Positions 1-64,000 of a stretch of 64,000 nucleotides of DNA are shown here, piece after piece. The first letter of the stretch is position 1, and each line of letters begins with the position of its first letter. This stretch comes from a virus. Below the pieces are notes generated by a model. The model was not told where the DNA came from, did no database searches, and worked only from the letters and a program-made list of their open reading frames with translations. Both the position numbers and the translations under genes were made by a program. The stretch lies in the IMG/VR virus record IMGVR_UViG_3300013130_002194, positions 4,472 through 68,471 of that record; one strand, written 5' to 3'.

Positions 1-338
1 GATATAGAAGCCTTGTTTCCCCAATTAAAAAACTTACCAGAAGAACCACCACTTACAATTGGTAAAGCTACCTCAGCCCAAGGCAATATCTTCTTTATTT
101 CTTCATTAATAGGAGTTAAAGAAGACTCAATATTGTCTCCCATAAATCGGAAGTTCTTATCTGTGTTATCTTGCTTGAAGCTATTATAAACTGTTTGGGA
201 AATATGTGGTACCCAAACTTTTACTCTGCCTCTTTTCTGTGGGTCGTTGTTCTGAACAACAATGCTGAGATAGTGACCGAAATATTGAGGTAGAGCTTTT
301 CTACTAGGACTACCTTGTAAGGCGTTGGAATATCTCAT
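1..338 (-). CDS. gp5: Baseplate hub/spike protein, gp5-like N-terminal OB-fold (partial, runs off window; not in ORF track)
   Basis: Manual translation from ATG at 338: MRYSNALQGSPSRKALPQYFGHYLSIVVQNNDPQKRGRVKVWVP...LPWAEVALP; the NNDP..RGRVKV and LPWA motifs typify gp5/VgrG OB domains. Confidence 0.8.
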   Translation of the reverse strand, partial: MRYSNALQGSPSRKALPQYFGHYLSIVVQNNDPQKRGRVKVWVPHISQTVYNSFKQDNTDKNFRFMGDNIESSLTPINEEIKKILPWAEVALPIVSGGSSGKFFNWGNKASI

Positions 339-343
339 ATTAA

Positions 344-1468
344 TTAACTTTGCTTAGGAACATTGCTATTTATAGCATCTTTAATCTTATTATAGGCCTG
401 CGCTGTTCTTGATGTAGTGTTTGTAACAACGTTACTAGCTGCATCTTTAGCAGCTGTTGCTATTGTTGAGGCTGTAGAGGTTACTTTATTAGCTGCGGTT
501 TTAGGTAAACCGGTAACTGCATTAAAGAATTCGTTTGGAGACTTAGCAGAGAAACCACTTGCAGATTTAATAATTTGGTTTTCAATATTGTTAATAACGT
601 TATCTGTAGCTGCATTTGCAACCATTTCTACTATAGGGCCACCTTTAGATAGCTTCTTTTTATTTCTTGGCGATAATGTATTGCAAATATTGTTTATATT
701 TTTATTTACTTCACTTGTTAGTTTAGCTGTATAAAAGTTAGTATTCTTTACCTCTTTTAAAATATTAAGTCTACCTGTTATTGAACCAGTTATTGAGGCT
801 TTTTTCTTATCTAGAGTGCCTAAAAGTGTTATCTCGGCACTTAAATGTTTGTTAATTTTTTTATTAATTTCAATATACCCAGCAGTACCAACACTTGAAA
901 TAACCCCGTTAATACTAATACCGTTAGTAATATTTGGAGTTATACCACCAAATGGTATATTGGGTACTGTTATATTGTTTAATAAAGAACTTGTAGCGCT
1001 TCTTAAACAATTTTTAATACCAAGCCTTAAAGTACCTTTTATTTGACCTAAACCACTTTTTACAGCTGCAGACGCAACCCCAAAGCTAGCTTTTGCAAAA
1101 CCTCCTAATGTACCGCCAGCATTACTCACGCCACCCTGTATAGTACCAACAACTCTATTTCCTAATGTATTTACTGCTATTTCTTTTATCCTGGCATTAG
1201 CAGCTCCTGATACAGCAGTTATACCGCCCTTGACTACCCCGTTAGGGTTCTTTACTAATGTTTTTACTGAACCAACTAACCCTCTCACATTTGCGTTTAT
1301 TTGAGGCAAAGGTGGCACAGCTATGTTTAATCCAGTCTTGGCATTAAGTTCATTGGTTAAAGATTTAGGGACAGCAGCCACCTTTCCTATTTTTGACTCA
1401 ACATCAGCTATAGTCTTAGTAATATTCTTACTAAAATTTACAGGGTTAAACTTTTCAAATGCAGCCAT
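344..1468 (-). CDS. Hypothetical late protein, K/N/G/A/T-rich, possibly baseplate-associated
   Basis: 374 aa ORF directly upstream of the gp5-like gene, preceded by a TAAATA late motif. Confidence 0.6.
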   Translation of the reverse strand: MAAFEKFNPVNFSKNITKTIADVESKIGKVAAVPKSLTNELNAKTGLNIAVPPLPQINANVRGLVGSVKTLVKNPNGVVKGGITAVSGAANARIKEIAVNTLGNRVVGTIQGGVSNAGGTLGGFAKASFGVASAAVKSGLGQIKGTLRLGIKNCLRSATSSLLNNITVPNIPFGGITPNITNGISINGVISSVGTAGYIEINKKINKHLSAEITLLGTLDKKKASITGSITGRLNILKEVKNTNFYTAKLTSEVNKNINNICNTLSPRNKKKLSKGGPIVEMVANAATDNVINNIENQIIKSASGFSAKSPNEFFNAVTGLPKTAANKVTSTASTIATAAKDAASNVVTNTTSRTAQAYNKIKDAINSNVPKQS

Positions 1469-1481
1469 TTAAATTATTTAT

Positions 1482-1509
1482 TTGATTTATTGAGTTTTGA
1501 CACTATAAT
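1482..1509 (+). promoter_or_regulatory. sigma70-like promoter TTGATT-N16-TATAAT, 7 nt upstream of ATG 1517 (leaderless)
   Basis: Direct reading of 1482-1487 and 1504-1509. Confidence 0.65.
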
Positions 1510-1516
1510 GACAGAG

Positions 1517-2347
1517 ATGAATATTAAAGTATCTCATGAAGTTCCTATTAAGCTCCTTGATTATTCTCGAAACTTTAACGATTACGACTACTGTCTGGTA
1601 CACCTTTTGGATCAGAAACCGGAATATAAGAAGTATTATAAGTCTTGTAAACTCTATGACCGAGAACTGCTCTTGGATAATAGTATTTTCGAGCTTGGTA
1701 AGGCTTTCGATTCTGATAAGTTTGCTGAAAAGGTTGTAGAAATTGAACCTACTTATTACATTATCCCTGACTCTTTGCAGAACTGTGAAGAGACTATCAG
1801 TAATTGGAAGAGCTTCGTTGGTAAGTATAATGACTTGCCTGGTCTCAAGATTGGTGTTGTTCAAGGCAACACCTGGCGAGAACTTAAGTACTGTTATCAG
1901 TTTATGAACGAACATGCTGATTACATTGCTATCTCTTTCGATTATGGTTATTATCTTATCACTGGTGAGTCTCCAACTAATAATAAGCTCGAGCTCTGGT
2001 GCTCTGGCCGTCAACGACTCATTCAGCAACTAATGGATAGTGGCATCTGGAATACAAAGAAGCCTCATCACTTGCTCGGTTGTTCGTTGGCTAGGGAGTT
2101 TAAGGCCTATTTTGGTCAGACTTCTATTCGCTCTGTCGATACTTCTAACCCGATTGTTGCTGCTTTGCATGGTCTCAAGTATAATGGAGATCTTGGTTTG
2201 AAGACTAAGCCTAGTACCAAGCTGGCTGATCTTATTGATTCAAACGTTAATGATGAGCAATGGGATCTAGTTGATTATAACACTAGCGCCTTTAAAGAGA
2301 TTCTTAGCCACCCTTCTGAGGCCTTTATCAAAGGATACTATCGATGA
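1517..2347 (+). CDS. dpdA: DpdA/TGT-like 7-deazaguanine DNA transglycosylase
   Basis: TIM-barrel TGT-like motifs LLDNSIFE, IIPD, GVVQG, HLLG, SVDTS; first gene of an operon with formyltransferase and queF; start moved from TTG 1490 to ATG 1517 on promoter position. Confidence 0.7.
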   Translation: MNIKVSHEVPIKLLDYSRNFNDYDYCLVHLLDQKPEYKKYYKSCKLYDRELLLDNSIFELGKAFDSDKFAEKVVEIEPTYYIIPDSLQNCEETISNWKSFVGKYNDLPGLKIGVVQGNTWRELKYCYQFMNEHADYIAISFDYGYYLITGESPTNNKLELWCSGRQRLIQQLMDSGIWNTKKPHHLLGCSLAREFKAYFGQTSIRSVDTSNPIVAALHGLKYNGDLGLKTKPSTKLADLIDSNVNDEQWDLVDYNTSAFKEILSHPSEAFIKGYYR

Positions 2348-3318
2348 AATGGATTGCTTTCTTTTCTAAGACTGGTTCAGAGTTGATTGAAATTATGAAT
2401 CACTTCAATCGCTGGCCTGATCTCATAGTTTCAAACCGACCTCATCTTGATGGTTGCCATGAACAATTTAAGAGCTTAATTCAATCCTTTCCAGATAAGG
2501 TTCGTCACATTAGTTCCAGCCCTACTGTTGAAGAGTATAAAAGAGCAATTGAATCTACTGGAACAGAAGACGTAATTATTACTCTTCACGGGTATATGCG
2601 AATTCTACCCAAAGAGATTTGTGATACTTATGACATTTATAACGGGCACCCTGGTTTGATTACTAAGTATCCTGAGCTTAAAGGTAAAGACCCTCAACGC
2701 AAGGCCTGGCTTAATGGATATGCAGAATCTGGATGTGTTATTCACAAAGTAACCTCAGAGCTTGATGGTGGTCCTGTAATGGCTCAAGTTGCAGTTGATA
2801 TTAAGGACCTTAGCTTTGATAATGTTATTAGCGAGTTGCATAAGGCTTCCGTTAAACTGTGGATTGAGTTTATGAAAAAACAATGGATTCGGAGAGAATA
2901 TAGAGAATTGACTACACCTAAAACTGTGCTTGAAGCAAATATGGCTGCAAATATACCAACAGATTATAGAGAGCTAGTGCCAGATTACTCAGTAGAATAT
3001 TGTCAAGAACATTATCCAGAGACTCTTAAAGAGCTTCGACGTCTGCAAGAAGAAGAGTTCTTGCTCTTTTGTAAGAAGCAATTTGATTACGGCCCTGGTA
3101 ATATTTCTGTTGGTCAAGATACTGCTGCTGCAGATGGAAAGAGAGTTTCTCTTTGCTCTATCATCTTTAGATGCAACGACAAGGTTCAACGATTGCTAAA
3201 TCTTGTGGTCAAAAATAGTAAATGTGCTCAGAACGAACCTGTTATGGATGCCTTCTCAGATCTTTCTCTTTACGGAAAGATTGCGAAAATAGTTGATAAA
3301 GGTGTCTGGGGCAAGTAA
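2344..3318 (+). CDS. PurN-like formyltransferase (DpdN-like) fused to a C-terminal Nmad1/DUF1599 domain
   Basis: FFSKTGS, LHGYMRILP, YNGHPGL..YP..KG, GCVIHKVT..LDGGP are GAR-transformylase motifs; C-terminal KKQFDYG..NI...R..DK..RL...DL..Y matches DUF1599. Confidence 0.75.
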   Translation: MKWIAFFSKTGSELIEIMNHFNRWPDLIVSNRPHLDGCHEQFKSLIQSFPDKVRHISSSPTVEEYKRAIESTGTEDVIITLHGYMRILPKEICDTYDIYNGHPGLITKYPELKGKDPQRKAWLNGYAESGCVIHKVTSELDGGPVMAQVAVDIKDLSFDNVISELHKASVKLWIEFMKKQWIRREYRELTTPKTVLEANMAANIPTDYRELVPDYSVEYCQEHYPETLKELRRLQEEEFLLFCKKQFDYGPGNISVGQDTAAADGKRVSLCSIIFRCNDKVQRLLNLVVKNSKCAQNEPVMDAFSDLSLYGKIAKIVDKGVWGK

Positions 3319-3327
3319 AATCAAGGC

Positions 3328-4020
3328 ATGAGAAAGCTATTTACGTTTACCGGTGCACAAAGTACCGGTAAGACTACATTGCTTAAGAAGGTTAAGACCT
3401 TGTACCCTTATCGCTTTGATTATGTTGACGAGGTTACTCGCAAGATCAAGCGGTTGGGTGTTTCTATCAACAATGAAGCAACTAACTATGATTTGACTCA
3501 GTCTCTTATTATCAACGATCATTTGCTTAACTATGCAAAGGTCTTGGATAATTCTAGTGAAGAGGTTAAAGATTTGTTGTTAGATCGTTGCATTGTTGAT
3601 GGTTACATTTATACGAAGTATTTTTATAAGGAAGGTAAAGTTAGTTGCAGAGTTCTAGACTTTGCTGAGCAATGGTTTAAAAAACTTACTCCAATGTATG
3701 ATGTTATATTTTATACTAATCCTGGTGATGTGAAGTTGGTCGATGATGGTGAGCGTAGTGTTGATGCTAAGTTTAGAAATGAGATTATCGACTTGTATGA
3801 AAGAGAGTTCTTGGATAAATACGATAACATTTGTATTCTCAAAGGCTCTGTTGAAGAGCGTTTGGAGATTATGAAGATTGGAATGCTGTATAGTGCATGT
3901 AATAACTGTAATATTATGGATGCTCTAGATGCTGGCAAGCCTATTCGGAAGCAAAATAATTATTCAGAATCTGCTGGACAATTGCGTGAAGACTGCTATA
4001 ATAATCAAAATAAATTATGA
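3328..4020 (+). CDS. P-loop nucleotide kinase (AAA_28/dNMP-kinase-like)
   Basis: GAQSTGKTT Walker A, LLDRCIVD, DDGERS. Confidence 0.75.
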   Translation: MRKLFTFTGAQSTGKTTLLKKVKTLYPYRFDYVDEVTRKIKRLGVSINNEATNYDLTQSLIINDHLLNYAKVLDNSSEEVKDLLLDRCIVDGYIYTKYFYKEGKVSCRVLDFAEQWFKKLTPMYDVIFYTNPGDVKLVDDGERSVDAKFRNEIIDLYEREFLDKYDNICILKGSVEERLEIMKIGMLYSACNNCNIMDALDAGKPIRKQNNYSESAGQLREDCYNNQNKL

Positions 4021-4907
4021 GTGATATTACAAAACATCTTGGTAAGACTAGTGCCTATAAGGCTACTTACGATCCGCTTTTGCTCGTTCGTGAGCCTCGT
4101 CAACGCAATCGTACCTATCTTGGTATTAAGAATGAAGATCTTCCATTCATCGGATATGATATCTGGAATGCCTTTGAGGTATCTACTTTGCTTTCTAATG
4201 GATGTCCTGTTAGTGTAATTGCTAAGGTTACGTATAACTGTGACTCTGAATACATTGTTGAGTCTAAGTCTATTAAGCTCTACTTTAACTCCTTTAATAT
4301 GGAGAAGCGAGCTTATATCAATACTGTTGAAGACGCTATTGAGTTTATCGAAGAGACTGCTAGTCAAGATCTTTCTGACTTGCTTGAAACGAACGTTATT
4401 GTTACTTGTTTTAAGACTGGTAAGTATGTTGTTAATGACAATCTTGCTGGTTATCCTGTTCTTGAGAATGAAGTGCAGTATGGTATCGATAGTGAGTTCA
4501 CTAGTTATTCTGAGAATCCTTTGCTCTTGACTTCTAGTGAAACTACTAAGAACCCTGTTAAGCAGTACTTTAGTTCTAAGCTATTGAAGTCTAACTGTAA
4601 GGTTACTAGCCAGCCTGACTGGGGGGATGTGTATATTTATTTGAAGTCTGATAAGCTTGTTGATAAGACTTCTCTGCTTAAGTATATTGTTTCATTCCGG
4701 GATGAGTGTCACTTCCATGAAGAGATTTGTGAAGCTATTTACAAGCGACTTCAAGATGCTTATGAGCCTGAAGAGTTGTTAGTGTTTTGCTTCTATGTTC
4801 GTCGTGGTGGTATTGATATTAATCCTATTCGAGCATCGAATATTAATCTAATCGATAATGATATGATTGATCCATATTTACCGTTTATTCGAACTGGCAG
4901 ACAGTAA
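4017..4907 (+). CDS. queF: NADPH-dependent preQ0 reductase QueF (type II, bimodular)
   Basis: QueF signature ESKSIKLYFNSF, catalytic KSNCKVTSQPDWG, FHEEICE, RRGGIDINP. Confidence 0.92.
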   Translation: MSDITKHLGKTSAYKATYDPLLLVREPRQRNRTYLGIKNEDLPFIGYDIWNAFEVSTLLSNGCPVSVIAKVTYNCDSEYIVESKSIKLYFNSFNMEKRAYINTVEDAIEFIEETASQDLSDLLETNVIVTCFKTGKYVVNDNLAGYPVLENEVQYGIDSEFTSYSENPLLLTSSETTKNPVKQYFSSKLLKSNCKVTSQPDWGDVYIYLKSDKLVDKTSLLKYIVSFRDECHFHEEICEAIYKRLQDAYEPEELLVFCFYVRRGGIDINPIRASNINLIDNDMIDPYLPFIRTGRQ

Positions 4908-4930
4908 ACAATCAAGCTAACACAAAAGTA

Positions 4931-5023
4931 TTGAGACATGCTGAGTTTTGTGGTCAATGTGGAAAACCAGTAGCTAAGGGTTCTATATTTTGTAATAACT
5001 GCGGTGCAAGAGCCCTAAGATGA
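4931..5023 (+). other. Micro-ORF or gene remnant encoding a zinc ribbon (CGQCG...CNNCG)
   Basis: TTG-start frame gives MRHAEFCGQCGKPVAKGSIFCNNCGARALR*. Confidence 0.4.
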
Positions 5024-5036
5024 AATAAATAATCAT

Positions 5037-5603
5037 ATGACGTTTAAAGAATTGTGTAACCTTGTGAAGAATTCACAAGACTTTATTCATAATAAATTAT
5101 TATTAATTCCTGAACAAGAAAAAGAAATTCAAAACAACAATTTAAAAATAGAAAATGCTTCAAAGTTTGAAATAAAACAAATTCTTGATACATTTTTTAA
5201 ATGTTTTCCACAATATAATACTGAAGAAATAAAACAGTATGTATTACACACTACAAACTTTAATAAGAGTTTTGTATTAACAGATGACAAAGAGATTTAT
5301 GGCATTTATCTTTTGGGAGATCGTCAATTGCATCAAATAATTAAAGATGAAGAATTAACTCCAACAGAAAATCTGGATAATTATAAAAACAAAGTTGGAA
5401 TTGAATTAGTTGCGATAGGTATTGTTCCTGAAAAAAGAAAGTTGGGTTATGCGAGTTTATTAAAGAGTAAATCTCGCCAACCTGGATACGATTATACGTG
5501 CAATTTAGAATTTAAAGAACTGGGAAATATTGAACATTGGTTGAAAAACCAACGTATTGTTGCTCAAAACGATGAAATGTATTTAACGTTGCAAGATTTT
5601 TAA
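5037..5603 (+). CDS. GNAT-fold acetyltransferase-like protein
   Basis: IGIVPEKRKLGYASLL resembles the GNAT acetyl-CoA motif A; TAAATA upstream. Confidence 0.55.
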   Translation: MTFKELCNLVKNSQDFIHNKLLLIPEQEKEIQNNNLKIENASKFEIKQILDTFFKCFPQYNTEEIKQYVLHTTNFNKSFVLTDDKEIYGIYLLGDRQLHQIIKDEELTPTENLDNYKNKVGIELVAIGIVPEKRKLGYASLLKSKSRQPGYDYTCNLEFKELGNIEHWLKNQRIVAQNDEMYLTLQDF

Positions 5604-5616
5604 TGTATGCAACATT

Positions 5617-5650
5617 AAAAAAAGGCCGATCTTTCGATCGGCCTTTTCTT
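5617..5650. terminator. Bidirectional intrinsic terminator between the GNAT gene and the major capsid gene
   Basis: A7-GGCCGATC-TTTC-GATCGGCC-TTTT; GAAA tetraloop plus U7 on the minus strand. Confidence 0.85.
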
Positions 5651-5671
5651 AAACTACTATTGCTTCTAAGA

Positions 5672-7192
5672 TTAGAAGTATACAACAGATGTTGCTGGGG
5701 TGAAGGCAATGCCAAGACCCTTAACAACGACCAATGTATAGTACAAGTTAGCACCAAAGATGTTATCGACTACACCGTAACGTGTTAGCAAGCCAACACG
5801 AGGAGCGAAATCGTTAGGACCGATTGTGCGTTGTACCATTACAGGGATGTATGGACAATAGATGATACCAGTGTCATAGAACTCTGGTCCCTTGTAACCC
5901 AATAGAGCGTACTCAACTGTGGTACGTTGACCTGTTAGGTTCTGAGCATCGGTACGTGTATCGCGGTAAACTTGGAAACGTCCACCAACTGTACCAACCT
6001 TAGCAACACCTGTTGGCTGAGTGTTAACGTTACCGTCAACAGTCATCCAACTGAACTCAGGAAGAGCTTCTAGGATAGCGCAAACTCTTGGGGTTGCGAT
6101 GATGAAGTTAGCAGCACCACGGCGGTTACGTACTGCAATTCTGTTTGCTTCTACGATCAACTTCTGATAGAAGTCGCGATTACGCTCAGCCAACCAGCGA
6201 CCGTCAGCAGCAGAAGCTGTCCAGCTTGTTACGGAACCGTAAGAAGCATACTTCAAGCAGACTTGAATCATTCTAATGACCATTTCACGGTCGATTTCAG
6301 CCTGGAGCTCATAGCTCATGGCGTTTGTCAACTCAGCATCGATATCGATACCGTTCATGTTCTTCAAGTCCTGCTCCAACTCAACGGACCAACGAGCAGC
6401 TAGTCTACGGGTACCAGCTTCAACGGCTGTCTTCTCGAAAGAGATAGAAGCTGTTGGGATCTGGGAAGTGAACTCATAGTTGGCTAGCAACTGAGCAACA
6501 CCTTGGTCAGATTGGATGATCTCGAAGTTGGCGTTATTCTGATACTGAGCCAAGTCAGCAGAAGAAGCACCAGTGAAACGTGTATCTAGATACTCGTAAC
6601 CAAGTTCACCAGAATAGGTGTGACCGAATGTACCTGGGTTCTCAGTTCCAGCTGCCTGGATCTGCCATGGATATGGAGGAGGGTTGCCGTAAGCAGCATC
6701 ATTGTACTTACCTGGGATCTGGCTACCTAGTACGTCATTGTCGTACTTGTAACGTAGAGCGAAAGCAAGACCGACTGGACCGCTCATTGGCTGAACACCA
6801 ACGATTTCGTTAGTGATCAACTCAGGGAAGGTACGACGGATCATCGGAATGAGGATCTTTGGCAAACGAGCATCACCGGTTGCATACCAGTCAGCATTTG
6901 CATCTCCTGTAGAGTTGTTTACGGCAGCACCGAAACCACCCATACCACCGTTGGCTCCGTACGCATTACCGAATACGGATGCAGTAGAACCGGAAACGTT
7001 AGCCTGACCAGATTCCTCAATGCACCATCTTTCTTGGTTCTCAAGAAGGATGGCAGTGTTAAGACGTGTGTGATCGTCTTCGATTGTTCTTACGTTCTTG
7101 CTGTTAAAGTCAAGAACAGGTGACCACTTCTCAAGAAGAGCGCCAGCTCTATCAGGAGAAATATATGACTGTGAAGGTCTGATATTTTTCAT
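5672..7192 (-). CDS. gp23: Major capsid protein
   Basis: LLEKWSPVL, IVGVQPMSGPVGLAFALR, ELEQDLK..GID..EL, YCPYIP, TRYG: T4 gp23 family. Confidence 0.97.
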   Translation of the reverse strand: MKNIRPSQSYISPDRAGALLEKWSPVLDFNSKNVRTIEDDHTRLNTAILLENQERWCIEESGQANVSGSTASVFGNAYGANGGMGGFGAAVNNSTGDANADWYATGDARLPKILIPMIRRTFPELITNEIVGVQPMSGPVGLAFALRYKYDNDVLGSQIPGKYNDAAYGNPPPYPWQIQAAGTENPGTFGHTYSGELGYEYLDTRFTGASSADLAQYQNNANFEIIQSDQGVAQLLANYEFTSQIPTASISFEKTAVEAGTRRLAARWSVELEQDLKNMNGIDIDAELTNAMSYELQAEIDREMVIRMIQVCLKYASYGSVTSWTASAADGRWLAERNRDFYQKLIVEANRIAVRNRRGAANFIIATPRVCAILEALPEFSWMTVDGNVNTQPTGVAKVGTVGGRFQVYRDTRTDAQNLTGQRTTVEYALLGYKGPEFYDTGIIYCPYIPVMVQRTIGPNDFAPRVGLLTRYGVVDNIFGANLYYTLVVVKGLGIAFTPATSVVYF

Positions 7193-7262
7193 ATGTTTAT
7201 TTTGTTTTAGACATTATATGATGTCAAATCATAATCAGGCTTATGCCTCAATGGAAATTTAT

Positions 7263-8168
7263 TTAGTGTCTTGAAAGCTCCTGCATGTACAACTTCAATG
7301 GAGGGTGATCAGAATTTTCTAATGTACCTTCCTCGATTACCTGTTCGTTGCTTTCAACTACAGGGCGATCAAGATTTCTAGAAACAGACTGGGATACAGC
7401 TTGCTCAGTTAGAGTTTCGATGTTCTTAGCTTCTTGCTTTTCAAACATCTTACATGTATAGTCATAGTTTTCTTTGATGAACTCAGCAGACTTACCCTTA
7501 AATACCTTGGCTAAATAGGCTTTCTTATTATCAGGTAGACCAGCTGTTTTTTGTTCAAAAATTAAATTAGAGACCGCTCTATTGTAAGATTCATTGAGCT
7601 GCTTGTTCTCAGCCTTTAGAGCCTCAATGATCTTGGAGCTTTCATCAATCTTTTGCTTGCCATCCAATACAGCCTCGCGGATTGTCTCTTTACCAAGTAC
7701 TAGATCAACAGAAAGCATGCTGCGTAGCTCGTTGAGAACCTGAGCAGAGCGTCTGTTTTGAACAGCCTCTTCAATGGCTGTCTTTGGAAGATTTTCGTCA
7801 AGATAGGCCTCGAGATAGTTGGAAATTGATTCAACAAGAGATTGTTTGAATGAGGCAGCGTCTTCGTTGAGGGCCTTTTCGTACTTGCGTACTACAGTCT
7901 TTAGCTTACCAGCATGGTTCTCGTTGATTGCTTCAACAACCTTCAAAAGCTTATCGGAGTGGTTACGGTCAATAGCCTCAACGAGCTTCTCTACCTTGGC
8001 AGAGTGGTCTTCGTCGATCTGAACCAATAATCCCTCGAGTTGCAATTTTGCGCGATCTTCAGCAGCCTTGTTTACTTGCTGCTCGAATGCCTCGGAAATT
8101 TGGTTTAGTGATTCCTCACTAAGAATATCCTTGGTAACTTCCTTTAATTTTTCAATTAGAGTTGACAT
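7263..8168 (-). CDS. gp22: Prohead core scaffolding protein
   Basis: Coiled-coil E/K-rich, between protease and capsid genes, YL..YL.E motif. Confidence 0.85.
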   Translation of the reverse strand: MSTLIEKLKEVTKDILSEESLNQISEAFEQQVNKAAEDRAKLQLEGLLVQIDEDHSAKVEKLVEAIDRNHSDKLLKVVEAINENHAGKLKTVVRKYEKALNEDAASFKQSLVESISNYLEAYLDENLPKTAIEEAVQNRRSAQVLNELRSMLSVDLVLGKETIREAVLDGKQKIDESSKIIEALKAENKQLNESYNRAVSNLIFEQKTAGLPDNKKAYLAKVFKGKSAEFIKENYDYTCKMFEKQEAKNIETLTEQAVSQSVSRNLDRPVVESNEQVIEEGTLENSDHPPLKLYMQELSRH

Positions 8169-8171
8169 ATG

Positions 8172-8312
8172 TTAAAAAAGTGGTTTGTTCAAAGCAGTTT
8201 TAATACGGCTTTTAATCTTATTTTCTAAGACTTGTTGTAAATATTTATTAGCCTCTGAGTAATTTTTTACCCCAACCTGCTTAATAAATGACTTAATAAG
8301 TTGTGTATCCAT
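8172..8312 (-). CDS. Small prohead core protein (gp67-like position), 46 aa, not in ORF track
   Basis: MDTQLIKSFIKQVGVKNYSEANKYLQQVLENKIKSRIKTALNKPLF*, preceded by TAAATA; fills the gap between gp21 and gp22. Confidence 0.6.
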   Translation of the reverse strand: MDTQLIKSFIKQVGVKNYSEANKYLQQVLENKIKSRIKTALNKPLF

Positions 8313-8316
8313 ATAA

Positions 8317-8991
8317 TTATTTAAGCTTATTGATAAAAATTAATACCTGCTCAAGTAAAAATTTATCTACCTCTTTGCGAGGCAAATTACCAATAGACTT
8401 TTCAAACTTATTATAAGCCTCTTCTAGCTCACCAGAATCACTTATAACCCATTGCTTGGATTCTAGAATACCGTTAACAAATGCCTTTGGACAAGAAGGG
8501 TCAGCTACAACATCAATAGCAACTAACTTCATGTTCTTTACTCTATTTACATCTTCTTTAATAGAGTCAGGTTCTAATTGACCTAAACATCTAGTAGATA
8601 CACCAGGTGTAACTCCATCATCAATAAGATTCTGTACAATCTTACCCATTGGTGTACTTAAAACAAGAGACTTACCAACAAAATAATTACCTTCTTGTCT
8701 TAAATTTTGAACACTGTGACAGGCTCTTGAAAGATCGATATCAACAGTAGTTGGGTGATTCAATTCACCTAATGCTCTACCTGACTTAATCATTTCATCA
8801 GAATATCTCTTTACTTCAGAGACCATTTCCATTAAATCATAAAGACGTCTATTCTTATTGACTTCATTAGCCATCATGAAAGGCCCTTCAATGTACATTC
8901 TAGGACCTTTCCCGTCACGCAGATTCTTTTCTTCTTTTATATATGTGAAGCTGCCAAAGTCAGGAGTTTCAACTAAAAGTCTATGTGACAT
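8317..8991 (-). CDS. gp21: Prohead protease
   Basis: IEGPFM..NKNRRLY, ALGELNHP, TPMGKIV, GVSTRCLG, DVVADPS. Confidence 0.95.
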   Translation of the reverse strand: MSHRLLVETPDFGSFTYIKEEKNLRDGKGPRMYIEGPFMMANEVNKNRRLYDLMEMVSEVKRYSDEMIKSGRALGELNHPTTVDIDLSRACHSVQNLRQEGNYFVGKSLVLSTPMGKIVQNLIDDGVTPGVSTRCLGQLEPDSIKEDVNRVKNMKLVAIDVVADPSCPKAFVNGILESKQWVISDSGELEEAYNKFEKSIGNLPRKEVDKFLLEQVLIFINKLK

Positions 8992-9040
8992 ATAATTATA
9001 AAATTATTTATAGTAAATGTTAGAATTTTTTAGGATTTTT

Positions 9041-9667
9041 TTATTTTCCCGTTAAAATACCAGGTATCATCGGATACTTTAGCAGCTCAAAATCTCTTTT
9101 AAAGAAGGTATTAATAAAGTCTATAGTAGGCGGTTCAATTAGTTTTATATATGATGAAGATGAGCGAGGGGCTTTGGATTTGTTTACATGAGGCAGAAAA
9201 CTATCAATTTTTAGCTCTTTGGTCATTCTTTTAAAATCTTCGTTTAAACTTTCAGTACGTAAAACATAATCATAATGAACATCTTCAAAATAAGCATGCT
9301 GTGGCAAGTCTACCTTATCAACTAGATAATATTTTTCACACCAAAAGTGGAATTGTTTTAAAAAATACTTTTCATTACAATTTTCTCTTTTATTACTATA
9401 AAAGAAAGATGATATACACTTTGTGTAAGGGTTTCTAACAATTGTAAATTTCTTAAAACTTTTGAATCTTTCAGGAAATAATGAATTAAGAATTTTCGGG
9501 GTGTAGTGTTGAGGAGCAAAATATACCCCACCAATCTTTCTTTGATGGTAACTGTAAGCAGCTTGCTCGTTGTGCCCTCTAATAACTCTAAACTTCGTTT
9601 CAATAGATGTACCACCACTATGAGGAATATGTACAAATAACAATTCATGTTTATCAATAAATGGCAT
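9041..9667 (-). CDS. Sulfotransferase family 2-like protein
   Basis: FVHIPHSGGTSI (PAPS-binding HIPKxGGTS-like), FTIVRNPY...S, terminal DFELLKY. Confidence 0.75.
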   Translation of the reverse strand: MPFIDKHELLFVHIPHSGGTSIETKFRVIRGHNEQAAYSYHQRKIGGVYFAPQHYTPKILNSLFPERFKSFKKFTIVRNPYTKCISSFFYSNKRENCNEKYFLKQFHFWCEKYYLVDKVDLPQHAYFEDVHYDYVLRTESLNEDFKRMTKELKIDSFLPHVNKSKAPRSSSSYIKLIEPPTIDFINTFFKRDFELLKYPMIPGILTGK

Positions 9668-9668
9668 A

Positions 9669-10124
9669 TTACTTTTTTAGAAAAAGATGTTTTTCTGTTA
9701 ATATTAAAAATTCAAAATTTTTACCCTCACACCACCTTCTGGCTGCTTCCCACTTGGCCATATTTTTAGCATATGTAGTAGCTTCAGTTATATATGTACT
9801 CTCCTTTTTATTGCCATGTCTTTTAGGCTGCTCAGTTTGCTTAGATGGTTTAATCTCTACTAAGAACTTTTTTACAACAGATTCACTTATTTTGTAAACA
9901 ATGCTATTGTCAACATAGTACTTGTGAAATTTATTATCAAGAGGGGATTTGTAAGGTATAACAACAGATTCTGATGCCCATTCTAAAACTCGAGGGTTAT
10001 TATCACACCAACGAAAGAAATATAATTCGTAACTGCTCCTGTAAACAGGATCTTGAGTGCCAAGATATTTTGACCTGTTTACAGGTTTGTAAATTCCTTT
10101 TTTGTATTGCCCAACTTTGAACAT
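9669..10124 (-). CDS. gp4: Head completion nuclease (TnsA-like PD-(D/E)XK)
   Basis: KPVNRSKYLG, YRSSYE, WASE...IPY, EIKP..QT, N.AKW.AA, ILTE. Confidence 0.9.
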   Translation of the reverse strand: MFKVGQYKKGIYKPVNRSKYLGTQDPVYRSSYELYFFRWCDNNPRVLEWASESVVIPYKSPLDNKFHKYYVDNSIVYKISESVVKKFLVEIKPSKQTEQPKRHGNKKESTYITEATTYAKNMAKWEAARRWCEGKNFEFLILTEKHLFLKK

Positions 10125-10996
10125 TATCCAACAAAGAATAATGGCGGTTCGGCATCTCCGAATCCTGCTGTAGACTTTGTAAACAATTGAGTTTCTAGCT
10201 TTTCTTTTTCTGCTAAACCTTGACTCAACATGTCATTATAGTTTACAGTACCACCACCAAATAAACTTTGACCGGCATATTTACCTCTTATTTGTCCAAT
10301 TGCTATCTTTGTAAGCGCTAATGAGTATTGCTGTACCCAAGGCTCCATGACAATGTATTTTAATTGACGTTCAACATAACATCCAATTAACCCAAACCAT
10401 TGGCTAGTTACTGTTTGTATAGATGGGTCCGGTAAAATCTTTAAATACTGAGTTCTTGGGTCAAAATAGAAGTAATAATACTGAGTAAGAGTCTTGGCTC
10501 TTGTGCTCATATACATTTGAGTTATATGCCAGCTTACAAGATCAAAACCATAGTTGCCAAGAGCATAGTTAAAATATGTTTGCTGTGCCAATGTTTGTTC
10601 AATAGTGAACAATGTATTAGTACCAGTTGTAGTACCTTGTTCAAGAGAGAACACATCAACTACTTTTCTATAATTATCTAAATCATAGTCAAAATTAGCT
10701 GAAAGAGCACTCATCAACGGAGTGATTGTGAACAATGTATCTAGCTTAACACCTGCATTTGTATCATACAAGGCACTATTAAAAATTAAGTACTCTTCTG
10801 TATAACCTGCATATTTTGTAAAGAGTTCACAAGCTATTGAAATATTCTCATAAACAATGTCTTGAGTTACTTCTAGTTTAAGAACAGGTGCACCTAGCTG
10901 AAAACCGATTCTTTGAGCCAATCGATTATAAGAATTAATCTTAGTATCAAGATTTGTGTTATAATAATAGGCTACTGGATTACAAGGTATTGACAT
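10124..10996 (-). CDS. gp13: Neck protein
   Basis: LGAPVLKLEVT, WVQQYSLAL.K...G..RGKY, GGGTVN, PPLFFVG. Confidence 0.88.
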   Translation of the reverse strand: MSIPCNPVAYYYNTNLDTKINSYNRLAQRIGFQLGAPVLKLEVTQDIVYENISIACELFTKYAGYTEEYLIFNSALYDTNAGVKLDTLFTITPLMSALSANFDYDLDNYRKVVDVFSLEQGTTTGTNTLFTIEQTLAQQTYFNYALGNYGFDLVSWHITQMYMSTRAKTLTQYYYFYFDPRTQYLKILPDPSIQTVTSQWFGLIGCYVERQLKYIVMEPWVQQYSLALTKIAIGQIRGKYAGQSLFGGGTVNYNDMLSQGLAEKEKLETQLFTKSTAGFGDAEPPLFFVG

Positions 10997-11002
10997 AATT
11001 TA

Positions 11003-12823
11003 TTAGGTTGGTAGCGCAGAAGCCTCAGATCCTGGTGCTGGTGTTGGAGCTGGAGCTGCTCCACCCTCTGGAGCTGTACCTGGAGCAGGAGCTGCTCCAC
11101 CTTCAGCTCCAGGTAATGGAGTAAAGGCTGGAGGAGCTTCTCCTCCACCACCCATGCCTCCACCACCTCCACCAAAGCCAGCAATTTGACTTTCTGCAGA
11201 AGTAGGTTCAGCTTGTTTTTGTTCCCAATCGGGGCCAGAATTAACAATCTGAGCAAGCTCCCATTTCAATCCAGCATCCTTCTTGAGCCACTCTCTATTG
11301 GCCTTAATATCCACATCAGACCAACCCAAGTACTTCTTCATGGCAAAAGAAGTTGAGAACATTTCATTAGTAGAAACTTGACCGAAATTAGCAAACTTTA
11401 ATTCAAGAATTTGGTTTTGTCTTAGCTCGTAATAATTGGTTGGTGGTACAAACTCTAATTGAATATCACTTTCAACAATTTCATATGTATCCAGCAACCC
11501 TTTTAGCTTGAGTTGAGTAACGAAAGCTGGGCGTAAACCTGCTGCAAAAGTTCTTTGCAACCTAATAATGAAGTTAGCAAACTTGAGCTCTTCTCTTAAG
11601 ATTGTTGCAGAATCGTTAGTGGTATCTTCTGGGTTTAGTCTTGTTACTGGCACCTTAAGAGACTTGTAAAGCTTCTTAATAAAGTAGTTTAAGTCGTCTA
11701 ATTGACCAAGATTCTGACCTGCTGCTAATGTAGTTACAGTTGTGCCTTCTCCACCTTGTCTCTTGGCGAACCAGAAGGCATCCATCATTGATTGTGGGTT
11801 ATAAGTCAATACTGGAGAGCCGTTATAAGCATCATAGCTCTTTTTACTCCAGAAATTATTCATTAACTTCTTTAGATAAGCCTCTGCTTTTGGCTTAGGC
11901 ATGTCTCCTACATCTACATTAAACACCAATCTCTCTGGAGCTCTTACAAGACGATAAATGATAATAGAGTCTTCAATCAAAGATAATTGACGATAGGCTC
12001 TTCTAGCATTTTCAATGTATGGGACACGAATAGTCTTTGATTGATTCCAAATACCGGAGTTAATATAAAGAATCTGATTCTTTTCCATTGGAATCAACTC
12101 AAACTTACCTGTAGTTGATTGTCTCTTGCTGGCTTCTGTTTTTGAATTACCAGCAAATGGCTTACGCAACAAATAGCCTTTGATCAAAAGATTCTGTACA
12201 TTTTCATAAACAGGGTCAATTAATTCGCAAGGGATGTTAATGAAGCCAAGAATTCCTTTATCTGGCTCTTTTTGACTAACAACATTTTCAAAATACAATT
12301 CACCATCCATCAAGAGCATTCTAATATACTCCCAACCTTTACCTTCTAAATCTAGCTTCTGTAAAAACTTTTGTAGCTCCTTGTTAATAATTGTTGTAAC
12401 CTTTTCGTCATGTTGAAAGTTACGTAAATTAAGCTTTACAATCTCATTATGTTCATCTTTATTAAGAAATGAATCGCAAATCTCATCAAGCGCATCAGCT
12501 ACCTCAGCAAACTGTGCCATGATTCTGTATTCAAGCAAACGACGAGTCTTATCAAAGTCGACATTCGCATACATGAACTGGCTATAGTTCTTATCAATGG
12601 TAATACCACCCATTGGGTGTGTATCCATTTTTGGAGTAGAAATAGCCTGTCGGTTCAACATTTGGGCTTTATTAGAGCCCATCCCGTAAAATAACTTATA
12701 TTTTGGATTAATTACATCTAACGGATCGACATTATTCAAAGGGGATGTGTAAGGAAGCTTTGAATATATCATATTCATTACTTGACCCATTGTGTCGTTT
12801 TTTGATGAACCATCAATTGCCAT
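11003..12823 (-). CDS. gp20: Portal vertex protein with G/A/P-rich C-terminal tail
   Basis: IEDSIIIYRLVRAPERLVFNVDVG.MPK.KAE.Y, LYKSLKVPVTRL, REELKF. Confidence 0.96.
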   Translation of the reverse strand: MAIDGSSKNDTMGQVMNMIYSKLPYTSPLNNVDPLDVINPKYKLFYGMGSNKAQMLNRQAISTPKMDTHPMGGITIDKNYSQFMYANVDFDKTRRLLEYRIMAQFAEVADALDEICDSFLNKDEHNEIVKLNLRNFQHDEKVTTIINKELQKFLQKLDLEGKGWEYIRMLLMDGELYFENVVSQKEPDKGILGFINIPCELIDPVYENVQNLLIKGYLLRKPFAGNSKTEASKRQSTTGKFELIPMEKNQILYINSGIWNQSKTIRVPYIENARRAYRQLSLIEDSIIIYRLVRAPERLVFNVDVGDMPKPKAEAYLKKLMNNFWSKKSYDAYNGSPVLTYNPQSMMDAFWFAKRQGGEGTTVTTLAAGQNLGQLDDLNYFIKKLYKSLKVPVTRLNPEDTTNDSATILREELKFANFIIRLQRTFAAGLRPAFVTQLKLKGLLDTYEIVESDIQLEFVPPTNYYELRQNQILELKFANFGQVSTNEMFSTSFAMKKYLGWSDVDIKANREWLKKDAGLKWELAQIVNSGPDWEQKQAEPTSAESQIAGFGGGGGGMGGGGEAPPAFTPLPGAEGGAAPAPGTAPEGGAAPAPTPAPGSEASALPT

Positions 12824-12864
12824 AAAATTATTTATTGTTTAGAACAGTTAATTCAATTTTATTA

Positions 12865-14241
12865 TTACAAATGTGTTGGGGTTGGTGTTGGGGTACCGCT
12901 AGGTGTGAACGAAGGTGTTGGGGTTGGTGTTTTAGTAGGTGTTACAGAAGGAGTAAAGCAGAACGGGAAGGTATTAGTGTTTATAAAACCACCACCAGTC
13001 ATTACAGTAAAGGATGTATTAATATCATAACCTAACCCACCTGGTTTATAGGCATAGTTAATAACCCCTTGAGGTGTTAAACTTTGCAAGTACCAACCGT
13101 TAAGAGAAGGTAAGTATGTTAATTGAGATGTAGGTACGTAATTGCTAGTGTATTGGATTACATCATCTGTAACTCTGTATAATACACCATTAATATATAA
13201 GGAGTAAGTTAGTCTTCCAACAAAGGTCATTGTGTAACAACCATATGCGCAGAAGTCATTGCCAACACCGGAAATAATAATACCTGGAGCCAGAGTAGGA
13301 GTAAGATCTGGAGTTGAAGTAGGTGCTGGTGTAGGTGTAGGTGTTGGTGTTTGAGTAATTGGTGTTGTTGGTGTAACAGAAGGAGTAGTTGTTTGAGTTG
13401 GTGTTGGTGTTTGAGTTGGTGTTGGTGTTTGAGTAACAGGGGTAGGTGTTACTGTTGGGGTAGGTGTTGGTGTAGCTGGAACTGCATCAAATACAGTTAT
13501 ACCATCTGAAATACAATAACCAGACTTATTAAATGTAATGAAATTTATTAATGTTCCATTACTAAAACTACTTAAAGGTGGTAAGGTAAATATTACTTTA
13601 GTATCTGAAACCTTAATGAAGCTTGTTACTCTTACTGCTGAAATACCAGGATAGGCATTAGTAAGATTATAAATTGTGGTTGGTAAATATTTTAAGCTTG
13701 TTAAATTTTCATCAGTAAAAAAATCTACATACTCTGTTGTAAGTGTTGTAAATAAGGAGTTATCTGTTGCGCTAAGATAAATGTTATCAAGGAATAAAAA
13801 ATTACCTGTTATTGTAACATCTCTATATGTTGACCTTCTTCCGTATTTAGAGTAGTGAACATAAGAGATACAGGGTAAAGCAGAGACTACAACTGTTTCT
13901 GTAAGATTAGAGCTAGCCGGAAGAGAAAATACATCACCACCTGAAACATATTCAGATGTAATATAAATCGTCTCTGTTAAGTTAGAGCTAGCCGGAAGAG
14001 AAAATACATCACCACCTGAAACATATTCAGATGTAATATAAATCGTCTCTGTTAAGTTAGAGCTAGCTGGAAGAGAAAATACATCACCACCTGAAACATA
14101 TTCAGATGTAATGTATATTGTTTCTGTAAGATTAGAGCTTAAAGGTAATGAGTAGACTTCCCCACCTGAAACGTATGCAGCTGTAATGTATATTGTTTCT
14201 GTAAGATTCGAACTATATGGTGGGTAGTTTGTAGAACTCAT
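12865..14241 (-). CDS. Putative virion surface protein with N-terminal 25-aa repeats and Pro/Thr-rich mucin-like linkers
   Basis: Repeats SSNLTETIYITSEYVSGGDVFSLPA; TPTPT tracts; within the structural cluster. Confidence 0.65.
   Translation of the reverse strand: MSSTNYPPYSSNLTETIYITAAYVSGGEVYSLPLSSNLTETIYITSEYVSGGDVFSLPASSNLTETIYITSEYVSGGDVFSLPASSNLTETIYITSEYVSGGDVFSLPASSNLTETVVVSALPCISYVHYSKYGRRSTYRDVTITGNFLFLDNIYLSATDNSLFTTLTTEYVDFFTDENLTSLKYLPTTIYNLTNAYPGISAVRVTSFIKVSDTKVIFTLPPLSSFSNGTLINFITFNKSGYCISDGITVFDAVPATPTPTPTVTPTPVTQTPTPTQTPTPTQTTTPSVTPTTPITQTPTPTPTPAPTSTPDLTPTLAPGIIISGVGNDFCAYGCYTMTFVGRLTYSLYINGVLYRVTDDVIQYTSNYVPTSQLTYLPSLNGWYLQSLTPQGVINYAYKPGGLGYDINTSFTVMTGGGFINTNTFPFCFTPSVTPTKTPTPTPSFTPSGTPTPTPTHL
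13894..14214. repeat. 75-bp tandem repeat, about 4.3 copies, coding
   Basis: AAGAGAAAATACATCACCACCTGAAACATATTCAGATGTA recurs at 13921, 13996 and 14071. Confidence 0.9.
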
Positions 14242-14243
14242 TT

Positions 14244-14909
14244 TTAATATACATCAAAACCAGAAACAGGTATAAAATTAGCTTCAATAACGAAAATATT
14301 ATTAACAGGTCCTTGATCTTTCGGAAATAACCAACCCTTTATTGTAAAAGAAGTATCTGCTGAAACTCTGTAAGGGGTTGGGCTATCAATATCTGTTGGA
14401 TATGACATATTAAGGCTTTCAGACCATAATACCTCTGTTCTTATCTCTTGAGGCACTTGTACGAATGCAGATGGTATTTTCCACGAAATTATTACATAAG
14501 GGTTACTATAAGGTACAAAGTTACTGAGTATTTGATCCATATCTGTTTGATATTTGGTTAAAATACTCATATTAACATTAATATTAATTGGTACAGGTTG
14601 TGGCAAGTAGTCAGTACTACCTACGCCGTTGTTAGCATAAAAAGAACCTAAAATCTTATTGAATACTCTTGAACTATCCTTTTGAATACCACCAATAGTA
14701 ACTGCTATTACTGGTAAAGTAAGGTGCATAGACTTATTAACTAAGTCTTGAATAACTCTTTGTTTTGGGGAATATACGTACGAAACTCTAAGCTTTTTCT
14801 CATCAGGTACTCTGTCTTTATCATATCGATTAATAACTACAGAGTTAAACGCAGTAACAAACTGCGTAATCAGATCTTTTATTTCAAAATAGAATGGTTG
14901 ATCTCTCAC
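14244..14909 (-). CDS. gp15: Tail sheath stabilizer/terminator
   Basis: FY.EIK...F...FN, YSPKQR, TLP, PVP.NI, QILSNFVPY, FTIKGWLF. Confidence 0.85.
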   Translation of the reverse strand: MRDQPFYFEIKDLITQFVTAFNSVVINRYDKDRVPDEKKLRVSYVYSPKQRVIQDLVNKSMHLTLPVIAVTIGGIQKDSSRVFNKILGSFYANNGVGSTDYLPQPVPININVNMSILTKYQTDMDQILSNFVPYSNPYVIISWKIPSAFVQVPQEIRTEVLWSESLNMSYPTDIDSPTPYRVSADTSFTIKGWLFPKDQGPVNNIFVIEANFIPVSGFDVY

Positions 14910-14938
14910 ACAAATATTTATAAATTGTTCAGGCTTTT

Positions 14939-15826
14939 ATGTTGAAAGTTTTATTTATCAACAATTTCGCTCAACCAGACTATTTATCCAACATGCTCTA
15001 TATAGGGCTAGCAGGTAGGAAAGATGTTGAACTTTATACTTATGCAGCGCCTTTCCATTTAATAAAAGACATAGGCTGGGATAATAAATTCGTAGTTAAT
15101 AGTAAATGGGAGGGAGTTGTAAAAGTTCCTGGCTTTACAGTTTGCGGTAAAGTCGAAAAAGGGCCAATAATAGACTTCCCACAAGAAATAAAAATTAAAA
15201 TACAAAACCGCTTCTACGATAAAATCATATACTCTTCTATTTGGAGAGATCAAATGTTTTTTGAAGAGGTTATTAAAACTTATAGCAAAAAAGATATTAT
15301 TTTAATTGATGGAGATGATCATGATTTAGTTCTAGAACCAGTAGTAGGTAAAGGAGTTTATTTCAAACGAGAAATGTATAGCGATAGAATAGATATAAAC
15401 CCTATTGCAATGGCTGTACCAGATACAACATTACTTTCTTATTCTCCAATAAACAAATCTCAATTTTTTGGGATAGTATATCCAGGTAAGCCGGAGACTT
15501 ATATTTTTAAAAAAGAAGACACCTACTACTACGATTATTTTAAATCCTATTTTGGTGTTACCTTTAAAAAAGGTGGTTGGGATTGTTTAAGACATTACGA
15601 AATATTAGCTAACAGATGTATACCGTATTTCATTAATTTAGAAAACTGCCCTAAAAACACTCTTTTTAATTGGCCAAAAAAGATGATATTAAAGACTAAT
15701 GAGTATGCAAAAAGCTGTATAGTACCTCTGGAGTATGAATATCTCCTTGAAGAACTATACAGCTACGTGAAACAGAATATGACTACTAGTGTGCTTGCCA
15801 AATATGTTATTGAAACCGCTGGATAA
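14939..15826 (+). CDS. Glycosyltransferase-like protein
   Basis: IDGDD, YFKRE, KKGGWDCLRHYEILANRCIPYF, typical of a viral GT-B-like family. Confidence 0.6.
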   Translation: MLKVLFINNFAQPDYLSNMLYIGLAGRKDVELYTYAAPFHLIKDIGWDNKFVVNSKWEGVVKVPGFTVCGKVEKGPIIDFPQEIKIKIQNRFYDKIIYSSIWRDQMFFEEVIKTYSKKDIILIDGDDHDLVLEPVVGKGVYFKREMYSDRIDINPIAMAVPDTTLLSYSPINKSQFFGIVYPGKPETYIFKKEDTYYYDYFKSYFGVTFKKGGWDCLRHYEILANRCIPYFINLENCPKNTLFNWPKKMILKTNEYAKSCIVPLEYEYLLEELYSYVKQNMTTSVLAKYVIETAG

Positions 15827-17438
15827 AGTGTTGCGGTAATTTATGCTTACATTTCATAAGTACAAACTTAATTGTACCATCCAAGATGTAAGTATCGCAA
15901 TGATCCTCTTCAGTTCTAATGCCACGACCACAAGCCTGAACAAGACTGCTTAGCATCTTATTTTCATACCAATCTGGGTCAAGCTTAAACAGAGTTTCAA
16001 CTCGCTTTGATCCCAAAGGTAAGTAAGGTAGCTTCAATACAATTTGAAAGCGAGCTAACTCATCCTTAAGATCTACTCCATGAGTAAGAGACGGAGATAT
16101 AAGCACTGTTGGCTTATCTGACTCTACATGCTCTTTAACAATATCTTCATTTGTCTTACCTTGCTCTCGATAAAGCATTCGATCATTATACCCATCAAAT
16201 TTAGCCTTGACATATTCAGTAATCTTAAACGAGTGGGTATGAATAATACCTTTATCATTCTTATACTTGTCAACTAGCTCCTTTGTAATATTGCAAACAT
16301 GAGGTAGGTTCTGTTCAAGGTTAGCATGATTGAGCTTATACTTTGTATGAACATAAATTGGAGCCTTCTTTGGATCAAACGAAGAGGGCATCTCAACATA
16401 TTCATACTCTTCAATGCCAAGACTCTTAGCGAAATTAACTGGATCAATAATAGTTGCTGACATCAGAATAACTTTTTGACCATGATCAAAGATATGACTA
16501 GAAAGCTTATCAACCTTCAACGGTGAAAAATTAACAGCAGTAGCAGACTTCTCAATAACATACTTGCAATCATTCCAATGCCCAGCAACAGTCTTAACTG
16601 AATGACATACATTATTCAACCCGCGGAGTTTGTTCTGTTGAGCATCAGTAAGCTCCTTCTTGTTGCGCTTTTCAGTTAAAGCCTTTATCTGTTCTTCAAT
16701 CACAACCAACAGATTGGTAAGCCATTCAATAACTCGATTAGATACATCAGTAGCCAGCTTCTGGGTATGAACACCAAGCTGTGCTAGCCTTTCATAACTA
16801 ATATCAAGCCCGAAACGCTTAACCAATTCATCTTCAAGTTCTGCAGCCTCATCACAAATCAACAGCTCTTTACGTTTCAAAACATCTGGCAGAGCCAAGA
16901 ACATACTATAGTTAAGAATACCAAAATTGCTAGTAACAACTCGATTGCGAGCCTCATAATACGGACAAATACACTTTTTCCAGCAATCCTCTTTAATCTT
17001 TCCAACGACCACACAAGGAGCAATTTCAACATCCTTAGTTTCATCAATAGTACACTGGTAGTTAGACTTGCCTTTAAGGATATCAGAATCAGAAAAGAAC
17101 TCTTTGTATTGGTTCTGAAGGTTCTTAGAAATAGTCAACACCATTGAACCAAAGGGTTGTTGCTTGTCAATCTCTTCTTGATTAGAGAATTCACCAGACT
17201 GATCCATTTGATAGATTGAATAGGAGTCAACCAAATGCTTAAAGTCTTTGCTACACGAGTCTGTCAAGTTAGCAACAGTACGAGAAATATAAGACTTTCC
17301 TGAGCCTGTTGGTGCGCATAAGATAAGAAACTTTTTATCACCTCGAAGAAACTTTTCAATCTTCTTTAACACAGCAGCCTGCTGTTCACGAGGGGTGTGG
17401 TTACTTGGAAATGCTGATAGGATGTCTTTCTGTTTCAC
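15807..17438 (-). CDS. DinG/Rad3(XPD)-like superfamily 2 helicase
   Basis: APTGSGKS, LKGKSNYQC...C...C..CPYY Fe-S-type Cys cluster, DEAA, MSAT, GVDL, QACGRGIR; GTG start at 17438 inferred from promoter. Confidence 0.85.
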   Translation of the reverse strand: MKQKDILSAFPSNHTPREQQAAVLKKIEKFLRGDKKFLILCAPTGSGKSYISRTVANLTDSCSKDFKHLVDSYSIYQMDQSGEFSNQEEIDKQQPFGSMVLTISKNLQNQYKEFFSDSDILKGKSNYQCTIDETKDVEIAPCVVVGKIKEDCWKKCICPYYEARNRVVTSNFGILNYSMFLALPDVLKRKELLICDEAAELEDELVKRFGLDISYERLAQLGVHTQKLATDVSNRVIEWLTNLLVVIEEQIKALTEKRNKKELTDAQQNKLRGLNNVCHSVKTVAGHWNDCKYVIEKSATAVNFSPLKVDKLSSHIFDHGQKVILMSATIIDPVNFAKSLGIEEYEYVEMPSSFDPKKAPIYVHTKYKLNHANLEQNLPHVCNITKELVDKYKNDKGIIHTHSFKITEYVKAKFDGYNDRMLYREQGKTNEDIVKEHVESDKPTVLISPSLTHGVDLKDELARFQIVLKLPYLPLGSKRVETLFKLDPDWYENKMLSSLVQACGRGIRTEEDHCDTYILDGTIKFVLMKCKHKLPQHFIQRFQ

Positions 17439-17445
17439 TACGTTG

Positions 17446-17474
17446 AGTATAGTGTCACGTAAAATGAAAAGCAA
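17446..17474 (-). promoter_or_regulatory. sigma70-like promoter TTGCTT-N17-TATACT, 7 nt before GTG 17438
   Basis: Direct reading of the reverse complement. Confidence 0.65.
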
Positions 17475-17790
17475 GCTTATTGTTTATATATTTGGACTTA
17501 TATAGTTTATAGTATTCGTCTACCTTAATTTTCAGAGTAATATCATCAGTCAAAAGCTCAACTTTATAGTCGAACAAAAACCCTGTAGCGGTTTCGATTA
17601 TTTTAAACGGTAGAGGAATTTCCAAATACTTATTCTTGTTATTAGAATTAATACAAAACACTAAGTAATATTCTTTTGGAGCAAATAAAATAAACTTTCC
17701 TGTACGCAACACTTTCTCATTAAAAAGTATTTGAATATTTTTTTGAAAGTGCTTCTGTAATTTTTGCTCAAGTACAAGACTATCTGTCAC
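17455..17790 (-). CDS. Hypothetical protein
   Basis: 111 aa ORF in a tight co-directional run. Confidence 0.6.
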   Translation of the reverse strand: MTDSLVLEQKLQKHFQKNIQILFNEKVLRTGKFILFAPKEYYLVFCINSNNKNKYLEIPLPFKIIETATGFLFDYKVELLTDDITLKIKVDEYYKLYKSKYINNKLAFHFT

Positions 17791-17804
17791 AAATAATAAT
17801 TACT

Positions 17805-18182
17805 CTATACCCGCATAAAGTCAATTTTCTGCTTCTCTGTCATGAAGGCTAACTTCTCATTATAATATTGCCAAAACTCATCATTTGCCTTTATTGTGGC
17901 TACAACCTGACAGGCTGCTACATTTATTTGTCTGTAATCCTGTTCAAATATATCCCAAGTAACAACTAATCCTTTTAATTCTGGACTATAATCTAGTTGC
18001 TGGTGAGGTGGTCGGTAGTTAAGAGCCACTCTTCCTTTAGTACTGTTTAATAAAGAATAACTGTTGGTGCAAAGCATTCTTCTAAAAAGAGGTTCGCCAG
18101 GCTGTGGTCTACGCCTGGCAAATTTAAGTTCAACTACGTTTTGCTGTAAGAGAAGTTTTAACTGATTTAGGCTTACTTTCAC
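17805..18182 (-). CDS. WYL/Sm-like SH3 beta-barrel protein (DUF2693-like)
   Basis: VVELKF.RR...RRMLCT...VVTWDI...YRQI pattern. Confidence 0.55.
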   Translation of the reverse strand: MKVSLNQLKLLLQQNVVELKFARRRPQPGEPLFRRMLCTNSYSLLNSTKGRVALNYRPPHQQLDYSPELKGLVVTWDIFEQDYRQINVAACQVVATIKANDEFWQYYNEKLAFMTEKQKIDFMRV

Positions 18183-18193
18183 CTAATTATTTA

Positions 18194-18631
18194 TTAACTC
18201 ACAGTAACTGCTGGCTGTTTTGCTCTAGAGCAAACACCGAAAATACGAGTCTCATCCAAGAAGATAGACTGCTTAATCTTTCCAAGACCTTTAACAACAA
18301 CGTTTGAGACAGGAATACCTTTATCATTTGGAAAACAAACGAAATCATCCACCTTAACGTTTTTACAATCAGGACCAGCAAGAATAATTTGACCGATTCT
18401 CCAGGCTGCCTTGGTATGATCGATTGGTACTAGAATACCATTTCTCATGACTGTTTGATTGCTATCAGGAGTATCGACATAGCGAACTAGAATAATATTA
18501 TCAAGAACCTTATCGAGCTCAAAATCATCAATAAGAGTAAAAGTATCACTAGCGTGCTTTTCAAAGTTCAATGCACTAGTCTTTTGCATATGAACTGGAA
18601 CTGGGACGTTAGTAGGAAGTGTTGGTACCAT
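18194..18631 (-). CDS. GroES-like co-chaperonin (gp31 analogue)
   Basis: VLDNIILV...GILVP...GQIILAGPDCKNVKVDDFV.F GroES pattern. Confidence 0.7.
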   Translation of the reverse strand: MVPTLPTNVPVPVHMQKTSALNFEKHASDTFTLIDDFELDKVLDNIILVRYVDTPDSNQTVMRNGILVPIDHTKAAWRIGQIILAGPDCKNVKVDDFVCFPNDKGIPVSNVVVKGLGKIKQSIFLDETRIFGVCSRAKQPAVTVS

Positions 18632-18653
18632 ATTTGTATATACAAGTTTTTAC

Positions 18654-19286
18654 TTATTTTTCAATGGCGTACTTTTCCCTTGGGTATGAATTTTTATAAT
18701 GATCTAACCCAGAATTGTAAATCTCTTTTCTTTTTATTGTGTCTTGAATATCAAACAACCAATACTCGCAATACAACCTATCTATCTTTTCCACCTTTAA
18801 TTCTTTTAACCGGTTTATATGTTTAGAATTAGCCCACCAAAAATTACCTGAGTAATGTGGTTTACCAGGCAAGTAATTTACTCCGCACACATCGTGGTTA
18901 TCTAGAGCCTCTAAACACTTCTCATGTTTTTCAATTAAAAAATACTCCATAAGATTAACCCAATCCTGGATATTTTTGTTGTTTGGTCTTGTAACTCCTT
19001 TGCTGTGAATATAAAGAATCTTACCAGAATTGTTCTTACAATAATTCTGTACCATCTTTAAAGTATCAGCCTCTGTTTCTTCATTAGGTTTTAAATAAGT
19101 TTCTACTTTGTGATAAAAACTTAAATCTTGTTTGAGCTTTTCTTTTTCTGGCCCTACTAAGATTACATTAATTTTATCAACCTTTTGAATTAAGGAGCTC
19201 GAAGAAATTTTATTGTAGGTGTTAACGAATCTATTCAAGCAATCGTTAACACAATACATATGATAGAATATTTGAATACTACTCAT
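18654..19286 (-). CDS. Glycosyltransferase-like protein
   Basis: E..TL, ILYIHSKGVT, HYSGNFWWANS, R..CEYW motifs of a viral GT-A-like family; start set at ATG 19286. Confidence 0.55.
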   Translation of the reverse strand: MSSIQIFYHMYCVNDCLNRFVNTYNKISSSSLIQKVDKINVILVGPEKEKLKQDLSFYHKVETYLKPNEETEADTLKMVQNYCKNNSGKILYIHSKGVTRPNNKNIQDWVNLMEYFLIEKHEKCLEALDNHDVCGVNYLPGKPHYSGNFWWANSKHINRLKELKVEKIDRLYCEYWLFDIQDTIKRKEIYNSGLDHYKNSYPREKYAIEK

Positions 19287-19632
19287 GCTCTTTATACATC
19301 TTAATCTCTCTTTGCGAAAGTTCAAAATTGCGAGCCAGCATTTCTATGTTCTCATCTTCTTTAGTCTTTTCTTTCTTTACCTTTTTAAGGTATTCGATCT
19401 TCTTATATCGCATACGAGGTATAACATTAATAAGAAACTTATTTTGCTCATCCTTAGATAAACACATCCAATACCGATTAGATGTTTCATTGACAATAGT
19501 AGCAACTTCACCACTATGCATGCTCAACCACCTATTAATAAGAAAAAACTGATACTCCCGCTCTTCTTCAACAGAAATATCAGTCTTCTTTTTTAACGTA
19601 GTGATATTAGTGATAATATTAAAAATCGTCAT
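19279..19632 (-). CDS. gp62: Clamp loader small subunit-like
   Basis: IFNII..I, YQFFLINRWLSM, FL...IPR..Y...YLKK. Confidence 0.7.
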   Translation of the reverse strand: MTIFNIITNITTLKKKTDISVEEEREYQFFLINRWLSMHSGEVATIVNETSNRYWMCLSKDEQNKFLINVIPRMRYKKIEYLKKVKKEKTKEDENIEMLARNFELSQREIKMYKEHE

Positions 19633-20213
19633 TAGATAACCTTGCTAGTAGCAATAAAGATATCATCAGTCATCTTGTAGAAAGTCTCAACAACTCTCTT
19701 CATGAAGTCATTAGCCTGTTCATGAGTCAAGTTAGTAGAGAACGCAAAGGCAGGAGCCTTCTTACCAGCAGTAATATTAACAGCAGTATGACCAAGAGCA
19801 GCACCATTAACCAAGTGAGTAATACTAACACTAGCTTTACCTTTGGGTTGAATAATACCATGCTGGTTATGCTCAGCATGCACAATCAAGTCATCCCCAT
19901 CAACCTCAATAGGTTTATTGATAATAGCGTTGAGGATATTAGCAATCTGAGTATTAAAGAGACGCTGAAATGAAACAGCACCAAAAGCATCGATGTTAGG
20001 GATCTCCCAACAGAAGTTAATTGCGTCATCGCTATAAATGTAATCGTTATTAAGAATATCTTCAGTATCAATCATGCCTTCAGCCTCGACATGCATCGGA
20101 GCACGAAAAGCAACAATGTTACCAATAGGCAAGGTTCGGTCACGAAAGAACTTATAAGCAAAGCGCTTATGAATCAGGTTACCATCGTAGATCGGAATAT
20201 TATTCAGTATCAT
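19632..20213 (-). CDS. DUF366 family protein (class II aaRS/BPL-LPL fold)
   Basis: YDG..I...FAY..F...G.IVAFRAPM.V, IYSDDA.NF..E.P, FQRLF, DGDDL, K.SVSI, LGH.AVNI. Confidence 0.7.
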   Translation of the reverse strand: MILNNIPIYDGNLIHKRFAYKFFRDRTLPIGNIVAFRAPMHVEAEGMIDTEDILNNDYIYSDDAINFCWEIPNIDAFGAVSFQRLFNTQIANILNAIINKPIEVDGDDLIVHAEHNQHGIIQPKGKASVSITHLVNGAALGHTAVNITAGKKAPAFAFSTNLTHEQANDFMKRVVETFYKMTDDIFIATSKVI

Positions 20214-21589
20214 GCGTTGATTCTAATATATTTTTCAGCGAGTTCAACTGATACTTTTTCAAGTTTCAATTCTTCTAGAAGCTCTAAAATGCCAACTTCA
20301 CCACGCTTTGGGTTTCTGCAGTCATAGAAGTACAAATAATCGTTAATGTAAACTTCAGTTTCTGCGAAAGAAGGAATAGCCAAAGAATAAAATCTATCTT
20401 CTTGATCATTCATTTCTGGAAAAAGAATCTTCAAGGCAATAGATTTTTTAATTGGAGTCAAATGGTTAGGGCAACGATAGTAGGTTACAGGTTGAGCTGT
20501 ACCTTCAATAGTACCCATTTTGTGGCTCCAGTTCTTATGCTTCATTGTAATCTCAACACGTCTAGGAGTCTTACCATTGAAAGTAATAATACTATTAAAC
20601 CCAATAACATCAGGTTTAGAGTCAGTTGCTTTGAGAATTTTTTCGACATAGTTTTCAGATACCCAATCATCATCATCAATAAAAGCAATATACTCTCCTG
20701 AGGCATTATGAATTAAGTCGTTGCGCTTCTTTCCAATAGTTAACTCTCTATTGTCTTTAGCAACTAATATCTCTACTTCAGATGTTAGTTGAGATTTAAG
20801 TCTCGTTTTAAGACGCTCAAGATAGTTTTCTCTACCATTAACAGTACAAATAAGCAAGCTGAGTCTCTTGTAAGGCTTTGGAATAAATCTAGTATTCCAC
20901 TTCTCCTTGAAGATAGCATGCTGGTAATCCATATCACATAGCTTGCGATCTTCTGCCTTAATTGTACTATGAGACTTACTTAGCAGGTGATGAGCATGAG
21001 AGCTAGTACACAAACCATGCTTAATTTTATATGCATTGTATAGCTCAACAATATCATTGTCCTGATAATAAAACTCAAAACGCTCATCAAAGTTACCAAT
21101 GATATTAAAGAGCTTTCTTCTCACAATGAAGCTCCAACCAGTAAACTCATATGAAGTGCGTGTACCTATATGAAGTTCTTTTAGAGAACTAAACAAGTTC
21201 TCTGTGTGTCTATGCCATTTGCGATCTACTGGGCTAACAGACATTAACTCAGGATCAATCTCAAACTGTTTAGCAATAGCAGAGAACCAGTTCTTAGAGT
21301 AGATTACATCATTATTGGAAATTAAGACCAAATCATTCTTACATTCTCTTAGTCCAATGTTTAAGTAAAGATTATAATTAAACTTGGGTACTTGAGGGAT
21401 TACAAAATTAGCTCTAATTTGAGCTAATTTATCGGTGAAGAAAGATGAGATGTTTTTGTTTGATTCAACAACAATTACATTAAAGGTGTGTTGTATTTCT
21501 GAATCATGAATAGAATCAACTGTTTCCTTGAGCATATCAAACAGTTGATTGTTAACAGTATTGCTAAGAATAATTACATCCGTGACCAT
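20210..21589 (-). CDS. Two-domain GT2 glycosyltransferase
   Basis: N-domain FNYN..LN.G..SNNDV, FDERF..YYQDND; C-domain IGKKRN.L...ASGEYIAFIDDDD. Confidence 0.85.
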   Translation of the reverse strand: MVTDVIILSNTVNNQLFDMLKETVDSIHDSEIQHTFNVIVVESNKNISSFFTDKLAQIRANFVIPQVPKFNYNLYLNIGLRECKNDLVLISNNDVIYSKNWFSAIAKQFEIDPELMSVSPVDRKWHRHTENLFSSLKELHIGTRTSYEFTGWSFIVRRKLFNIIGNFDERFEFYYQDNDIVELYNAYKIKHGLCTSSHAHHLLSKSHSTIKAEDRKLCDMDYQHAIFKEKWNTRFIPKPYKRLSLLICTVNGRENYLERLKTRLKSQLTSEVEILVAKDNRELTIGKKRNDLIHNASGEYIAFIDDDDWVSENYVEKILKATDSKPDVIGFNSIITFNGKTPRRVEITMKHKNWSHKMGTIEGTAQPVTYYRCPNHLTPIKKSIALKILFPEMNDQEDRFYSLAIPSFAETEVYINDYLYFYDCRNPKRGEVGILELLEELKLEKVSVELAEKYIRINA

Positions 21590-22398
21590 AGGCTTTTAGA
21601 TTTAATATCCTTCAATCTTTGCAGAACTTCATCTTGAGAGGTATCAGAAATAGATACAGGGTCATCTTTATATATCAATCGGAAGTATTTTGCTCCATCT
21701 GCAATGTTCTTTTTCCAATCTGAACGTGGTCTAATTGTTGAATCATTTTCAGAGCAAGCAAGCTCTTCAAGAAAGTCGTTAGAATTTACAATGTCAGGCC
21801 ACCACCAATAGGCTGGCAAATACCCATTAATAACTGCTCTGTAACTATGCTCGACGTGCTCCCAAGCATTCAAAAACTTTTCATCAAATAAACCAATTCT
21901 CATTAGCAAATCTCTTGTGTAATAACAGAAACCACCAACACAATTTGGATTAAAAGCAATTCTCGTTGTGTTATACTCAACAACACAACGAGGGTTAGGT
22001 TTTTTATCTTTCTTATTGGCAGGTCCATGATACCCGTACATAAGATGCTTAATTCCAGATTCTTTACTAGCCTTAATATACTCATCAAAGACGTTAGCGT
22101 TTTTAATAAATATATCATCTTCAATTAAAAATATATCAGTACAGCCTTGATTGAGCAAATGAAGCATAGCTCTATTCTTGCTACGGCCAACACCAATATT
22201 ATTTTGATTCTTTAAATATGTTAAATTTTCATATGGGTCTAAGATTACTCCAGCTAGAGGCTTAGTCCCATCATCAATTATAACAGCTGTATCAATTCTC
22301 TTAAAAGGTATAGATTTAAGTACCTGATTAAGGAATACGGGGCGGTCACAGGTAATAATACCTAGTCCGATTTTTTGGTTTGTTTTAGTATCTATCAT
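21574..22398 (-). CDS. GT2 glycosyltransferase
   Basis: GIITCDRP, IDDGT, NIGVGRSKN, LIEDD, IGLFDEKF..AWEH. Confidence 0.85.
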   Translation of the reverse strand: MIDTKTNQKIGLGIITCDRPVFLNQVLKSIPFKRIDTAVIIDDGTKPLAGVILDPYENLTYLKNQNNIGVGRSKNRAMLHLLNQGCTDIFLIEDDIFIKNANVFDEYIKASKESGIKHLMYGYHGPANKKDKKPNPRCVVEYNTTRIAFNPNCVGGFCYYTRDLLMRIGLFDEKFLNAWEHVEHSYRAVINGYLPAYWWWPDIVNSNDFLEELACSENDSTIRPRSDWKKNIADGAKYFRLIYKDDPVSISDTSQDEVLQRLKDIKSKSLWSRM

Positions 22399-23089
22399 TT
22401 TGGCTGGTCCAGATTTGGATGTTAAAGCGATTGTTCTCCCATGGCATATTATTATCGCAAATTATCTCAGAGCAGGCATGATGCAATCTAGATGGGAAGA
22501 TACACAAAAAGTTATTCTTAAGAGGGTATTCATAGCATTTACCGTCATGCATAAACAATTGACTACCACCCTTAATGAGCGATTCATCTTGTACAAGAGT
22601 ATAAGACATGGTGAATAATGGAGTCATAGCAATTTCTTTACCATGTATTGATAAACCATACACTCCATCGTCTGAGTGCCAGTTGTAATAACCTCCATTA
22701 CCATAGCTAATAATATGGGTTCGACCAGTCAAACCAAAGCGCCCACCAAGTTGAAACTCTCTACTTTTGCATTGACTCATATACTTGAGAATGCCTTGAT
22801 GAAAAAAGAACTTATCAAGATTGTTTAGAGTATACCCAGCAGGGATATTTGCATCAGGTAACCATACATCACTACCCCAACACAAATGATTTAAATTATT
22901 TTTAGTGATGTCATAATCAGTAGAAGTATTCTGAAGCTTTGTAGCCCCATCACCAAATTTCCATACAGGTGTTCCAAAATACTGCCTGATATTAACTAGT
23001 TCTTGAAAAATAGAGCTAACAACAGCTCTTGGTAAGAAATTCTCAGCCCAAATGATTGGTGGGTCTGTTTCTTCATGCAGCACGAACAT
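22385..23089 (-). CDS. 2OG-Fe(II) oxygenase (prolyl-4-hydroxylase-like)
   Basis: Y..GGYYNWHSD (HxD), GG.QLF, IFPSRLHH (distal His), RFNI (2OG-binding Arg). Confidence 0.85.
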   Translation of the reverse strand: MFVLHEETDPPIIWAENFLPRAVVSSIFQELVNIRQYFGTPVWKFGDGATKLQNTSTDYDITKNNLNHLCWGSDVWLPDANIPAGYTLNNLDKFFFHQGILKYMSQCKSREFQLGGRFGLTGRTHIISYGNGGYYNWHSDDGVYGLSIHGKEIAMTPLFTMSYTLVQDESLIKGGSQLFMHDGKCYEYPLKNNFLCIFPSRLHHACSEIICDNNMPWENNRFNIQIWTSQNDRY

Positions 23090-23096
23090 ACATTTT

Positions 23097-23124
23097 ATTT
23101 TAAAGGCATAATTTGGATTTTCAA
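23097..23124 (-). promoter_or_regulatory. sigma70-like promoter TTGAAA-N16-TAAAAT, 7 nt before ATG 23089
   Basis: Direct reading of the reverse complement. Confidence 0.55.
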
Positions 23125-23150
23125 CTAATAAAAAATATATATCTAAGACT

Positions 23151-23837
23151 ATGTCACCTAAAAATCAAAAGGCATTTAATGTAGCAGAAAAGTATGAACT
23201 TTCTGGAAATCATAAACGTATTGTTGATGCTATATTAGACAGAGACAATAAGCTCATTTTTATTGATGGACCAGCTGGTTCAGCCAAGACTTATTGTGCT
23301 GTATTAGCTGCCTTGAAGCTTATTCAAAGAAAGAGTTTCAAGAGTATTCTATATTTAAGAAGCATTGCTGAGTGTTCTAGCCAAAAACTAGGCTCTTTAC
23401 CTGGTGAATTGCATGAGAAGATAGGTCCTTTTGGTGCTCCATTCTTGGAAAAGCTTAGTGAGATGATTTCAGAGGCTGCAATTACAAAGTTGGCTTCTGA
23501 AAGCGCTTTAGATATTCAACCTCTTAACTTTTTGAGAGGTACTACTTTTCATGATAAGGTTGTGCTGTTAGACGAAGCACAAAACGCTGAGCTTGATCAG
23601 CTTATCATTGTACTTACTAGATTAGGAGAACACGGTAAATTGGTTGTTATAGGGGATAGCAACCAAGTAGATATTAGAGATAAGAAGAGCTACGGTAACG
23701 TTGTAGCCAAGTTTAATAGTGAGGAATGTAAGAGTGTTGGTATTCAATCCTTCACTCTCACAGAAGATGATATTAAGAGAAGTAAAATCTTAAAGTTTAT
23801 TGTTAGCAAACTTAATGAAATTAAGTCTAACCGTTGA
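23151..23837 (+). CDS. phoH: PhoH-like ATPase
   Basis: GPAGSAKTY, LGSLPGELHEK, LRGTTF, LDEAQN, LTRLG, GDSNQVD, DIKRS. Confidence 0.92.
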   Translation: MSPKNQKAFNVAEKYELSGNHKRIVDAILDRDNKLIFIDGPAGSAKTYCAVLAALKLIQRKSFKSILYLRSIAECSSQKLGSLPGELHEKIGPFGAPFLEKLSEMISEAAITKLASESALDIQPLNFLRGTTFHDKVVLLDEAQNAELDQLIIVLTRLGEHGKLVVIGDSNQVDIRDKKSYGNVVAKFNSEECKSVGIQSFTLTEDDIKRSKILKFIVSKLNEIKSNR

Positions 23838-24045
23838 TATGAAACTTAAGAGCCTTGGAAATCTTCTCCATAATTTTCTTAGGATGATTTCCTTCTTTTA
23901 AAAGTCTATTATACTCACTTTTGAAGCATTTAATAAACTCTTCAGACAACTTTAAATTTCTTGGGTAAAATAATCGAGACTGTGTTCTTAATGGAGCATA
24001 GTTCTCGAGTAATTTATTGAAGTTGTTATTGAATTCTTTCATCAT
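23827..24045 (-). CDS. Small late hypothetical protein
   Basis: TAAATA then ATG 24045; MMKEFNNNFNKLLE N-terminus. Confidence 0.55.
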   Translation of the reverse strand: MMKEFNNNFNKLLENYAPLRTQSRLFYPRNLKLSEEFIKCFKSEYNRLLKEGNHPKKIMEKISKALKFHING

Positions 24046-24050
24046 AGTAT

Positions 24051-24266
24051 TTATTTTTTGCAATGAAAATTTAAAAACCAATTAGACTGCGCTTTTGTAT
24101 GAGCAGTAGCCTTTTTGGTTTTTAGTTTTCTAGCCTTGCTACAAGTCATCTTGCCTTTACCGAATTTCTTGGTAGCTTTAGCTTTAAGAGTTCCTTTGCC
24201 ACCCTGCGGAGTTGTGCGGGTGGTTTTTTCTAAAAGAGTAAAAAATCTCTTTTCGTACTTATTCAC
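24051..24266 (-). CDS. Small basic late protein
   Basis: TAAATA then GTG; K-rich, C-terminal NWFLNFH. Confidence 0.6.
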   Translation of the reverse strand: MNKYEKRFFTLLEKTTRTTPQGGKGTLKAKATKKFGKGKMTCSKARKLKTKKATAHTKAQSNWFLNFHCKK

Positions 24267-24271
24267 TAATA

Positions 24272-24988
24272 TTATTTATTCTTTTTAGCCTGTTTTGGCT
24301 CAGGTCTCGCTAAAGCTTCTAAAGCCTCAATGTCTTCCATGCCGAGATTTGAATCGTTAAAGATGTTGGCATTAGGGTCCATAGAGTCTCCATCAGCATC
24401 AAGATACAACTTCATTATCTGAATCCGCTCATTGCGCTCTCCAAACGTCTCAATAATAGGAGGTCTATCATCAGCATGGAAGTAGTTAGACTTTGGATTG
24501 TCCCTATTTTCCATTGCAAACACCTTGAAGAGGTTGTCAATCTCAACCCGCATAAAAGGATTTACATCTCTCATGCCATCGTCTACAATTTCAGGGGTTT
24601 TTGCTGCTCTTGTAATAGGTATATAAAAAATAATATCAATATATTTCAAGGCATCACGAACAACTGGAATACATTTCTTAATGAAGTCAAAATCAATATC
24701 TCCAACATTATGGTGGTAAGCCCACATAGAATAAACAAGATTATCTAGAGGGCAACGATCAAACAATATCTTGTCTCCCTTGTGAGTGGTTTCTAACTGC
24801 TTGACCATGAAGTCAAGAATAGTCTGTTGAGATTCTTTTGTAGTACTAGAGCTATGCGGAAGACTTTTTTCAACTAAAACATCTCTATAGCTCTTTTCTG
24901 GTGTTTTATAGTTGATCCACTCAGCAAGAAAGTCTTTAATAAGAGTAGATTTGCCCATGCAATGGGCACCGGAAATAGCAATTCTCAT
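24272..24988 (-). CDS. P-loop nucleotide kinase (AAA_28/dNMP-kinase-like), second paralog
   Basis: RIAISGAHCMGKST, FDRCPLD..VY, DDGMRD. Confidence 0.75.
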   Translation of the reverse strand: MRIAISGAHCMGKSTLIKDFLAEWINYKTPEKSYRDVLVEKSLPHSSSTTKESQQTILDFMVKQLETTHKGDKILFDRCPLDNLVYSMWAYHHNVGDIDFDFIKKCIPVVRDALKYIDIIFYIPITRAAKTPEIVDDGMRDVNPFMRVEIDNLFKVFAMENRDNPKSNYFHADDRPPIIETFGERNERIQIMKLYLDADGDSMDPNANIFNDSNLGMEDIEALEALARPEPKQAKKNK

Positions 24989-25029
24989 GATTTTAAATAT
25001 ATATTAGTTAGCATTAAAAATCTACTACA

Positions 25030-25194
25030 ATGAACAACCTGATAACTTTTGAGACTAAATGCTGGGAGCAAGATTGGAAATAGTTTTGAAAGAAGATCTT
25101 ATTCATATCTTTATAACAATTTAGATACTCAATTAATTGCGACAGATTTTAATCATTATTATTGCCACCACATTACTTTTCCTCCTAGAAACTA
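25030..25194 (+). pseudogene. Possible decayed gene remnant
   Basis: ATG 25030 gives MNNLITFETKCWEQDWK*, followed by a short out-of-frame protein-like segment; otherwise an unexplained 200-bp gap in a dense genome. Confidence 0.25.
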
Positions 25195-25469
25195 AACATA
25201 GGAGCCTCGTTGTAAAAAAACTTAACTGACTCAACATTGAGCAAAGTTTTAATTTTCTGTTTATCTTCTTGAGAAAGCAAAGTAAACATATTTCTATATG
25301 TCTCTTCTGCTAAACTAAAATTTTTTCTTTTACACATGCTACACTTTGTAGTTCTAAAAGAATTAACTACACCTAAAAAGCTTAAAATTTTAGTGCTTTG
25401 AAAATGAGTCTTGTTTGTTTCTAAGAAATCGAAAAACTCGTTAAAATTTTTAAAAGTTTGTTCACTCAT
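25185..25469 (-). CDS. Hypothetical protein with CxxC
   Basis: 94 aa, KCSMCK; overlaps the upstream gene. Confidence 0.55.
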   Translation of the reverse strand: MSEQTFKNFNEFFDFLETNKTHFQSTKILSFLGVVNSFRTTKCSMCKRKNFSLAEETYRNMFTLLSQEDKQKIKTLLNVESVKFFYNEAPMFSF

Positions 25470-25816
25470 ATTGCCTCTAGTTTCTTAATAATTAAATACA
25501 AACAATAAATTCCATACCAATAAAGAGGTATATAAAGAAAATTAGACACTATACCGACACTAAACAAAAGTATAGATGACCAAAAAGATAAACAAAACGG
25601 ACAAGCAAGTAAGCTAGTAATTATATTTTGATTTTCAGTTTCAAGAAACAACGGAAAATCTATACTGTTTAAGTTGCGTCTCCATCTTCTAACAACATCC
25701 AACCGATTAAAAGTAACAAAAGAGAGAATGTCTGGAATAAGACTTGTATCCTTCCAGACATATATTAACAACGAAAAAAAGATAACTAGACACGCACTTA
25801 AATCGAACAAGCTCAT
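25466..25816 (-). CDS. Small membrane protein with CPFC motif (DUF1360-like)
   Basis: Hydrophobic segments, LLACPFCLSFW. Confidence 0.55.
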   Translation of the reverse strand: MSLFDLSACLVIFFSLLIYVWKDTSLIPDILSFVTFNRLDVVRRWRRNLNSIDFPLFLETENQNIITSLLACPFCLSFWSSILLFSVGIVSNFLYIPLYWYGIYCLYLIIKKLEAI

Positions 25817-25837
25817 ATGACTAGTTATTTAGATTAT

Positions 25838-26569
25838 TTAAACTTTCAAGGCCTTGTTCCAAAGCACCAACTGCAATCGAGGACTAAAGTTGAAGCCGTG
25901 CTTCTTACAAACCTCTGCTACCCAAGGAGCAACTGCATTATGCTCATCACGAGAACCGCAACAAGGCATCAACCAAACACGATCTTCAGTAAGATTGAAC
26001 GGTTTAATATACTTCTCAATAATCTCTTCAACATCACTATCCTTCTGCACAACAAACTTAAAGAAAGAATAGATATCTGCATGAAACTTAATAACTTCTG
26101 GAATGTATCTCTTCTCAACTGGATCACCATTAGTTGATAACTTAGGAGAAACAGTAAAGGTAGCACCAATATGCTCCCAAAATGCATCAGGTTTAATTGT
26201 ACAGTTAGTCTCAAAATCAATGCCAGGATAGATATCATACTTATTAAGAAAGGTTTCAATAAACTCAATTAAAGCCTTTTGCTGAATAAGAGGTTCACCA
26301 CCAGTAATCTTAAGAACATGATTACTTTTCAATTTATTAATGTAATCATTATCTTCGAAGATCTTAAAAATCTCTTCAAAGGTTAGTTTATTCTTTTTAG
26401 ACCAGCTAACATAGCTATCACAACCAAACGGAGAATCAGGAGACTTAAACCCGATACAAGTCAAGTTACACATTGCCAGCCGCATGAAGATGCTAGGCCT
26501 ACCAACCAAATGACCTTCACCTTCAATCGTTTCAAAGACGAAGTCATCAGAGAGAAATAATGAACTCAT
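25838..26569 (-). CDS. queE: 7-carboxy-7-deazaguanine synthase (radical SAM)
   Basis: F.TIEGEG...G.PSIFMRLAMCNLTC...CDS, ITGGEPL, ETN, SPKL, KFVV, SPRLQ..LW. Confidence 0.92.
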   Translation of the reverse strand: MSSLFLSDDFVFETIEGEGHLVGRPSIFMRLAMCNLTCIGFKSPDSPFGCDSYVSWSKKNKLTFEEIFKIFEDNDYINKLKSNHVLKITGGEPLIQQKALIEFIETFLNKYDIYPGIDFETNCTIKPDAFWEHIGATFTVSPKLSTNGDPVEKRYIPEVIKFHADIYSFFKFVVQKDSDVEEIIEKYIKPFNLTEDRVWLMPCCGSRDEHNAVAPWVAEVCKKHGFNFSPRLQLVLWNKALKV

Positions 26570-26575
26570 AATTCA

Positions 26576-26603
26576 ATGATATAGGAATCACTCTTATGTT
26601 CAA
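26576..26603 (-). promoter_or_regulatory. sigma70-like promoter TTGAAC-N16-TATCAT, 6 nt before the queE ATG
   Basis: Direct reading of the reverse complement. Confidence 0.65.
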
Positions 26604-27295
26604 GCCCATTTGGTACCAAAGTCCCAGGTACTAGGACGATTCTTACCTCCGACTGGAACACCTTGCGGAGGAGCAACAGTCTGCTTAGGGGTAACCCTCA
26701 CTGGCTTATTTGTTTCATAAGGCTTAGCTTCAGTCTGCTTTTCAGACTTGGCAGGTGGTGCCCAGACAGGTTCAGCAGTCTTACCTTTCTTACCTTTGTC
26801 TTTAGCAGGAGCAACTACAGTTTCTTCAGCAATTTCTGCCACAGACACTTGAGTATTTTCAGCAGAATAAATAGCAGAGTTCTTCTCATGCTCAAACACC
26901 TCAACAGAGTGAGCGCGAACACGACCGCTAGTCTTATGCTTCACGTAGCTATCTGCAGCATTAAAACAATACTTGGCAAACATCTCAATGCCGACCCCTT
27001 CATCCATAACAACAATTGAAGCAGCTCCAGCCTTTTCAAGAGCCTCAAACTCCTTCATAGCAGGATCATTCTTAGCAAGAACGAGAGTATGATCAAACTT
27101 CTCCTGCAAGAATCCCTTAAATTCGTCAAAGTCTCCGAAGTCAACAACCCAATTGTTACCGTCAAGAGATTCAGCTGTAAACGTAAACTTGCCAACCAAA
27201 CGGTAACCGTGAATGAATCTGCAGTGGGACTTAGCATTAGGTTGACGGAATGCAGCGCTCCCGAGTTCAATAACCTTCGTGGAATAATATCTCAT
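26600..27295 (-). CDS. queD: 6-carboxytetrahydropterin synthase QueD-like, with low-complexity C-terminal extension
   Basis: SHCRFIHGY, WVVDFG, FDHTL, E.FA, VFEHEKNSA; likely start ATG 27295 (the ORF-track extension overlaps folE). Confidence 0.85.
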   Translation of the reverse strand: MRYYSTKVIELGSAAFRQPNAKSHCRFIHGYRLVGKFTFTAESLDGNNWVVDFGDFDEFKGFLQEKFDHTLVLAKNDPAMKEFEALEKAGAASIVVMDEGVGIEMFAKYCFNAADSYVKHKTSGRVRAHSVEVFEHEKNSAIYSAENTQVSVAEIAEETVVAPAKDKGKKGKTAEPVWAPPAKSEKQTEAKPYETNKPVRVTPKQTVAPPQGVPVGGKNRPSTWDFGTKWA

Positions 27296-27302
27296 ACTTA
27301 AT

Positions 27303-27361
27303 ATGTTATGAACTTTTTTCCTAGAATCAAGCCTTGACTTGAACGAATTTGTCTCTATAAT
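27303..27361. promoter_or_regulatory. Back-to-back divergent sigma70-like promoters for queD (TTGATT-N16-TAACAT, minus) and folE (TTGACT-N16-TATAAT, plus)
   Basis: -10 boxes lie 7 and 6 nt from the respective ATGs. Confidence 0.7.
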
Positions 27362-27367
27362 AGGCGT

Positions 27368-28024
27368 ATGAATGATGAGATTAGAGAGAAAAATTACCTC
27401 CTCCCGACTGCTAACAGTTCTATGACTCTGACAGAAGAGCAAAAGCTTGCTATTATCGACAAAGGCGCTAAGGCATATGAGGCGTTTTTGGATGCTCTTC
27501 GCATTGACTGGCGTAATGATCCGAATAGCTCTGGTACTCCTCGACGTGTTGCAAAGTCGTTTGTGTTTGATTTGATCTCGGGATGTTATGAGGCTCCTCC
27601 GAAGGTTACTTCTTTCCCTGCTGATGGGTATGATGGAATTATTTCTCAGACGAACATTCCATTGACTAGTATGTGTAGCCATCACCATTTGGCGTTTACT
27701 GGGTTGGTGCATGTTGCTTATATTCCTAGTCTTGAAGGTCGTGTTATTGGCTTGAGTAAGCTAAATCGTATTGTTGAGTTTTATGGTCGTCGACCTCAGA
27801 TTCAAGAAGGGTTGACAATGCAGATTCATAAGGCTATTAACGAAGTCTGTGAGCATAATAAGGGTGTTGCAGTTGTTGTTAAGGCTCAGCATACTTGTGC
27901 TTGTAATCGAGGTGTGAGACATCAAGGTTGTTATATGGTTACTTCTAAGCTATCTGGAGACTTCTATGACGATGAGAAGACTCGCAAAGAGTTTTACGAC
28001 TTCATTAAGATGGCTGAAGAGTAG
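27368..28024 (+). CDS. folE: GTP cyclohydrolase I
   Basis: TPRRVAK, SMCSHHHLAF.G..HVAY.P, GLSKLNR, RPQIQE.LT, HTCACNRGV. Confidence 0.95.
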   Translation: MNDEIREKNYLLPTANSSMTLTEEQKLAIIDKGAKAYEAFLDALRIDWRNDPNSSGTPRRVAKSFVFDLISGCYEAPPKVTSFPADGYDGIISQTNIPLTSMCSHHHLAFTGLVHVAYIPSLEGRVIGLSKLNRIVEFYGRRPQIQEGLTMQIHKAINEVCEHNKGVAVVVKAQHTCACNRGVRHQGCYMVTSKLSGDFYDDEKTRKEFYDFIKMAEE

Positions 28025-28056
28025 TCTTTATCTCTGACTGCAGTAAATAATATTGT

Positions 28057-28593
28057 ATGTCAGGAGCATTCGAAAATAAAATTTTAACTGTTAGTCAGTC
28101 AAAGCAAGCCGGTCTTATTGCCCCAGCAAAAATCGCTGCTAGTAAACCCGATACAGGTGTTACTATTGTCAAGAAGTCGGCTTATTTTGTTATTAGAGAC
28201 TGTGCAAAGATAACTGAAAAATATCTTGTGCACCACATTTGGGGTGAGATTAAAAATCCAATTGATAGGCTAGAAGGGATTTTTACAAGAGCTGAGATAG
28301 AAGACTTTTTGTCAAGAGCCAAAAGAGATACAGAAACACAGCAATTGTGTTCTATTATTCTAGAAGATATTCACAAGAAAAATAAGCTAGAGACTACTGG
28401 TATTGTTTCACCTGTAGTTGATGCTCCAGTTGTTAAATTCGATTTTACTGAATTTGAAAGTGACAAAATTTATGGAGATTATGATACAAGTACACCACAA
28501 GCAGATGTAGTAGATATTCCAACTGGTGTTCTACCTGAAAAAGAAAAGTCTACTTTTGAATTGTTTCTGGAAGCCTTCAAACCCAAATCATAA
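28057..28593 (+). CDS. Hypothetical late protein
   Basis: 178 aa ORF with TAAATA upstream. Confidence 0.6.
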   Translation: MSGAFENKILTVSQSKQAGLIAPAKIAASKPDTGVTIVKKSAYFVIRDCAKITEKYLVHHIWGEIKNPIDRLEGIFTRAEIEDFLSRAKRDTETQQLCSIILEDIHKKNKLETTGIVSPVVDAPVVKFDFTEFESDKIYGDYDTSTPQADVVDIPTGVLPEKEKSTFELFLEAFKPKS

Positions 28594-28601
28594 ATAAAGT
28601 T

Positions 28602-29708
28602 ATGAGTGATGATACATCTTTCGATATGGAGTTGCCAGATATTCCTATGCCTGGTCAAGAAATTAATACCGACATTGAAGACAAGATTCAAGTTGGTTTT
28701 AAGTTTAGCTTTGTAGGAGCTGGTCAAGGTGGTTCAAGAATTGCTGAGACCTTTCACAAGCTTGGTTACAAGAGAACTTGTGTAATTAATACTGCCCAGC
28801 AAGACTTGGCCACAATTGAAGTCCCAAACAAGCTCAAGATTGGTAGTGACTCTGGAGCAGGCAAGAATAGAGAAGTTGCTAAGCAGGCTTTAATTGAACA
28901 GAGAGAAGATGTTCTTGATTTATTCAGAAAGTCTTTCGCTAGTAACTTTGATCGTATTTTTGTTTGCGCTGGTGCTGGTGGTGGTACTGGTTCTGGTACA
29001 ACAACCGAGCTAATTAAGATTGCCAAGGACTATCAAGATTCAATTAAATCTACTTCTGACAAGGTAGGAGTATTTTTAGCCTTGCCAAAGAACACAGAAG
29101 GTAAGAAGTGTGCTGAGAATGCTCTTAAGACTTTAACTGAGATTCTTGAGCTTGTAGACCAAGGAATTGTTTCTCCATTGGTAATTATTGATAATGAGAA
29201 GATTAATACAATCTATCCAAGATTGAGTATTAACCAGTTTTGGAATACTTCTAACAACAGCATCTGCTCTCTATTCAATTTATTTAATAATATTATTACA
29301 AAGAATAGTAGCTATACTTCTTTTGATAATAAGGATTACAAGACAGTGCTTGATAGTGGCATTATTGTATTTGGAGCAACCCAGGTTACTCAATGGTCTG
29401 ATGGAACTGAGATTTCTAAGGCTATGAGAGATAATCTCAAGAAGAATATCTTGTCTGGTGGCATTGATCTTGGTACTGGTAACATCGCTGCTGCGGTAGT
29501 TGTTGGGGATTCAAACGCTCTCGACAATATCCCGCAAGAATATCTTGACCAGGCTTTTGAGCAACTAACTAGAACCTTGAAGAATAACTCAACAGTTCAT
29601 CAAGGCATTTACAAAGGTAACAAGGCTGGCTTGAGTATCTTTACTGCAATTGGTGGTTTGGGTAAGCCAACTGCTAAGCTAGAAGAACTTAAGAAGCTTT
29701 CTACTTAG
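28602..29708 (+). CDS. Tubulin/FtsZ-family GTPase
   Basis: VGAGQGGSRIA (T1), INTA..DL, GAGK, GAGGGTGSG signature, IDNE, FD.KD (T7-like). Confidence 0.88.
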   Translation: MSDDTSFDMELPDIPMPGQEINTDIEDKIQVGFKFSFVGAGQGGSRIAETFHKLGYKRTCVINTAQQDLATIEVPNKLKIGSDSGAGKNREVAKQALIEQREDVLDLFRKSFASNFDRIFVCAGAGGGTGSGTTTELIKIAKDYQDSIKSTSDKVGVFLALPKNTEGKKCAENALKTLTEILELVDQGIVSPLVIIDNEKINTIYPRLSINQFWNTSNNSICSLFNLFNNIITKNSSYTSFDNKDYKTVLDSGIIVFGATQVTQWSDGTEISKAMRDNLKKNILSGGIDLGTGNIAAAVVVGDSNALDNIPQEYLDQAFEQLTRTLKNNSTVHQGIYKGNKAGLSIFTAIGGLGKPTAKLEELKKLST

Positions 29709-30327
29709 CCTTGTTGAGGATGTCAAACAAGGCTTTAGCATCCTCTTCACTTGTATTTGGTGGTAAAGAAGATTTAAAAGCCTTATAATCTCCAGCTTTA
29801 GCAAGGGCTCTTACTTTAGAGCCCTTTACTGTTGATACATCAGTAGGGTCAATATCCCCTTTCATTGCTCTTTCTCCACCTAAAGCAACTACATGTACCT
29901 TAGTACCATCTCTCATTGGAGTCTTAAATGTTTCTTCGTTATCAGCCTTACGATCACTACCACTAATAATTCCAACAATTGGATATTTTAAGACGTTATG
30001 CAAGTAGCCTGCAGCATGCTGAGGTGTAGTTATTTTATCATTTTCAACTACGTTAATATCTGCATAAGTTGGATTATTTTTAAAGGCTGATAATCTCGCT
30101 TTGTATGGAACTGGGTTCTTATCTCCCTTTTCACTTGGTGATAAGAATACGTAAAAGTCAGCATTATTTTTATCTGCAAATTCTTTAGCTAGCTTAATTA
30201 AGTAATCATGCCCAGCAGTAGGGGGATGCATTCTTCCAAAAATAAAATATACAGCATCTTTCTTTTGTTTATTAGCCAAATCAGCATGAGTTATTACTGC
30301 TTCTACTATCTCGCTAAATTTTTTCAT
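29701..30327 (-). CDS. Cytidylyltransferase-like HxGH nucleotidyltransferase
   Basis: FGRMHPPTAGH, KNP, GSDR, SKVR..A. Confidence 0.8.
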   Translation of the reverse strand: MKKFSEIVEAVITHADLANKQKKDAVYFIFGRMHPPTAGHDYLIKLAKEFADKNNADFYVFLSPSEKGDKNPVPYKARLSAFKNNPTYADINVVENDKITTPQHAAGYLHNVLKYPIVGIISGSDRKADNEETFKTPMRDGTKVHVVALGGERAMKGDIDPTDVSTVKGSKVRALAKAGDYKAFKSSLPPNTSEEDAKALFDILNKAK

Positions 30328-30779
30328 TATTCGTCTCTTGTTTCATCTGTATCAGTTTCGCTAGGTATTTCTAACAACCCAGCATCATCGATAATCTTTT
30401 TGAGTACACCTAGTATCTCTTCTGCATTTTTAGCAGTTACTTTCTTTGTAAGCAAATTAGTTTGGAAGCCACTCATATCAACTGTATTAGGATCAAGCCA
30501 AAAGGCCTTCTTAATGAGATTGATTAGATAAATAACACCTTCTGGGGTTGGTGTCTTATCTTCTTCATCTTCAACTTCATCGTCTATTGGTGTAGTAGCA
30601 TCTCGTGGCATTGGCATTTCCCCAGTAGTTAAGGATTGTGGTCCTTCTGGAGCATCTCCGATTTGTGGAGAAGATGGAATAGGTGTACCACCACCACTTC
30701 CCATGCCTCCTTGCTCGTTAATTTGTAAGAGGAATTTTACTACTGTGGCATCAAAAGATGAAATATTAGGCTTGGGCAT
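30327..30779 (-). CDS. Hypothetical acidic late protein
   Basis: 150 aa, translationally coupled. Confidence 0.6.
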   Translation of the reverse strand: MPKPNISSFDATVVKFLLQINEQGGMGSGGGTPIPSSPQIGDAPEGPQSLTTGEMPMPRDATTPIDDEVEDEEDKTPTPEGVIYLINLIKKAFWLDPNTVDMSGFQTNLLTKKVTAKNAEEILGVLKKIIDDAGLLEIPSETDTDETRDE

Positions 30780-31227
30780 AGCTTACTCTTGGTCTATTTG
30801 GGTTGTTTAAAGTTTCAACATTGTCACTAACTACAGTCTTTGCTAAATTAGTTTCTTCGTCTTCCTCTGGTTTTAATGGACTTAAATTACCAGTCTTCTT
30901 TATTTGATTTAAATCTTTAATTTTAGCAACAATTTCTTGCTCTGATTGTGTTAGAGGCTTGCCAACAGCTAGCTTGTTAATTGTTGTTCTGATATCACCT
31001 TCATTGTCTTGTAATTGCAATTTAGCAATGGCTCTAGGTGTACCAGCTCTAATTTTAGTCTTATCAATATCTTGCTCCATGTCACCAGTATCCATTGTAC
31101 CAGGCATTGGTCTGATGGGGCTTGTGTTAGGATTTATAGCGGTATTTCCAGACTGGCCAAATGTGCCAGTAGAAGCATACTCAAGAAGACCGTAGTATTT
31201 GTTGAGAGTTTGCTCAAATTTACTCAT
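30766..31227 (-). CDS. Hypothetical late protein
   Basis: TAAATA then ATG 31227 (MSKFEQTL...LLE). Confidence 0.6.
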   Translation of the reverse strand: MSKFEQTLNKYYGLLEYASTGTFGQSGNTAINPNTSPIRPMPGTMDTGDMEQDIDKTKIRAGTPRAIAKLQLQDNEGDIRTTINKLAVGKPLTQSEQEIVAKIKDLNQIKKTGNLSPLKPEEDEETNLAKTVVSDNVETLNNPNRPRVSYAQA

Positions 31228-31231
31228 ACTA

Positions 31232-31765
31232 TTATTTATACAAACCATGCTTTACTTTCAGATCGTTAAAGTATTCTTCTGATAAAAACGTTAATCTATA
31301 ATTTTTAGCAAAGGTTTTTATACCTCTAAATGAAAAGTCTTTTTTATTCTTTTTTTCTATCTGAATCTTTAGCTTTTCTTTTAATTCCTGCATTTCTCCT
31401 GAAGTAAACTTATCATCAATGCACTGAAATGGTATTTTGTCATTATAAAACACTAATGGCAAAGTTTTATTGAGCTTGTTTGTAAGCTGTACAATTTCAT
31501 CATCTTCTACATGTTCTTGTGGGTTATAATAAAACACAAACGAAAAAAATGTTTTTTCTTTATTGTATATTTCACAAACTGTCTTAATAAAGTTATGGTA
31601 AAAAAACTGTTTATGATGCTCGTAGTTTATCGAAAATAGTTGACCGTAAAACGTAACAACATCACTTACTGTTGCTGGAATAATTTTATCTTCCAATAAG
31701 AACCTTAAATCAATCAACGAAATTGTATTAAGATTAAGCTTCTTTATATATTTTTTCTTATCCAC
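31232..31765 (-). CDS. Hypothetical protein
   Basis: GTG start 6 nt after TTGAAT-N16-TACAAT. Confidence 0.6.
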   Translation of the reverse strand: MDKKKYIKKLNLNTISLIDLRFLLEDKIIPATVSDVVTFYGQLFSINYEHHKQFFYHNFIKTVCEIYNKEKTFFSFVFYYNPQEHVEDDEIVQLTNKLNKTLPLVFYNDKIPFQCIDDKFTSGEMQELKEKLKIQIEKKNKKDFSFRGIKTFAKNYRLTFLSEEYFNDLKVKHGLYK

Positions 31766-31791
31766 AAGGAGATTGTAACAGGGATTTATCC

Positions 31792-32193
31792 TTATTCAAC
31801 TGTTTTCTTAAGAAACTTTTTCAGTCTAATATTTATAATTCCATTGTAACAATTTGGATCAAATAAAACTCTGCTTTCCATTTGAAGTCTTGCTTCTTCA
31901 TACGCACAGTCCCATTTAGACTTAGCCATAAAAAGTATTTCTCTCTTAAAGTTTTTTTTGCCGAATTTTTGAACGTCTTTTAAAAGCTCTTCTGAAGAAC
32001 CCCAATACTCTTTCCAATCTGAAGATTGCTTTTCATGCCGCTTATTCTTCTTGCCTTTGAGTGGTGGTCGCTTTAAAATCTTCCAGAAGAATTTTTTACC
32101 TATGTAATACTTTCCAGATGGTACATGAGTAATTTTGTATACAAAACCAACATAGTCATCTAAATTAACGTTTTCTGGTAGAACCCATTCCAT
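31792..32193 (-). CDS. GIY-YIG (Seg-like) nuclease-family protein
   Basis: GFVYKIT....KYYIGKK, SDWKEYWGSS, F.REIL, YEE...Q, YNG.I. Confidence 0.8.
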   Translation of the reverse strand: MEWVLPENVNLDDYVGFVYKITHVPSGKYYIGKKFFWKILKRPPLKGKKNKRHEKQSSDWKEYWGSSEELLKDVQKFGKKNFKREILFMAKSKWDCAYEEARLQMESRVLFDPNCYNGIINIRLKKFLKKTVE

Positions 32194-32413
32194 ATTTTTT
32201 CTTTCGCTTATTTAATGGTTTGGGTTTCTTATTCAATCTAGTAGAGCCTTTTGGAAATGGTTGACGAGCGTCATTACTTGCATACCAATCTGTTGTCTGG
32301 ATAGCATTCCCGTAACTTCCCATGCCACCCGGAGCATATGCATTACCGAACGAGGAATTAACACCTCCAGCAAGGTTCATCTCTGAAAAGAATCTATTGG
32401 CGTATGAAAGCAT
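32165..32413 (-). CDS. Small hypothetical late protein
   Basis: TAAATA then ATG 32413; DWYASNDAR motif. Confidence 0.5.
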   Translation of the reverse strand: MLSYANRFFSEMNLAGGVNSSFGNAYAPGGMGSYGNAIQTTDWYASNDARQPFPKGSTRLNKKPKPLNKRKKKYGMGSTRKR

Positions 32414-32459
32414 ATAACTATTTATTTGCTTTTTGTTTTTTATCATATATAATTCCTTT

Positions 32460-32873
32460 ATGAGTATGGTGGCAGACGAAAAGGTACTTGAACAATATAG
32501 CAAAGAGCTTACAGACTTCTGTGTTATAAACGAGTTTACCGTTAAAGAAAAACAGTTACAGCTACCAGCATTTAAGCATTTGTTTGTAGGTAGACTTATC
32601 AGACATAAAATCTATGCTAACAAGTTAAAGACTCAAAAAGAGAAACTGCGTGCTGAATTAGCACATGCTGCTGCAAAAGCCTCACCAGTTAGTTTAGACT
32701 TTTCAAAAGTAGAAAAAGCAATGGATAGCAATGAAAAGATTGTGGACTTAAACAATCAAATATATTATAATACGCTTATAATTGAATATCTCGAAAAAGT
32801 AGAGAAAGTTCTATTGTCAATAACTTATGATATAAAGAACATCGTCGAGATAATGAAACTAGAAACTACATGA
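32460..32873 (+). CDS. uvsY: Recombination mediator UvsY-like
   Basis: Coiled coil ending YLEKV.......YDIKNIVE..KLE, upstream of uvsW; TTGCTT-N16-TATAAT 6 nt before ATG. Confidence 0.7.
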   Translation: MSMVADEKVLEQYSKELTDFCVINEFTVKEKQLQLPAFKHLFVGRLIRHKIYANKLKTQKEKLRAELAHAAAKASPVSLDFSKVEKAMDSNEKIVDLNNQIYYNTLIIEYLEKVEKVLLSITYDIKNIVEIMKLETT

Positions 32874-34312
32874 CGACCTTAACAATTGATGTTGATAACA
32901 GACGCAATACTGCCTCTTTAAGCGGAGACTTTAAAGCAGTAAGAGAACACTTCTCTGTAAAGAATAAGTCTGCTGTTTTTGCTCGCAAAAGAGGTTTCTT
33001 TGCGCCAGAGAGAACATATGTTATTACACCTACAGGGAGAATAGAACCTCATTTTTATACTGTTCTGCAAAAGTACGCCCAAACTAGTGAAGATACGACT
33101 GAAATAGTTTTAACAGAGAGCTTTAAAAAGCTATTCTCACCCAAGCTAAAGTTAGAATGTCTTGATAAGAAATTGCGTCTTGATTTGCGTGATTATCAAA
33201 TTGAGGTTGTTCATGCAGCTTTAAAATTTGGTTTTGGTATTATTGAGCTCGCTACTGCTGGTGGCAAGACTCTTATTATGTCTTCTATCTTAGAAAACAT
33301 CTATCACCAAAATAAAAACTTTAAATGCCTGCTCATTGTTCCAGATTTAGGTCTAGTCAATCAATCATTTAACGATTTTAAAGACTATAATGTTAGCTTT
33401 ACCTACAGCACCTGGACAGGTAATTCAGAGCTTGATTTAAGTACCAATGTAATTATAGCTAACATGGGTATATTACAATCTGAGAATTCTGATACTGAGT
33501 GGACAGAAAATGTTGATCTTCTCATTGTTGATGAGGTTCACAAAGTTAGACGCGGTAACAAGATCAATGATATAATTAAAAAGATCTATACTATTCATAA
33601 GTTTGGCTTTACTGGAACTTTGCCTGAAGAAGTATTAGATCAATGGAACATTTTTGCCAAGTTTGGTGATAGAATCTACTCTAAGATGTCTCACGAACTT
33701 AAGGCTGAAAGCTATGTTACTCCAGCCAAGGTAACCGCTCTCGTTCTTAATTATAAAACTGACCCTCAATTTGAAAGAACTAAAGACAGTACACCAGCTG
33801 ATGAGTATATTGCCGAGCTGAAGTTCTTGCTAACAAACGACTTTCGCAATGGTATTATTAATCACCTAGTTAACAAGTTTGATAATAACTCTCTTGTTCT
33901 TGTAGACTTAATTGATCATGGTCAAGCTATATATGATAAAATTACAACAAGCTCTACAACCAAAGAGGTCTATTTCATTAGAGGCGAAGTAGAAGTAGAA
34001 GAACGTAAGAGGGTTCAGACATTAATAGAGCAGCAAACTAATATTTGTGTTATTGCTATCTCTAAAATATTTTCTACGGGTATTAATATCAAAAATCTTC
34101 ACTATTTAATCTTTGCTGGTGGTGGAAAAGCAAAAGTAAAGATAGTACAATCAATAGGTCGTGGGTTACGATTACACGAAGATAAGAAAGAGCTTATCAT
34201 TATTGATATTGCTGACAACCTAAAGTATGGTATGCAGCATTATCAAAAAAGAAAGCAGCTTTACAATCAAGAAAAAATACCACACTCCTTTACTAACTGC
34301 CATGAAAAATAA
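32870..34312 (+). CDS. uvsW: DNA helicase UvsW
   Basis: LRDYQ, ATAGGKTL, VDEVH, GFTGT, FSTGINIKNLH, QSIGRGLR. Confidence 0.92.
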   Translation: MTTLTIDVDNRRNTASLSGDFKAVREHFSVKNKSAVFARKRGFFAPERTYVITPTGRIEPHFYTVLQKYAQTSEDTTEIVLTESFKKLFSPKLKLECLDKKLRLDLRDYQIEVVHAALKFGFGIIELATAGGKTLIMSSILENIYHQNKNFKCLLIVPDLGLVNQSFNDFKDYNVSFTYSTWTGNSELDLSTNVIIANMGILQSENSDTEWTENVDLLIVDEVHKVRRGNKINDIIKKIYTIHKFGFTGTLPEEVLDQWNIFAKFGDRIYSKMSHELKAESYVTPAKVTALVLNYKTDPQFERTKDSTPADEYIAELKFLLTNDFRNGIINHLVNKFDNNSLVLVDLIDHGQAIYDKITTSSTTKEVYFIRGEVEVEERKRVQTLIEQQTNICVIAISKIFSTGINIKNLHYLIFAGGGKAKVKIVQSIGRGLRLHEDKKELIIIDIADNLKYGMQHYQKRKQLYNQEKIPHSFTNCHEK

Positions 34313-34808
34313 TTTACCTAAACTCAAGAAACAAGAAACCTTTGTAATGGATCCATCCTCAAAGCCACCCAAAGAACAATTTTATGTAGATCCTAAAGAG
34401 TTCTATAGGCAAATTAAAGATTATTACAAGAAAGGAGAAGTAAACGACTATTTGGCTGAATCAATTTATAAAATCGCAAAAGGTCTTTCTTATGCTCCTA
34501 ATTTTATTAATTATTCTTACCGAGATGATATGGTTGGAGATGCTGTCGTAAAGATGTATACAGCCTTAAAGAATAAGAAGTTTAACGTAAAGACCAAGGA
34601 TAAGAACGGGTACAATTATAACCCATTTAGTTACTTTACAACCATTGCATTTCATGCATTTATCACTAGAATTAAAAAAGAAAAGAAAGAGAAAGACACT
34701 ATAGCCCTTTACCAAGAAGCACAGTTTAGAGAGGTTATGCAATCGCTACCTAATGGTGATTGTGTCTATATCGATCCTGATAGGGAAGATAATTATAACC
34801 AAGCTTAG
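34302..34808 (+). CDS. gp55: Late transcription sigma factor
   Basis: YVD.KEF, IAKGLS..PNFINYSYRDDM, NPFSYFT.IAF.AF..RIKKEKK. Confidence 0.92.
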   Translation: MKNNLPKLKKQETFVMDPSSKPPKEQFYVDPKEFYRQIKDYYKKGEVNDYLAESIYKIAKGLSYAPNFINYSYRDDMVGDAVVKMYTALKNKKFNVKTKDKNGYNYNPFSYFTTIAFHAFITRIKKEKKEKDTIALYQEAQFREVMQSLPNGDCVYIDPDREDNYNQA

Positions 34809-34809
34809 T

Positions 34810-35841
34810 ATGACTTTGAAAAATTCTAAAGTATGTTGTTTTAGTGATTTACACCTTGGTGTCCATCAGAATTCTTCGCAATGGCACAATATTGCTATCG
34901 AGTTTGGTAAATGGTTGAAGAAGAGTCTAAAAGAACGAGACATTAAAGACATTATTTTTTGTGGGGATCTCTTGCATTATAGAGATGAGATCGCAGTAAA
35001 CACCATACAGGCTACTTCGGATTTTTTAAACCTTCTCAAAGAGTTCAACATAATTATGATTCCAGGCAATCATGATTGTTACTTTAAAAATAACTCTTCA
35101 GTGCATTCTTTGTCTATTTTAAAAGGACATAAAAATATTACAGTGCTTGATAAGCCTACTACTGAAATTTTCTTTGGTAAAAAGCTTACATTTGCTCCTT
35201 GGGGTACAGATATGACCGAAATGATCGCTAGCGATATTATTTTTGGTCATTTTGAAATAGCTACCTTTAAACTCAACGAAATTAAAATTTGTGAGCACGG
35301 TATGACTAGCGAGAACTTGCTATCAAAAGCTCCTTTGGTTATCTCTGGCCACTTCCATACCCGTCAAGAAAGAGAGTATAGCACTGGAAAGATTGTTTAT
35401 CTTGGCTCTCCATATCATATGGATTTTGGAGATTCTGGCTCAAGAGGCTTTACTATTCTCAACATCGAGAACAATCAAATGGATTTTGTTCAAAACGATG
35501 TATCTCCTGTTCATATTAAAGTTAGCCTTTCCGAAGTAAAAAATAATAGTGTTGTTCTCAACAAAAAGTTAGTCAAGAACAACTTTATTAAGATCATAGT
35601 TGATACCAATTATGAACCAGAAGAGGTTGAAGAATTAATTAAAACCGTTAATACAGCTAGCCCTAACAATTTAACAATTGATTACAAGTACAATACAGCT
35701 GTTCAAAAAATAGTGAGTGATGTTGACTTCGCAAGTGTCGATGTTGCAGACGCAATAAAAGAGTTCATTAATAAGCTGGATATTGAGAATAAAAAGAATA
35801 TAATTGATTACACTTTGGAACTTTACCAGAAAAGTAAATGA
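34810..35841 (+). CDS. gp47: Recombination endonuclease subunit (Mre11/SbcD-like)
   Basis: SDLHLG, GD, GNHD, GHFE, SGHFH, YLGSP. Confidence 0.92.
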   Translation: MTLKNSKVCCFSDLHLGVHQNSSQWHNIAIEFGKWLKKSLKERDIKDIIFCGDLLHYRDEIAVNTIQATSDFLNLLKEFNIIMIPGNHDCYFKNNSSVHSLSILKGHKNITVLDKPTTEIFFGKKLTFAPWGTDMTEMIASDIIFGHFEIATFKLNEIKICEHGMTSENLLSKAPLVISGHFHTRQEREYSTGKIVYLGSPYHMDFGDSGSRGFTILNIENNQMDFVQNDVSPVHIKVSLSEVKNNSVVLNKKLVKNNFIKIIVDTNYEPEEVEELIKTVNTASPNNLTIDYKYNTAVQKIVSDVDFASVDVADAIKEFINKLDIENKKNIIDYTLELYQKSK

Positions 35842-37643
35842 AGCACGTCAATTTTAAAAATCTCACCATTAAGAACTTTTTGTCTGTAGGTGAGAAACCT
35901 GTTGAGCTTACTTTTAAGCCAGGTCTCAACATTATTACTGGCACTAATAAAGATAAAGAAGATCGTCGCAACGGAGTCGGTAAATCGACTGTTGCTGATG
36001 CTCTTCACTTTGCTATCTTTGGAAACACTCTTCGCGAGATCAATACAAAGTATATTAAGAATAATATCACGGATGGTAAGGTCAAAGTGGCTCTCGAATT
36101 TGAGATTGTCTCTAATAACGTTACAACTGAGATATATGTTGAGCGTACTCTGAATCCGGCTAAGGTTTATCTCAAGATTAACGGTGAAGATAAGACTCGC
36201 GATAGTATTGCCAACACCAATACCTATATTGAGTCTCTTCTTTCTACTAATGCTGATATTTTTCAGAACTGTGTTACATTGACTATCAATAACACTATAC
36301 CTTTCATGGGTAAAAAGAAAGGAGAAAAGCGTAAGTTTATCGAAAGTATCTTTAATCTAGAAGTATTCTCTAGAATGTCTGATAGACTCAAGGCTGACAT
36401 TAACGAAGTTAAGAACTCTTACAATACAGAGTTTACCCGGTTAAGTACTTTGCAGTCTAATTATAATAGTCTTAACTCTCAAAGTGATTCCTTTGAAGAA
36501 GATCGCCGCAATCGACTTCAGAAATATCTTAATAGAAAGAAGAACAACAATGCTGAATTGGCTGTTATTGAAGACTATTTGAGAGAGTTTAAAGACGTCT
36601 CAATTGATCCTATTAAGGATAAGATTGTTATTGCTAATGAGAACTTAAAGAAAACAGATACTAAAATTAATGAGTTCTTTACTAAAAGATCTCAAGTTGA
36701 GACTGAAATTACTCATTTGAACCATCGTTATAAGACTATTGGTACAAAAGAGGATAAGTGTCCTGTTTGCGCAAGATCTATTCTTGATCATGATAGAGAG
36801 CATATCGATTTAGAAAAGAAAAAAACTCTTGATGAGATTAATCAAAAGAAACAGGACAAACAAAAAATCGAAGCAGATAACCAAAAGTTTGATGCTGTAA
36901 AGGCTTTTATATGCAGTCAAATTAAAGACCTTAACCAGAAGCTTAAAGACGCAGAACTAGAGCTAGTCAAATACAAGAATAACTTAGAGCGTAAAGAACA
37001 GCTCAAAGGCTGGCTCACTACTTTGGATGATGACATTGATGTAGTATCTAAGCAAGAGAATACTTACAAGAAAATCTTGACTGAATCTAAGAGCAGCATA
37101 ACTGAAAGCGAGACTAAGATTGAGACTATTAAGAATCTTTCCAAGGTTCTCGATAACGTCAAGTTTGTTGTCTCTGAAGAAGGTGTTAAGTCTTATATTA
37201 TCAAGAAGATCTTGCAATTGTTTAACAACAAGATTGCTTATTACTTGAGCAAGCTAGACTCTAACTGTGTTCTTACCTTTGACGAATACTTCGAAGAGAA
37301 GATTATCAATGATAAGGGCATTGAGTGTAGCTATAACAATTTCTCTGGAGCTGAAAAGAAGACTATTGACTTGGCTTGTTTGTTTGCGTTTATGGATATT
37401 AGACGCCTGCAAGGGGATGTAGCATATAATGTTTGCTTGTTCGATGAACTGCTAGACTCCTCGTTTGATGAGAAAGGTGTAGAGTTGGTGCTAGACGTAC
37501 TAAAAGACCGCTCTGACCTGTATAGCGAGTGTTGCTATATTATTTCACATCGTAAGGAATCTATCAAGGCTGCTACTGGAGAGATTATTTATCTTGAGAA
37601 GTATAATGGTATTACTCAACGTATGGAATTTACTGGTCTGTAA
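35838..37643 (+). CDS. gp46: Recombination ATPase (Rad50/SbcC-like)
   Basis: KNFLSVG, NGVGKST, CPVC zinc hook, FSGAEK, FDELLDSS, ISH. Confidence 0.94.
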   Translation: MKHVNFKNLTIKNFLSVGEKPVELTFKPGLNIITGTNKDKEDRRNGVGKSTVADALHFAIFGNTLREINTKYIKNNITDGKVKVALEFEIVSNNVTTEIYVERTLNPAKVYLKINGEDKTRDSIANTNTYIESLLSTNADIFQNCVTLTINNTIPFMGKKKGEKRKFIESIFNLEVFSRMSDRLKADINEVKNSYNTEFTRLSTLQSNYNSLNSQSDSFEEDRRNRLQKYLNRKKNNNAELAVIEDYLREFKDVSIDPIKDKIVIANENLKKTDTKINEFFTKRSQVETEITHLNHRYKTIGTKEDKCPVCARSILDHDREHIDLEKKKTLDEINQKKQDKQKIEADNQKFDAVKAFICSQIKDLNQKLKDAELELVKYKNNLERKEQLKGWLTTLDDDIDVVSKQENTYKKILTESKSSITESETKIETIKNLSKVLDNVKFVVSEEGVKSYIIKKILQLFNNKIAYYLSKLDSNCVLTFDEYFEEKIINDKGIECSYNNFSGAEKKTIDLACLFAFMDIRRLQGDVAYNVCLFDELLDSSFDEKGVELVLDVLKDRSDLYSECCYIISHRKESIKAATGEIIYLEKYNGITQRMEFTGL

Positions 37644-37658
37644 CTGTAAATAAAGCAA

Positions 37659-38921
37659 ATGATACGCCCTGGTTTTAATGTTCTTGGTCGCCCTAATATT
37701 GGTATGCCACCAATGATTGCAAACAACGCTCTTATTGAATATGAAACAAAGCAACCAAGAAAAGACCTAGTTCAGGCTGAAACTCAATTGCCTAAGAGTG
37801 TAAACTTTTTGGCAGATCATTCTGGTTGTGGTTTTTGGAGATTATTTTGGCCAGCAGATCAACTTAATTCAAGAGTTGAATCTGTAATTATGAATTCATG
37901 CCAAATGATTCATGACGAGCTTTTCTTTAGCACCTTGAAGACAGTTCGTATCCAAAGACAGGCTACTGAGAATCAATACAAATATGTTACTTATCTTGAG
38001 AAAATGAGAGATAAGTTTGGATTTAATCTCGCATATGAGATTGATGACATTATGTTCTATTCTGATATTCCAGAGTATAATAAATTTAAGCCAGGCTTTA
38101 GCGACCCTAAGATCGCAGAATTCTGTACTAAGATCATGCAGACCTGTAATGAGATCACAACTACTAATAAGTTCATTGGAGACTATTATGCTGATAAGAC
38201 TGGTAATAAGAATGTAACTGTTATTCCAAATTACCCACCTCGCTGGTGGATTGGTAATCACTATGATGAAAAGAAAATTAGTCAAAACTTCGACAAGAAC
38301 CGCAAAAAGCCTCGTATCCTTTATGCAGGTTCTGGTGCTCACATTGATGTTGAAGGTCGTTGCAAATACAAAGACGACTTCTATCATGTCAATGAGATTG
38401 TTAGAAAAACAATAAACGAATTTCAATGGGTCTTTTTTGGAGCCTTGCCAATACCTCTTGTTGATCTCTACAAGTCTGGCAAGATTGAATTTCACAATTG
38501 GACTAAGCTGTATGACTTCCCTGATAAAATTGCTAGTCTTAATGCGCAATTAATGATTGCTCCTTTGCAGGATAATGTCTTTAATCAAGGCAAGAGCGAT
38601 ATTAAGCTCATTGAAGCTGGAGCCTTTGGCGCCCCAGTTATTTGCCAAGATTTGGTTACCTACAAAGATGCAGACTTTAAATTTAAGACTGGTGATGATT
38701 TAGTTGATCAAATTAGAAAAGTTTTGAAGCATAAAGATGATTATATGAAGTCTTCTAGAAAGCATAGGGCTCGTTCTGAAAGACGCTTTCTTGAGAACCC
38801 TGAAAATTTAGGCAAGTGGAAAGAAATGTATCATTACAAGTACGGAGCTGCTGAAAGAAAGCTTCTAAATGAATTCAACGGAATAGCTTGCGTTCCTGCG
38901 AGGGCTAGCGTATCATCATGA
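37659..38921 (+). CDS. GT-B glycosyltransferase
   Basis: SGCGFWR..WP, YEIDD, IAPLQDN.FN.GKSDIKLIEAG. Confidence 0.8.
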   Translation: MIRPGFNVLGRPNIGMPPMIANNALIEYETKQPRKDLVQAETQLPKSVNFLADHSGCGFWRLFWPADQLNSRVESVIMNSCQMIHDELFFSTLKTVRIQRQATENQYKYVTYLEKMRDKFGFNLAYEIDDIMFYSDIPEYNKFKPGFSDPKIAEFCTKIMQTCNEITTTNKFIGDYYADKTGNKNVTVIPNYPPRWWIGNHYDEKKISQNFDKNRKKPRILYAGSGAHIDVEGRCKYKDDFYHVNEIVRKTINEFQWVFFGALPIPLVDLYKSGKIEFHNWTKLYDFPDKIASLNAQLMIAPLQDNVFNQGKSDIKLIEAGAFGAPVICQDLVTYKDADFKFKTGDDLVDQIRKVLKHKDDYMKSSRKHRARSERRFLENPENLGKWKEMYHYKYGAAERKLLNEFNGIACVPARASVSS

Positions 38922-38925
38922 TACA

Positions 38926-41532
38926 ATGTATAGAAACGTAGCATATCGACAGCAAAATGGAGAAGGTGTTGTCTATCATTTCACGTGGGACGAAAACGGT
39001 AAACGGATTGTCACAGAACATACCGTTCGTCCCTATTATTATCGTGAAACAACTAGTGGGCGATCGACTCACACGAGCATCTATAATACTAAGCTTGAAA
39101 AGGTTAGCTTTGATACTGAGTATGATCGTAATACTTCTATTCGCTCAAAGGGTGGAGAAGATCGAGGAGTTATACGAGTTTATGAAAATCTTCGTGTTGA
39201 GCACCAATTCTTAGTCGACTACTATTGGAAGAACTGGAATAATATTAATCCAGTTGAAATGCCTCTCAAGACCTGGTTTCTTGATATCGAGGTGTACTCC
39301 CCAGACGAATTCCCTGAGGCTTCTAAGGCAGCTCATCCTGTTAATGTAATTACGATTTATGATACTCTTAAAGAGAAATACTTCTCTTGGGGTTATAAAG
39401 AGTATACCTCTAAGTCTGCTGACCATGAATACTTTTTGTGTACTGATGAACGAGACATGTTCAAGAAGTTTCTTGACTTTGAGGCTCTAGATTATCCTGA
39501 TATTATCTCTGGTTGGAACTCAGAGTTTTTTGACTTGCCTTACTTGATCAATCGTTTGGCTTTGCTCTTCGATGAAGAAGAACCTAAGCGCTTGTCTCCT
39601 GTTGGACGTCTTCGCGCTCGTGAGATTAGAACTGCATTTGGAAAGCTTCAGACTAAGTGGGGTATTGAAGGTATTTCTTGCGTAGACTATATTGAGTTGT
39701 ATAAGACATTTACTCAGCAACCTCGTGAGAGTTATAAGTTGAATGCTATTGCTCAGCTTGAATTAGGCGAGGCTAAGATTGACTATGGTGAGTCTAATCT
39801 TGCATCTTTGGCTGAGAAGAACTGGGAGCTATTTATTGATTATAACGTTCAAGACGTTAAGCTGCTTGTTAAGCTCGATCAGGCTAAGATGTATGTTAAG
39901 CTACTTCGTACTTTAGCATTCGTTGGACTTACTCCTCTTGAGAATGCCCTTGGTACTATTTCGACTGTAACTGGTGCAGCTATCATTGAGGCTCGTAAGA
40001 ACAACGTTGTTATTCCGACATTTGTAAGAACTGATGATGAACGAGCTGAGAAGTACGAAGGGGCATATGTAAGTGACCCTCAAAAGGGTTTTCAAGATTA
40101 TGTTGTATCTTTCGATGCTAACTCGCTGTACCCTTCAGTCATGATTTCACTTAATCTCTCGCCAGAGACTAAGTTCGGTAGTATTGTATCTAAGAACAAA
40201 GATTACGTTGTTGTAAGGGATGTTAACAATAGTGAATATAAGTTGACTCCAACTAAGTTCTTGGCTTTCTGTCAGAAAGAAGGTATTGCTATTACTAAGG
40301 CTGATAAACTATTCTTGCAGAATAAGAAAGGTATCTTTCCAACTATTACTGAGAGGTTTTGGCGAGTTCGTCAAGACTATAAGAAGCAATGGGACAAGAC
40401 TCGGGCTCAACAATCTAAGTTTGATAAGAATTCTGAAGATTATAAGAAGCTTAGTATTGAGGTTGAACGTCTTTGGATTCAGCAACTTACTTATAAGATT
40501 TTGATTAATCGTATTTACGGTTACTTTGGTAACAAGAGTTCACCAATGGGTGATCCTGATATTGCTCGTTCAATTACTCTTACTGGTCAAGGGGTTATTA
40601 AGAAGAGTAATGAGATTCTTAGAAAGTATATTAAGGATAAAACCGGTATGACTGATCAAGAGATTGAGAAGTTTGATCCAGTTATCTATAACGATACTGA
40701 CTCGGTGTATATTACAATTAAAGAAATCGTTAAACGTAATAAGATTAATTTTTTTAACGGTAAAGAAATCTCAGCTGAGATATACAATATTGTAAATGAT
40801 ATTGAATCTGTCTTGAATAAAGAGATTGTTGATTGGGCTAAGAACTGCCTAAACTCTAAAGACCCTTGGTTTAAGTTCAAGCGAGAGTCTATTTGTGATA
40901 CTGGCTTATTCTTGCAGAAGAAGCGCTATGTATTGCATAAGCTTGATGACGAAGGTCTTAAGTGTAACAAGTTTAAGTATACTGGAGTTGAGGTTGTGAG
41001 ATCTACAATGCCGAATCCGATCAAGCCATTGGTCAAGAAGTTAATTGAGACCTTGATATTAACTAAGAGTTATCCGGAGACTAACAAGCTGTTTAATGAG
41101 ACTTATGCTGTGTTTAAGGAGCTACCTATTGAGAGCTATGCACAGGTAATGGGTGTATCTAATTACGATCACTATGCATTTAAGTGTCAAGGCTTTAAGA
41201 CTGTTAAGGGTATGCCTTATCATGTTAAGTCGGCTTATTTTTATAACTTGTTGTTAGATAAGCTTAACTTGAAGCACAAGTATGAGCCAATTGTATCAGG
41301 TGATAAGATTCGATTTATTCGAGTTGAACAACCTAATAAGTTTGGTGTTAAAACAATTGCTTATAAGTACAACTTCCCAGAAGAGTTTAAAGAGTTTCTC
41401 AAGCCTGATGTTGATATGATGTTTGAGAAGATTGTAAGCAATGTTATTGAGAGATTTTATGAAGCTGTCGACTTTAAGTTCGCACCCCCTGGACAGCAAC
41501 TCAAGGCTAATTTGTTTGAGTTGTTCTCTTGA
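38926..41532 (+). CDS. gp43: Family B DNA polymerase
   Basis: ExoI DIE, GWNSEFFD, YNVQD; SFDANSLYPS, KILINRIYG, YNDTDS, KKRY. Confidence 0.97.
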   Translation: MYRNVAYRQQNGEGVVYHFTWDENGKRIVTEHTVRPYYYRETTSGRSTHTSIYNTKLEKVSFDTEYDRNTSIRSKGGEDRGVIRVYENLRVEHQFLVDYYWKNWNNINPVEMPLKTWFLDIEVYSPDEFPEASKAAHPVNVITIYDTLKEKYFSWGYKEYTSKSADHEYFLCTDERDMFKKFLDFEALDYPDIISGWNSEFFDLPYLINRLALLFDEEEPKRLSPVGRLRAREIRTAFGKLQTKWGIEGISCVDYIELYKTFTQQPRESYKLNAIAQLELGEAKIDYGESNLASLAEKNWELFIDYNVQDVKLLVKLDQAKMYVKLLRTLAFVGLTPLENALGTISTVTGAAIIEARKNNVVIPTFVRTDDERAEKYEGAYVSDPQKGFQDYVVSFDANSLYPSVMISLNLSPETKFGSIVSKNKDYVVVRDVNNSEYKLTPTKFLAFCQKEGIAITKADKLFLQNKKGIFPTITERFWRVRQDYKKQWDKTRAQQSKFDKNSEDYKKLSIEVERLWIQQLTYKILINRIYGYFGNKSSPMGDPDIARSITLTGQGVIKKSNEILRKYIKDKTGMTDQEIEKFDPVIYNDTDSVYITIKEIVKRNKINFFNGKEISAEIYNIVNDIESVLNKEIVDWAKNCLNSKDPWFKFKRESICDTGLFLQKKRYVLHKLDDEGLKCNKFKYTGVEVVRSTMPNPIKPLVKKLIETLILTKSYPETNKLFNETYAVFKELPIESYAQVMGVSNYDHYAFKCQGFKTVKGMPYHVKSAYFYNLLLDKLNLKHKYEPIVSGDKIRFIRVEQPNKFGVKTIAYKYNFPEEFKEFLKPDVDMMFEKIVSNVIERFYEAVDFKFAPPGQQLKANLFELFS

Positions 41533-41558
41533 ATTCATAAAAAAAGCCTTTAAATATT

Positions 41559-41945
41559 ATGAGTATGGAAAAGAAAAACCTAATTGTATTCGTTGACAAC
41601 GTTGGCCGTAACATCTATGGTGAGCTCGTTTTACGTGAAGAAAAGTATTTCTTCGTTAAAAATCCAGCCATCATAAATATTGTGCCGAACCCTAGCTCTG
41701 GCCAGCTTCAGGTCCAGGTGTTGCCTTACTTCTTTGGAGAGTTTCTAAAGAACAAGGAAGAGCCTAAGACTGTTTGGAAGTTTAGCTTTAAGAGCGTGGT
41801 GGAGGCAACAGAACTCGACTTGGATGAAAAGTTGGTCAGCCAGTACGAGAGAATGTTTAGCAACTCCAAGATCATTACCCCTGACAAGCAGGTAACTCCT
41901 GCTGCTGCAGGTACTGCCGCTAAAGTTGTTAAACTATTTGAATAA
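41559..41945 (+). CDS. Hypothetical protein (conserved T4-like replication-cluster type)
   Basis: 128 aa between gp43 and uvsX. Confidence 0.6.
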   Translation: MSMEKKNLIVFVDNVGRNIYGELVLREEKYFFVKNPAIINIVPNPSSGQLQVQVLPYFFGEFLKNKEEPKTVWKFSFKSVVEATELDLDEKLVSQYERMFSNSKIITPDKQVTPAAAGTAAKVVKLFE

Positions 41946-41971
41946 CAAATAGAAAACAATATAATAGAAAT

Positions 41972-43069
41972 ATGAGTAAAGAAACGCAAAAAGCAATTGA
42001 TAACGTATTTGAAGCATTAAACAAAATTAATCCTGAAGCAAACTATCTTTCAGAACAAACGCTTTCTGAAGTTAGTGAATTTATCGATACAGGCTGTTAT
42101 GTACTTAACGCCATTATGTCAGGTTCTCTCCTAACTGGAGGTATTCCAAAGGGCCGAATCACAGGGTTCATTGGACCATCCCAGACAGGTAAGACCTATA
42201 TTATCAACAAGATTCTAGGCAATGCCCAGAAGAAGGGAATGATTCCAGTCATTTTCGATACTGAAATTGCTGTTGAGAGTCGTGGCGCAGAAAATGTTGG
42301 TCTTGATCCTAAAAAGACTAAGCATGTACCTGTTGATACTGTTGAAAATTGCCGCAATCAGATCTTTGCTCTACTCGATGGTATTGAGAAGAATCCTAGT
42401 TTAAAGGGCAAGTTTATTATTAGCATTGATTCGCTAGGTAACTTGTCTGCACAGAAAGAACTCAATGACGCTGAGGCTGGTAAGTCAGCTGGTGACATGG
42501 GTTTAAGAGCCAAGCAATTGAAGTCAATGCTAAGAACTTTGACTTACAAGGCTGCTCGTTCTGGTACTACTATTCTATTCAGTAACCATACTTACGATGA
42601 CCCTGCCGCTATGTATCCAACTCTTGTAAAGAAGCAGTCTGGTGGCTCTGGTCCGATTTACATGGCTAGTTTGCTTGTGCAATTAGCCAGCCGTTCTGAA
42701 AAGCAGGACGATAAAAACGAAAACGATAAGATGCTTCCTGAGGCTAAAAACTATAGTGGTGTTACTCTCAGAGCTCTTACTGTTAAAAACAGATTTGTGC
42801 CTCCTTATCTTGAAGCAGAAATGTATCTGAACTTCCTGACTGGCCTTGATAAGTATGCTGGTATTCTTAATATGGCTGTTAACCATGGTGTTATTATCCA
42901 AACTGGGAGTACGTATACTTTGCCAGATGGAACCAAGTTAGGTTACTATAGCAAATTTAAGGAGGACAAAAATTTCTGGGACAATAAAATCATACCAGAA
43001 GTAGAAAAGATAATTCAGAAAAAATACAAATACGGTAACTCCAGCTCAGATGCTAGCATCGAATTATAA
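41972..43069 (+). CDS. uvsX: RecA-like recombinase
   Basis: IDTG...LN, GPSQTGKT, FDTE, IDSLG, NHTY, SGG, KNRF. Confidence 0.93.
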   Translation: MSKETQKAIDNVFEALNKINPEANYLSEQTLSEVSEFIDTGCYVLNAIMSGSLLTGGIPKGRITGFIGPSQTGKTYIINKILGNAQKKGMIPVIFDTEIAVESRGAENVGLDPKKTKHVPVDTVENCRNQIFALLDGIEKNPSLKGKFIISIDSLGNLSAQKELNDAEAGKSAGDMGLRAKQLKSMLRTLTYKAARSGTTILFSNHTYDDPAAMYPTLVKKQSGGSGPIYMASLLVQLASRSEKQDDKNENDKMLPEAKNYSGVTLRALTVKNRFVPPYLEAEMYLNFLTGLDKYAGILNMAVNHGVIIQTGSTYTLPDGTKLGYYSKFKEDKNFWDNKIIPEVEKIIQKKYKYGNSSSDASIEL

Positions 43070-43104
43070 TGATGAGTTGCCTGATGAAGAAGGAGGTGAA
43101 GAAA

Positions 43105-43176
43105 ATGGCCAAGACTAAGGAAACCCCCAAGACTAAGGAACCCCCCAAGAAGGAAACCCCCAAGAAGGGTAAGTAA
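43105..43176 (+). CDS. 23-aa Lys/Pro-rich repeat micro-protein (not in ORF track)
   Basis: MAKTKETPKTKEPPKKETPKKGK*, preceded by AAGGAGGTGA, followed by a terminator-like hairpin. Confidence 0.5.
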   Translation: MAKTKETPKTKEPPKKETPKKGK

Positions 43177-43185
43177 GTTTAACGA

Positions 43186-43230
43186 AAAGGGGCAACAAAG
43201 TAAAATCTTGTTGCCCTTAATTTTGTTTTC
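43186..43230 (+). terminator. Hairpin/intrinsic terminator overlapping the -35 of the queC promoter
   Basis: GGGCAACAA...TTGTTGCCC followed by a T-rich tract. Confidence 0.6.
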
Positions 43231-43239
43231 ATATATACT
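43211..43239 (+). promoter_or_regulatory. sigma70-like promoter TTGCCC-N17-TATACT, 6 nt before the queC ATG
   Basis: Direct reading. Confidence 0.6.
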
Positions 43240-43245
43240 CTGTGT

Positions 43246-43956
43246 ATGAGTAAATGTGTAATTCCTGTTAGTGGTGGCATTGATTCAACTGTCATGCTTT
43301 ATGATGCTGCTGCATCTAAGACTTATTCAGATATCTTCGCAATTAGTTTTTATTACGGTCAGCGTCATGCTACGAAGGAGCTGGCTTGTGCGACTAAATC
43401 TGTTAACACTTTAAAGGAAAAATATCCAGAAATTAATATCTATCACCGAACCATTGATCTAAGCTTCTTCGGTGAGATTGCTATTAGCTCTTCAATTACA
43501 AATTATAGTATTGCTGTTGCTCAGACTAAAGATGTTCTCGGTGATCCACAACCAGTTAATTATGTACCGTTTCGTAATCTAATGATGCTATCGATTCTTT
43601 GCTCTTTTGCAGAGGCTCATGGTGCTCGAGATGTTTACTATGGTAGCGCTCTTGTTGATTCTCAGGCTGGTTATTGGGATTCTAGTAATGAGTTTTATTT
43701 GAATCTTGCTTCTGTTATTGGTCTCAATCGCAAGACTAAACTTTCTATTATTACCCCATTGATTAAGCTTGATAAGAAAGATATTATCAAGTTGGGTGAT
43801 GAGCGTGGGGTTGACTTTAAGAGTACCTGGACTTGTTATGAAGGTAAAGAACAAGCCTGTGGGTATTGCCCGGCCTGCTCTAGTCGTATCAAAGGCTTTA
43901 TGGATTATATGATGGTTGACCCTATTGAATACAGCCGAGTGATTAAATTTATCTAA
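43246..43956 (+). CDS. queC: 7-cyano-7-deazaguanine synthase
   Basis: SGGIDST, YGQRH..E, YVPFRN, TWTCY.G...CG.CPAC..R. Confidence 0.93.
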   Translation: MSKCVIPVSGGIDSTVMLYDAAASKTYSDIFAISFYYGQRHATKELACATKSVNTLKEKYPEINIYHRTIDLSFFGEIAISSSITNYSIAVAQTKDVLGDPQPVNYVPFRNLMMLSILCSFAEAHGARDVYYGSALVDSQAGYWDSSNEFYLNLASVIGLNRKTKLSIITPLIKLDKKDIIKLGDERGVDFKSTWTCYEGKEQACGYCPACSSRIKGFMDYMMVDPIEYSRVIKFI

Positions 43957-43957
43957 T

Positions 43958-44608
43958 ATGTGTGCAATATTTGGTTCTTCTTGTAAAGAAAAATTTGTTA
44001 AACTATACGAGTTAAATAAACCTAGAGGGGTATCAGCTTCTAGCTATTTAACTATTACTGAAGGTGGCTGGATTGATTGTTACAAGAGCGCTGGTGCATT
44101 CGATGTAAATAGGTTGAAACCTAGTAAGTATTATCTTGGCCATTGCCAGGCTCCGACTACAGTTAATCAAGAATTTAACTCTGAACTAGCTCACCCGTTT
44201 TATTGGAATCGCTTTTATGTAGCTCACAATGGTATTATTACCAATGTGGAAGAGCTATGTAAAGAGTTTTTTATTAAGTTCGAAGACATTAAAGTTGACT
44301 CTAGTATCATTCCTGCTTTAATTGGTTATTTTTATTATAAAAAGAACTCTGATCAACCTCAAGACATTATTAACCGTGTTGCTGAGTTGCTCAAAGGTAC
44401 TTTTGCTTGTTATATTATAGATGATAGATCTAATCGAGTATTTCTCATTCGATCAGGTTCTACATTGTTCTATGATCAAGACGGCAACATATCTTCTACT
44501 AAATTCGAAAAAGCTTTACCTTTTCAAGAAGGTAGAGTAGGAGAGATTGTTAATAACAAGATTATCCTTCACAATAACTTTATTTGTAATTCTCCATTTT
44601 TTATATGA
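43958..44608 (+). CDS. Class II glutamine amidotransferase (stand-alone Gat)
   Basis: N-terminal MCAIFG (Ntn Cys), RG, GH.QAPT, HPF, AHNGII.N, VDS, G.FA. Confidence 0.85.
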   Translation: MCAIFGSSCKEKFVKLYELNKPRGVSASSYLTITEGGWIDCYKSAGAFDVNRLKPSKYYLGHCQAPTTVNQEFNSELAHPFYWNRFYVAHNGIITNVEELCKEFFIKFEDIKVDSSIIPALIGYFYYKKNSDQPQDIINRVAELLKGTFACYIIDDRSNRVFLIRSGSTLFYDQDGNISSTKFEKALPFQEGRVGEIVNNKIILHNNFICNSPFFI

Positions 44609-45339
44609 AAATTCTATTTTATACTTGTACTAAACAGAACGTAGATGCATTTCTTAAGTTCTCTCCATTGATTAAATGTCTTGGTATGGGCAATAAGTTA
44701 CCTTATAAGCAAAAGAAAGCCTCTCTTAACGAACCTCTTGAACTTAATTATAAGTTTAAGAATCTTCGTTACGGGGCTGATTTAATTGTCTGGACTGAAA
44801 ATACTGATAGTCTCAGTATTCAATATAATAAGGCTAAGAAGTATTATGATCAATACGATGCTATTATCTTCTTGCATGATGATGTGTTTATTACTGATGC
44901 ATTCTTGATTGAGAAGCTTCAGGTTGCCTTTGCTCAATTCGATGTTGTTGGGTTGGCTGGTGGAGCTGATATTAGTCTTAAGAGCTATGGCTTGTGGCAT
45001 ATGATGTGCGACCCAAAGACCTTTAGTGGTGCAGTTTCACACTTTGATAATTTTGGAAAAGAGTTTGTAACTTCATTTGGCCCTTTTAGTAAGCGTTGTC
45101 TGCTATTGGATGGTCTTTTCTTGGCTGTTAATACTAAGACTACAAAAAATATTAATTGGGACGAAAATGTAAAGTTTCACCATTACGACTTGCTATTCTG
45201 CTTAGAAGCTAATAAACTCAAGCTGAAGCTAGGTACTGCTCCAATTTACGTGACCCACGAATCGCCTGGTCTAAATGGATTTAGTGAGGAGTTTAAGAAG
45301 AGCGACGCTTACTTTAAAGAATACTTTAACAAATACTAA
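44605..45339 (+). CDS. GT-A glycosyltransferase-like protein
   Basis: YN, FLHDDV, VVGLAG, LLDGLFLA, FHHYDL..CL, H.SPG. Confidence 0.75.
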   Translation: MKILFYTCTKQNVDAFLKFSPLIKCLGMGNKLPYKQKKASLNEPLELNYKFKNLRYGADLIVWTENTDSLSIQYNKAKKYYDQYDAIIFLHDDVFITDAFLIEKLQVAFAQFDVVGLAGGADISLKSYGLWHMMCDPKTFSGAVSHFDNFGKEFVTSFGPFSKRCLLLDGLFLAVNTKTTKNINWDENVKFHHYDLLFCLEANKLKLKLGTAPIYVTHESPGLNGFSEEFKKSDAYFKEYFNKY

Positions 45340-46691
45340 TGGAAAAGAAATCAAAAACGAGCAAGATAGATAGCGACTTCTTTGAGTACGTTATTCTATT
45401 TAACTGTCTTACTGATGAGACTTATATGGGTACTGTAGTTGAGTACCTGAAACCAGATCTCTTTAATAGTAAAGATGTTCAGAACATTGTAGAGATTATT
45501 AAGGAGTACTTTAACAAGCGCTCTAATGTACCAACTCTTACTGAAGTTAAGACTTATCTTGTAACCGATGAGCTCAAGAACTCTTTCAAGAGACTTGTTG
45601 AGCAATTCAAGACTCTTGAAAAATCGAATAACAAACAAGAGCTTCTTGAGAATACTGAAAGGTTTATCAAAGAGAAGACTGTGTTTAATACAATGCTCGA
45701 GGTTACAGACATGTGTACCAAGGCAGAAGTTATTGATACAAATATTGTATTAGATAAGTTTGAGCATGCTTGTTCTATCTCGCTTAACAACGAGAAAGGT
45801 CATGATTATTTTGTTGATATTGATAAGCATTGTAAAGATCTAGTCAAGGTAGACAATCATATTAAGACTGGTTGGGAGTGGCTTGATAAGAAGCTCGGTG
45901 GTGGTTTCTTGCAAGATGGTAGAGCGATCTATGTCTTCGCAGGTGAAACTAACGTTGGTAAGAGTATCTTCTTGCAGAATTTGGCTGTTAATATTGCGAA
46001 TCAAAATAAGAGTGTTATTATTTTATCTCTTGAAATGTCTGAGATGGCTTACTGTAAACGTATTTCCTCTAACATTACTCAGATTCCATTTAATGACTTG
46101 CGAAATAATGTTGACAGTCTAAAGCAGACTGTTACTAACAAAAAGCTCAATCTGCCGAGTTCTCGATTGCTTGTTAAGGAGTTCCCTCCTAATACTGTTA
46201 CTCCAGCTCAAATGACTGCATTCATTAAGAAGCTGCAACAGTCTGGGTATAAGTTCGATGCTATTGTTATTGACTATTTGAATCTACTTAATGCTCCGAA
46301 GGGTGATAACTCTTATGAGCGAGTCAAGTATACTTCAGAGCAAGTACGTGCAATGAGCTATGTTTTTAATTGTCCAATCATTACAGCGACTCAGTTGAAT
46401 CGTAGTGGTTACAATCAAGAGAACCCTGGACTAGAGTCTATTAGTGAAAGTATTGGTACTGCTGCTACTGCTGATTGTGTGATTGGTTTGTGGCAGCTCG
46501 ATGAAGATAAAGAGCTTGGTGTTATTAAAATGAGTTTGTTGAAGAACCGTTATGGTCCTAACTATGGTACAATCAACATGAAAATTAACTACCCAACTCT
46601 TACTCTTGAAGAGGATAATACATTGAATGCAGATGAAGAGATTGTAAATACCTCGGAAGCGCTCAAAGCGCTATCTGAAGAAATGACATGA
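45339..46691 (+). CDS. gp41: Replicative DnaB-like helicase
   Basis: GETNVGKS, SLEMSE, VKEFP, IDYLNLL, TATQLNRSG, SESIG..ATAD, KNRYG. Confidence 0.94.
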   Translation: MEKKSKTSKIDSDFFEYVILFNCLTDETYMGTVVEYLKPDLFNSKDVQNIVEIIKEYFNKRSNVPTLTEVKTYLVTDELKNSFKRLVEQFKTLEKSNNKQELLENTERFIKEKTVFNTMLEVTDMCTKAEVIDTNIVLDKFEHACSISLNNEKGHDYFVDIDKHCKDLVKVDNHIKTGWEWLDKKLGGGFLQDGRAIYVFAGETNVGKSIFLQNLAVNIANQNKSVIILSLEMSEMAYCKRISSNITQIPFNDLRNNVDSLKQTVTNKKLNLPSSRLLVKEFPPNTVTPAQMTAFIKKLQQSGYKFDAIVIDYLNLLNAPKGDNSYERVKYTSEQVRAMSYVFNCPIITATQLNRSGYNQENPGLESISESIGTAATADCVIGLWQLDEDKELGVIKMSLLKNRYGPNYGTINMKINYPTLTLEEDNTLNADEEIVNTSEALKALSEEMT

Positions 46692-47593
46692 AAAACGAAC
46701 TGCTAATTATTAATCAAGATTTAGACGGAGCTGGCTGTTATACTGCTTACAGCTGGTTTCATAAAGATGCGCCTGAAGTATTTTTTGTAACACAAAAGAA
46801 AGCTGAAAGTATGATCAAAGGGTTCTTTGATCGCCACTCTTTGCCTGACTTTAAACGAATAACTATAATTGGTTTAGATGTTTCTGGATTTGAAACATAC
46901 ATTGACTGTAAGAATGTAGTCATTATTACAGCTCATAAGAAAATGGTTGAGCTCAACTACAAGTTTAAGCTCGCAACAGCCTTGACTAAGATTGATGGGT
47001 CTTCTACTAGACTAGCCTTTAATATTTTCAAGAAGCTGTATCCTGATATTAAGCCAACAGAGCATCAAAAGCTTTTAATTGTATTAATTGATGATGCAGT
47101 TAGTAAAACCTATGCTTTGAAGCAATCTAAACAACTAGAAACGTTGTATTGGAACTCAAAGTCCTTTGAAAGAGTTTTTAACTTTTATCAAAATTTTAAT
47201 AAAGGATTCTTTCAATTCAATGACTACCAATTGAGACAAATTCAATACTTCCAGAAAAAGTGTGAAACTATTATTGATTCTCTTGCCTTGTACAACACTA
47301 TGTTACCATTCAAGAACAAAAAGTATGTTTTTTATGCTACTTTTGCTGAAGATTGTTTCCAAGAGGTTTCAGATCATATTTTTAACGAATATAATGCAGA
47401 TGTTGTAGCTGTAGTTAGCATGGGGTCTGGTAAGGTATATTTTAGACGTAGCAAAGTTTGTGATGTGAAGCTAAATAACCTAGCTAAAACTCTCTGTGAT
47501 GGTGATGGGTATGAGTATGCCGCTAGTGGTAGCCTAACAGAAAAGTTTGTAGAATTTACAAAACTGTTAAAGCGCCACAAAAGCCAAATATGA
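46688..47593 (+). CDS. Degenerate DHH/DHHA1 phosphoesterase-like protein
   Basis: NQDLDGAG motif I, DHH position reads TAH, DHHA1 GDGYEYAASG. Confidence 0.6.
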   Translation: MKNELLIINQDLDGAGCYTAYSWFHKDAPEVFFVTQKKAESMIKGFFDRHSLPDFKRITIIGLDVSGFETYIDCKNVVIITAHKKMVELNYKFKLATALTKIDGSSTRLAFNIFKKLYPDIKPTEHQKLLIVLIDDAVSKTYALKQSKQLETLYWNSKSFERVFNFYQNFNKGFFQFNDYQLRQIQYFQKKCETIIDSLALYNTMLPFKNKKYVFYATFAEDCFQEVSDHIFNEYNADVVAVVSMGSGKVYFRRSKVCDVKLNNLAKTLCDGDGYEYAASGSLTEKFVEFTKLLKRHKSQI

Positions 47594-47883
47594 TTCAACC
47601 ATACGATAGCATATGTTCAATCGAGACTAGAAACAATTTCTACAAAGCATGTTCTTTTGTGTGCATGCTTAAAAATAAACGATTGAACTATGCTAACATT
47701 CTCATTATACTACTTCAAGAAAAAAAGTTAATCAGACTATTCAAGAATCTATGCAGTTTTGAAAATGATTATGAGTGCATTAGATTCTTTTTAGAGTGTG
47801 ATCCTAACATTTATAAATCTAAATACATAAAACGATTCTTAAAAATGCACTATGATAACGTCTACAGAAAAGAGAATTTATAA
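47590..47883 (+). CDS. Hypothetical protein
   Basis: 97 aa, coupled. Confidence 0.55.
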   Translation: MIQPYDSICSIETRNNFYKACSFVCMLKNKRLNYANILIILLQEKKLIRLFKNLCSFENDYECIRFFLECDPNIYKSKYIKRFLKMHYDNVYRKENL

Positions 47884-48505
47884 TACTTTTCTAGCCATAT
47901 TGCGAAAAAAGCAGAACAAACCATTTAAACTTCGCCAAGATTTCGAGAACTTTGAGCAGGATGAAAAGTATTCTGCTATTAAAAAACTTGCATATTTCTT
48001 TGATCGCTTTCCAAATATCGATATTAACGATTATTTCTTGGCTCCATATTCCATCTATGTAAACGATGAGAATACCTACTACGATCTTCAATTTTATCTG
48101 AGCCAAAAAGCTCGTTCTGTGTATACTATGCACATGAAAAAGAAAGAAAACGTCGATGCAGATTCAGAAGAAAATCTGAAAAAGTGTAAAGAATCTCTGC
48201 TGTTTATCTATAAATATTGTAAGGACAAAGGCTGCTCTGTAGAAGAGTATTTGAACCTTAAAGAGGAGAATTCGCTCTTGCCTGCCTTTGCTGTTCATTT
48301 AAAAAATAGAGACATTAACGTCTACGCGTTATTTGCCTTTGAAGACTTCGAGAATAAATTCTTTCAGATTCCTGCGGATTTGCTTGAATTCATCTTTGGG
48401 AGTCTGTATAATGATTTCGCACAACTTAGACGGAAATTTGTGATGTCTGAGAAGTGCAAACAGGTCTGTAGATCAGGCTTGAAAATAATAGAAACAAAAA
48501 GCTAG
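47852..48505 (+). CDS. Hypothetical, possibly gp59-like helicase loader
   Basis: 217 aa helical protein immediately upstream of gp32, as in T4; position only. Confidence 0.4.
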   Translation: MITSTEKRIYNTFLAILRKKQNKPFKLRQDFENFEQDEKYSAIKKLAYFFDRFPNIDINDYFLAPYSIYVNDENTYYDLQFYLSQKARSVYTMHMKKKENVDADSEENLKKCKESLLFIYKYCKDKGCSVEEYLNLKEENSLLPAFAVHLKNRDINVYALFAFEDFENKFFQIPADLLEFIFGSLYNDFAQLRRKFVMSEKCKQVCRSGLKIIETKS

Positions 48506-48541
48506 AAAAAACTAAAAATAGAAATATAATAAAAACAAAAT

Positions 48542-49429
48542 ATGAGTACATTTAATAAATCAATGTTTGAGTCGATTAAGGAAGAGTTGAACAAGTCCAA
48601 GGCTAAGTCCGGTCTCCGTGATATTCTCCGTACACCTCCTGGTCATACTTACACCGTGAGGCTTATTCCTAACATTCAAGAACCGAAGAAGACCTTCTTC
48701 CACTATTACAACTTTGGTTGGGAGTCTTATGCTACTGGTGAGTATGTTCAGTTTATCTCTCCTTCTACTTGGGGTGAGCGCGACCCGATTGCTGAAGGTC
48801 GTTTGAAGTGCTTAAAGCATGGTACTGCTGAAGAGAAGGCCAAGGCTGAGAAGCTCTTGCGTCGTGAGAATTGGTTAGTTAACGTTTATGTTATTAACGA
48901 TACCAATGAACCTGAGAATAATGGTAAAGTGAAGATGCTTCGATATGGTCGTCAGATTCAAAAGATTATTGATGAGGCTATGAACGGTGAAGATGCTGAT
49001 CAGTACGGTGCTCGTATCTTTGACTTGAGTGGGTCTGGTTGTTCGTTCAAGATCAAGGCTGAGAAGCAAGGCGACTTCCCGACTTTTGTCTCTTCTCGCT
49101 TCTCTGTGCCTGGTGAAGTGCCAGCGCTTGGTAGTGATAACAAGAAGATCGAGGCTGTTTATAACTCTATTCACGATCTTGATACTGTGTTCCGTGTTCA
49201 GTCTTATGATGAGCTCAAGAGCGCTTTCGAAAAGCATTTCTTGTGTGAGTCTTCTGCAGCTCCGGCTTCTAAAGCTGAGTCTGATAGTGATGAAAGTCCG
49301 TTTGTTGAGTCTAAGAAGTCTGCTGGTCGTACGTTGCCTAAGCCAGTTGAGCCTGAGGCTGCTGACGAAGATGATGCAGATGGATTGGATGATGCTAAGG
49401 TTGCTGAGTTGCTCAAGGGTTTGAGTTAA
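48542..49429 (+). CDS. gp32: Single-stranded DNA-binding protein
   Basis: VRLIP, NVYVIND...PENNGKV...YG..I, IFDL...G..FKIK, acidic C-tail. Confidence 0.9.
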   Translation: MSTFNKSMFESIKEELNKSKAKSGLRDILRTPPGHTYTVRLIPNIQEPKKTFFHYYNFGWESYATGEYVQFISPSTWGERDPIAEGRLKCLKHGTAEEKAKAEKLLRRENWLVNVYVINDTNEPENNGKVKMLRYGRQIQKIIDEAMNGEDADQYGARIFDLSGSGCSFKIKAEKQGDFPTFVSSRFSVPGEVPALGSDNKKIEAVYNSIHDLDTVFRVQSYDELKSAFEKHFLCESSAAPASKAESDSDESPFVESKKSAGRTLPKPVEPEAADEDDADGLDDAKVAELLKGLS

Positions 49430-49445
49430 CATAGTTAGTTGTCGC

Positions 49446-49479
49446 AACGGCAGAGCTCAAAAGGCTCTGCCGTTTTTTT
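49446..49479 (+). terminator. Intrinsic terminator after gp32
   Basis: AACGGCAGAGC-loop-GCTCTGCCGTTTTTTT. Confidence 0.88.
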
Positions 49480-49513
49480 GTGGCTATCTGTAAACTATCT
49501 CATAAAATATCGT

Positions 49514-50068
49514 ATGAATCAAGGACATGACGAACCAATGGATCAAGAAGCAATTTATGCAATAGCCCATTTGGCTGGACAAGCAGCTAGTGAGCTAAAG
49601 GCTCTTGATAAGTTGGCTTTAGGCTCAAGTCCAAACATGAAAGGATTGCAATTTGAACCTCAAGAACTTATTCGCCAAAATTTTTTACCAAGGATGCAGG
49701 TTAATGGAGTGCCCCCTGCATCCGCAAACTATCGCATGCGAGCACCACAACCACCTCAACAGCAACCACCTCAACAGCAACCACCTCAACAGCAACCACC
49801 TCAACAGCAACCACCTCCACTACAAATGATGCAGCCGCAACCAGCACAACAGGCGCCTCAAGTCTTTGCTGGTGTAGCTTCTAATATTTCAGAGACTCAA
49901 ATTTCATTGTTGATAGAGAAGTTGCTTAGAGTTGAGCGTTTGCTTGATTCTTGTGTTAGTGGTCAAGAACGTCTGCAAACAACTCTCGATAAGAGCTTGG
50001 AAAAGTTGTTGCAAAAGAAAATGAAAGACATTAAAATTACGTTCAAAGATGACTATTCCGATTCATAA
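49514..50068 (+). CDS. Hypothetical protein with Q/P-rich low-complexity core and coiled coil
   Basis: ATG 49514; (PPQQQ)4. Confidence 0.6.
   Translation: MNQGHDEPMDQEAIYAIAHLAGQAASELKALDKLALGSSPNMKGLQFEPQELIRQNFLPRMQVNGVPPASANYRMRAPQPPQQQPPQQQPPQQQPPQQQPPPLQMMQPQPAQQAPQVFAGVASNISETQISLLIEKLLRVERLLDSCVSGQERLQTTLDKSLEKLLQKKMKDIKITFKDDYSDS
49748..49817. repeat. 15-bp tandem repeat (CAACCACCTCAACAG) x4.7
   Basis: Direct reading. Confidence 0.9.
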
Positions 50069-50786
50069 CAAGAATGATTTTGTAGACAAGTTTCTTACTC
50101 CCTTGTCTCGAATTAACAACTCCTGCTCATTACATCTCAAGGGTGATAAGCTAACTGCTCTTGTAGCTACTCCAGATGCATCAGTTATTCTAAATGCTAT
50201 CTGGAAGTTTAGTGATGATATCTTTGAAGAGAATAAGCTAAACATCCCTGATATTAATAAGCTCATTAAGGTTCTTGATTGTATTAGAGAAGAGTATGTA
50301 TCATTAAAGATTAACTCTAACAACATTAGTTACAATGAAAAGGGTATTAAGTTTAAGTATCATCTTCTTGAAGATGGTATTTTATCTACCCCTGCTATTA
50401 ACATTGAAAAGGTAAAGGCATTGAAGTATGATACTGAGTTTAATATTGCTGGGCAAGATCTTCAAGCCTTGATTAAGAGCTCAACCTTTGCTTCAGAGAC
50501 TGATAAGTTATACATTAGAACGGGTGATGGAATTGTTTATAGCGAGTTGACTGATAAGAACAAGTCTAATGTAGACTCTATTGAGCTTGTACTGTCTTCT
50601 GAGTTCTCTGGTTCTGAGATTGATAATCCGTTGGCTCTTAGCTTTGAAATTATTCGTATCGTGTCATGCAATCGTTTTAGTAATGTAGCAACAAAGATTA
50701 ATACTAACCTTGGAGTTTTGCTTTTTGAGCTAAATAATGATAACGTTGAACTTATCTATGTCGCATCAGGATTGGCAGAAACCTAA
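50049..50786 (+). CDS. gp45: DNA polymerase sliding clamp
   Basis: 245 aa, L..INNS, IPDINKL..VL, two-domain clamp-like pattern in the replication cluster. Confidence 0.7.
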   Translation: MTIPIHNKNDFVDKFLTPLSRINNSCSLHLKGDKLTALVATPDASVILNAIWKFSDDIFEENKLNIPDINKLIKVLDCIREEYVSLKINSNNISYNEKGIKFKYHLLEDGILSTPAINIEKVKALKYDTEFNIAGQDLQALIKSSTFASETDKLYIRTGDGIVYSELTDKNKSNVDSIELVLSSEFSGSEIDNPLALSFEIIRIVSCNRFSNVATKINTNLGVLLFELNNDNVELIYVASGLAET

Positions 50787-51117
50787 GAACAAAATAACAA
50801 CTCAAGGCTACTTTATTAAGAGGCTGAGAGACTCTGGTTATACTGCTTGTAGAATTTTTAATGGGTACAAGATATACGATCCTCGTAAATGGACTATTCT
50901 TGTTAATCCAGAAAACGAGGCTATCTGGGTCACCTTAGTTCAAAACAAACAGAATTATGGTGACTTTTACTTTGAGCTAAATGATGGTGGTTTAAGATTC
51001 CCTAAAAACTTTGGCATAAATACTGATAGCTTTGAAGTTATTCTTAACTTCTTAAACGAGAAAGGTATTACAGGTATATGGACGAAAAATCGAGAAAAGA
51101 ATTACAACAACGTATAG
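50758..51117 (+). CDS. Hypothetical protein
   Basis: ATG 50758; YFIKRLRDSGY, DPRKWT. Confidence 0.6.
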   Translation: MSHQDWQKPKNKITTQGYFIKRLRDSGYTACRIFNGYKIYDPRKWTILVNPENEAIWVTLVQNKQNYGDFYFELNDGGLRFPKNFGINTDSFEVILNFLNEKGITGIWTKNREKNYNNV

Positions 51118-51341
51118 CATCAGCTTTCTTGGAAGAGCCAGATAGCCCTTTTGAAAAAAACTGCAAAATGACTGTAAATTTTTTAGATCAAGTGCTATCA
51201 AATTACATGGTTATAGGTTACGATTTAGATAATGTACCATTTGTAATTTGTAATAATAAGACACAAAAAGATGCTGATGCTCTCAAGACTCTTTTAACGA
51301 AAGTTATGATGGGTCAAGACTTGAACATTAAAAAAATCTAG
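51078..51341 (+). CDS. Hypothetical protein
   Basis: 87 aa, coupled. Confidence 0.55.
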   Translation: MDEKSRKELQQRIASAFLEEPDSPFEKNCKMTVNFLDQVLSNYMVIGYDLDNVPFVICNNKTQKDADALKTLLTKVMMGQDLNIKKI

Positions 51342-51354
51342 TATATAATTTTAT

Positions 51355-52227
51355 ATGCATACACCTGGTGTGGCCATCTTCGGTGGGGGCTATGTTGGTT
51401 CCAACCTCTTTAAAGAACTCCAAAAATCCTACAAGCTTGAATCTTTTTTAATTGATAGAAAGAAGCTAGACTATACAAATGAAACAGCTCTGCGTGAGTT
51501 TTTTGAAGCATGTGAACCAGACTTTGTTGTTAACTGTGTGGGATTTACAGGACGACCAAATGTAGATGCCTGCGAACTCAATAAAGAAGAAACCTACAAG
51601 CTCAATGTTCAATTGCCTATTTTAATGGCAAAGCTTTGTGAAGAGTATAGGGCTAGTTTGTATCATATTTCTTCAGGTTGCATTTACTCTGGTTATGATT
51701 TTACATATAACGAGACTCATGTACCAGATTTCGGTGTGTTTAATGAAAAGAGTTCTTTTTATTCTAAGACTAAGCATGCTGCTGAATTGGCATTAGCTCA
51801 GTTCAGCAATGTTAAGATTCTACGTATTAGAATGCCGTTTTGTGGTGAACACACAGATCGTAACTATCTATTGAAGATTCGTAAGTATAGCAACCTTCTA
51901 AACGAGGTTAATTCAAAGACTCATATACCAGGGTTTGTAGAAATTGTTAAAAAGCTTCTTGAGACTAATAATGAGAGAGTTCCAAAGTACACTCTTAATG
52001 TTTGTAACCCTTACCCTCTTAGGACTGACCAGGTTGTAGAGATTTACCGCAAACATAATTATGATAACCCTAGTTGGAAGTTTATCAGCTATGATGAATT
52101 GCCTATTAAGGCTAATCGTTCAAATTGTATCATGGATTGTTCTAAGCTAAAAGAGTTTGGCTTTGAATTCGATTCAGAAGAGGAAGCAATTACCAAAAGT
52201 ATCATTTCATTGAGAGACAATGCTTAA
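51355..52227 (+). CDS. NDP-4-keto-6-deoxy-sugar reductase (RmlD / NRS-ER-like SDR)
   Basis: GGGYVG Rossmann, GFTGRPNVDACE, SSGCIY, SFYSKTK (YxxxK), LRIRMP, RSNC; TTGAAC-N17-TATAAT promoter 5 nt upstream. Confidence 0.85.
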   Translation: MHTPGVAIFGGGYVGSNLFKELQKSYKLESFLIDRKKLDYTNETALREFFEACEPDFVVNCVGFTGRPNVDACELNKEETYKLNVQLPILMAKLCEEYRASLYHISSGCIYSGYDFTYNETHVPDFGVFNEKSSFYSKTKHAAELALAQFSNVKILRIRMPFCGEHTDRNYLLKIRKYSNLLNEVNSKTHIPGFVEIVKKLLETNNERVPKYTLNVCNPYPLRTDQVVEIYRKHNYDNPSWKFISYDELPIKANRSNCIMDCSKLKEFGFEFDSEEEAITKSIISLRDNA

Positions 52228-52588
52228 TAAACTTAAGAATTTATATAGAAGCAAGTCATACAATAATGACTATGAGGGTAATCTTTACTTCATAAATGGA
52301 GGAAAGTATAAAGGAGATTATTATGTAATTGTAGGTGAAAACCAAGGCAATTATACTATGTTTAATCTCACCCCTGATTCTGACGGAGTTAAAGTTTTTT
52401 ATGTACCTAGAGAGAAGTTGCTTTCTGGAGTAAATGAGAAAATAGTTGACTTTGTTGAAAGACTTCCATATAATATCTATATAGACTGCAAAAACGTCTA
52501 CCTAAAAAATGAAAACTCTAATTCTAGATTGCAACAATCTACTGTACCGGACGTTTTGGCTGTCGAAGAACAAGACCCTGACGAATAG
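52220..52588 (+). CDS. Hypothetical protein
   Basis: 122 aa. Confidence 0.5.
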   Translation: MLNKLKNLYRSKSYNNDYEGNLYFINGGKYKGDYYVIVGENQGNYTMFNLTPDSDGVKVFYVPREKLLSGVNEKIVDFVERLPYNIYIDCKNVYLKNENSNSRLQQSTVPDVLAVEEQDPDE

Positions 52589-53414
52589 TAGAGGAGAAAA
52601 TGTAGGAGGGGTCTACTTTTTTTTAAACTGTATTAAGTCTTACACTAAGCAATACGAACCTGATCGTATCTTTGCTGCTTGGGATAAAAAGCTAACCTGG
52701 CCATCTTCTAACTTTCGCAAGGAGATGCTTTCTGTTCATTACAAAGGCAACCGTAATTATACCCCTTTTGAAGGAGTTCATAATTATGATGACTTAATTC
52801 AGCAAATGCTTTCTAATCTTAACATTAAGAATATTTATCCTAATGTTATGGAAGCAGATGATGTAATTGCCTGGCTATGTCACAAGCTCGATGGGGAAAA
52901 GGTTGTTGTCTCTACTGATAAAGATCTTTGGCAGTTAGTTGATAAGGATACAAAGGTTTTCTTCCCTACTGGCAAGAAAGAAATTAATCTTAACAACTTC
53001 GCAAAAGAAGCAGGGATCGCTAAAGAACATTATTTGCTTTATAAGTGTGTTCTTGGGGATATCTCTGATAATGTTAAGGGAGTTGAGGGGTATGGTAAAG
53101 TAAAGGCAAAGAAAGTTGCTGAAAATGGTATTTCAATGCTTACCGAGGATCAGCAACAAGTAGTTCATACTAATCTTAAGCTGTCTGACTTGCTCTACGG
53201 TTATCAATATTACCCTGAAGAGGAGATTTGCTACAAAGAACAGATGGCTCAGCTACAGGATAACACATTGGATATGGAGTCTTTTAAAGATATTGTTTCT
53301 TACTTAGAGCTTGATTCTATCACGAAAGACATTAACATATGGGTCAATACCTTTGAAAAGAAGAAAAACATCACTAAGTGTATAGAAGATTTGAAGAAGC
53401 GACTAAATATTTGA
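52509..53414 (+). CDS. rnh: 5'-3' exonuclease / T4 RNase H-like flap nuclease
   Basis: LILD.NNLLYR, AWD, FRK....YKGNR, EADDVIA, STDKDLWQL, GD.SDNVKGV.GYG. Confidence 0.9.
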   Translation: MKTLILDCNNLLYRTFWLSKNKTLTNSRGENVGGVYFFLNCIKSYTKQYEPDRIFAAWDKKLTWPSSNFRKEMLSVHYKGNRNYTPFEGVHNYDDLIQQMLSNLNIKNIYPNVMEADDVIAWLCHKLDGEKVVVSTDKDLWQLVDKDTKVFFPTGKKEINLNNFAKEAGIAKEHYLLYKCVLGDISDNVKGVEGYGKVKAKKVAENGISMLTEDQQQVVHTNLKLSDLLYGYQYYPEEEICYKEQMAQLQDNTLDMESFKDIVSYLELDSITKDINIWVNTFEKKKNITKCIEDLKKRLNI

Positions 53415-53415
53415 T

Positions 53416-53619
53416 ATGAATAACGAACCGTTTGTTAGACCTGTCAAAGTCCCTTCTCCATACACAGGAGATTATTGTCAACCTCGTATCAGAGAAACTT
53501 CCGATAAGAACTATCGTATCAAGGAAGCTATCTGGGTCTGCCCTACTACTGGTGAATTCTTCAAGAGAGGTATCGTTTCACGCGAACCAATCAATCCACC
53601 AAATGAGAGTGCTTCCTAA
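53416..53619 (+). CDS. Small hypothetical late protein
   Basis: TAAATA then ATG; SPYTG..C, W.CPTTG. Confidence 0.55.
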   Translation: MNNEPFVRPVKVPSPYTGDYCQPRIRETSDKNYRIKEAIWVCPTTGEFFKRGIVSREPINPPNESAS

Positions 53620-54670
53620 CGACTACGCTGTACAAAAGTTTTTACAGTTTGCTGGTTACCCAAAGTTCAAGCGCCACACTCAAGTTTATGAGGGTGGCTG
53701 CCCTACTTGTAGAGAGGGTAACTCTTGGGGCAAGAAAAGACGTCTTTATTTCATTACTAAAAAGAGTCTTATTTGTTGCCATAATTGTGGTTTAAGTCTT
53801 TCAACCTATAGCTGGGTTAAAGAGGTATGTAAGTTGTCTGATAAAGATATTCTCAAAGAACTATCAGAGAGAGATTTTTTACTCAAAGATAGTGTTTCTG
53901 CTCAGGAGCAGAAACCTGAGAAAGAGCAAACAATAAAAAAGCAAAGTGCTCTGCCTGATGATAGTATTAATCTTAGCGATCTAAACCAAGTAGAATACTT
54001 TAAAAACGAACCAGGTATTAAGGCTGCTTTAGAATACATTAAAGAACGTAAGCTTGATATAGCCTGTAACAAGCCAAAAGACTTCTGGATCTCTCTTAAA
54101 GACCCTATTCATAAAAATCGTTTAGTTATCCCGTTTTATGATAAAGGTAAGATTGTATATTATCAAACACGTACAATCATTGAGAATAAAACTAAGCACT
54201 TCCCAAAGTATCTTAGTAAAATGGGTGCACAGAAGTCTTTATTTAACATTGATAATGTAGATGCATCTAAGGAGAATTACTTTGTATTTGAAGGGCCAAT
54301 TAATGCCTGCTTTAGTAAGAACAGCATAGCTGTTGCTGGTATTCAAGAGAGTAGCAAAAAGAACTTTACTGAGTTTCAAGGTCAGCAATTGAAGAGATTG
54401 TTTCTTATGAAGCGAATCTGGGTACTTGATAGTCAATGGCTAGATAATGCTAGCAGAAAGAAGAGCAAGATCTTGCTTGATCAAGGAGAGACTGTTTTTG
54501 TGTGGCCAAAAGAGTATGGTACTATTTTCAAAGACTTTAATGATATTGCAAAAAAATTGAACCTTTCCGAAATTCCAGAAAAGTTCATTCTCGATAATAG
54601 TTATGACAGGCTTAAAGGTAATATTAAGCTCGGTATTATTAATTACTCTTCATCGCTTGAGAGCATGTAG
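53603..54670 (+). CDS. gp61: DNA primase
   Basis: CPTC...CHNCG zinc finger, RLVIPFYD, YYQTR, PKY, TOPRIM FEGPINA, KDFND. Confidence 0.9.
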   Translation: MRVLPNDYAVQKFLQFAGYPKFKRHTQVYEGGCPTCREGNSWGKKRRLYFITKKSLICCHNCGLSLSTYSWVKEVCKLSDKDILKELSERDFLLKDSVSAQEQKPEKEQTIKKQSALPDDSINLSDLNQVEYFKNEPGIKAALEYIKERKLDIACNKPKDFWISLKDPIHKNRLVIPFYDKGKIVYYQTRTIIENKTKHFPKYLSKMGAQKSLFNIDNVDASKENYFVFEGPINACFSKNSIAVAGIQESSKKNFTEFQGQQLKRLFLMKRIWVLDSQWLDNASRKKSKILLDQGETVFVWPKEYGTIFKDFNDIAKKLNLSEIPEKFILDNSYDRLKGNIKLGIINYSSSLESM

Positions 54671-55074
54671 CCCTTGAAAGACTCAGTCAAAGCAGACATT
54701 TCTTGAGCGAGTCTAGCAATTCTCTTTCTCTCACCTCTTGCGATTTCAGCAAATAATGTACCCTCACCAGCATCATTCAATAATTTTTGAATAGAGTTAT
54801 TATCAACACCGTTTAGATATGATGTAAAATTGGTAAGCTTTTCAATCCATTGCCCCAATTGCTTCACTTGCTTTTCTCTAACTTGATCTTCCGGAGATAC
54901 AGCAGGTGCACCTGTTGGAGTGTTTGTATCAAAATCTTCAGGATTTGTACCATCGTCCAATGAAGCAGCAAAGGCTTCTTCGTCCCCAATTTCATTTAGG
55001 TTTACTTCTAACTCTGGATTTTCAGGTTCGTCTTGCTCTAACAGATGAAAAACTCTGTGATTAAATGCTTTCAT
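54643..55074 (-). CDS. Hypothetical acidic late protein
   Basis: MKAFNHRVFHLLEQDE N-terminus; late motif upstream. Confidence 0.6.
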   Translation of the reverse strand: MKAFNHRVFHLLEQDEPENPELEVNLNEIGDEEAFAASLDDGTNPEDFDTNTPTGAPAVSPEDQVREKQVKQLGQWIEKLTNFTSYLNGVDNNSIQKLLNDAGEGTLFAEIARGERKRIARLAQEMSALTESFKGYMLSSDEE

Positions 55075-55077
55075 AGC

Positions 55078-55091
55078 TATAAATATTTATG
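55078..55091. promoter_or_regulatory. Palindromic bidirectional late promoter TATAAATATTTAT
   Basis: Only a 19-bp gap between divergent genes; TAAATA on both strands. Confidence 0.65.
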
Positions 55092-55093
55092 TT

Positions 55094-55465
55094 ATGAAAC
55101 GACTTTTATTCGAGGATATGGATATGTATTATAACAAATACAATGCCAATATCGCTGCTCGAGATCTCAAGCCACCCACACACACCTTACAAGACTTATT
55201 AAACTATTTCACAAATCAATATCCAAATATTATTAGAGCACCTAAGCAATCACCTGCTCCTCTAATTAACTCTGATACTAAGTCATTAGAGATGTATAAT
55301 ATGGTTATGGATTTAAAATCTAATATTCAGGCATCTATGGGTAACCCAGTTATTCGTAAAAACCCTAAATTATTATCCAGAGCCAGTCATGCAGTTAAGT
55401 TATTAAATGGTGTATTGAAGAGTATTAAAACAGTTGATAAACTGCTGCTTCAATATAAAATCTAG
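55094..55465 (+). CDS. Hypothetical late protein
   Basis: MKRLLFED N-terminus. Confidence 0.6.
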   Translation: MKRLLFEDMDMYYNKYNANIAARDLKPPTHTLQDLLNYFTNQYPNIIRAPKQSPAPLINSDTKSLEMYNMVMDLKSNIQASMGNPVIRKNPKLLSRASHAVKLLNGVLKSIKTVDKLLLQYKI

Positions 55466-55466
55466 T

Positions 55467-55838
55467 ATGGTTAAGAAGCTTCTTTTATCACTTGCAATAA
55501 CCCTTGGCATTAGCTCGGGGATTTCTTATTTTTTAACTAGCTTTGAAATACCGTTTTTCAAATCGTTTATTTTTGCTACGATTATTCAATTTATATTCTT
55601 CTATTTCTACAACTCCTATAACCAATCAAAGTTCAACAAATTTGCCGTGGAACAGTTGTCAGAAACAGAAATGCAATTCGAACAATCTGGAACAGAAGTT
55701 ACCTGTGCCAATTGTAAGAAAGAAGTTTTTGCTCCTATTGAGTTGCCTGAGCCTAGCAACTTTACTTGCCCGCATTGTGGTTCTGAAAACTCCATTTATC
55801 TAAATATTGAGACTGCAGTTACTACTCGCCCTGTATGA
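55467..55838 (+). CDS. Membrane protein with C-terminal zinc ribbon
   Basis: Two N-terminal hydrophobic helices; CANC...CPHC; TTGATA-N16-TAAAAT 5 nt upstream. Confidence 0.65.
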   Translation: MVKKLLLSLAITLGISSGISYFLTSFEIPFFKSFIFATIIQFIFFYFYNSYNQSKFNKFAVEQLSETEMQFEQSGTEVTCANCKKEVFAPIELPEPSNFTCPHCGSENSIYLNIETAVTTRPV

Positions 55839-56239
55839 TTAAAATGGATGAAAAAGAACCAGGTCTTAAACCTGTAAAAATAGAAGAAAAGAAAGTTGTG
55901 TATTCAGACATTGTTGAACAGCTAAAGCAATATTTTTTAAGTCGCAAAGGTTTAGACAAACGAGAATTTATTAACGCGATTGAGCTTTCCAAATTTCATA
56001 ATGCTGATTTTTTCAAGGTTGAGCCTCAGACTTACGCTACCTGTTTGCTCAGACTAGTCTTTGATGAAATTTTAGAAGAAGAAAAAAATGTTGAAAAAAG
56101 AGAGTATAAAAAAGCAGTTTTAGCTACTATGATGAATTCTCTCAACGAAATGTTTCCGGAAAAGTGTAAAGACAAGAGCAAAATTTTTTGTCTGTTTGCT
56201 GCTTACGTTATTGGAATTTTTGAACTCTTTGATGAATAA
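55835..56239 (+). CDS. Hypothetical protein
   Basis: 134 aa, coupled. Confidence 0.55.
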   Translation: MIKMDEKEPGLKPVKIEEKKVVYSDIVEQLKQYFLSRKGLDKREFINAIELSKFHNADFFKVEPQTYATCLLRLVFDEILEEEKNVEKREYKKAVLATMMNSLNEMFPEKCKDKSKIFCLFAAYVIGIFELFDE

Positions 56240-56513
56240 AAAGCTTGACGAGCCTACATTTTTCCTTTATACTAAGAGTGTGAAGAAAATTAAGTCTAAG
56301 AATATTCCTACCGAAATTATCGATAGTAATGAGAAGCTTTCTCGGTGGTTGGCTCTGATAGAAGGCATTGAAATTATTGAGCAGAAGGCTACTGAACTCA
56401 AGGTCGATAAGACTGAATTCGATAGCCTTTTGAAGCCACTAGCCTTGCAGAAGTATATCAACGAGCGTTATAATTCAATTAAGCTCGAACTCGATTATCA
56501 GAGTGGCAATTAA
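56232..56513 (+). CDS. Hypothetical protein
   Basis: ATG 56232; RWLAL.EG, LKPLALQKYI.ERY. Confidence 0.55.
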   Translation: MNKKLDEPTFFLYTKSVKKIKSKNIPTEIIDSNEKLSRWLALIEGIEIIEQKATELKVDKTEFDSLLKPLALQKYINERYNSIKLELDYQSGN

Positions 56514-57295
56514 TTATAACCACCGTATACATCGTCAGTATTACCATAGGCTTCGTAATCGAAGATATCGTTAGATACTTCGTTAGTAGTCTGTTCGAAT
56601 GGATTCATATTTCCATCGATTAGAACATCATTACCAGTAAACGTACCTGTAAATGTATCATCAATAACTTGATTGGATGCACCCTCTCTAGGTGAATTAG
56701 TCTCATAAGTAAAGTCAAAGCGCTTGGCTTTAATCATCCACAAGTAGTGACCCATTAATGGGTTTATTCGAGCAACATCTTCATCAAGACGTTGAGTGAG
56801 CTGGAATATTCTCCCTGTTCTACCGTTGATACGATCTCTGCCATACTCATTTAACTCAATTAAATCTCCAGCTTTTGGTTCTGGAATACCTGTAGGATAA
56901 TACTCAGATATAGCAGATAGAGCGCTACCAAACGAGCTTATTGTTACAATAGCAGTTAAATCATCATCTGATATCAAACCAAACTTACTTAACAATGGTG
57001 AAGCATCATTTACCTCAATATACATAATGAAGGTGTATGGTACTGAATATCCATCTAATGGAGCCTCTCCATATAAATTATCAGCATCTTCAAGGTTTGT
57101 ACCATTTATATAATAGTTAACGCTTTGACCATACATATTAATCATCTCAAAATAATAGTTTTGAGTGATTTCTCTTTCTCCCTGATTGGTATCTTTATCA
57201 AGCACACGGTAATTTTCCCCACAACTCAAGAACATATTATCTAATAAGTTGCAGTCTGCTATTACTGTAAACATTGATGCTGTATCAATAGCCAT
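56510..57295 (-). CDS. gp14: Neck protein
   Basis: E.INMYGQ.V.Y, LYGE, LLSKFGL..DD, PKAGDLI. Confidence 0.85.
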   Translation of the reverse strand: MAIDTASMFTVIADCNLLDNMFLSCGENYRVLDKDTNQGEREITQNYYFEMINMYGQSVNYYINGTNLEDADNLYGEAPLDGYSVPYTFIMYIEVNDASPLLSKFGLISDDDLTAIVTISSFGSALSAISEYYPTGIPEPKAGDLIELNEYGRDRINGRTGRIFQLTQRLDEDVARINPLMGHYLWMIKAKRFDFTYETNSPREGASNQVIDDTFTGTFTGNDVLIDGNMNPFEQTTNEVSNDIFDYEAYGNTDDVYGGYN

Positions 57296-57296
57296 A

Positions 57297-57632
57297 TTAC
57301 TTCTTTAGGTAAAAAGATTTTTGTTGAGGGTTAAAACCAATAAAAATACCGCTTGTGCTTAATTGTTTTTCATTCTGCCCAGGCTTAAAGTCTCTTAAAT
57401 TGTATTTCTTAATAATATCTTGAGCAGTTAAGTTAGATATATTTAAAGTACCATTTCTTTGCTTCTTAAGCTTGTCTACTTCTGGAGCATCGTTTGGATT
57501 TTTCTTTTTATAATTTGGTACTAAATTAGCATGTAATCTAGAATCAGAATCTGTACCTGTTTGGGTTCTAGTTTTAAGCTTATCCTGAACTTTTACAATT
57601 TGCTCGAAAAATATTTTTTCGTATAGATTCAC
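57297..57632 (-). CDS. Hypothetical late protein
   Basis: TAAATA then GTG; MNLYEKIFFEQ. Confidence 0.6.
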   Translation of the reverse strand: MNLYEKIFFEQIVKVQDKLKTRTQTGTDSDSRLHANLVPNYKKKNPNDAPEVDKLKKQRNGTLNISNLTAQDIIKKYNLRDFKPGQNEKQLSTSGIFIGFNPQQKSFYLKK

Positions 57633-57663
57633 GTAATTATTTATTAGTTACGTAGCTGTAAAC

Positions 57664-57695
57664 AAAAAAAAGCTGGGTACTTTCGTACCCAGCTT
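57664..57695 (-). terminator. Intrinsic terminator with GAAA tetraloop
   Basis: A8 run overlapping AGCTGGGTAC-TTTC-GTACCCAGCT. Confidence 0.88.
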
Positions 57696-57719
57696 AATTT
57701 AGCGTAATTTAGCGACTTA

Positions 57720-58607
57720 TTATACTTGGAAAAGCTCTTGACCTGGCTTTGTGAGCTTGCTATGAGGCTTGTTGTTCTTACCTGTCATAGCATTAATGGC
57801 TGGCTGTGGGTTGTGAGCCTTTGGATCAGCCTGAATATTTGGAATCTTACCTGAATCAGCCTTGCCACCTGTAGCAGCATATCCACTTGCAGTTGGCTTG
57901 TTACCCTTGCCGGTCAAGGTGTTAATAGCTGGTTGTGGGTTATGTGGCTTTGGCTCTGGCTCGCTAACAATGGCTTCTTCTGGCATATCATTGCCACCTT
58001 CATACATTGAACCCTCGTCAGCATCTTCGAGATCTTCTTCACCTTCATCTTCATCTCCTTCTATACTATCGTCCATATCATCAGCTCCTTCAGAGCCTAG
58101 AGATGCCTTCAAGTCATTGAGAGCTGAGATAATATTTTCGATCTTCTCGGCCAAATCTCCGTGAGCTGTGTCACCGGATCCAAGACCGCCACCAAGACCG
58201 CCACCTTCGAGATCGGCGTCCATTTCCATATCACCGGCACCATCAGTACCTAGAGTCATATCTAGATCTTCTTCGCCCATGACATTTTCGAACAATTCAT
58301 CAAATTTGTTTTTTTGAGATTTCATAGTGTTGCTTCTGAAATTATTTATGCTCTCCTTTAGCTTTTTTCTAGCCTTTTTATTCTTTTTCTGTTTGCCCTT
58401 AGTACCCTTTGAAGGTTCATAGGCCTTAGCCATTACTGGCTCTTTGCTATCAACATCTGAGGCCTTTGAGTTGGCTGAATAATGTGGAGCATCTTTTGGG
58501 GTAACCAAGTCTTTCTTAACTTTTGCATCACCCGTAATTTTGAATGGTTCAAGGAGTTTTTCAAATCCAGGAAATGAGTGAACTACATCTTCTGATAGAT
58601 CTTTCAT
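57720..58607 (-). CDS. Acidic low-complexity late protein (probable abundant head/prohead protein)
   Basis: ATG 58607; D/E/G-rich, duplicated HNPQPAIN..TGK.NKP motif; own terminator. Confidence 0.6.
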   Translation of the reverse strand: MKDLSEDVVHSFPGFEKLLEPFKITGDAKVKKDLVTPKDAPHYSANSKASDVDSKEPVMAKAYEPSKGTKGKQKKNKKARKKLKESINNFRSNTMKSQKNKFDELFENVMGEEDLDMTLGTDGAGDMEMDADLEGGGLGGGLGSGDTAHGDLAEKIENIISALNDLKASLGSEGADDMDDSIEGDEDEGEEDLEDADEGSMYEGGNDMPEEAIVSEPEPKPHNPQPAINTLTGKGNKPTASGYAATGGKADSGKIPNIQADPKAHNPQPAINAMTGKNNKPHSKLTKPGQELFQV

Positions 58608-58627
58608 AAATAGTTTTAAATATTTAT

Positions 58628-60340
58628 ATGCCAGCCGAAGAAAATTACTACTTAGGTAATAAAAATCTCCCCAAACCAGACACACAATTTGATTGGACTC
58701 CTGAAATGCTCAAGCATTTGGAGAATAGTCGTGATGATATCTTATACTTTGCTCAAACCTTTTTCTATATTATTAATCTAGATAAAGGCAAACAGTTAAT
58801 TAAACTGCATCCTTGTCAATTAAGAGTCCTTAAAGCCTTGGATGAGGAAAGATTTGTTTCATTGCTAGCGAGTCGCCAATCAGGAAAAACGACTCTAATG
58901 ACAATCTATGCCCTTTGGATTGCATGCTTCAACAAGGATAAGAGAGTACTTGTTGTAGCTAACAAAGAGAAGACAGCGATAAACATCTTTCGTCGTATAC
59001 GCACGGCTTATGAGATGTTACCGAACTACTTGAAACCAGGGGTAAAAGAATACGGTAAAACATCTATAACACTAGAAAATGACTCTTCAATTGGTATTTC
59101 TACTACAAGTTCTGATGCTGGTCGCGGTGATTCCGTAAACGTTCTAATCTTGGATGAGTTGGCTTTCATTCCAAATAACATTGTTGACAAGTTCTGGAAA
59201 TCTGTTTTTCCAATTATTTCTTCATCCAAACAATCCAAGATATTTGTTGCTTCTACTCCTAACGGTACAAAGAATTTGTTTTATGATTTGTATTCTGGAG
59301 CCATTGAAGGAAAAAATGGTTGGGCTGCAGAACGCATTGATTGGTGGGAAATACCTGGTAGAGATGAAGTTTGGAAGCAGAATACAATTAGAGAAATTGG
59401 CAGTGAAGAGACATTCAATCAAGAGTTCGGCAACGAATTTATTGAAGTTGGGGAGAGCACTCTATCAGACAAATTATATGAGCATTTAAAATCAAATATT
59501 GCTCCACCTTTGCATATTTTTGAAGATGGGTCATATAAGATGTGGGAAAACCCAAATAAGGCTAGCTTATATGTTATAGGTGTTGACGTCGCAGAAGGTG
59601 TAGGTCAAAATGCTAGCTCAGTAGAGGTGATTGATATTACAGATTTAACTAATATTCGTCAGGTAGCAGAGTACTGCAACAACAATATCAACCCCTACAC
59701 GTTCACTCAAAAGATTAATCAGATATGTAAGCACTGGGGTTCTCCTCCGGTTTTGATTGAGCGTAATAATCATGGTGGTGGTGTTTGCGATAACCTTAAA
59801 AACGAATACAATTACACCAAGATTGTAACATACACTGTTAAATCTGGCAAGATACATTTTGATAGACCTGGAATTCATTCTCATACAAACACCAAGTACA
59901 AGTGTATGACCAATATGAGATATTGGTTGAATGAAACTATGAGAGTAAAGATCAAATCTGTTGATCTACTCAATGAATTAAAGAGTTTTACAAGAAACAA
60001 AAACGGTACCTGGAGTGCTAGATCTGGGGAGTTAGATGACAGAGTAATGGGTATGGCCTGGGCCTTAATTATTCTTGACAGAGAAGTTTGTGAGAAGTAT
60101 TTTGAGGTTTTAGAGTATGATAAGAATCAAAAACCATTCAAAATTAAGAGATTGAGCTATTCTCAACCAGGGGAGTTTGTTGATGATTTTGGGATTTTAA
60201 CAAATAGAAAAATTGCTCAAGATAAAGATAGCGAAGAAGACTTTAACGAGATGCCTTCTTTCTTTACTAACTTCGGCAATGAGCCAGAAAACCCAGAAAT
60301 GGAAGATTTAATTTCTCAAGGATGGGAGCGTTGGAGATAA
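58628..60340 (+). CDS. gp17: Terminase large subunit
   Basis: ASRQSGKTT, LDELAF, STPNG, WWEIPGRD, FNQEF, IGVDVAEG, IERNN, DDRVM. Confidence 0.96.
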   Translation: MPAEENYYLGNKNLPKPDTQFDWTPEMLKHLENSRDDILYFAQTFFYIINLDKGKQLIKLHPCQLRVLKALDEERFVSLLASRQSGKTTLMTIYALWIACFNKDKRVLVVANKEKTAINIFRRIRTAYEMLPNYLKPGVKEYGKTSITLENDSSIGISTTSSDAGRGDSVNVLILDELAFIPNNIVDKFWKSVFPIISSSKQSKIFVASTPNGTKNLFYDLYSGAIEGKNGWAAERIDWWEIPGRDEVWKQNTIREIGSEETFNQEFGNEFIEVGESTLSDKLYEHLKSNIAPPLHIFEDGSYKMWENPNKASLYVIGVDVAEGVGQNASSVEVIDITDLTNIRQVAEYCNNNINPYTFTQKINQICKHWGSPPVLIERNNHGGGVCDNLKNEYNYTKIVTYTVKSGKIHFDRPGIHSHTNTKYKCMTNMRYWLNETMRVKIKSVDLLNELKSFTRNKNGTWSARSGELDDRVMGMAWALIILDREVCEKYFEVLEYDKNQKPFKIKRLSYSQPGEFVDDFGILTNRKIAQDKDSEEDFNEMPSFFTNFGNEPENPEMEDLISQGWERWR

Positions 60341-60348
60341 ATAATATT

Positions 60349-60657
60349 ATGACTTACAATCAACTTGTTGAGCAGTTGTTGACTGAAGCCAAAAAAGGGC
60401 CTTCTTTATCAATAAAGCGTGGAGAAAAATTACCAGCCAGCAAAGGTGCTGGTTTGACTGCAAAAGGTAGAGCCAAATATAACAGAGCAACAGGTAGCAA
60501 ATTAAAGGCACCCGTAACTGGAAAAGTAAAGAAAGGTTCTAAGGCTTCTAAGAGACGCAAGAGCTTCTGTTCTAGATCCAAGGCCTGGATACCTTCAGGT
60601 GGTTGTGGAGGCAAGGATACAAGAGGTTGTGCAGCTCGTAGAAGATGGAAATGCTGA
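60349..60657 (+). CDS. Small basic protein (DUF6321-like)
   Basis: GLTAKGRAKYNRATGSKLKAPV, RRKSFCSR, RRRWKC. Confidence 0.65.
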   Translation: MTYNQLVEQLLTEAKKGPSLSIKRGEKLPASKGAGLTAKGRAKYNRATGSKLKAPVTGKVKKGSKASKRRKSFCSRSKAWIPSGGCGGKDTRGCAARRRWKC

Positions 60658-60658
60658 T

Positions 60659-61300
60659 ATGAGTTATAGAGATTTAACAGAAAAACATAATTACCTCAAC
60701 CAGGCTATTCTTAACAAGGCTAGGGTTGATAAGTTTGTTCTTATTTTAACAATGCCAGAGGCATTAAGAAAAATCGATGTCAGGTACGGTGATGAGACAC
60801 CATCAAAGATTATTTCTGATAAGTTACAAATGTCTGTATGGGGAAATGTAGTACCGGCTATTAGTGTACCTTCGGTAAGTGTACCTTTTCAGGGACAGGT
60901 ACCAAAGGTTACTTCATTTTCAAGACCAGCCTACGATCCTGTAACAGTTAACTTTACAATTGATAGTGAGTTTTACAATTACTATGTTATTTGGAAGTGG
61001 CTTGCTTTATTAAACGATCCAAAAAAATCTGTTTTTGATGCTGAAAATAATTCAGGGTTATTAGATCCTGGTACAAAGACTTTAATAGACCCTAAAAAGC
61101 CTAGCTACATACCAAAATATGCCTCCCAAATTTCATTATTACCTTTGAACGAGTACAATCAGGTGTTAGGAGAATTTGTTTTTACCCAATGCTTTGCAAC
61201 TTCTCTCAATGGAATTAATTTTAATTATCAGGCTAGTGAAGAGATAGCTTCGAGCTTTTCTTTTGAGTTCAGTCAATTAACTTTTAACATCATTCCGTAA
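60659..61300 (+). CDS. Tail tube terminator / tail completion protein (gp3-like)
   Basis: VPAISVP, V.FTIDSEF.NY..IWKW, F.F..CF.TSL..INF, F.FS; upstream of the sheath. Confidence 0.65.
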   Translation: MSYRDLTEKHNYLNQAILNKARVDKFVLILTMPEALRKIDVRYGDETPSKIISDKLQMSVWGNVVPAISVPSVSVPFQGQVPKVTSFSRPAYDPVTVNFTIDSEFYNYYVIWKWLALLNDPKKSVFDAENNSGLLDPGTKTLIDPKKPSYIPKYASQISLLPLNEYNQVLGEFVFTQCFATSLNGINFNYQASEEIASSFSFEFSQLTFNIIP

Positions 61301-61336
61301 AAAATTTAATTGCCAAAACATAAATAATTAAAACAT

Positions 61337-63832
61337 ATGCCAACACAAACTATAGAAAGTCCTGGTGTTCAAATTAATGAGATAGATTTATCTCTTAGAG
61401 CGGTTGTTCCAAATGGTACAAATGTTTTGGTTTTAGGATATGCAACTCAAGGCCCGATTGAAGAGGTGCTTGAAATTCCTGATATTCAAACATTTTCAAC
61501 TATTTATGGCAACCCTACAAATGCAGCAGAAAGATACTTTTACTACTCAGTAAGAGGGGTTCTTAACGGGGGTGGTAGACCCATCGTTTCCAGATTACCT
61601 TACGGCTCTGGAACTGGTGTAGGGTCTTCTACAACTAAGTACAGCTGCTTAGCTTACCCAGCAGTTCCATTTGAACAAACTGCGTTTATTGCCAGTTCTG
61701 CTGCTTCAGTATCTTTTTCACAGGAATTATCTGGTTATTTCATCGGTGCTCCTGAATATTTGGAATTAACTGAAGAAGAGTATCTATCTATTGTTCAAGG
61801 AAATATTGATTGGGTAGATTCATCCCAAGCATTACATTTTATTGGTACAGGTAATAATTTTGATACTATTTCTTCTTTAGCCTCTGCCGGTTTTCTTGTT
61901 CTCAACAAGTTCCAATCAACCTTTGATAGTAAATCTTTTGAAGGTTATACAGTAGGTTTTGCTGATAGCTTAGATACTGATCCGCAATCTAATTTTAACA
62001 GTGTTACTAATATTAAGTATGCGCCTATAAATTCTGGTCACATTGGTTACTCTAATTATCTAACTATCCCTCAAACAAGACTTAACTTCCAGCTTGAATC
62101 TACTGTAACAAGCAATACTCAATCAGTTTCTCGTCAAATTGAGCAACAAGACCCAAATATTAACTTGTTCCAAGGAGCGTTTATTGATTCTGTTAGCGTC
62201 AAGGTTGCTAAGCTAAGACAGTCAATTTATACCCCACAAGCTGTAACATTGGACTATACATTCCCAGATGGTTTCTTAGGCTCTTTCAACAGCAGAAGAC
62301 AGGTTCAGTCTCAAAACGGTGGACAGCCAGTAGGTTTCTTCCTCGGTGATGTAGAGGATAGTTCGACTTACATCTCGATTGTTGTAAACCCAAATATCTC
62401 CACAGTTGCTGGCGATTGGACAAACCCTGAGGGTAAGCCAAGCAAGTTCGTCATCTTTAACCATTCTGCCAGCGATACTTTAGCAAAAACAGAACAAGTA
62501 AAAGCAAACGCTTCTTTCGCTAATACACCTCTTTACGGTGCTGGTTTAGCCGCTTGGGTTTCCCCTTCTAGCGGTGCTTTTTTTGCAAACTTTCAATCAT
62601 ATTTAAATTTCTATCTCAATCCAATTGACTCGCTTTATAGCTACGGTCCAACAGTACTCAACAATGTTGATAATGCTGCTGCTACATTTGCAATTGGTAA
62701 CACACCAGCTAAGATTGACAGAGTATTCCAAACAATCGATGATGTCGATGCTTTAAGAATCGACTTATCTGTTGAAGCTGGTTTAGGTACAATGTATTCT
62801 ATTTGCAATACGCTAAGTTCACCATCCGCTCAGTTGCAGGCGTATGATGATACAATCGTTGTTGACATTGGTGAAACTCCAAGCGGTACACCATCAACTG
62901 GTTTCTATCGTACAAATGGTAATCTAACTGAAGACTCTCTTTCAACATCTGTGCCAAATGTAGGAAATGCTCCATTCACATATAATGCTCAAGACTTGAA
63001 GAACAATTATTTGGCTGTTTACGAACAGTTCAGAACATTTGCACAGGATATAAGAAAGGATCACTTGTTTATTGCTGATCCTCTACGCCCAATCTTCGTA
63101 ACAGGTGCAAAAACAAAGGTTCTTTCTAACAGAAATAATACTTTTACTCAGCACATTAATACTCCATTAAGAAATCAATTTGATACAACAAGCACAAGTT
63201 ATGCTACAGTGTATGGTAACTGGGCTTTAATCAACGATTTAACTTCTGGTGCTAATGTTTGGATTCCAGTCTCTGGTTTAATTGCTGGTATGATGGCCAA
63301 GGATGACGCTAACTTCGCTCCATGGTTTGCTCCAGCAGGGTTTACAAGAGGTAAGTTCCCAACACCTGTGCTTGATATTGCAGTATCTCCAAGCCAACGC
63401 AACAGAGATTTAATTTACAAGCAAGGTATTAATCCAATTACTAAGTTCCCTAACGACGGAATTACAGTATTCGGTCAAAAGACTAAGTTGTCAACACCTT
63501 CTGCCTTTGACAGAATTAATGTTAGAAGATTGTTCTTGTATTTGGAGAAGATTACAAGATCGACACTCAAGTATTTTGTATTCGAACCTAATACTCTCTT
63601 TACAAGAACAAGTGTTATTAACGTTTTAACCCCAATCTTCGAAGACGTTAAGAATAACCAGGGTATGTATGACTACCTCATCGTTTGCGATGCTAGAAAT
63701 AACACTCCAAATGTAATTGATAACAACCAATTGGTTGTTGATATCTACATTAAACCTACTCGCGCAGCAGAGTTTATTTTGGTAAACTTCTATGCAACTA
63801 GAACTGACCAGAATTTTAACGAGTTAATTTAA
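61337..63832 (+). CDS. gp18: Tail sheath protein
   Basis: SPGVQINEIDLS, PWFAPAGFTRG, FGQKT, SAFDRINVRRLFL, NNTP.VID.N, IYIKPTRAAEFI. Confidence 0.96.
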   Translation: MPTQTIESPGVQINEIDLSLRAVVPNGTNVLVLGYATQGPIEEVLEIPDIQTFSTIYGNPTNAAERYFYYSVRGVLNGGGRPIVSRLPYGSGTGVGSSTTKYSCLAYPAVPFEQTAFIASSAASVSFSQELSGYFIGAPEYLELTEEEYLSIVQGNIDWVDSSQALHFIGTGNNFDTISSLASAGFLVLNKFQSTFDSKSFEGYTVGFADSLDTDPQSNFNSVTNIKYAPINSGHIGYSNYLTIPQTRLNFQLESTVTSNTQSVSRQIEQQDPNINLFQGAFIDSVSVKVAKLRQSIYTPQAVTLDYTFPDGFLGSFNSRRQVQSQNGGQPVGFFLGDVEDSSTYISIVVNPNISTVAGDWTNPEGKPSKFVIFNHSASDTLAKTEQVKANASFANTPLYGAGLAAWVSPSSGAFFANFQSYLNFYLNPIDSLYSYGPTVLNNVDNAAATFAIGNTPAKIDRVFQTIDDVDALRIDLSVEAGLGTMYSICNTLSSPSAQLQAYDDTIVVDIGETPSGTPSTGFYRTNGNLTEDSLSTSVPNVGNAPFTYNAQDLKNNYLAVYEQFRTFAQDIRKDHLFIADPLRPIFVTGAKTKVLSNRNNTFTQHINTPLRNQFDTTSTSYATVYGNWALINDLTSGANVWIPVSGLIAGMMAKDDANFAPWFAPAGFTRGKFPTPVLDIAVSPSQRNRDLIYKQGINPITKFPNDGITVFGQKTKLSTPSAFDRINVRRLFLYLEKITRSTLKYFVFEPNTLFTRTSVINVLTPIFEDVKNNQGMYDYLIVCDARNNTPNVIDNNQLVVDIYIKPTRAAEFILVNFYATRTDQNFNELI

Positions 63833-63853
63833 TACAAAAAAGGAATTTAACAT

Positions 63854-64000
63854 ATGCCACTAAACATAACAGAATATTTCAACGTGATGCAGCAAAGAGA
63901 TTTCTTGCGCGATCACCAATATAGAATCAGTAATTTACTTTATGAAGGTTTTTCTCTAACAGAGACTGATCTAGTATATTTAAGAACTGCAGAAATACCA
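63854..64000 (+). CDS. gp19: Tail tube protein (partial)
   Basis: MPLNITEYFNVMQQRDFLRDHQYRI...LRTAEIP directly after the sheath. Confidence 0.7.
   Translation, partial: MPLNITEYFNVMQQRDFLRDHQYRISNLLYEGFSLTETDLVYLRTAEIP

Follow-up and report, generated by a model that had tools for sequence, protein, structure and literature searches.

A predicted fdPreQ1-type 7-deazaguanine module in a jumbo phage and the linkage of DpdA3 to a small nucleotide-kinase-like gene

Overview

The window analysed here is a 64,000-nucleotide stretch of viral DNA (IMG/VR record IMGVR_UViG_3300013130_002194). Near its start it carries four genes of a jumbo phage of about 230 kb. Judged by their sequence relationships, these make up the part of a 7-deazaguanine pathway that serves DNA insertion and tailoring. 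The module is very probably of the fdPreQ1 type and orthologous to that of Flavobacterium phage immuto. As such it belongs to a kind already known, and it is the linkage of its kinase to DpdA3, together with a helical domain fused to its formyltransferase, that exceed the published scheme. Across phages, DpdA3 travels with a small nucleotide-kinase-like (P-loop) gene that published schemes leave unexplained. We tentatively favour a pre-replicative mechanism in which base exchange and phosphorylation would take place on nucleosides or nucleotides. The evidence presented below consists of homology, synteny, conserved catalytic residues and co-occurrence; the DNA composition of immuto is taken from the literature.

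Organization of the module and comparison with phage immuto

Four ORFs on the + strand are tightly packed (1490/1517-2347, 2344-3318, 3328-4020 and 4017-4907; Table 1), with a 4-nt overlap, a 9-nt gap and a second 4-nt overlap between successive ORFs. A previous sequence-only reading of the window had described an operon of tightly packed genes for 7-deazaguanine hypermodification that encode a DpdA-family enzyme, a formyltransferase of the DpdN type, a kinase-like enzyme and QueF, and this description is borne out by the ORF coordinates, the family matches and the orthology to immuto. Flavobacterium phage immuto_2-6A has the identical gene order on one strand, DpdA3–DpdN–"thymidylate kinase"–QueF, with 46% (E 7e-75), 47% (E 1e-54), 29% (E 2e-14) and 47% identity, respectively. 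Like the present phage, immuto also encodes FolE, QueD, QueE, QueC and a small phosphoribosyltransferase (PRTase). The preQ0 genes lie where they had previously been placed (folE/queD/queE at 25.8-28.0 kb and queC at 43.2 kb), as found by family matches or homology to immuto.

Table 1. Features of the window assigned or provisionally assigned to the 7-deazaguanine pathway
Feature	Position	Strand	Remarks
DpdA3-family guanine/7-deazaguanine transglycosylase homologue	1517..2347	+	276 aa; other possible starts 1508 or 1490
DpdN-type PurN-like formyltransferase domain	2344..2880	+	residues 1-179 of 324-aa protein
Poorly conserved linker joining DpdN and helical domain	2881-2970	+	
C-terminal helical domain, putative remote Nmad1/DUF1599 relative	2971..3318	+	residues about 210-324
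AAA_28 (NadR-RNK-like) P-loop kinase, dNK/TMPK-like fold	3328..4020	+	residues 194-230: low-confidence Cys-containing tail
Bimodular QueF (preQ0 to preQ1 reductase)	4017..4907	+	QueF_N 2.8e-32, QueF 3.1e-21
Second AAA_28 kinase paralogue	24272..24988	-	PF13521 8.5e-13; near folE/queD/queE
QueE-like radical-SAM enzyme	25838..26569	-	E 8e-15 to immuto QueE; weak Fer4_12 match
QueD (PTPS family) with C-terminal extension	26600..27295	-	PF01242 7.3e-16
FolE (GTP cyclohydrolase I)	27368..28024	+	PF01227 2.7e-47
QueC (preQ0 synthase)	43246..43956	+	PF06508 3.2e-53
Class-II glutamine amidotransferase-like gene	43958..44608	+	GATase_6 and GATase_7 matches; directly 3' of queC

The two phages differ in several respects. 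The preQ0 genes are dispersed here, whereas they are contiguous in immuto. The DpdN protein of the present phage ends in an Nmad1-like domain of about 115 aa, which is missing from immuto, its kinase is 56 aa longer, and a glutamine amidotransferase (GATase) gene follows queC, unlike in immuto. Conversely, a PRA-PH/MazG-like gene lies close to DpdA3 in immuto, and none is found in this clade. In immuto DNA, fdPreQ1 amounts to 345,000 per 10^6 nt and no dG peak is left (PMC10516641). Since the orthologous immuto cluster yields fdPreQ1 with loss of the dG peak, near-complete replacement of G, as anticipated from the sequence, is the expected outcome in the present phage as well.

The DpdA3 homologue

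The first ORF matches phrog_19058 (8.3e-59) and is homologous to the proteins named DpdA3 in immuto, the Campylobacter phages and phiST (CGPG_00065). The CP220-group protein is about 45% identical over 91% of the length, and a profile built from three DpdA3 sequences recovers phiST CGPG_00065 at 2e-11. In Pfam, no TGT or DpdA model matched the ORF at E<=0.1, and among the 30 Atlas neighbours PF23859 (DpdA) occurs on two, in 17% of members. The LDNS and DTSNP motifs are invariant in the DpdA3 alignment and, in our own reading, may be the equivalents of the TGT catalytic aspartates. For the phiST member, an HHpred match of 98.8% to PF01702 has been reported, and every DpdA3 phage examined by LC-MS was fully substituted (PMC10516641).

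The operon kinase

The third ORF matches PF13521 (AAA_28) at 1.9e-16 with 61 bits (cut-off 27), with a weak dNK match in addition, and has the Walker A motif GAQSTGKT at residues 9-16. In a profile search of the PDB, the closest structures included the NadR ribosylnicotinamide kinase domain (RNK; 6gye, 3.3e-5), TMPK (2pbr, 1.6e-4) and dNK, and a DDGxR segment lines up with IDDGFR of NadR. The AF2 model (pLDDT 80) gave 273 Foldseek matches at E<=0.001, headed by dNK, dCK, dGK and TMPK chains at E about 1e-6. Family model, Walker A motif and kinase fold together identify the protein as an AAA_28/NadR-RNK-like kinase. Outside the Walker motif, residues R38, Q58, D86, R87, D91, D125, Y129, D140 and R143 are invariant and polar, and look like a defined ligand pocket. 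The name "thymidylate kinase" in PHROG and GenBank is an annotation label only, and the phosphorylation activity is a predicted one. The kinase profile did not match phages ViI and M6, which presumably carry DNA-acting 5-hmdU kinases.

Linkage of the kinase to DpdA3

Linkage was surveyed in the best 80 of 571 confirmed IMG/VR DpdA3 stretches, a set that is the most query-like rather than random and includes many fragments. DpdA3 shares its strand with a kinase homologue in 80/80 of these loci and with QueF in 78/80, both QueF misses being at contig ends. The presence of a kinase inside the operon, pointed out in the sequence-only reading, is confirmed but is not new: an AAA_28 kinase is part of the immuto cluster and adjoins DpdA3 in the CP220-group Campylobacter phages and in CC_R7. 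In Youna2 the DpdA3 neighbour aligns with the kinase profile at an hhalign probability of 89.6%. In phiST the kinase position beside DpdA3 is taken by an AAA_18 P-loop gene that is not homologous; the kinase profile found nothing in this phage, the neighbour sharing only the P-loop, and this counts against the mechanism we favour. AAA_28 occurs in none of three partial-replacement phages (9g, CAjan and phiSM), compared with both DpdA3 controls. In CC_R7 and Youna2 the DpdA3-kinase pair is followed by DNA polymerase genes, and in immuto, phiST and CP220 DpdA3 is flanked by NTP-pyrophosphatase or HD genes. The word "kinase" does not occur in the main text of PMC10516641, the paper that defined the system.

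Campylobacter phage CP220 and its relatives, for which complete replacement of G is reported (PMC10516641), have DpdA3 followed directly by the AAA_28 kinase. Unlike the present phage, they lack QueF and DpdN, their product is dADG, and an HD + AAA_33 fusion protein is encoded upstream of DpdA3.

DpdN and its C-terminal helical domain

Residues 4-169 of the second ORF match PF00551 (Formyl_trans_N) at 8.8e-17, and in an alignment with GAR transformylase chains of E. coli, N100, H102 and D141 fall on the N-x-H and ELDGGPV segments. A PurN-like domain with the catalytic Asn-His-Asp, orthology to the immuto protein and the co-encoded FolE through QueF enzymes mark the protein as DpdN.

The C-terminal domain is modelled by AF2 as a helical bundle (pLDDT 77) with the invariant motifs KKQxDYG, RxNDKxxR and NExxxDxxxD. 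It had been labelled Nmad1/DUF1599, and this label holds at most as a remote relation. Like PF07659 (DUF1599, "Nucleotide modification associated domain 1", Nmad1), the domain is all-helical and virus-encoded. PF07659 is the commonest Pfam match among its relatives (24/44 at E<=0.1, best 8.6e-5, with no curated-threshold match among those shown; next family 8/44; 4/20 in a first set), and 30/30 of its Atlas neighbours sit in clusters that carry DUF1599. The domain itself has no match to PF07659 at E<=10 (curated threshold 25 bits), a six-frame search of the contig with this model gave 0 matches, and a PF07659 call is absent from the domain and its 120 closest database relatives.

In its distribution the helical domain tracks DpdN, not DpdA3. 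Among the 80 loci it occurs in 20/21 with DpdN versus 0/59 others; counted per cluster the numbers are 14/15 versus 0/20, and per whole record 8/9 versus 0/10. It was not found in immuto, CP220, phiST, CC_R7 or Youna2 (0/5).

QueF, the preQ0 genes and other pathway candidates

Both Pfam domains of QueF score above their cut-offs, which makes the protein a bimodular QueF; its score against TIGR03138, 249.8 bits, is below the equivalog cut-off of 293. The translation shows VESKSIKLY and SNCKVTSQPDWG, which we take to be the QueF motif and the thioimide Cys. QueD is 40% identical to its immuto counterpart, the alignment and the domain both starting at residue 140 in the long ORF. The GATase-like gene is also found in 3/3 complete relatives and in neither immuto nor CP220; it may possibly supply ammonia or represent a branch to G+. 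The second AAA_28 paralogue is 25% identical to the operon kinase (E 4e-8), and it is uncertain whether it is part of the deazaguanine pathway; CP220 likewise has two AAA_28 copies. A small PRTase homologue is present in 5/5 DpdA3 phage records searched, the CP220 match being weak and partial (7e-4); it lies at L092:1466-1915 on this contig and is annotated inside the cluster of immuto.

Proposed route and leading mechanism

In the proposed route, FolE, QueD, QueE and QueC would convert GTP to preQ0 and QueF would reduce this to preQ1. DpdA3 would exchange guanine for the deazaguanine, DpdN would formylate the aminomethyl group with formyl-folate as donor, and genomic G would be largely or wholly replaced by fdPreQ1. 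We infer the level at which DpdA3 acts, the substrate of the kinase and the role of the helical domain as follows. DpdA3 and the adjacent dNK/TMPK-like kinase would form an obligate two-enzyme core acting before replication: DpdA3 would act on deoxyguanosine as nucleoside or nucleotide and swap its base, the deaza product, which host kinases possibly refuse, would be phosphorylated by the kinase, and the phage polymerase would incorporate the deaza triphosphate. The Nmad1-like domain would be a DpdN-specific accessory, most likely binding the substrate to be formylated, a nucleotide or a nucleic acid, and not a general dGTPase. The nucleotide-level chemistry that had been suggested from the sequence is plausible, and the linkage of DpdA3 to the kinase and the dNK/TMPK-like fold of the latter lend it some support. 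A bolder form of this proposal is slightly less likely: DpdA3 may not be a DNA transglycosylase but a TGT-derived exchanger on free deoxyguanosine or dGMP that, with the kinase, opens an unrecognised pre-replicative route to 7-deaza-dGTP analogues, DpdN and the Nmad1-like domain formylating the nucleotide rather than DNA. Exchange of this kind would account for 100% substitution being confined to DpdA3 phages.

Complete substitution has precedents in the pre-replicative triads, in which a base-altering mononucleotide enzyme is combined with a dedicated kinase and a (d)NTP hydrolase (gp42 dCMP hydroxymethylase, gp1 dNMP kinase and gp56 dCTPase of T4; PurZ/MazZ/DatZ of the Z-genome phages). The gene neighbours around DpdA3 (kinase, NTP-pyrophosphatase/HD) follow the same logic. 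The triads differ in that there is no sequence relationship, the base would be exchanged here rather than modified in place, and no dNTPase was found in this clade. Indeed, MazG and HD dNTPases were each found in 0/5 of the genomes searched (the contig, three complete relatives and one DpdN-less relative), which counts against a pre-replicative route. So does the lack of any TGT match when the DpdA3 profile was searched against PDB sequences; to our knowledge, moreover, all characterised TGT/DpdA enzymes act on a polynucleotide. On the other hand, the infected cytoplasm contained ADG nucleoside (PMC10516641).

Alternative explanations

The bacterial Dpd system also pairs a TGT-family transglycosylase with an ATP-using partner, and there DpdA requires the ATPase activity of DpdB for preQ0 insertion into DNA (PMC10164549), so a P-loop neighbour alone does not imply nucleotide-level chemistry. 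DpdA3 might swap G for preQ1 in duplex DNA after replication, with the P-loop protein as an energy-coupling analogue of DpdB that makes the exchange fast and sequence-independent, hence 100%, and with DpdN and the Nmad1-like domain formylating dPreQ1 in DNA. Post-replicative insertion has been argued from the presence of DpdA3 and inferred for all DpdA subfamilies, which weighs against the mechanism we favour; DpdA3 showed no activity by itself when the authors expressed it in E. coli, and it has yet to be reconstituted (PMC10516641). The strict pairing with a P-loop protein across lineages, the non-homologous one of phiST included, suits such a helper, and a helical domain that tracks DpdN would fit a DNA-binding adaptor. 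We regard this account as somewhat less likely than the one we favour. In the present module the partner has the fold of a small nucleoside/nucleotide kinase and resembles small-molecule kinases (NadR RNK, dNK, TMPK) and not a DNA-dependent ATPase, and its invariant polar residues beyond the Walker motif suggest a ligand pocket. DpdB, which we take to be ParB-like, would also be unrelated to it in fold. The bacterial modification, moreover, is sparse, under 0.1% of G (PMC10516641).

Alternatively, DpdA3 could act on DNA while the kinase serves the supply line, either recycling guanine with the PRTase (guanine to GMP, GDP and GTP for FolE) or as a general phage dNMP kinase placed in the operon for expression timing. 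One GTP is spent and one guanine freed per inserted base, the PRTase records described above fit recycling equally well, and the "thymidylate kinase" labels would suit a dNMP kinase. This explanation is unlikely. Hosts already possess guanylate kinase, so one would not expect the kinase to be invariantly linked to DpdA3 instead of FolE or the PRTase; only 7 of the 80 surveyed loci have the PRTase within 10 kb, versus the kinase in all; the partial-replacement phages consume GTP as well but lack the kinase; and among characterised proteins the nearest relative phosphorylates nucleosides rather than NMPs. Still less probable is a specific version of the sequence-only proposal, in which the helical domain is a dGTP-clearing NTP pyrophosphatase and the kinase then activates deaza-dGMP. 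MazZ/DatZ and T4 gp56 provide dNTP-clearing precedents, phiST, immuto and CP220 have MazG/PRA-PH or HD genes as neighbours of DpdA3, and the present clade shows the complementary pattern, with the helical domain and without MazG/HD. The three invariant motifs could bind metal and phosphate, and AF_0060 (2p06), presumably MazG-like, was among tied weak fold matches (Z 5.9). However, nothing rose above the background of helical hairpins in the fold search, no MazG-like fold or profile match was detectable, and hhalign against the immuto PRA-PH protein gave a probability of 0.1%. DpdN-less phages would need dGTP clearance equally, but all 59 DpdN-less DpdA3-kinase-QueF loci and 10/10 DpdN-less records lack the domain. 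Its tracking of DpdN and its absence from the fully fdPreQ1-substituted immuto therefore argue against a general role in the dGTP pool, and this part of the earlier proposal is weakened.

Significance

Full replacement of G by 7-deazaguanines shields phage DNA from most restriction enzymes. The strict DpdA3-kinase pairing points to a concrete missing partner for the 100% substitution achieved by DpdA3 phages, and through it the question of whether the base is exchanged before or after replication becomes simply testable. The fusion of DpdN to an Nmad1-like domain provides the first specific functional partner, a formyltransferase, for this uncharacterised family. A nucleotide-level route, if true, would represent a new enzymatic path to 7-deaza-dGTP analogues and a new activity of the TGT superfamily.

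Organization of the operon and associated genes

The four ORFs of the operon run head to tail on the plus strand (see table), the second overlapping the first by 4 nt, the third starting after a 9-nt gap and the fourth again overlapping its predecessor by 4 nt. The sequence-only reading had located folE, queD, queE and queC elsewhere in the window, and all four genes are indeed found at those sites. No terminator was detected 3' of queF in a promoter/terminator scan, which was uninformative (28 promoter-like sites versus 15 expected). In none of the 80 related loci does the 188-aa ORF that follows queF recur, and it probably lies outside the module.

The window derives from an IMG/VR fragment of 68,471 bp. 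As the DpdA3 of a complete 230,047-bp relative is 91% identical to that of the window, we regard the virus as a jumbo phage; the TubZ-like, PhoH-like, UvsX-like, DnaB-like, SSB and glycosyltransferase genes are consistent with this assignment.

The glutamine amidotransferase (GATase)-like gene, which starts 2 nt after queC, is retained as a separate gene in all three complete relatives and is absent from the phages immuto and CP220. Fused Gat-QueC proteins have been linked to dG+ in the literature; here the two genes are separate. G+ may thus be a further product of the phage, or the gene may do no more than supply QueC with ammonia. Roughly 3 kb before the window, on its upstream side, genes resembling a phosphoribosyltransferase (PRTase) and a dCMP deaminase were read from translation. 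PRTase homologues occur in phiST and the three complete relatives, with a weak match in CP220, and that of immuto lies inside the deazaguanine cluster.

Location of the features in the window and in related records
Feature	Record	Coordinates	Strand	Match or remark
DpdA3 homologue	window	1517-2347	+	alternative starts 1508 and 1490; matches limited to uncharacterised phage family phrog_19058 (8.3e-59) and weak DUF6610 (0.064)
DpdN	window	2344-3318	+	PurN-type formyltransferase domain, residues 4-169 (PF00551, 8.8e-17)
Kinase	window	3328-4020	+	AAA_28 P-loop kinase (1.9e-16)
Kinase C-terminal tail	window	3907-4017		residues 194-230
QueF	window	4017-4907	+	bimodular; QueF_N 2.8e-32, QueF 3.1e-21
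188-aa ORF	window	5037-5603	+	weak GNAT-like similarity (0.098)
PhoH-like	window	23151-23837	+
Second AAA_28 kinase	window	24272-24988	-	25% identical to operon kinase
QueE-like	window	25838-26569
QueD	window	26600-27295
FolE	window	27368-28024
Tubulin/TubZ-like	window	28602-29708	+
UvsX-like recombinase	window	41972-43069	+
QueC	window	43246-43956
GATase-like	window	43958-44608	+	class II
Glycosyltransferase	window	44605-45339	+
DnaB-like helicase	window	45339-46691	+
SSB	window	48542-49429	+
PRTase-like	L092 (window's own contig)	1466-1915		149 aa
dCMP-deaminase-like	L092	1917-2417
IMPDH/GMP-reductase family	L040 (related locus)	11378-12349		PF00478, 2.9e-54 (family insert)
IMPDH/GMP-reductase family	L082 (related locus)	11402-12361
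HIT-domain protein	L074 (related locus)	10803-11168
Ornithine-cyclodeaminase (OCD) family	L074	11906-12826
Tryptophan-halogenase-family flavoenzyme	L081 (related locus)	10807-12390		between DpdA3 and DpdN
gp055	L003 (CP220)	5862-6893		HD phosphohydrolase domain fused to AAA_33 P-loop kinase domain

Relationship to the immuto system

Judged by sequence, the module is a member of an already described system. The sole DNA-level match of the operon in a blastn search of phage records is a 174-bp stretch in immuto isolates, and Flavobacterium phage immuto_2-6A carries the same gene order: DpdA, a 50-aa ORF, a formyltransferase, a "thymidylate kinase" and QueF. Pairwise identities are 46% for DpdA (7e-75), 47% for DpdN (1e-54), 29% for the kinase (2e-14) and 47% for QueF (2e-86). 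In PMC10516641, the immuto transglycosylase is named DpdA3 and the formyltransferase DpdN, immuto DNA lacks a dG peak and contains 345,000 fdPreQ1 per 10^6 nt, and modification is complete in the DpdA3 phages CP220, phiST and immuto. Aligned with E. coli GAR transformylase, the window DpdN keeps the Asn, His and Asp of that enzyme as N100, H102 and D141.

The expected product is therefore fdPreQ1 in place of most or all G. FolE, QueD, QueE and QueC would supply preQ0 and QueF would convert it to preQ1, while DpdA3 would exchange the base and DpdN formylate it; these predicted steps of biosynthesis, exchange and formylation can be considered secure, based as they are on homology and the chemistry reported for immuto. 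The window variant of the system is distinguished by the fused DpdN::Nmad1-like protein, the dispersed preQ0 genes and the extra GATase beside queC.

The helical domain of DpdN

Residues ~210-324 of DpdN have no Pfam match, and the PF07659 model matches nothing on the whole contig. One database search found the domain fused to DpdN in 22 clusters and standing alone in 7. A separate profile search recovered 2,556 or more clusters at E<=0.001, and the 120 listed among them carry no Pfam call. PF07659 is matched at E<=0.1 by 24 of 44 relatives of the domain (best 8.6e-5), compared to 8 for the next family; in an earlier set the figure was 4 of 20. All 30 neighbours obtained in a protein-language-model search fall in DUF1599-carrying clusters. 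"Nmad1-like" is thus a fair label, denoting a putative remote link to DUF1599/Nmad1 rather than family membership. The AF2 model is a helical bundle (pLDDT 77), for which Foldseek gave no PDB match at E<=0.001 and a wide VIA fold search gave only generic helical hairpins (best Z 6.3, none at Z>=8). Aligning the domain with the immuto PRA-PH protein gave no support for a relationship (hhalign probability 0.1%). No function of Nmad1 or DUF1599 was found in the literature searched.

The domain is present in 20 of the 21 loci with DpdN, as opposed to none of the 59 without it. The same holds after collapse at 90% DpdA3 identity (14/15 clusters versus 0/20) and by whole record (8/9 versus 0/10, the ten DpdN-less records being 16-44% complete). 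Among the 21 loci, it is fused to DpdN in five, which form the window's clade, and encoded by an adjacent separate gene in four; in ten, a gene of the IMPDH/GMP-reductase family parts the two, in one an OCD-family gene does so, and in one the domain is missing. None of immuto, CP220, phiST, CC_R7 and Youna2 carries it. This distribution places the domain with formylation in the window's clade; immuto, which lacks it, does not need it for fdPreQ1.

A Nmad1-like gene also stands on its own in Microcystis phage Mel-JY01, where a GuaB/GMP-reductase gene lies ~3.5 kb downstream of it. The inserts in the modules of L074 and L081 hint at further tailoring chemistry.

Conservation of the DpdA3-kinase pairing

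The kinase had been taken for a peculiarity of this operon; instead, it recurs beside DpdA3 in other phages. An alignment of DpdA3 gave 599 pattern matches in IMG/VR, of which 571 were confirmed, and the best 80 of the 571 loci were fetched; these, many of them fragmentary, are the nearest relatives of the query and were not drawn at random. By tblastn, all 80 contain a kinase homologue on the strand of DpdA3, 78 contain QueF (the two exceptions end at a contig edge right after the kinase) and 21 contain DpdN. The order DpdA3, (DpdN, helical protein), kinase, QueF is constant. The kinase starts within ~3.6 kb of DpdA3 in 79 loci; in the remaining one, L078, it lies 6.9 kb away together with DpdN and QueF. 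ORF clustering of all 80 loci identified no further metabolic gene conserved with the module, which is flanked by virion genes, and tblastn found no match to the immuto NTP-PPase or the CP220 HD/P-loop protein.

The pairing extends to other phages. In Campylobacter phages of the CP220 group, an AAA_28 kinase directly follows DpdA3. CC_R7 has the order QueC, DpdA3-like protein, "thymidylate kinase" and DNA polymerase, and Weizmannia phage Youna2 that of a 183-aa P-loop protein (hhalign 89.6%, E 1.9e-6 against the kinase profile), DpdA3-like protein and DNA polymerase A. No match to the profile was found in phiST, where DpdA3 is touched by CGPG_00066, a small P-loop protein of another kind (AAA_18, 9.4e-7) that has only the P-loop in common with the operon kinase family. 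Three phages with other DpdA subfamilies and partial substitution, 9g, CAjan and phiSM, served as a small negative control: AAA_28 was found in none of them and in both DpdA3 phages of the comparison, immuto and CP220.

The CP220 protein gp055, encoded directly upstream of DpdA3, is a candidate nucleotide-pool enzyme of the dADG system. CP220, like the window, has two AAA_28 genes; the second window copy lies near folE, queD and queE.

Type of kinase

A kinase profile built from 22 family members found its nearest solved proteins in the ribosylnicotinamide-kinase domain of NadR (6gye, 3.3e-5; 1lw7, 8.4e-4), in thymidylate kinase (2pbr, 1.6e-4) and in deoxynucleoside kinases. The AF2 model (pLDDT 80, pTM 0.78; residues 194-230 disordered) gave 273 fold matches at E<=0.001, the best being deoxynucleoside and thymidylate kinases (E ~1e-6). 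Many invariant polar residues lie outside the Walker A motif. The motifs E35-x-T-R38, Q58 and D86-R87 would be counterparts of the catalytic Glu, base-binding Gln and ERS motif of deoxynucleoside kinases. The profile matched neither ViI nor M6, presumably phages encoding DNA-acting 5-hmdU kinases. The tail of the kinase (AF2 confidence <50) contains CNNC in this clade; a relative in locus L004 has CxxC...CxxC, and the window copy lacks one Cys of the second pair. The tail may be a decaying zinc ribbon.

Level of base exchange

We tentatively favour base exchange at the nucleoside or nucleotide level, before replication, as a plausible reading that falls short of an even chance. It is supported by the fact that DpdA3 is invariably paired with a kinase of small-molecule type, displaced by a non-orthologous gene in phiST, by the restriction of complete substitution to DpdA3 phages, and by the polymerase genes that follow the pair in two lineages (CC_R7 and Youna2). 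To our knowledge, on the other hand, every TGT/DpdA enzyme acts on polynucleotides, which argues against it. The MazG/PRA-PH or HD genes that adjoin DpdA3 in phiST, immuto and CP220 also favour this route, whereas family searches detected neither MazG nor HD in five records (the window contig, three complete relatives and one DpdN-less relative), and this absence from complete genomes of the clade speaks against it. PMC10516641 bears on both sides: DpdA3 alone failed in E. coli and ADG nucleoside was seen in infected cells, in line with a nucleotide-level route, but its authors infer post-replicative insertion.

According to PMC10164549, bacterial DpdA requires the DpdB ATPase; this weighs against nucleotide-level exchange and would suit a kinase serving as an ATP-using helper for exchange on DNA, which we consider possible, if somewhat unlikely. 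That the kinase acts in supply or recycling is doubtful; the conserved small PRTase, which counts against the nucleotide-level route, fits guanine recycling as well as any other role. The sequence-only reading had the helical domain act on the dGTP pool, an idea now weakened: because the domain follows DpdN and not DpdA3, and is absent from immuto, clearance of dGTP by it appears improbable.

Searching PDB sequences with the DpdA3 profile returned one unrelated match (E 1.1). All DpdA3 orthologues are acidic (pI 4.7-6.0 in 80 segments), a property judged too weak as a test for DNA binding to separate binders from others.

No link between DpdA3 and a kinase was found in the literature searched, and the word "kinase" is absent from the main text of PMC10516641. 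Every DpdA3 examined adjoins a P-loop kinase-like gene, to which the published scheme, in its accessible portion, gives no role. This observation reaches beyond the operon itself and is the one worth pursuing.
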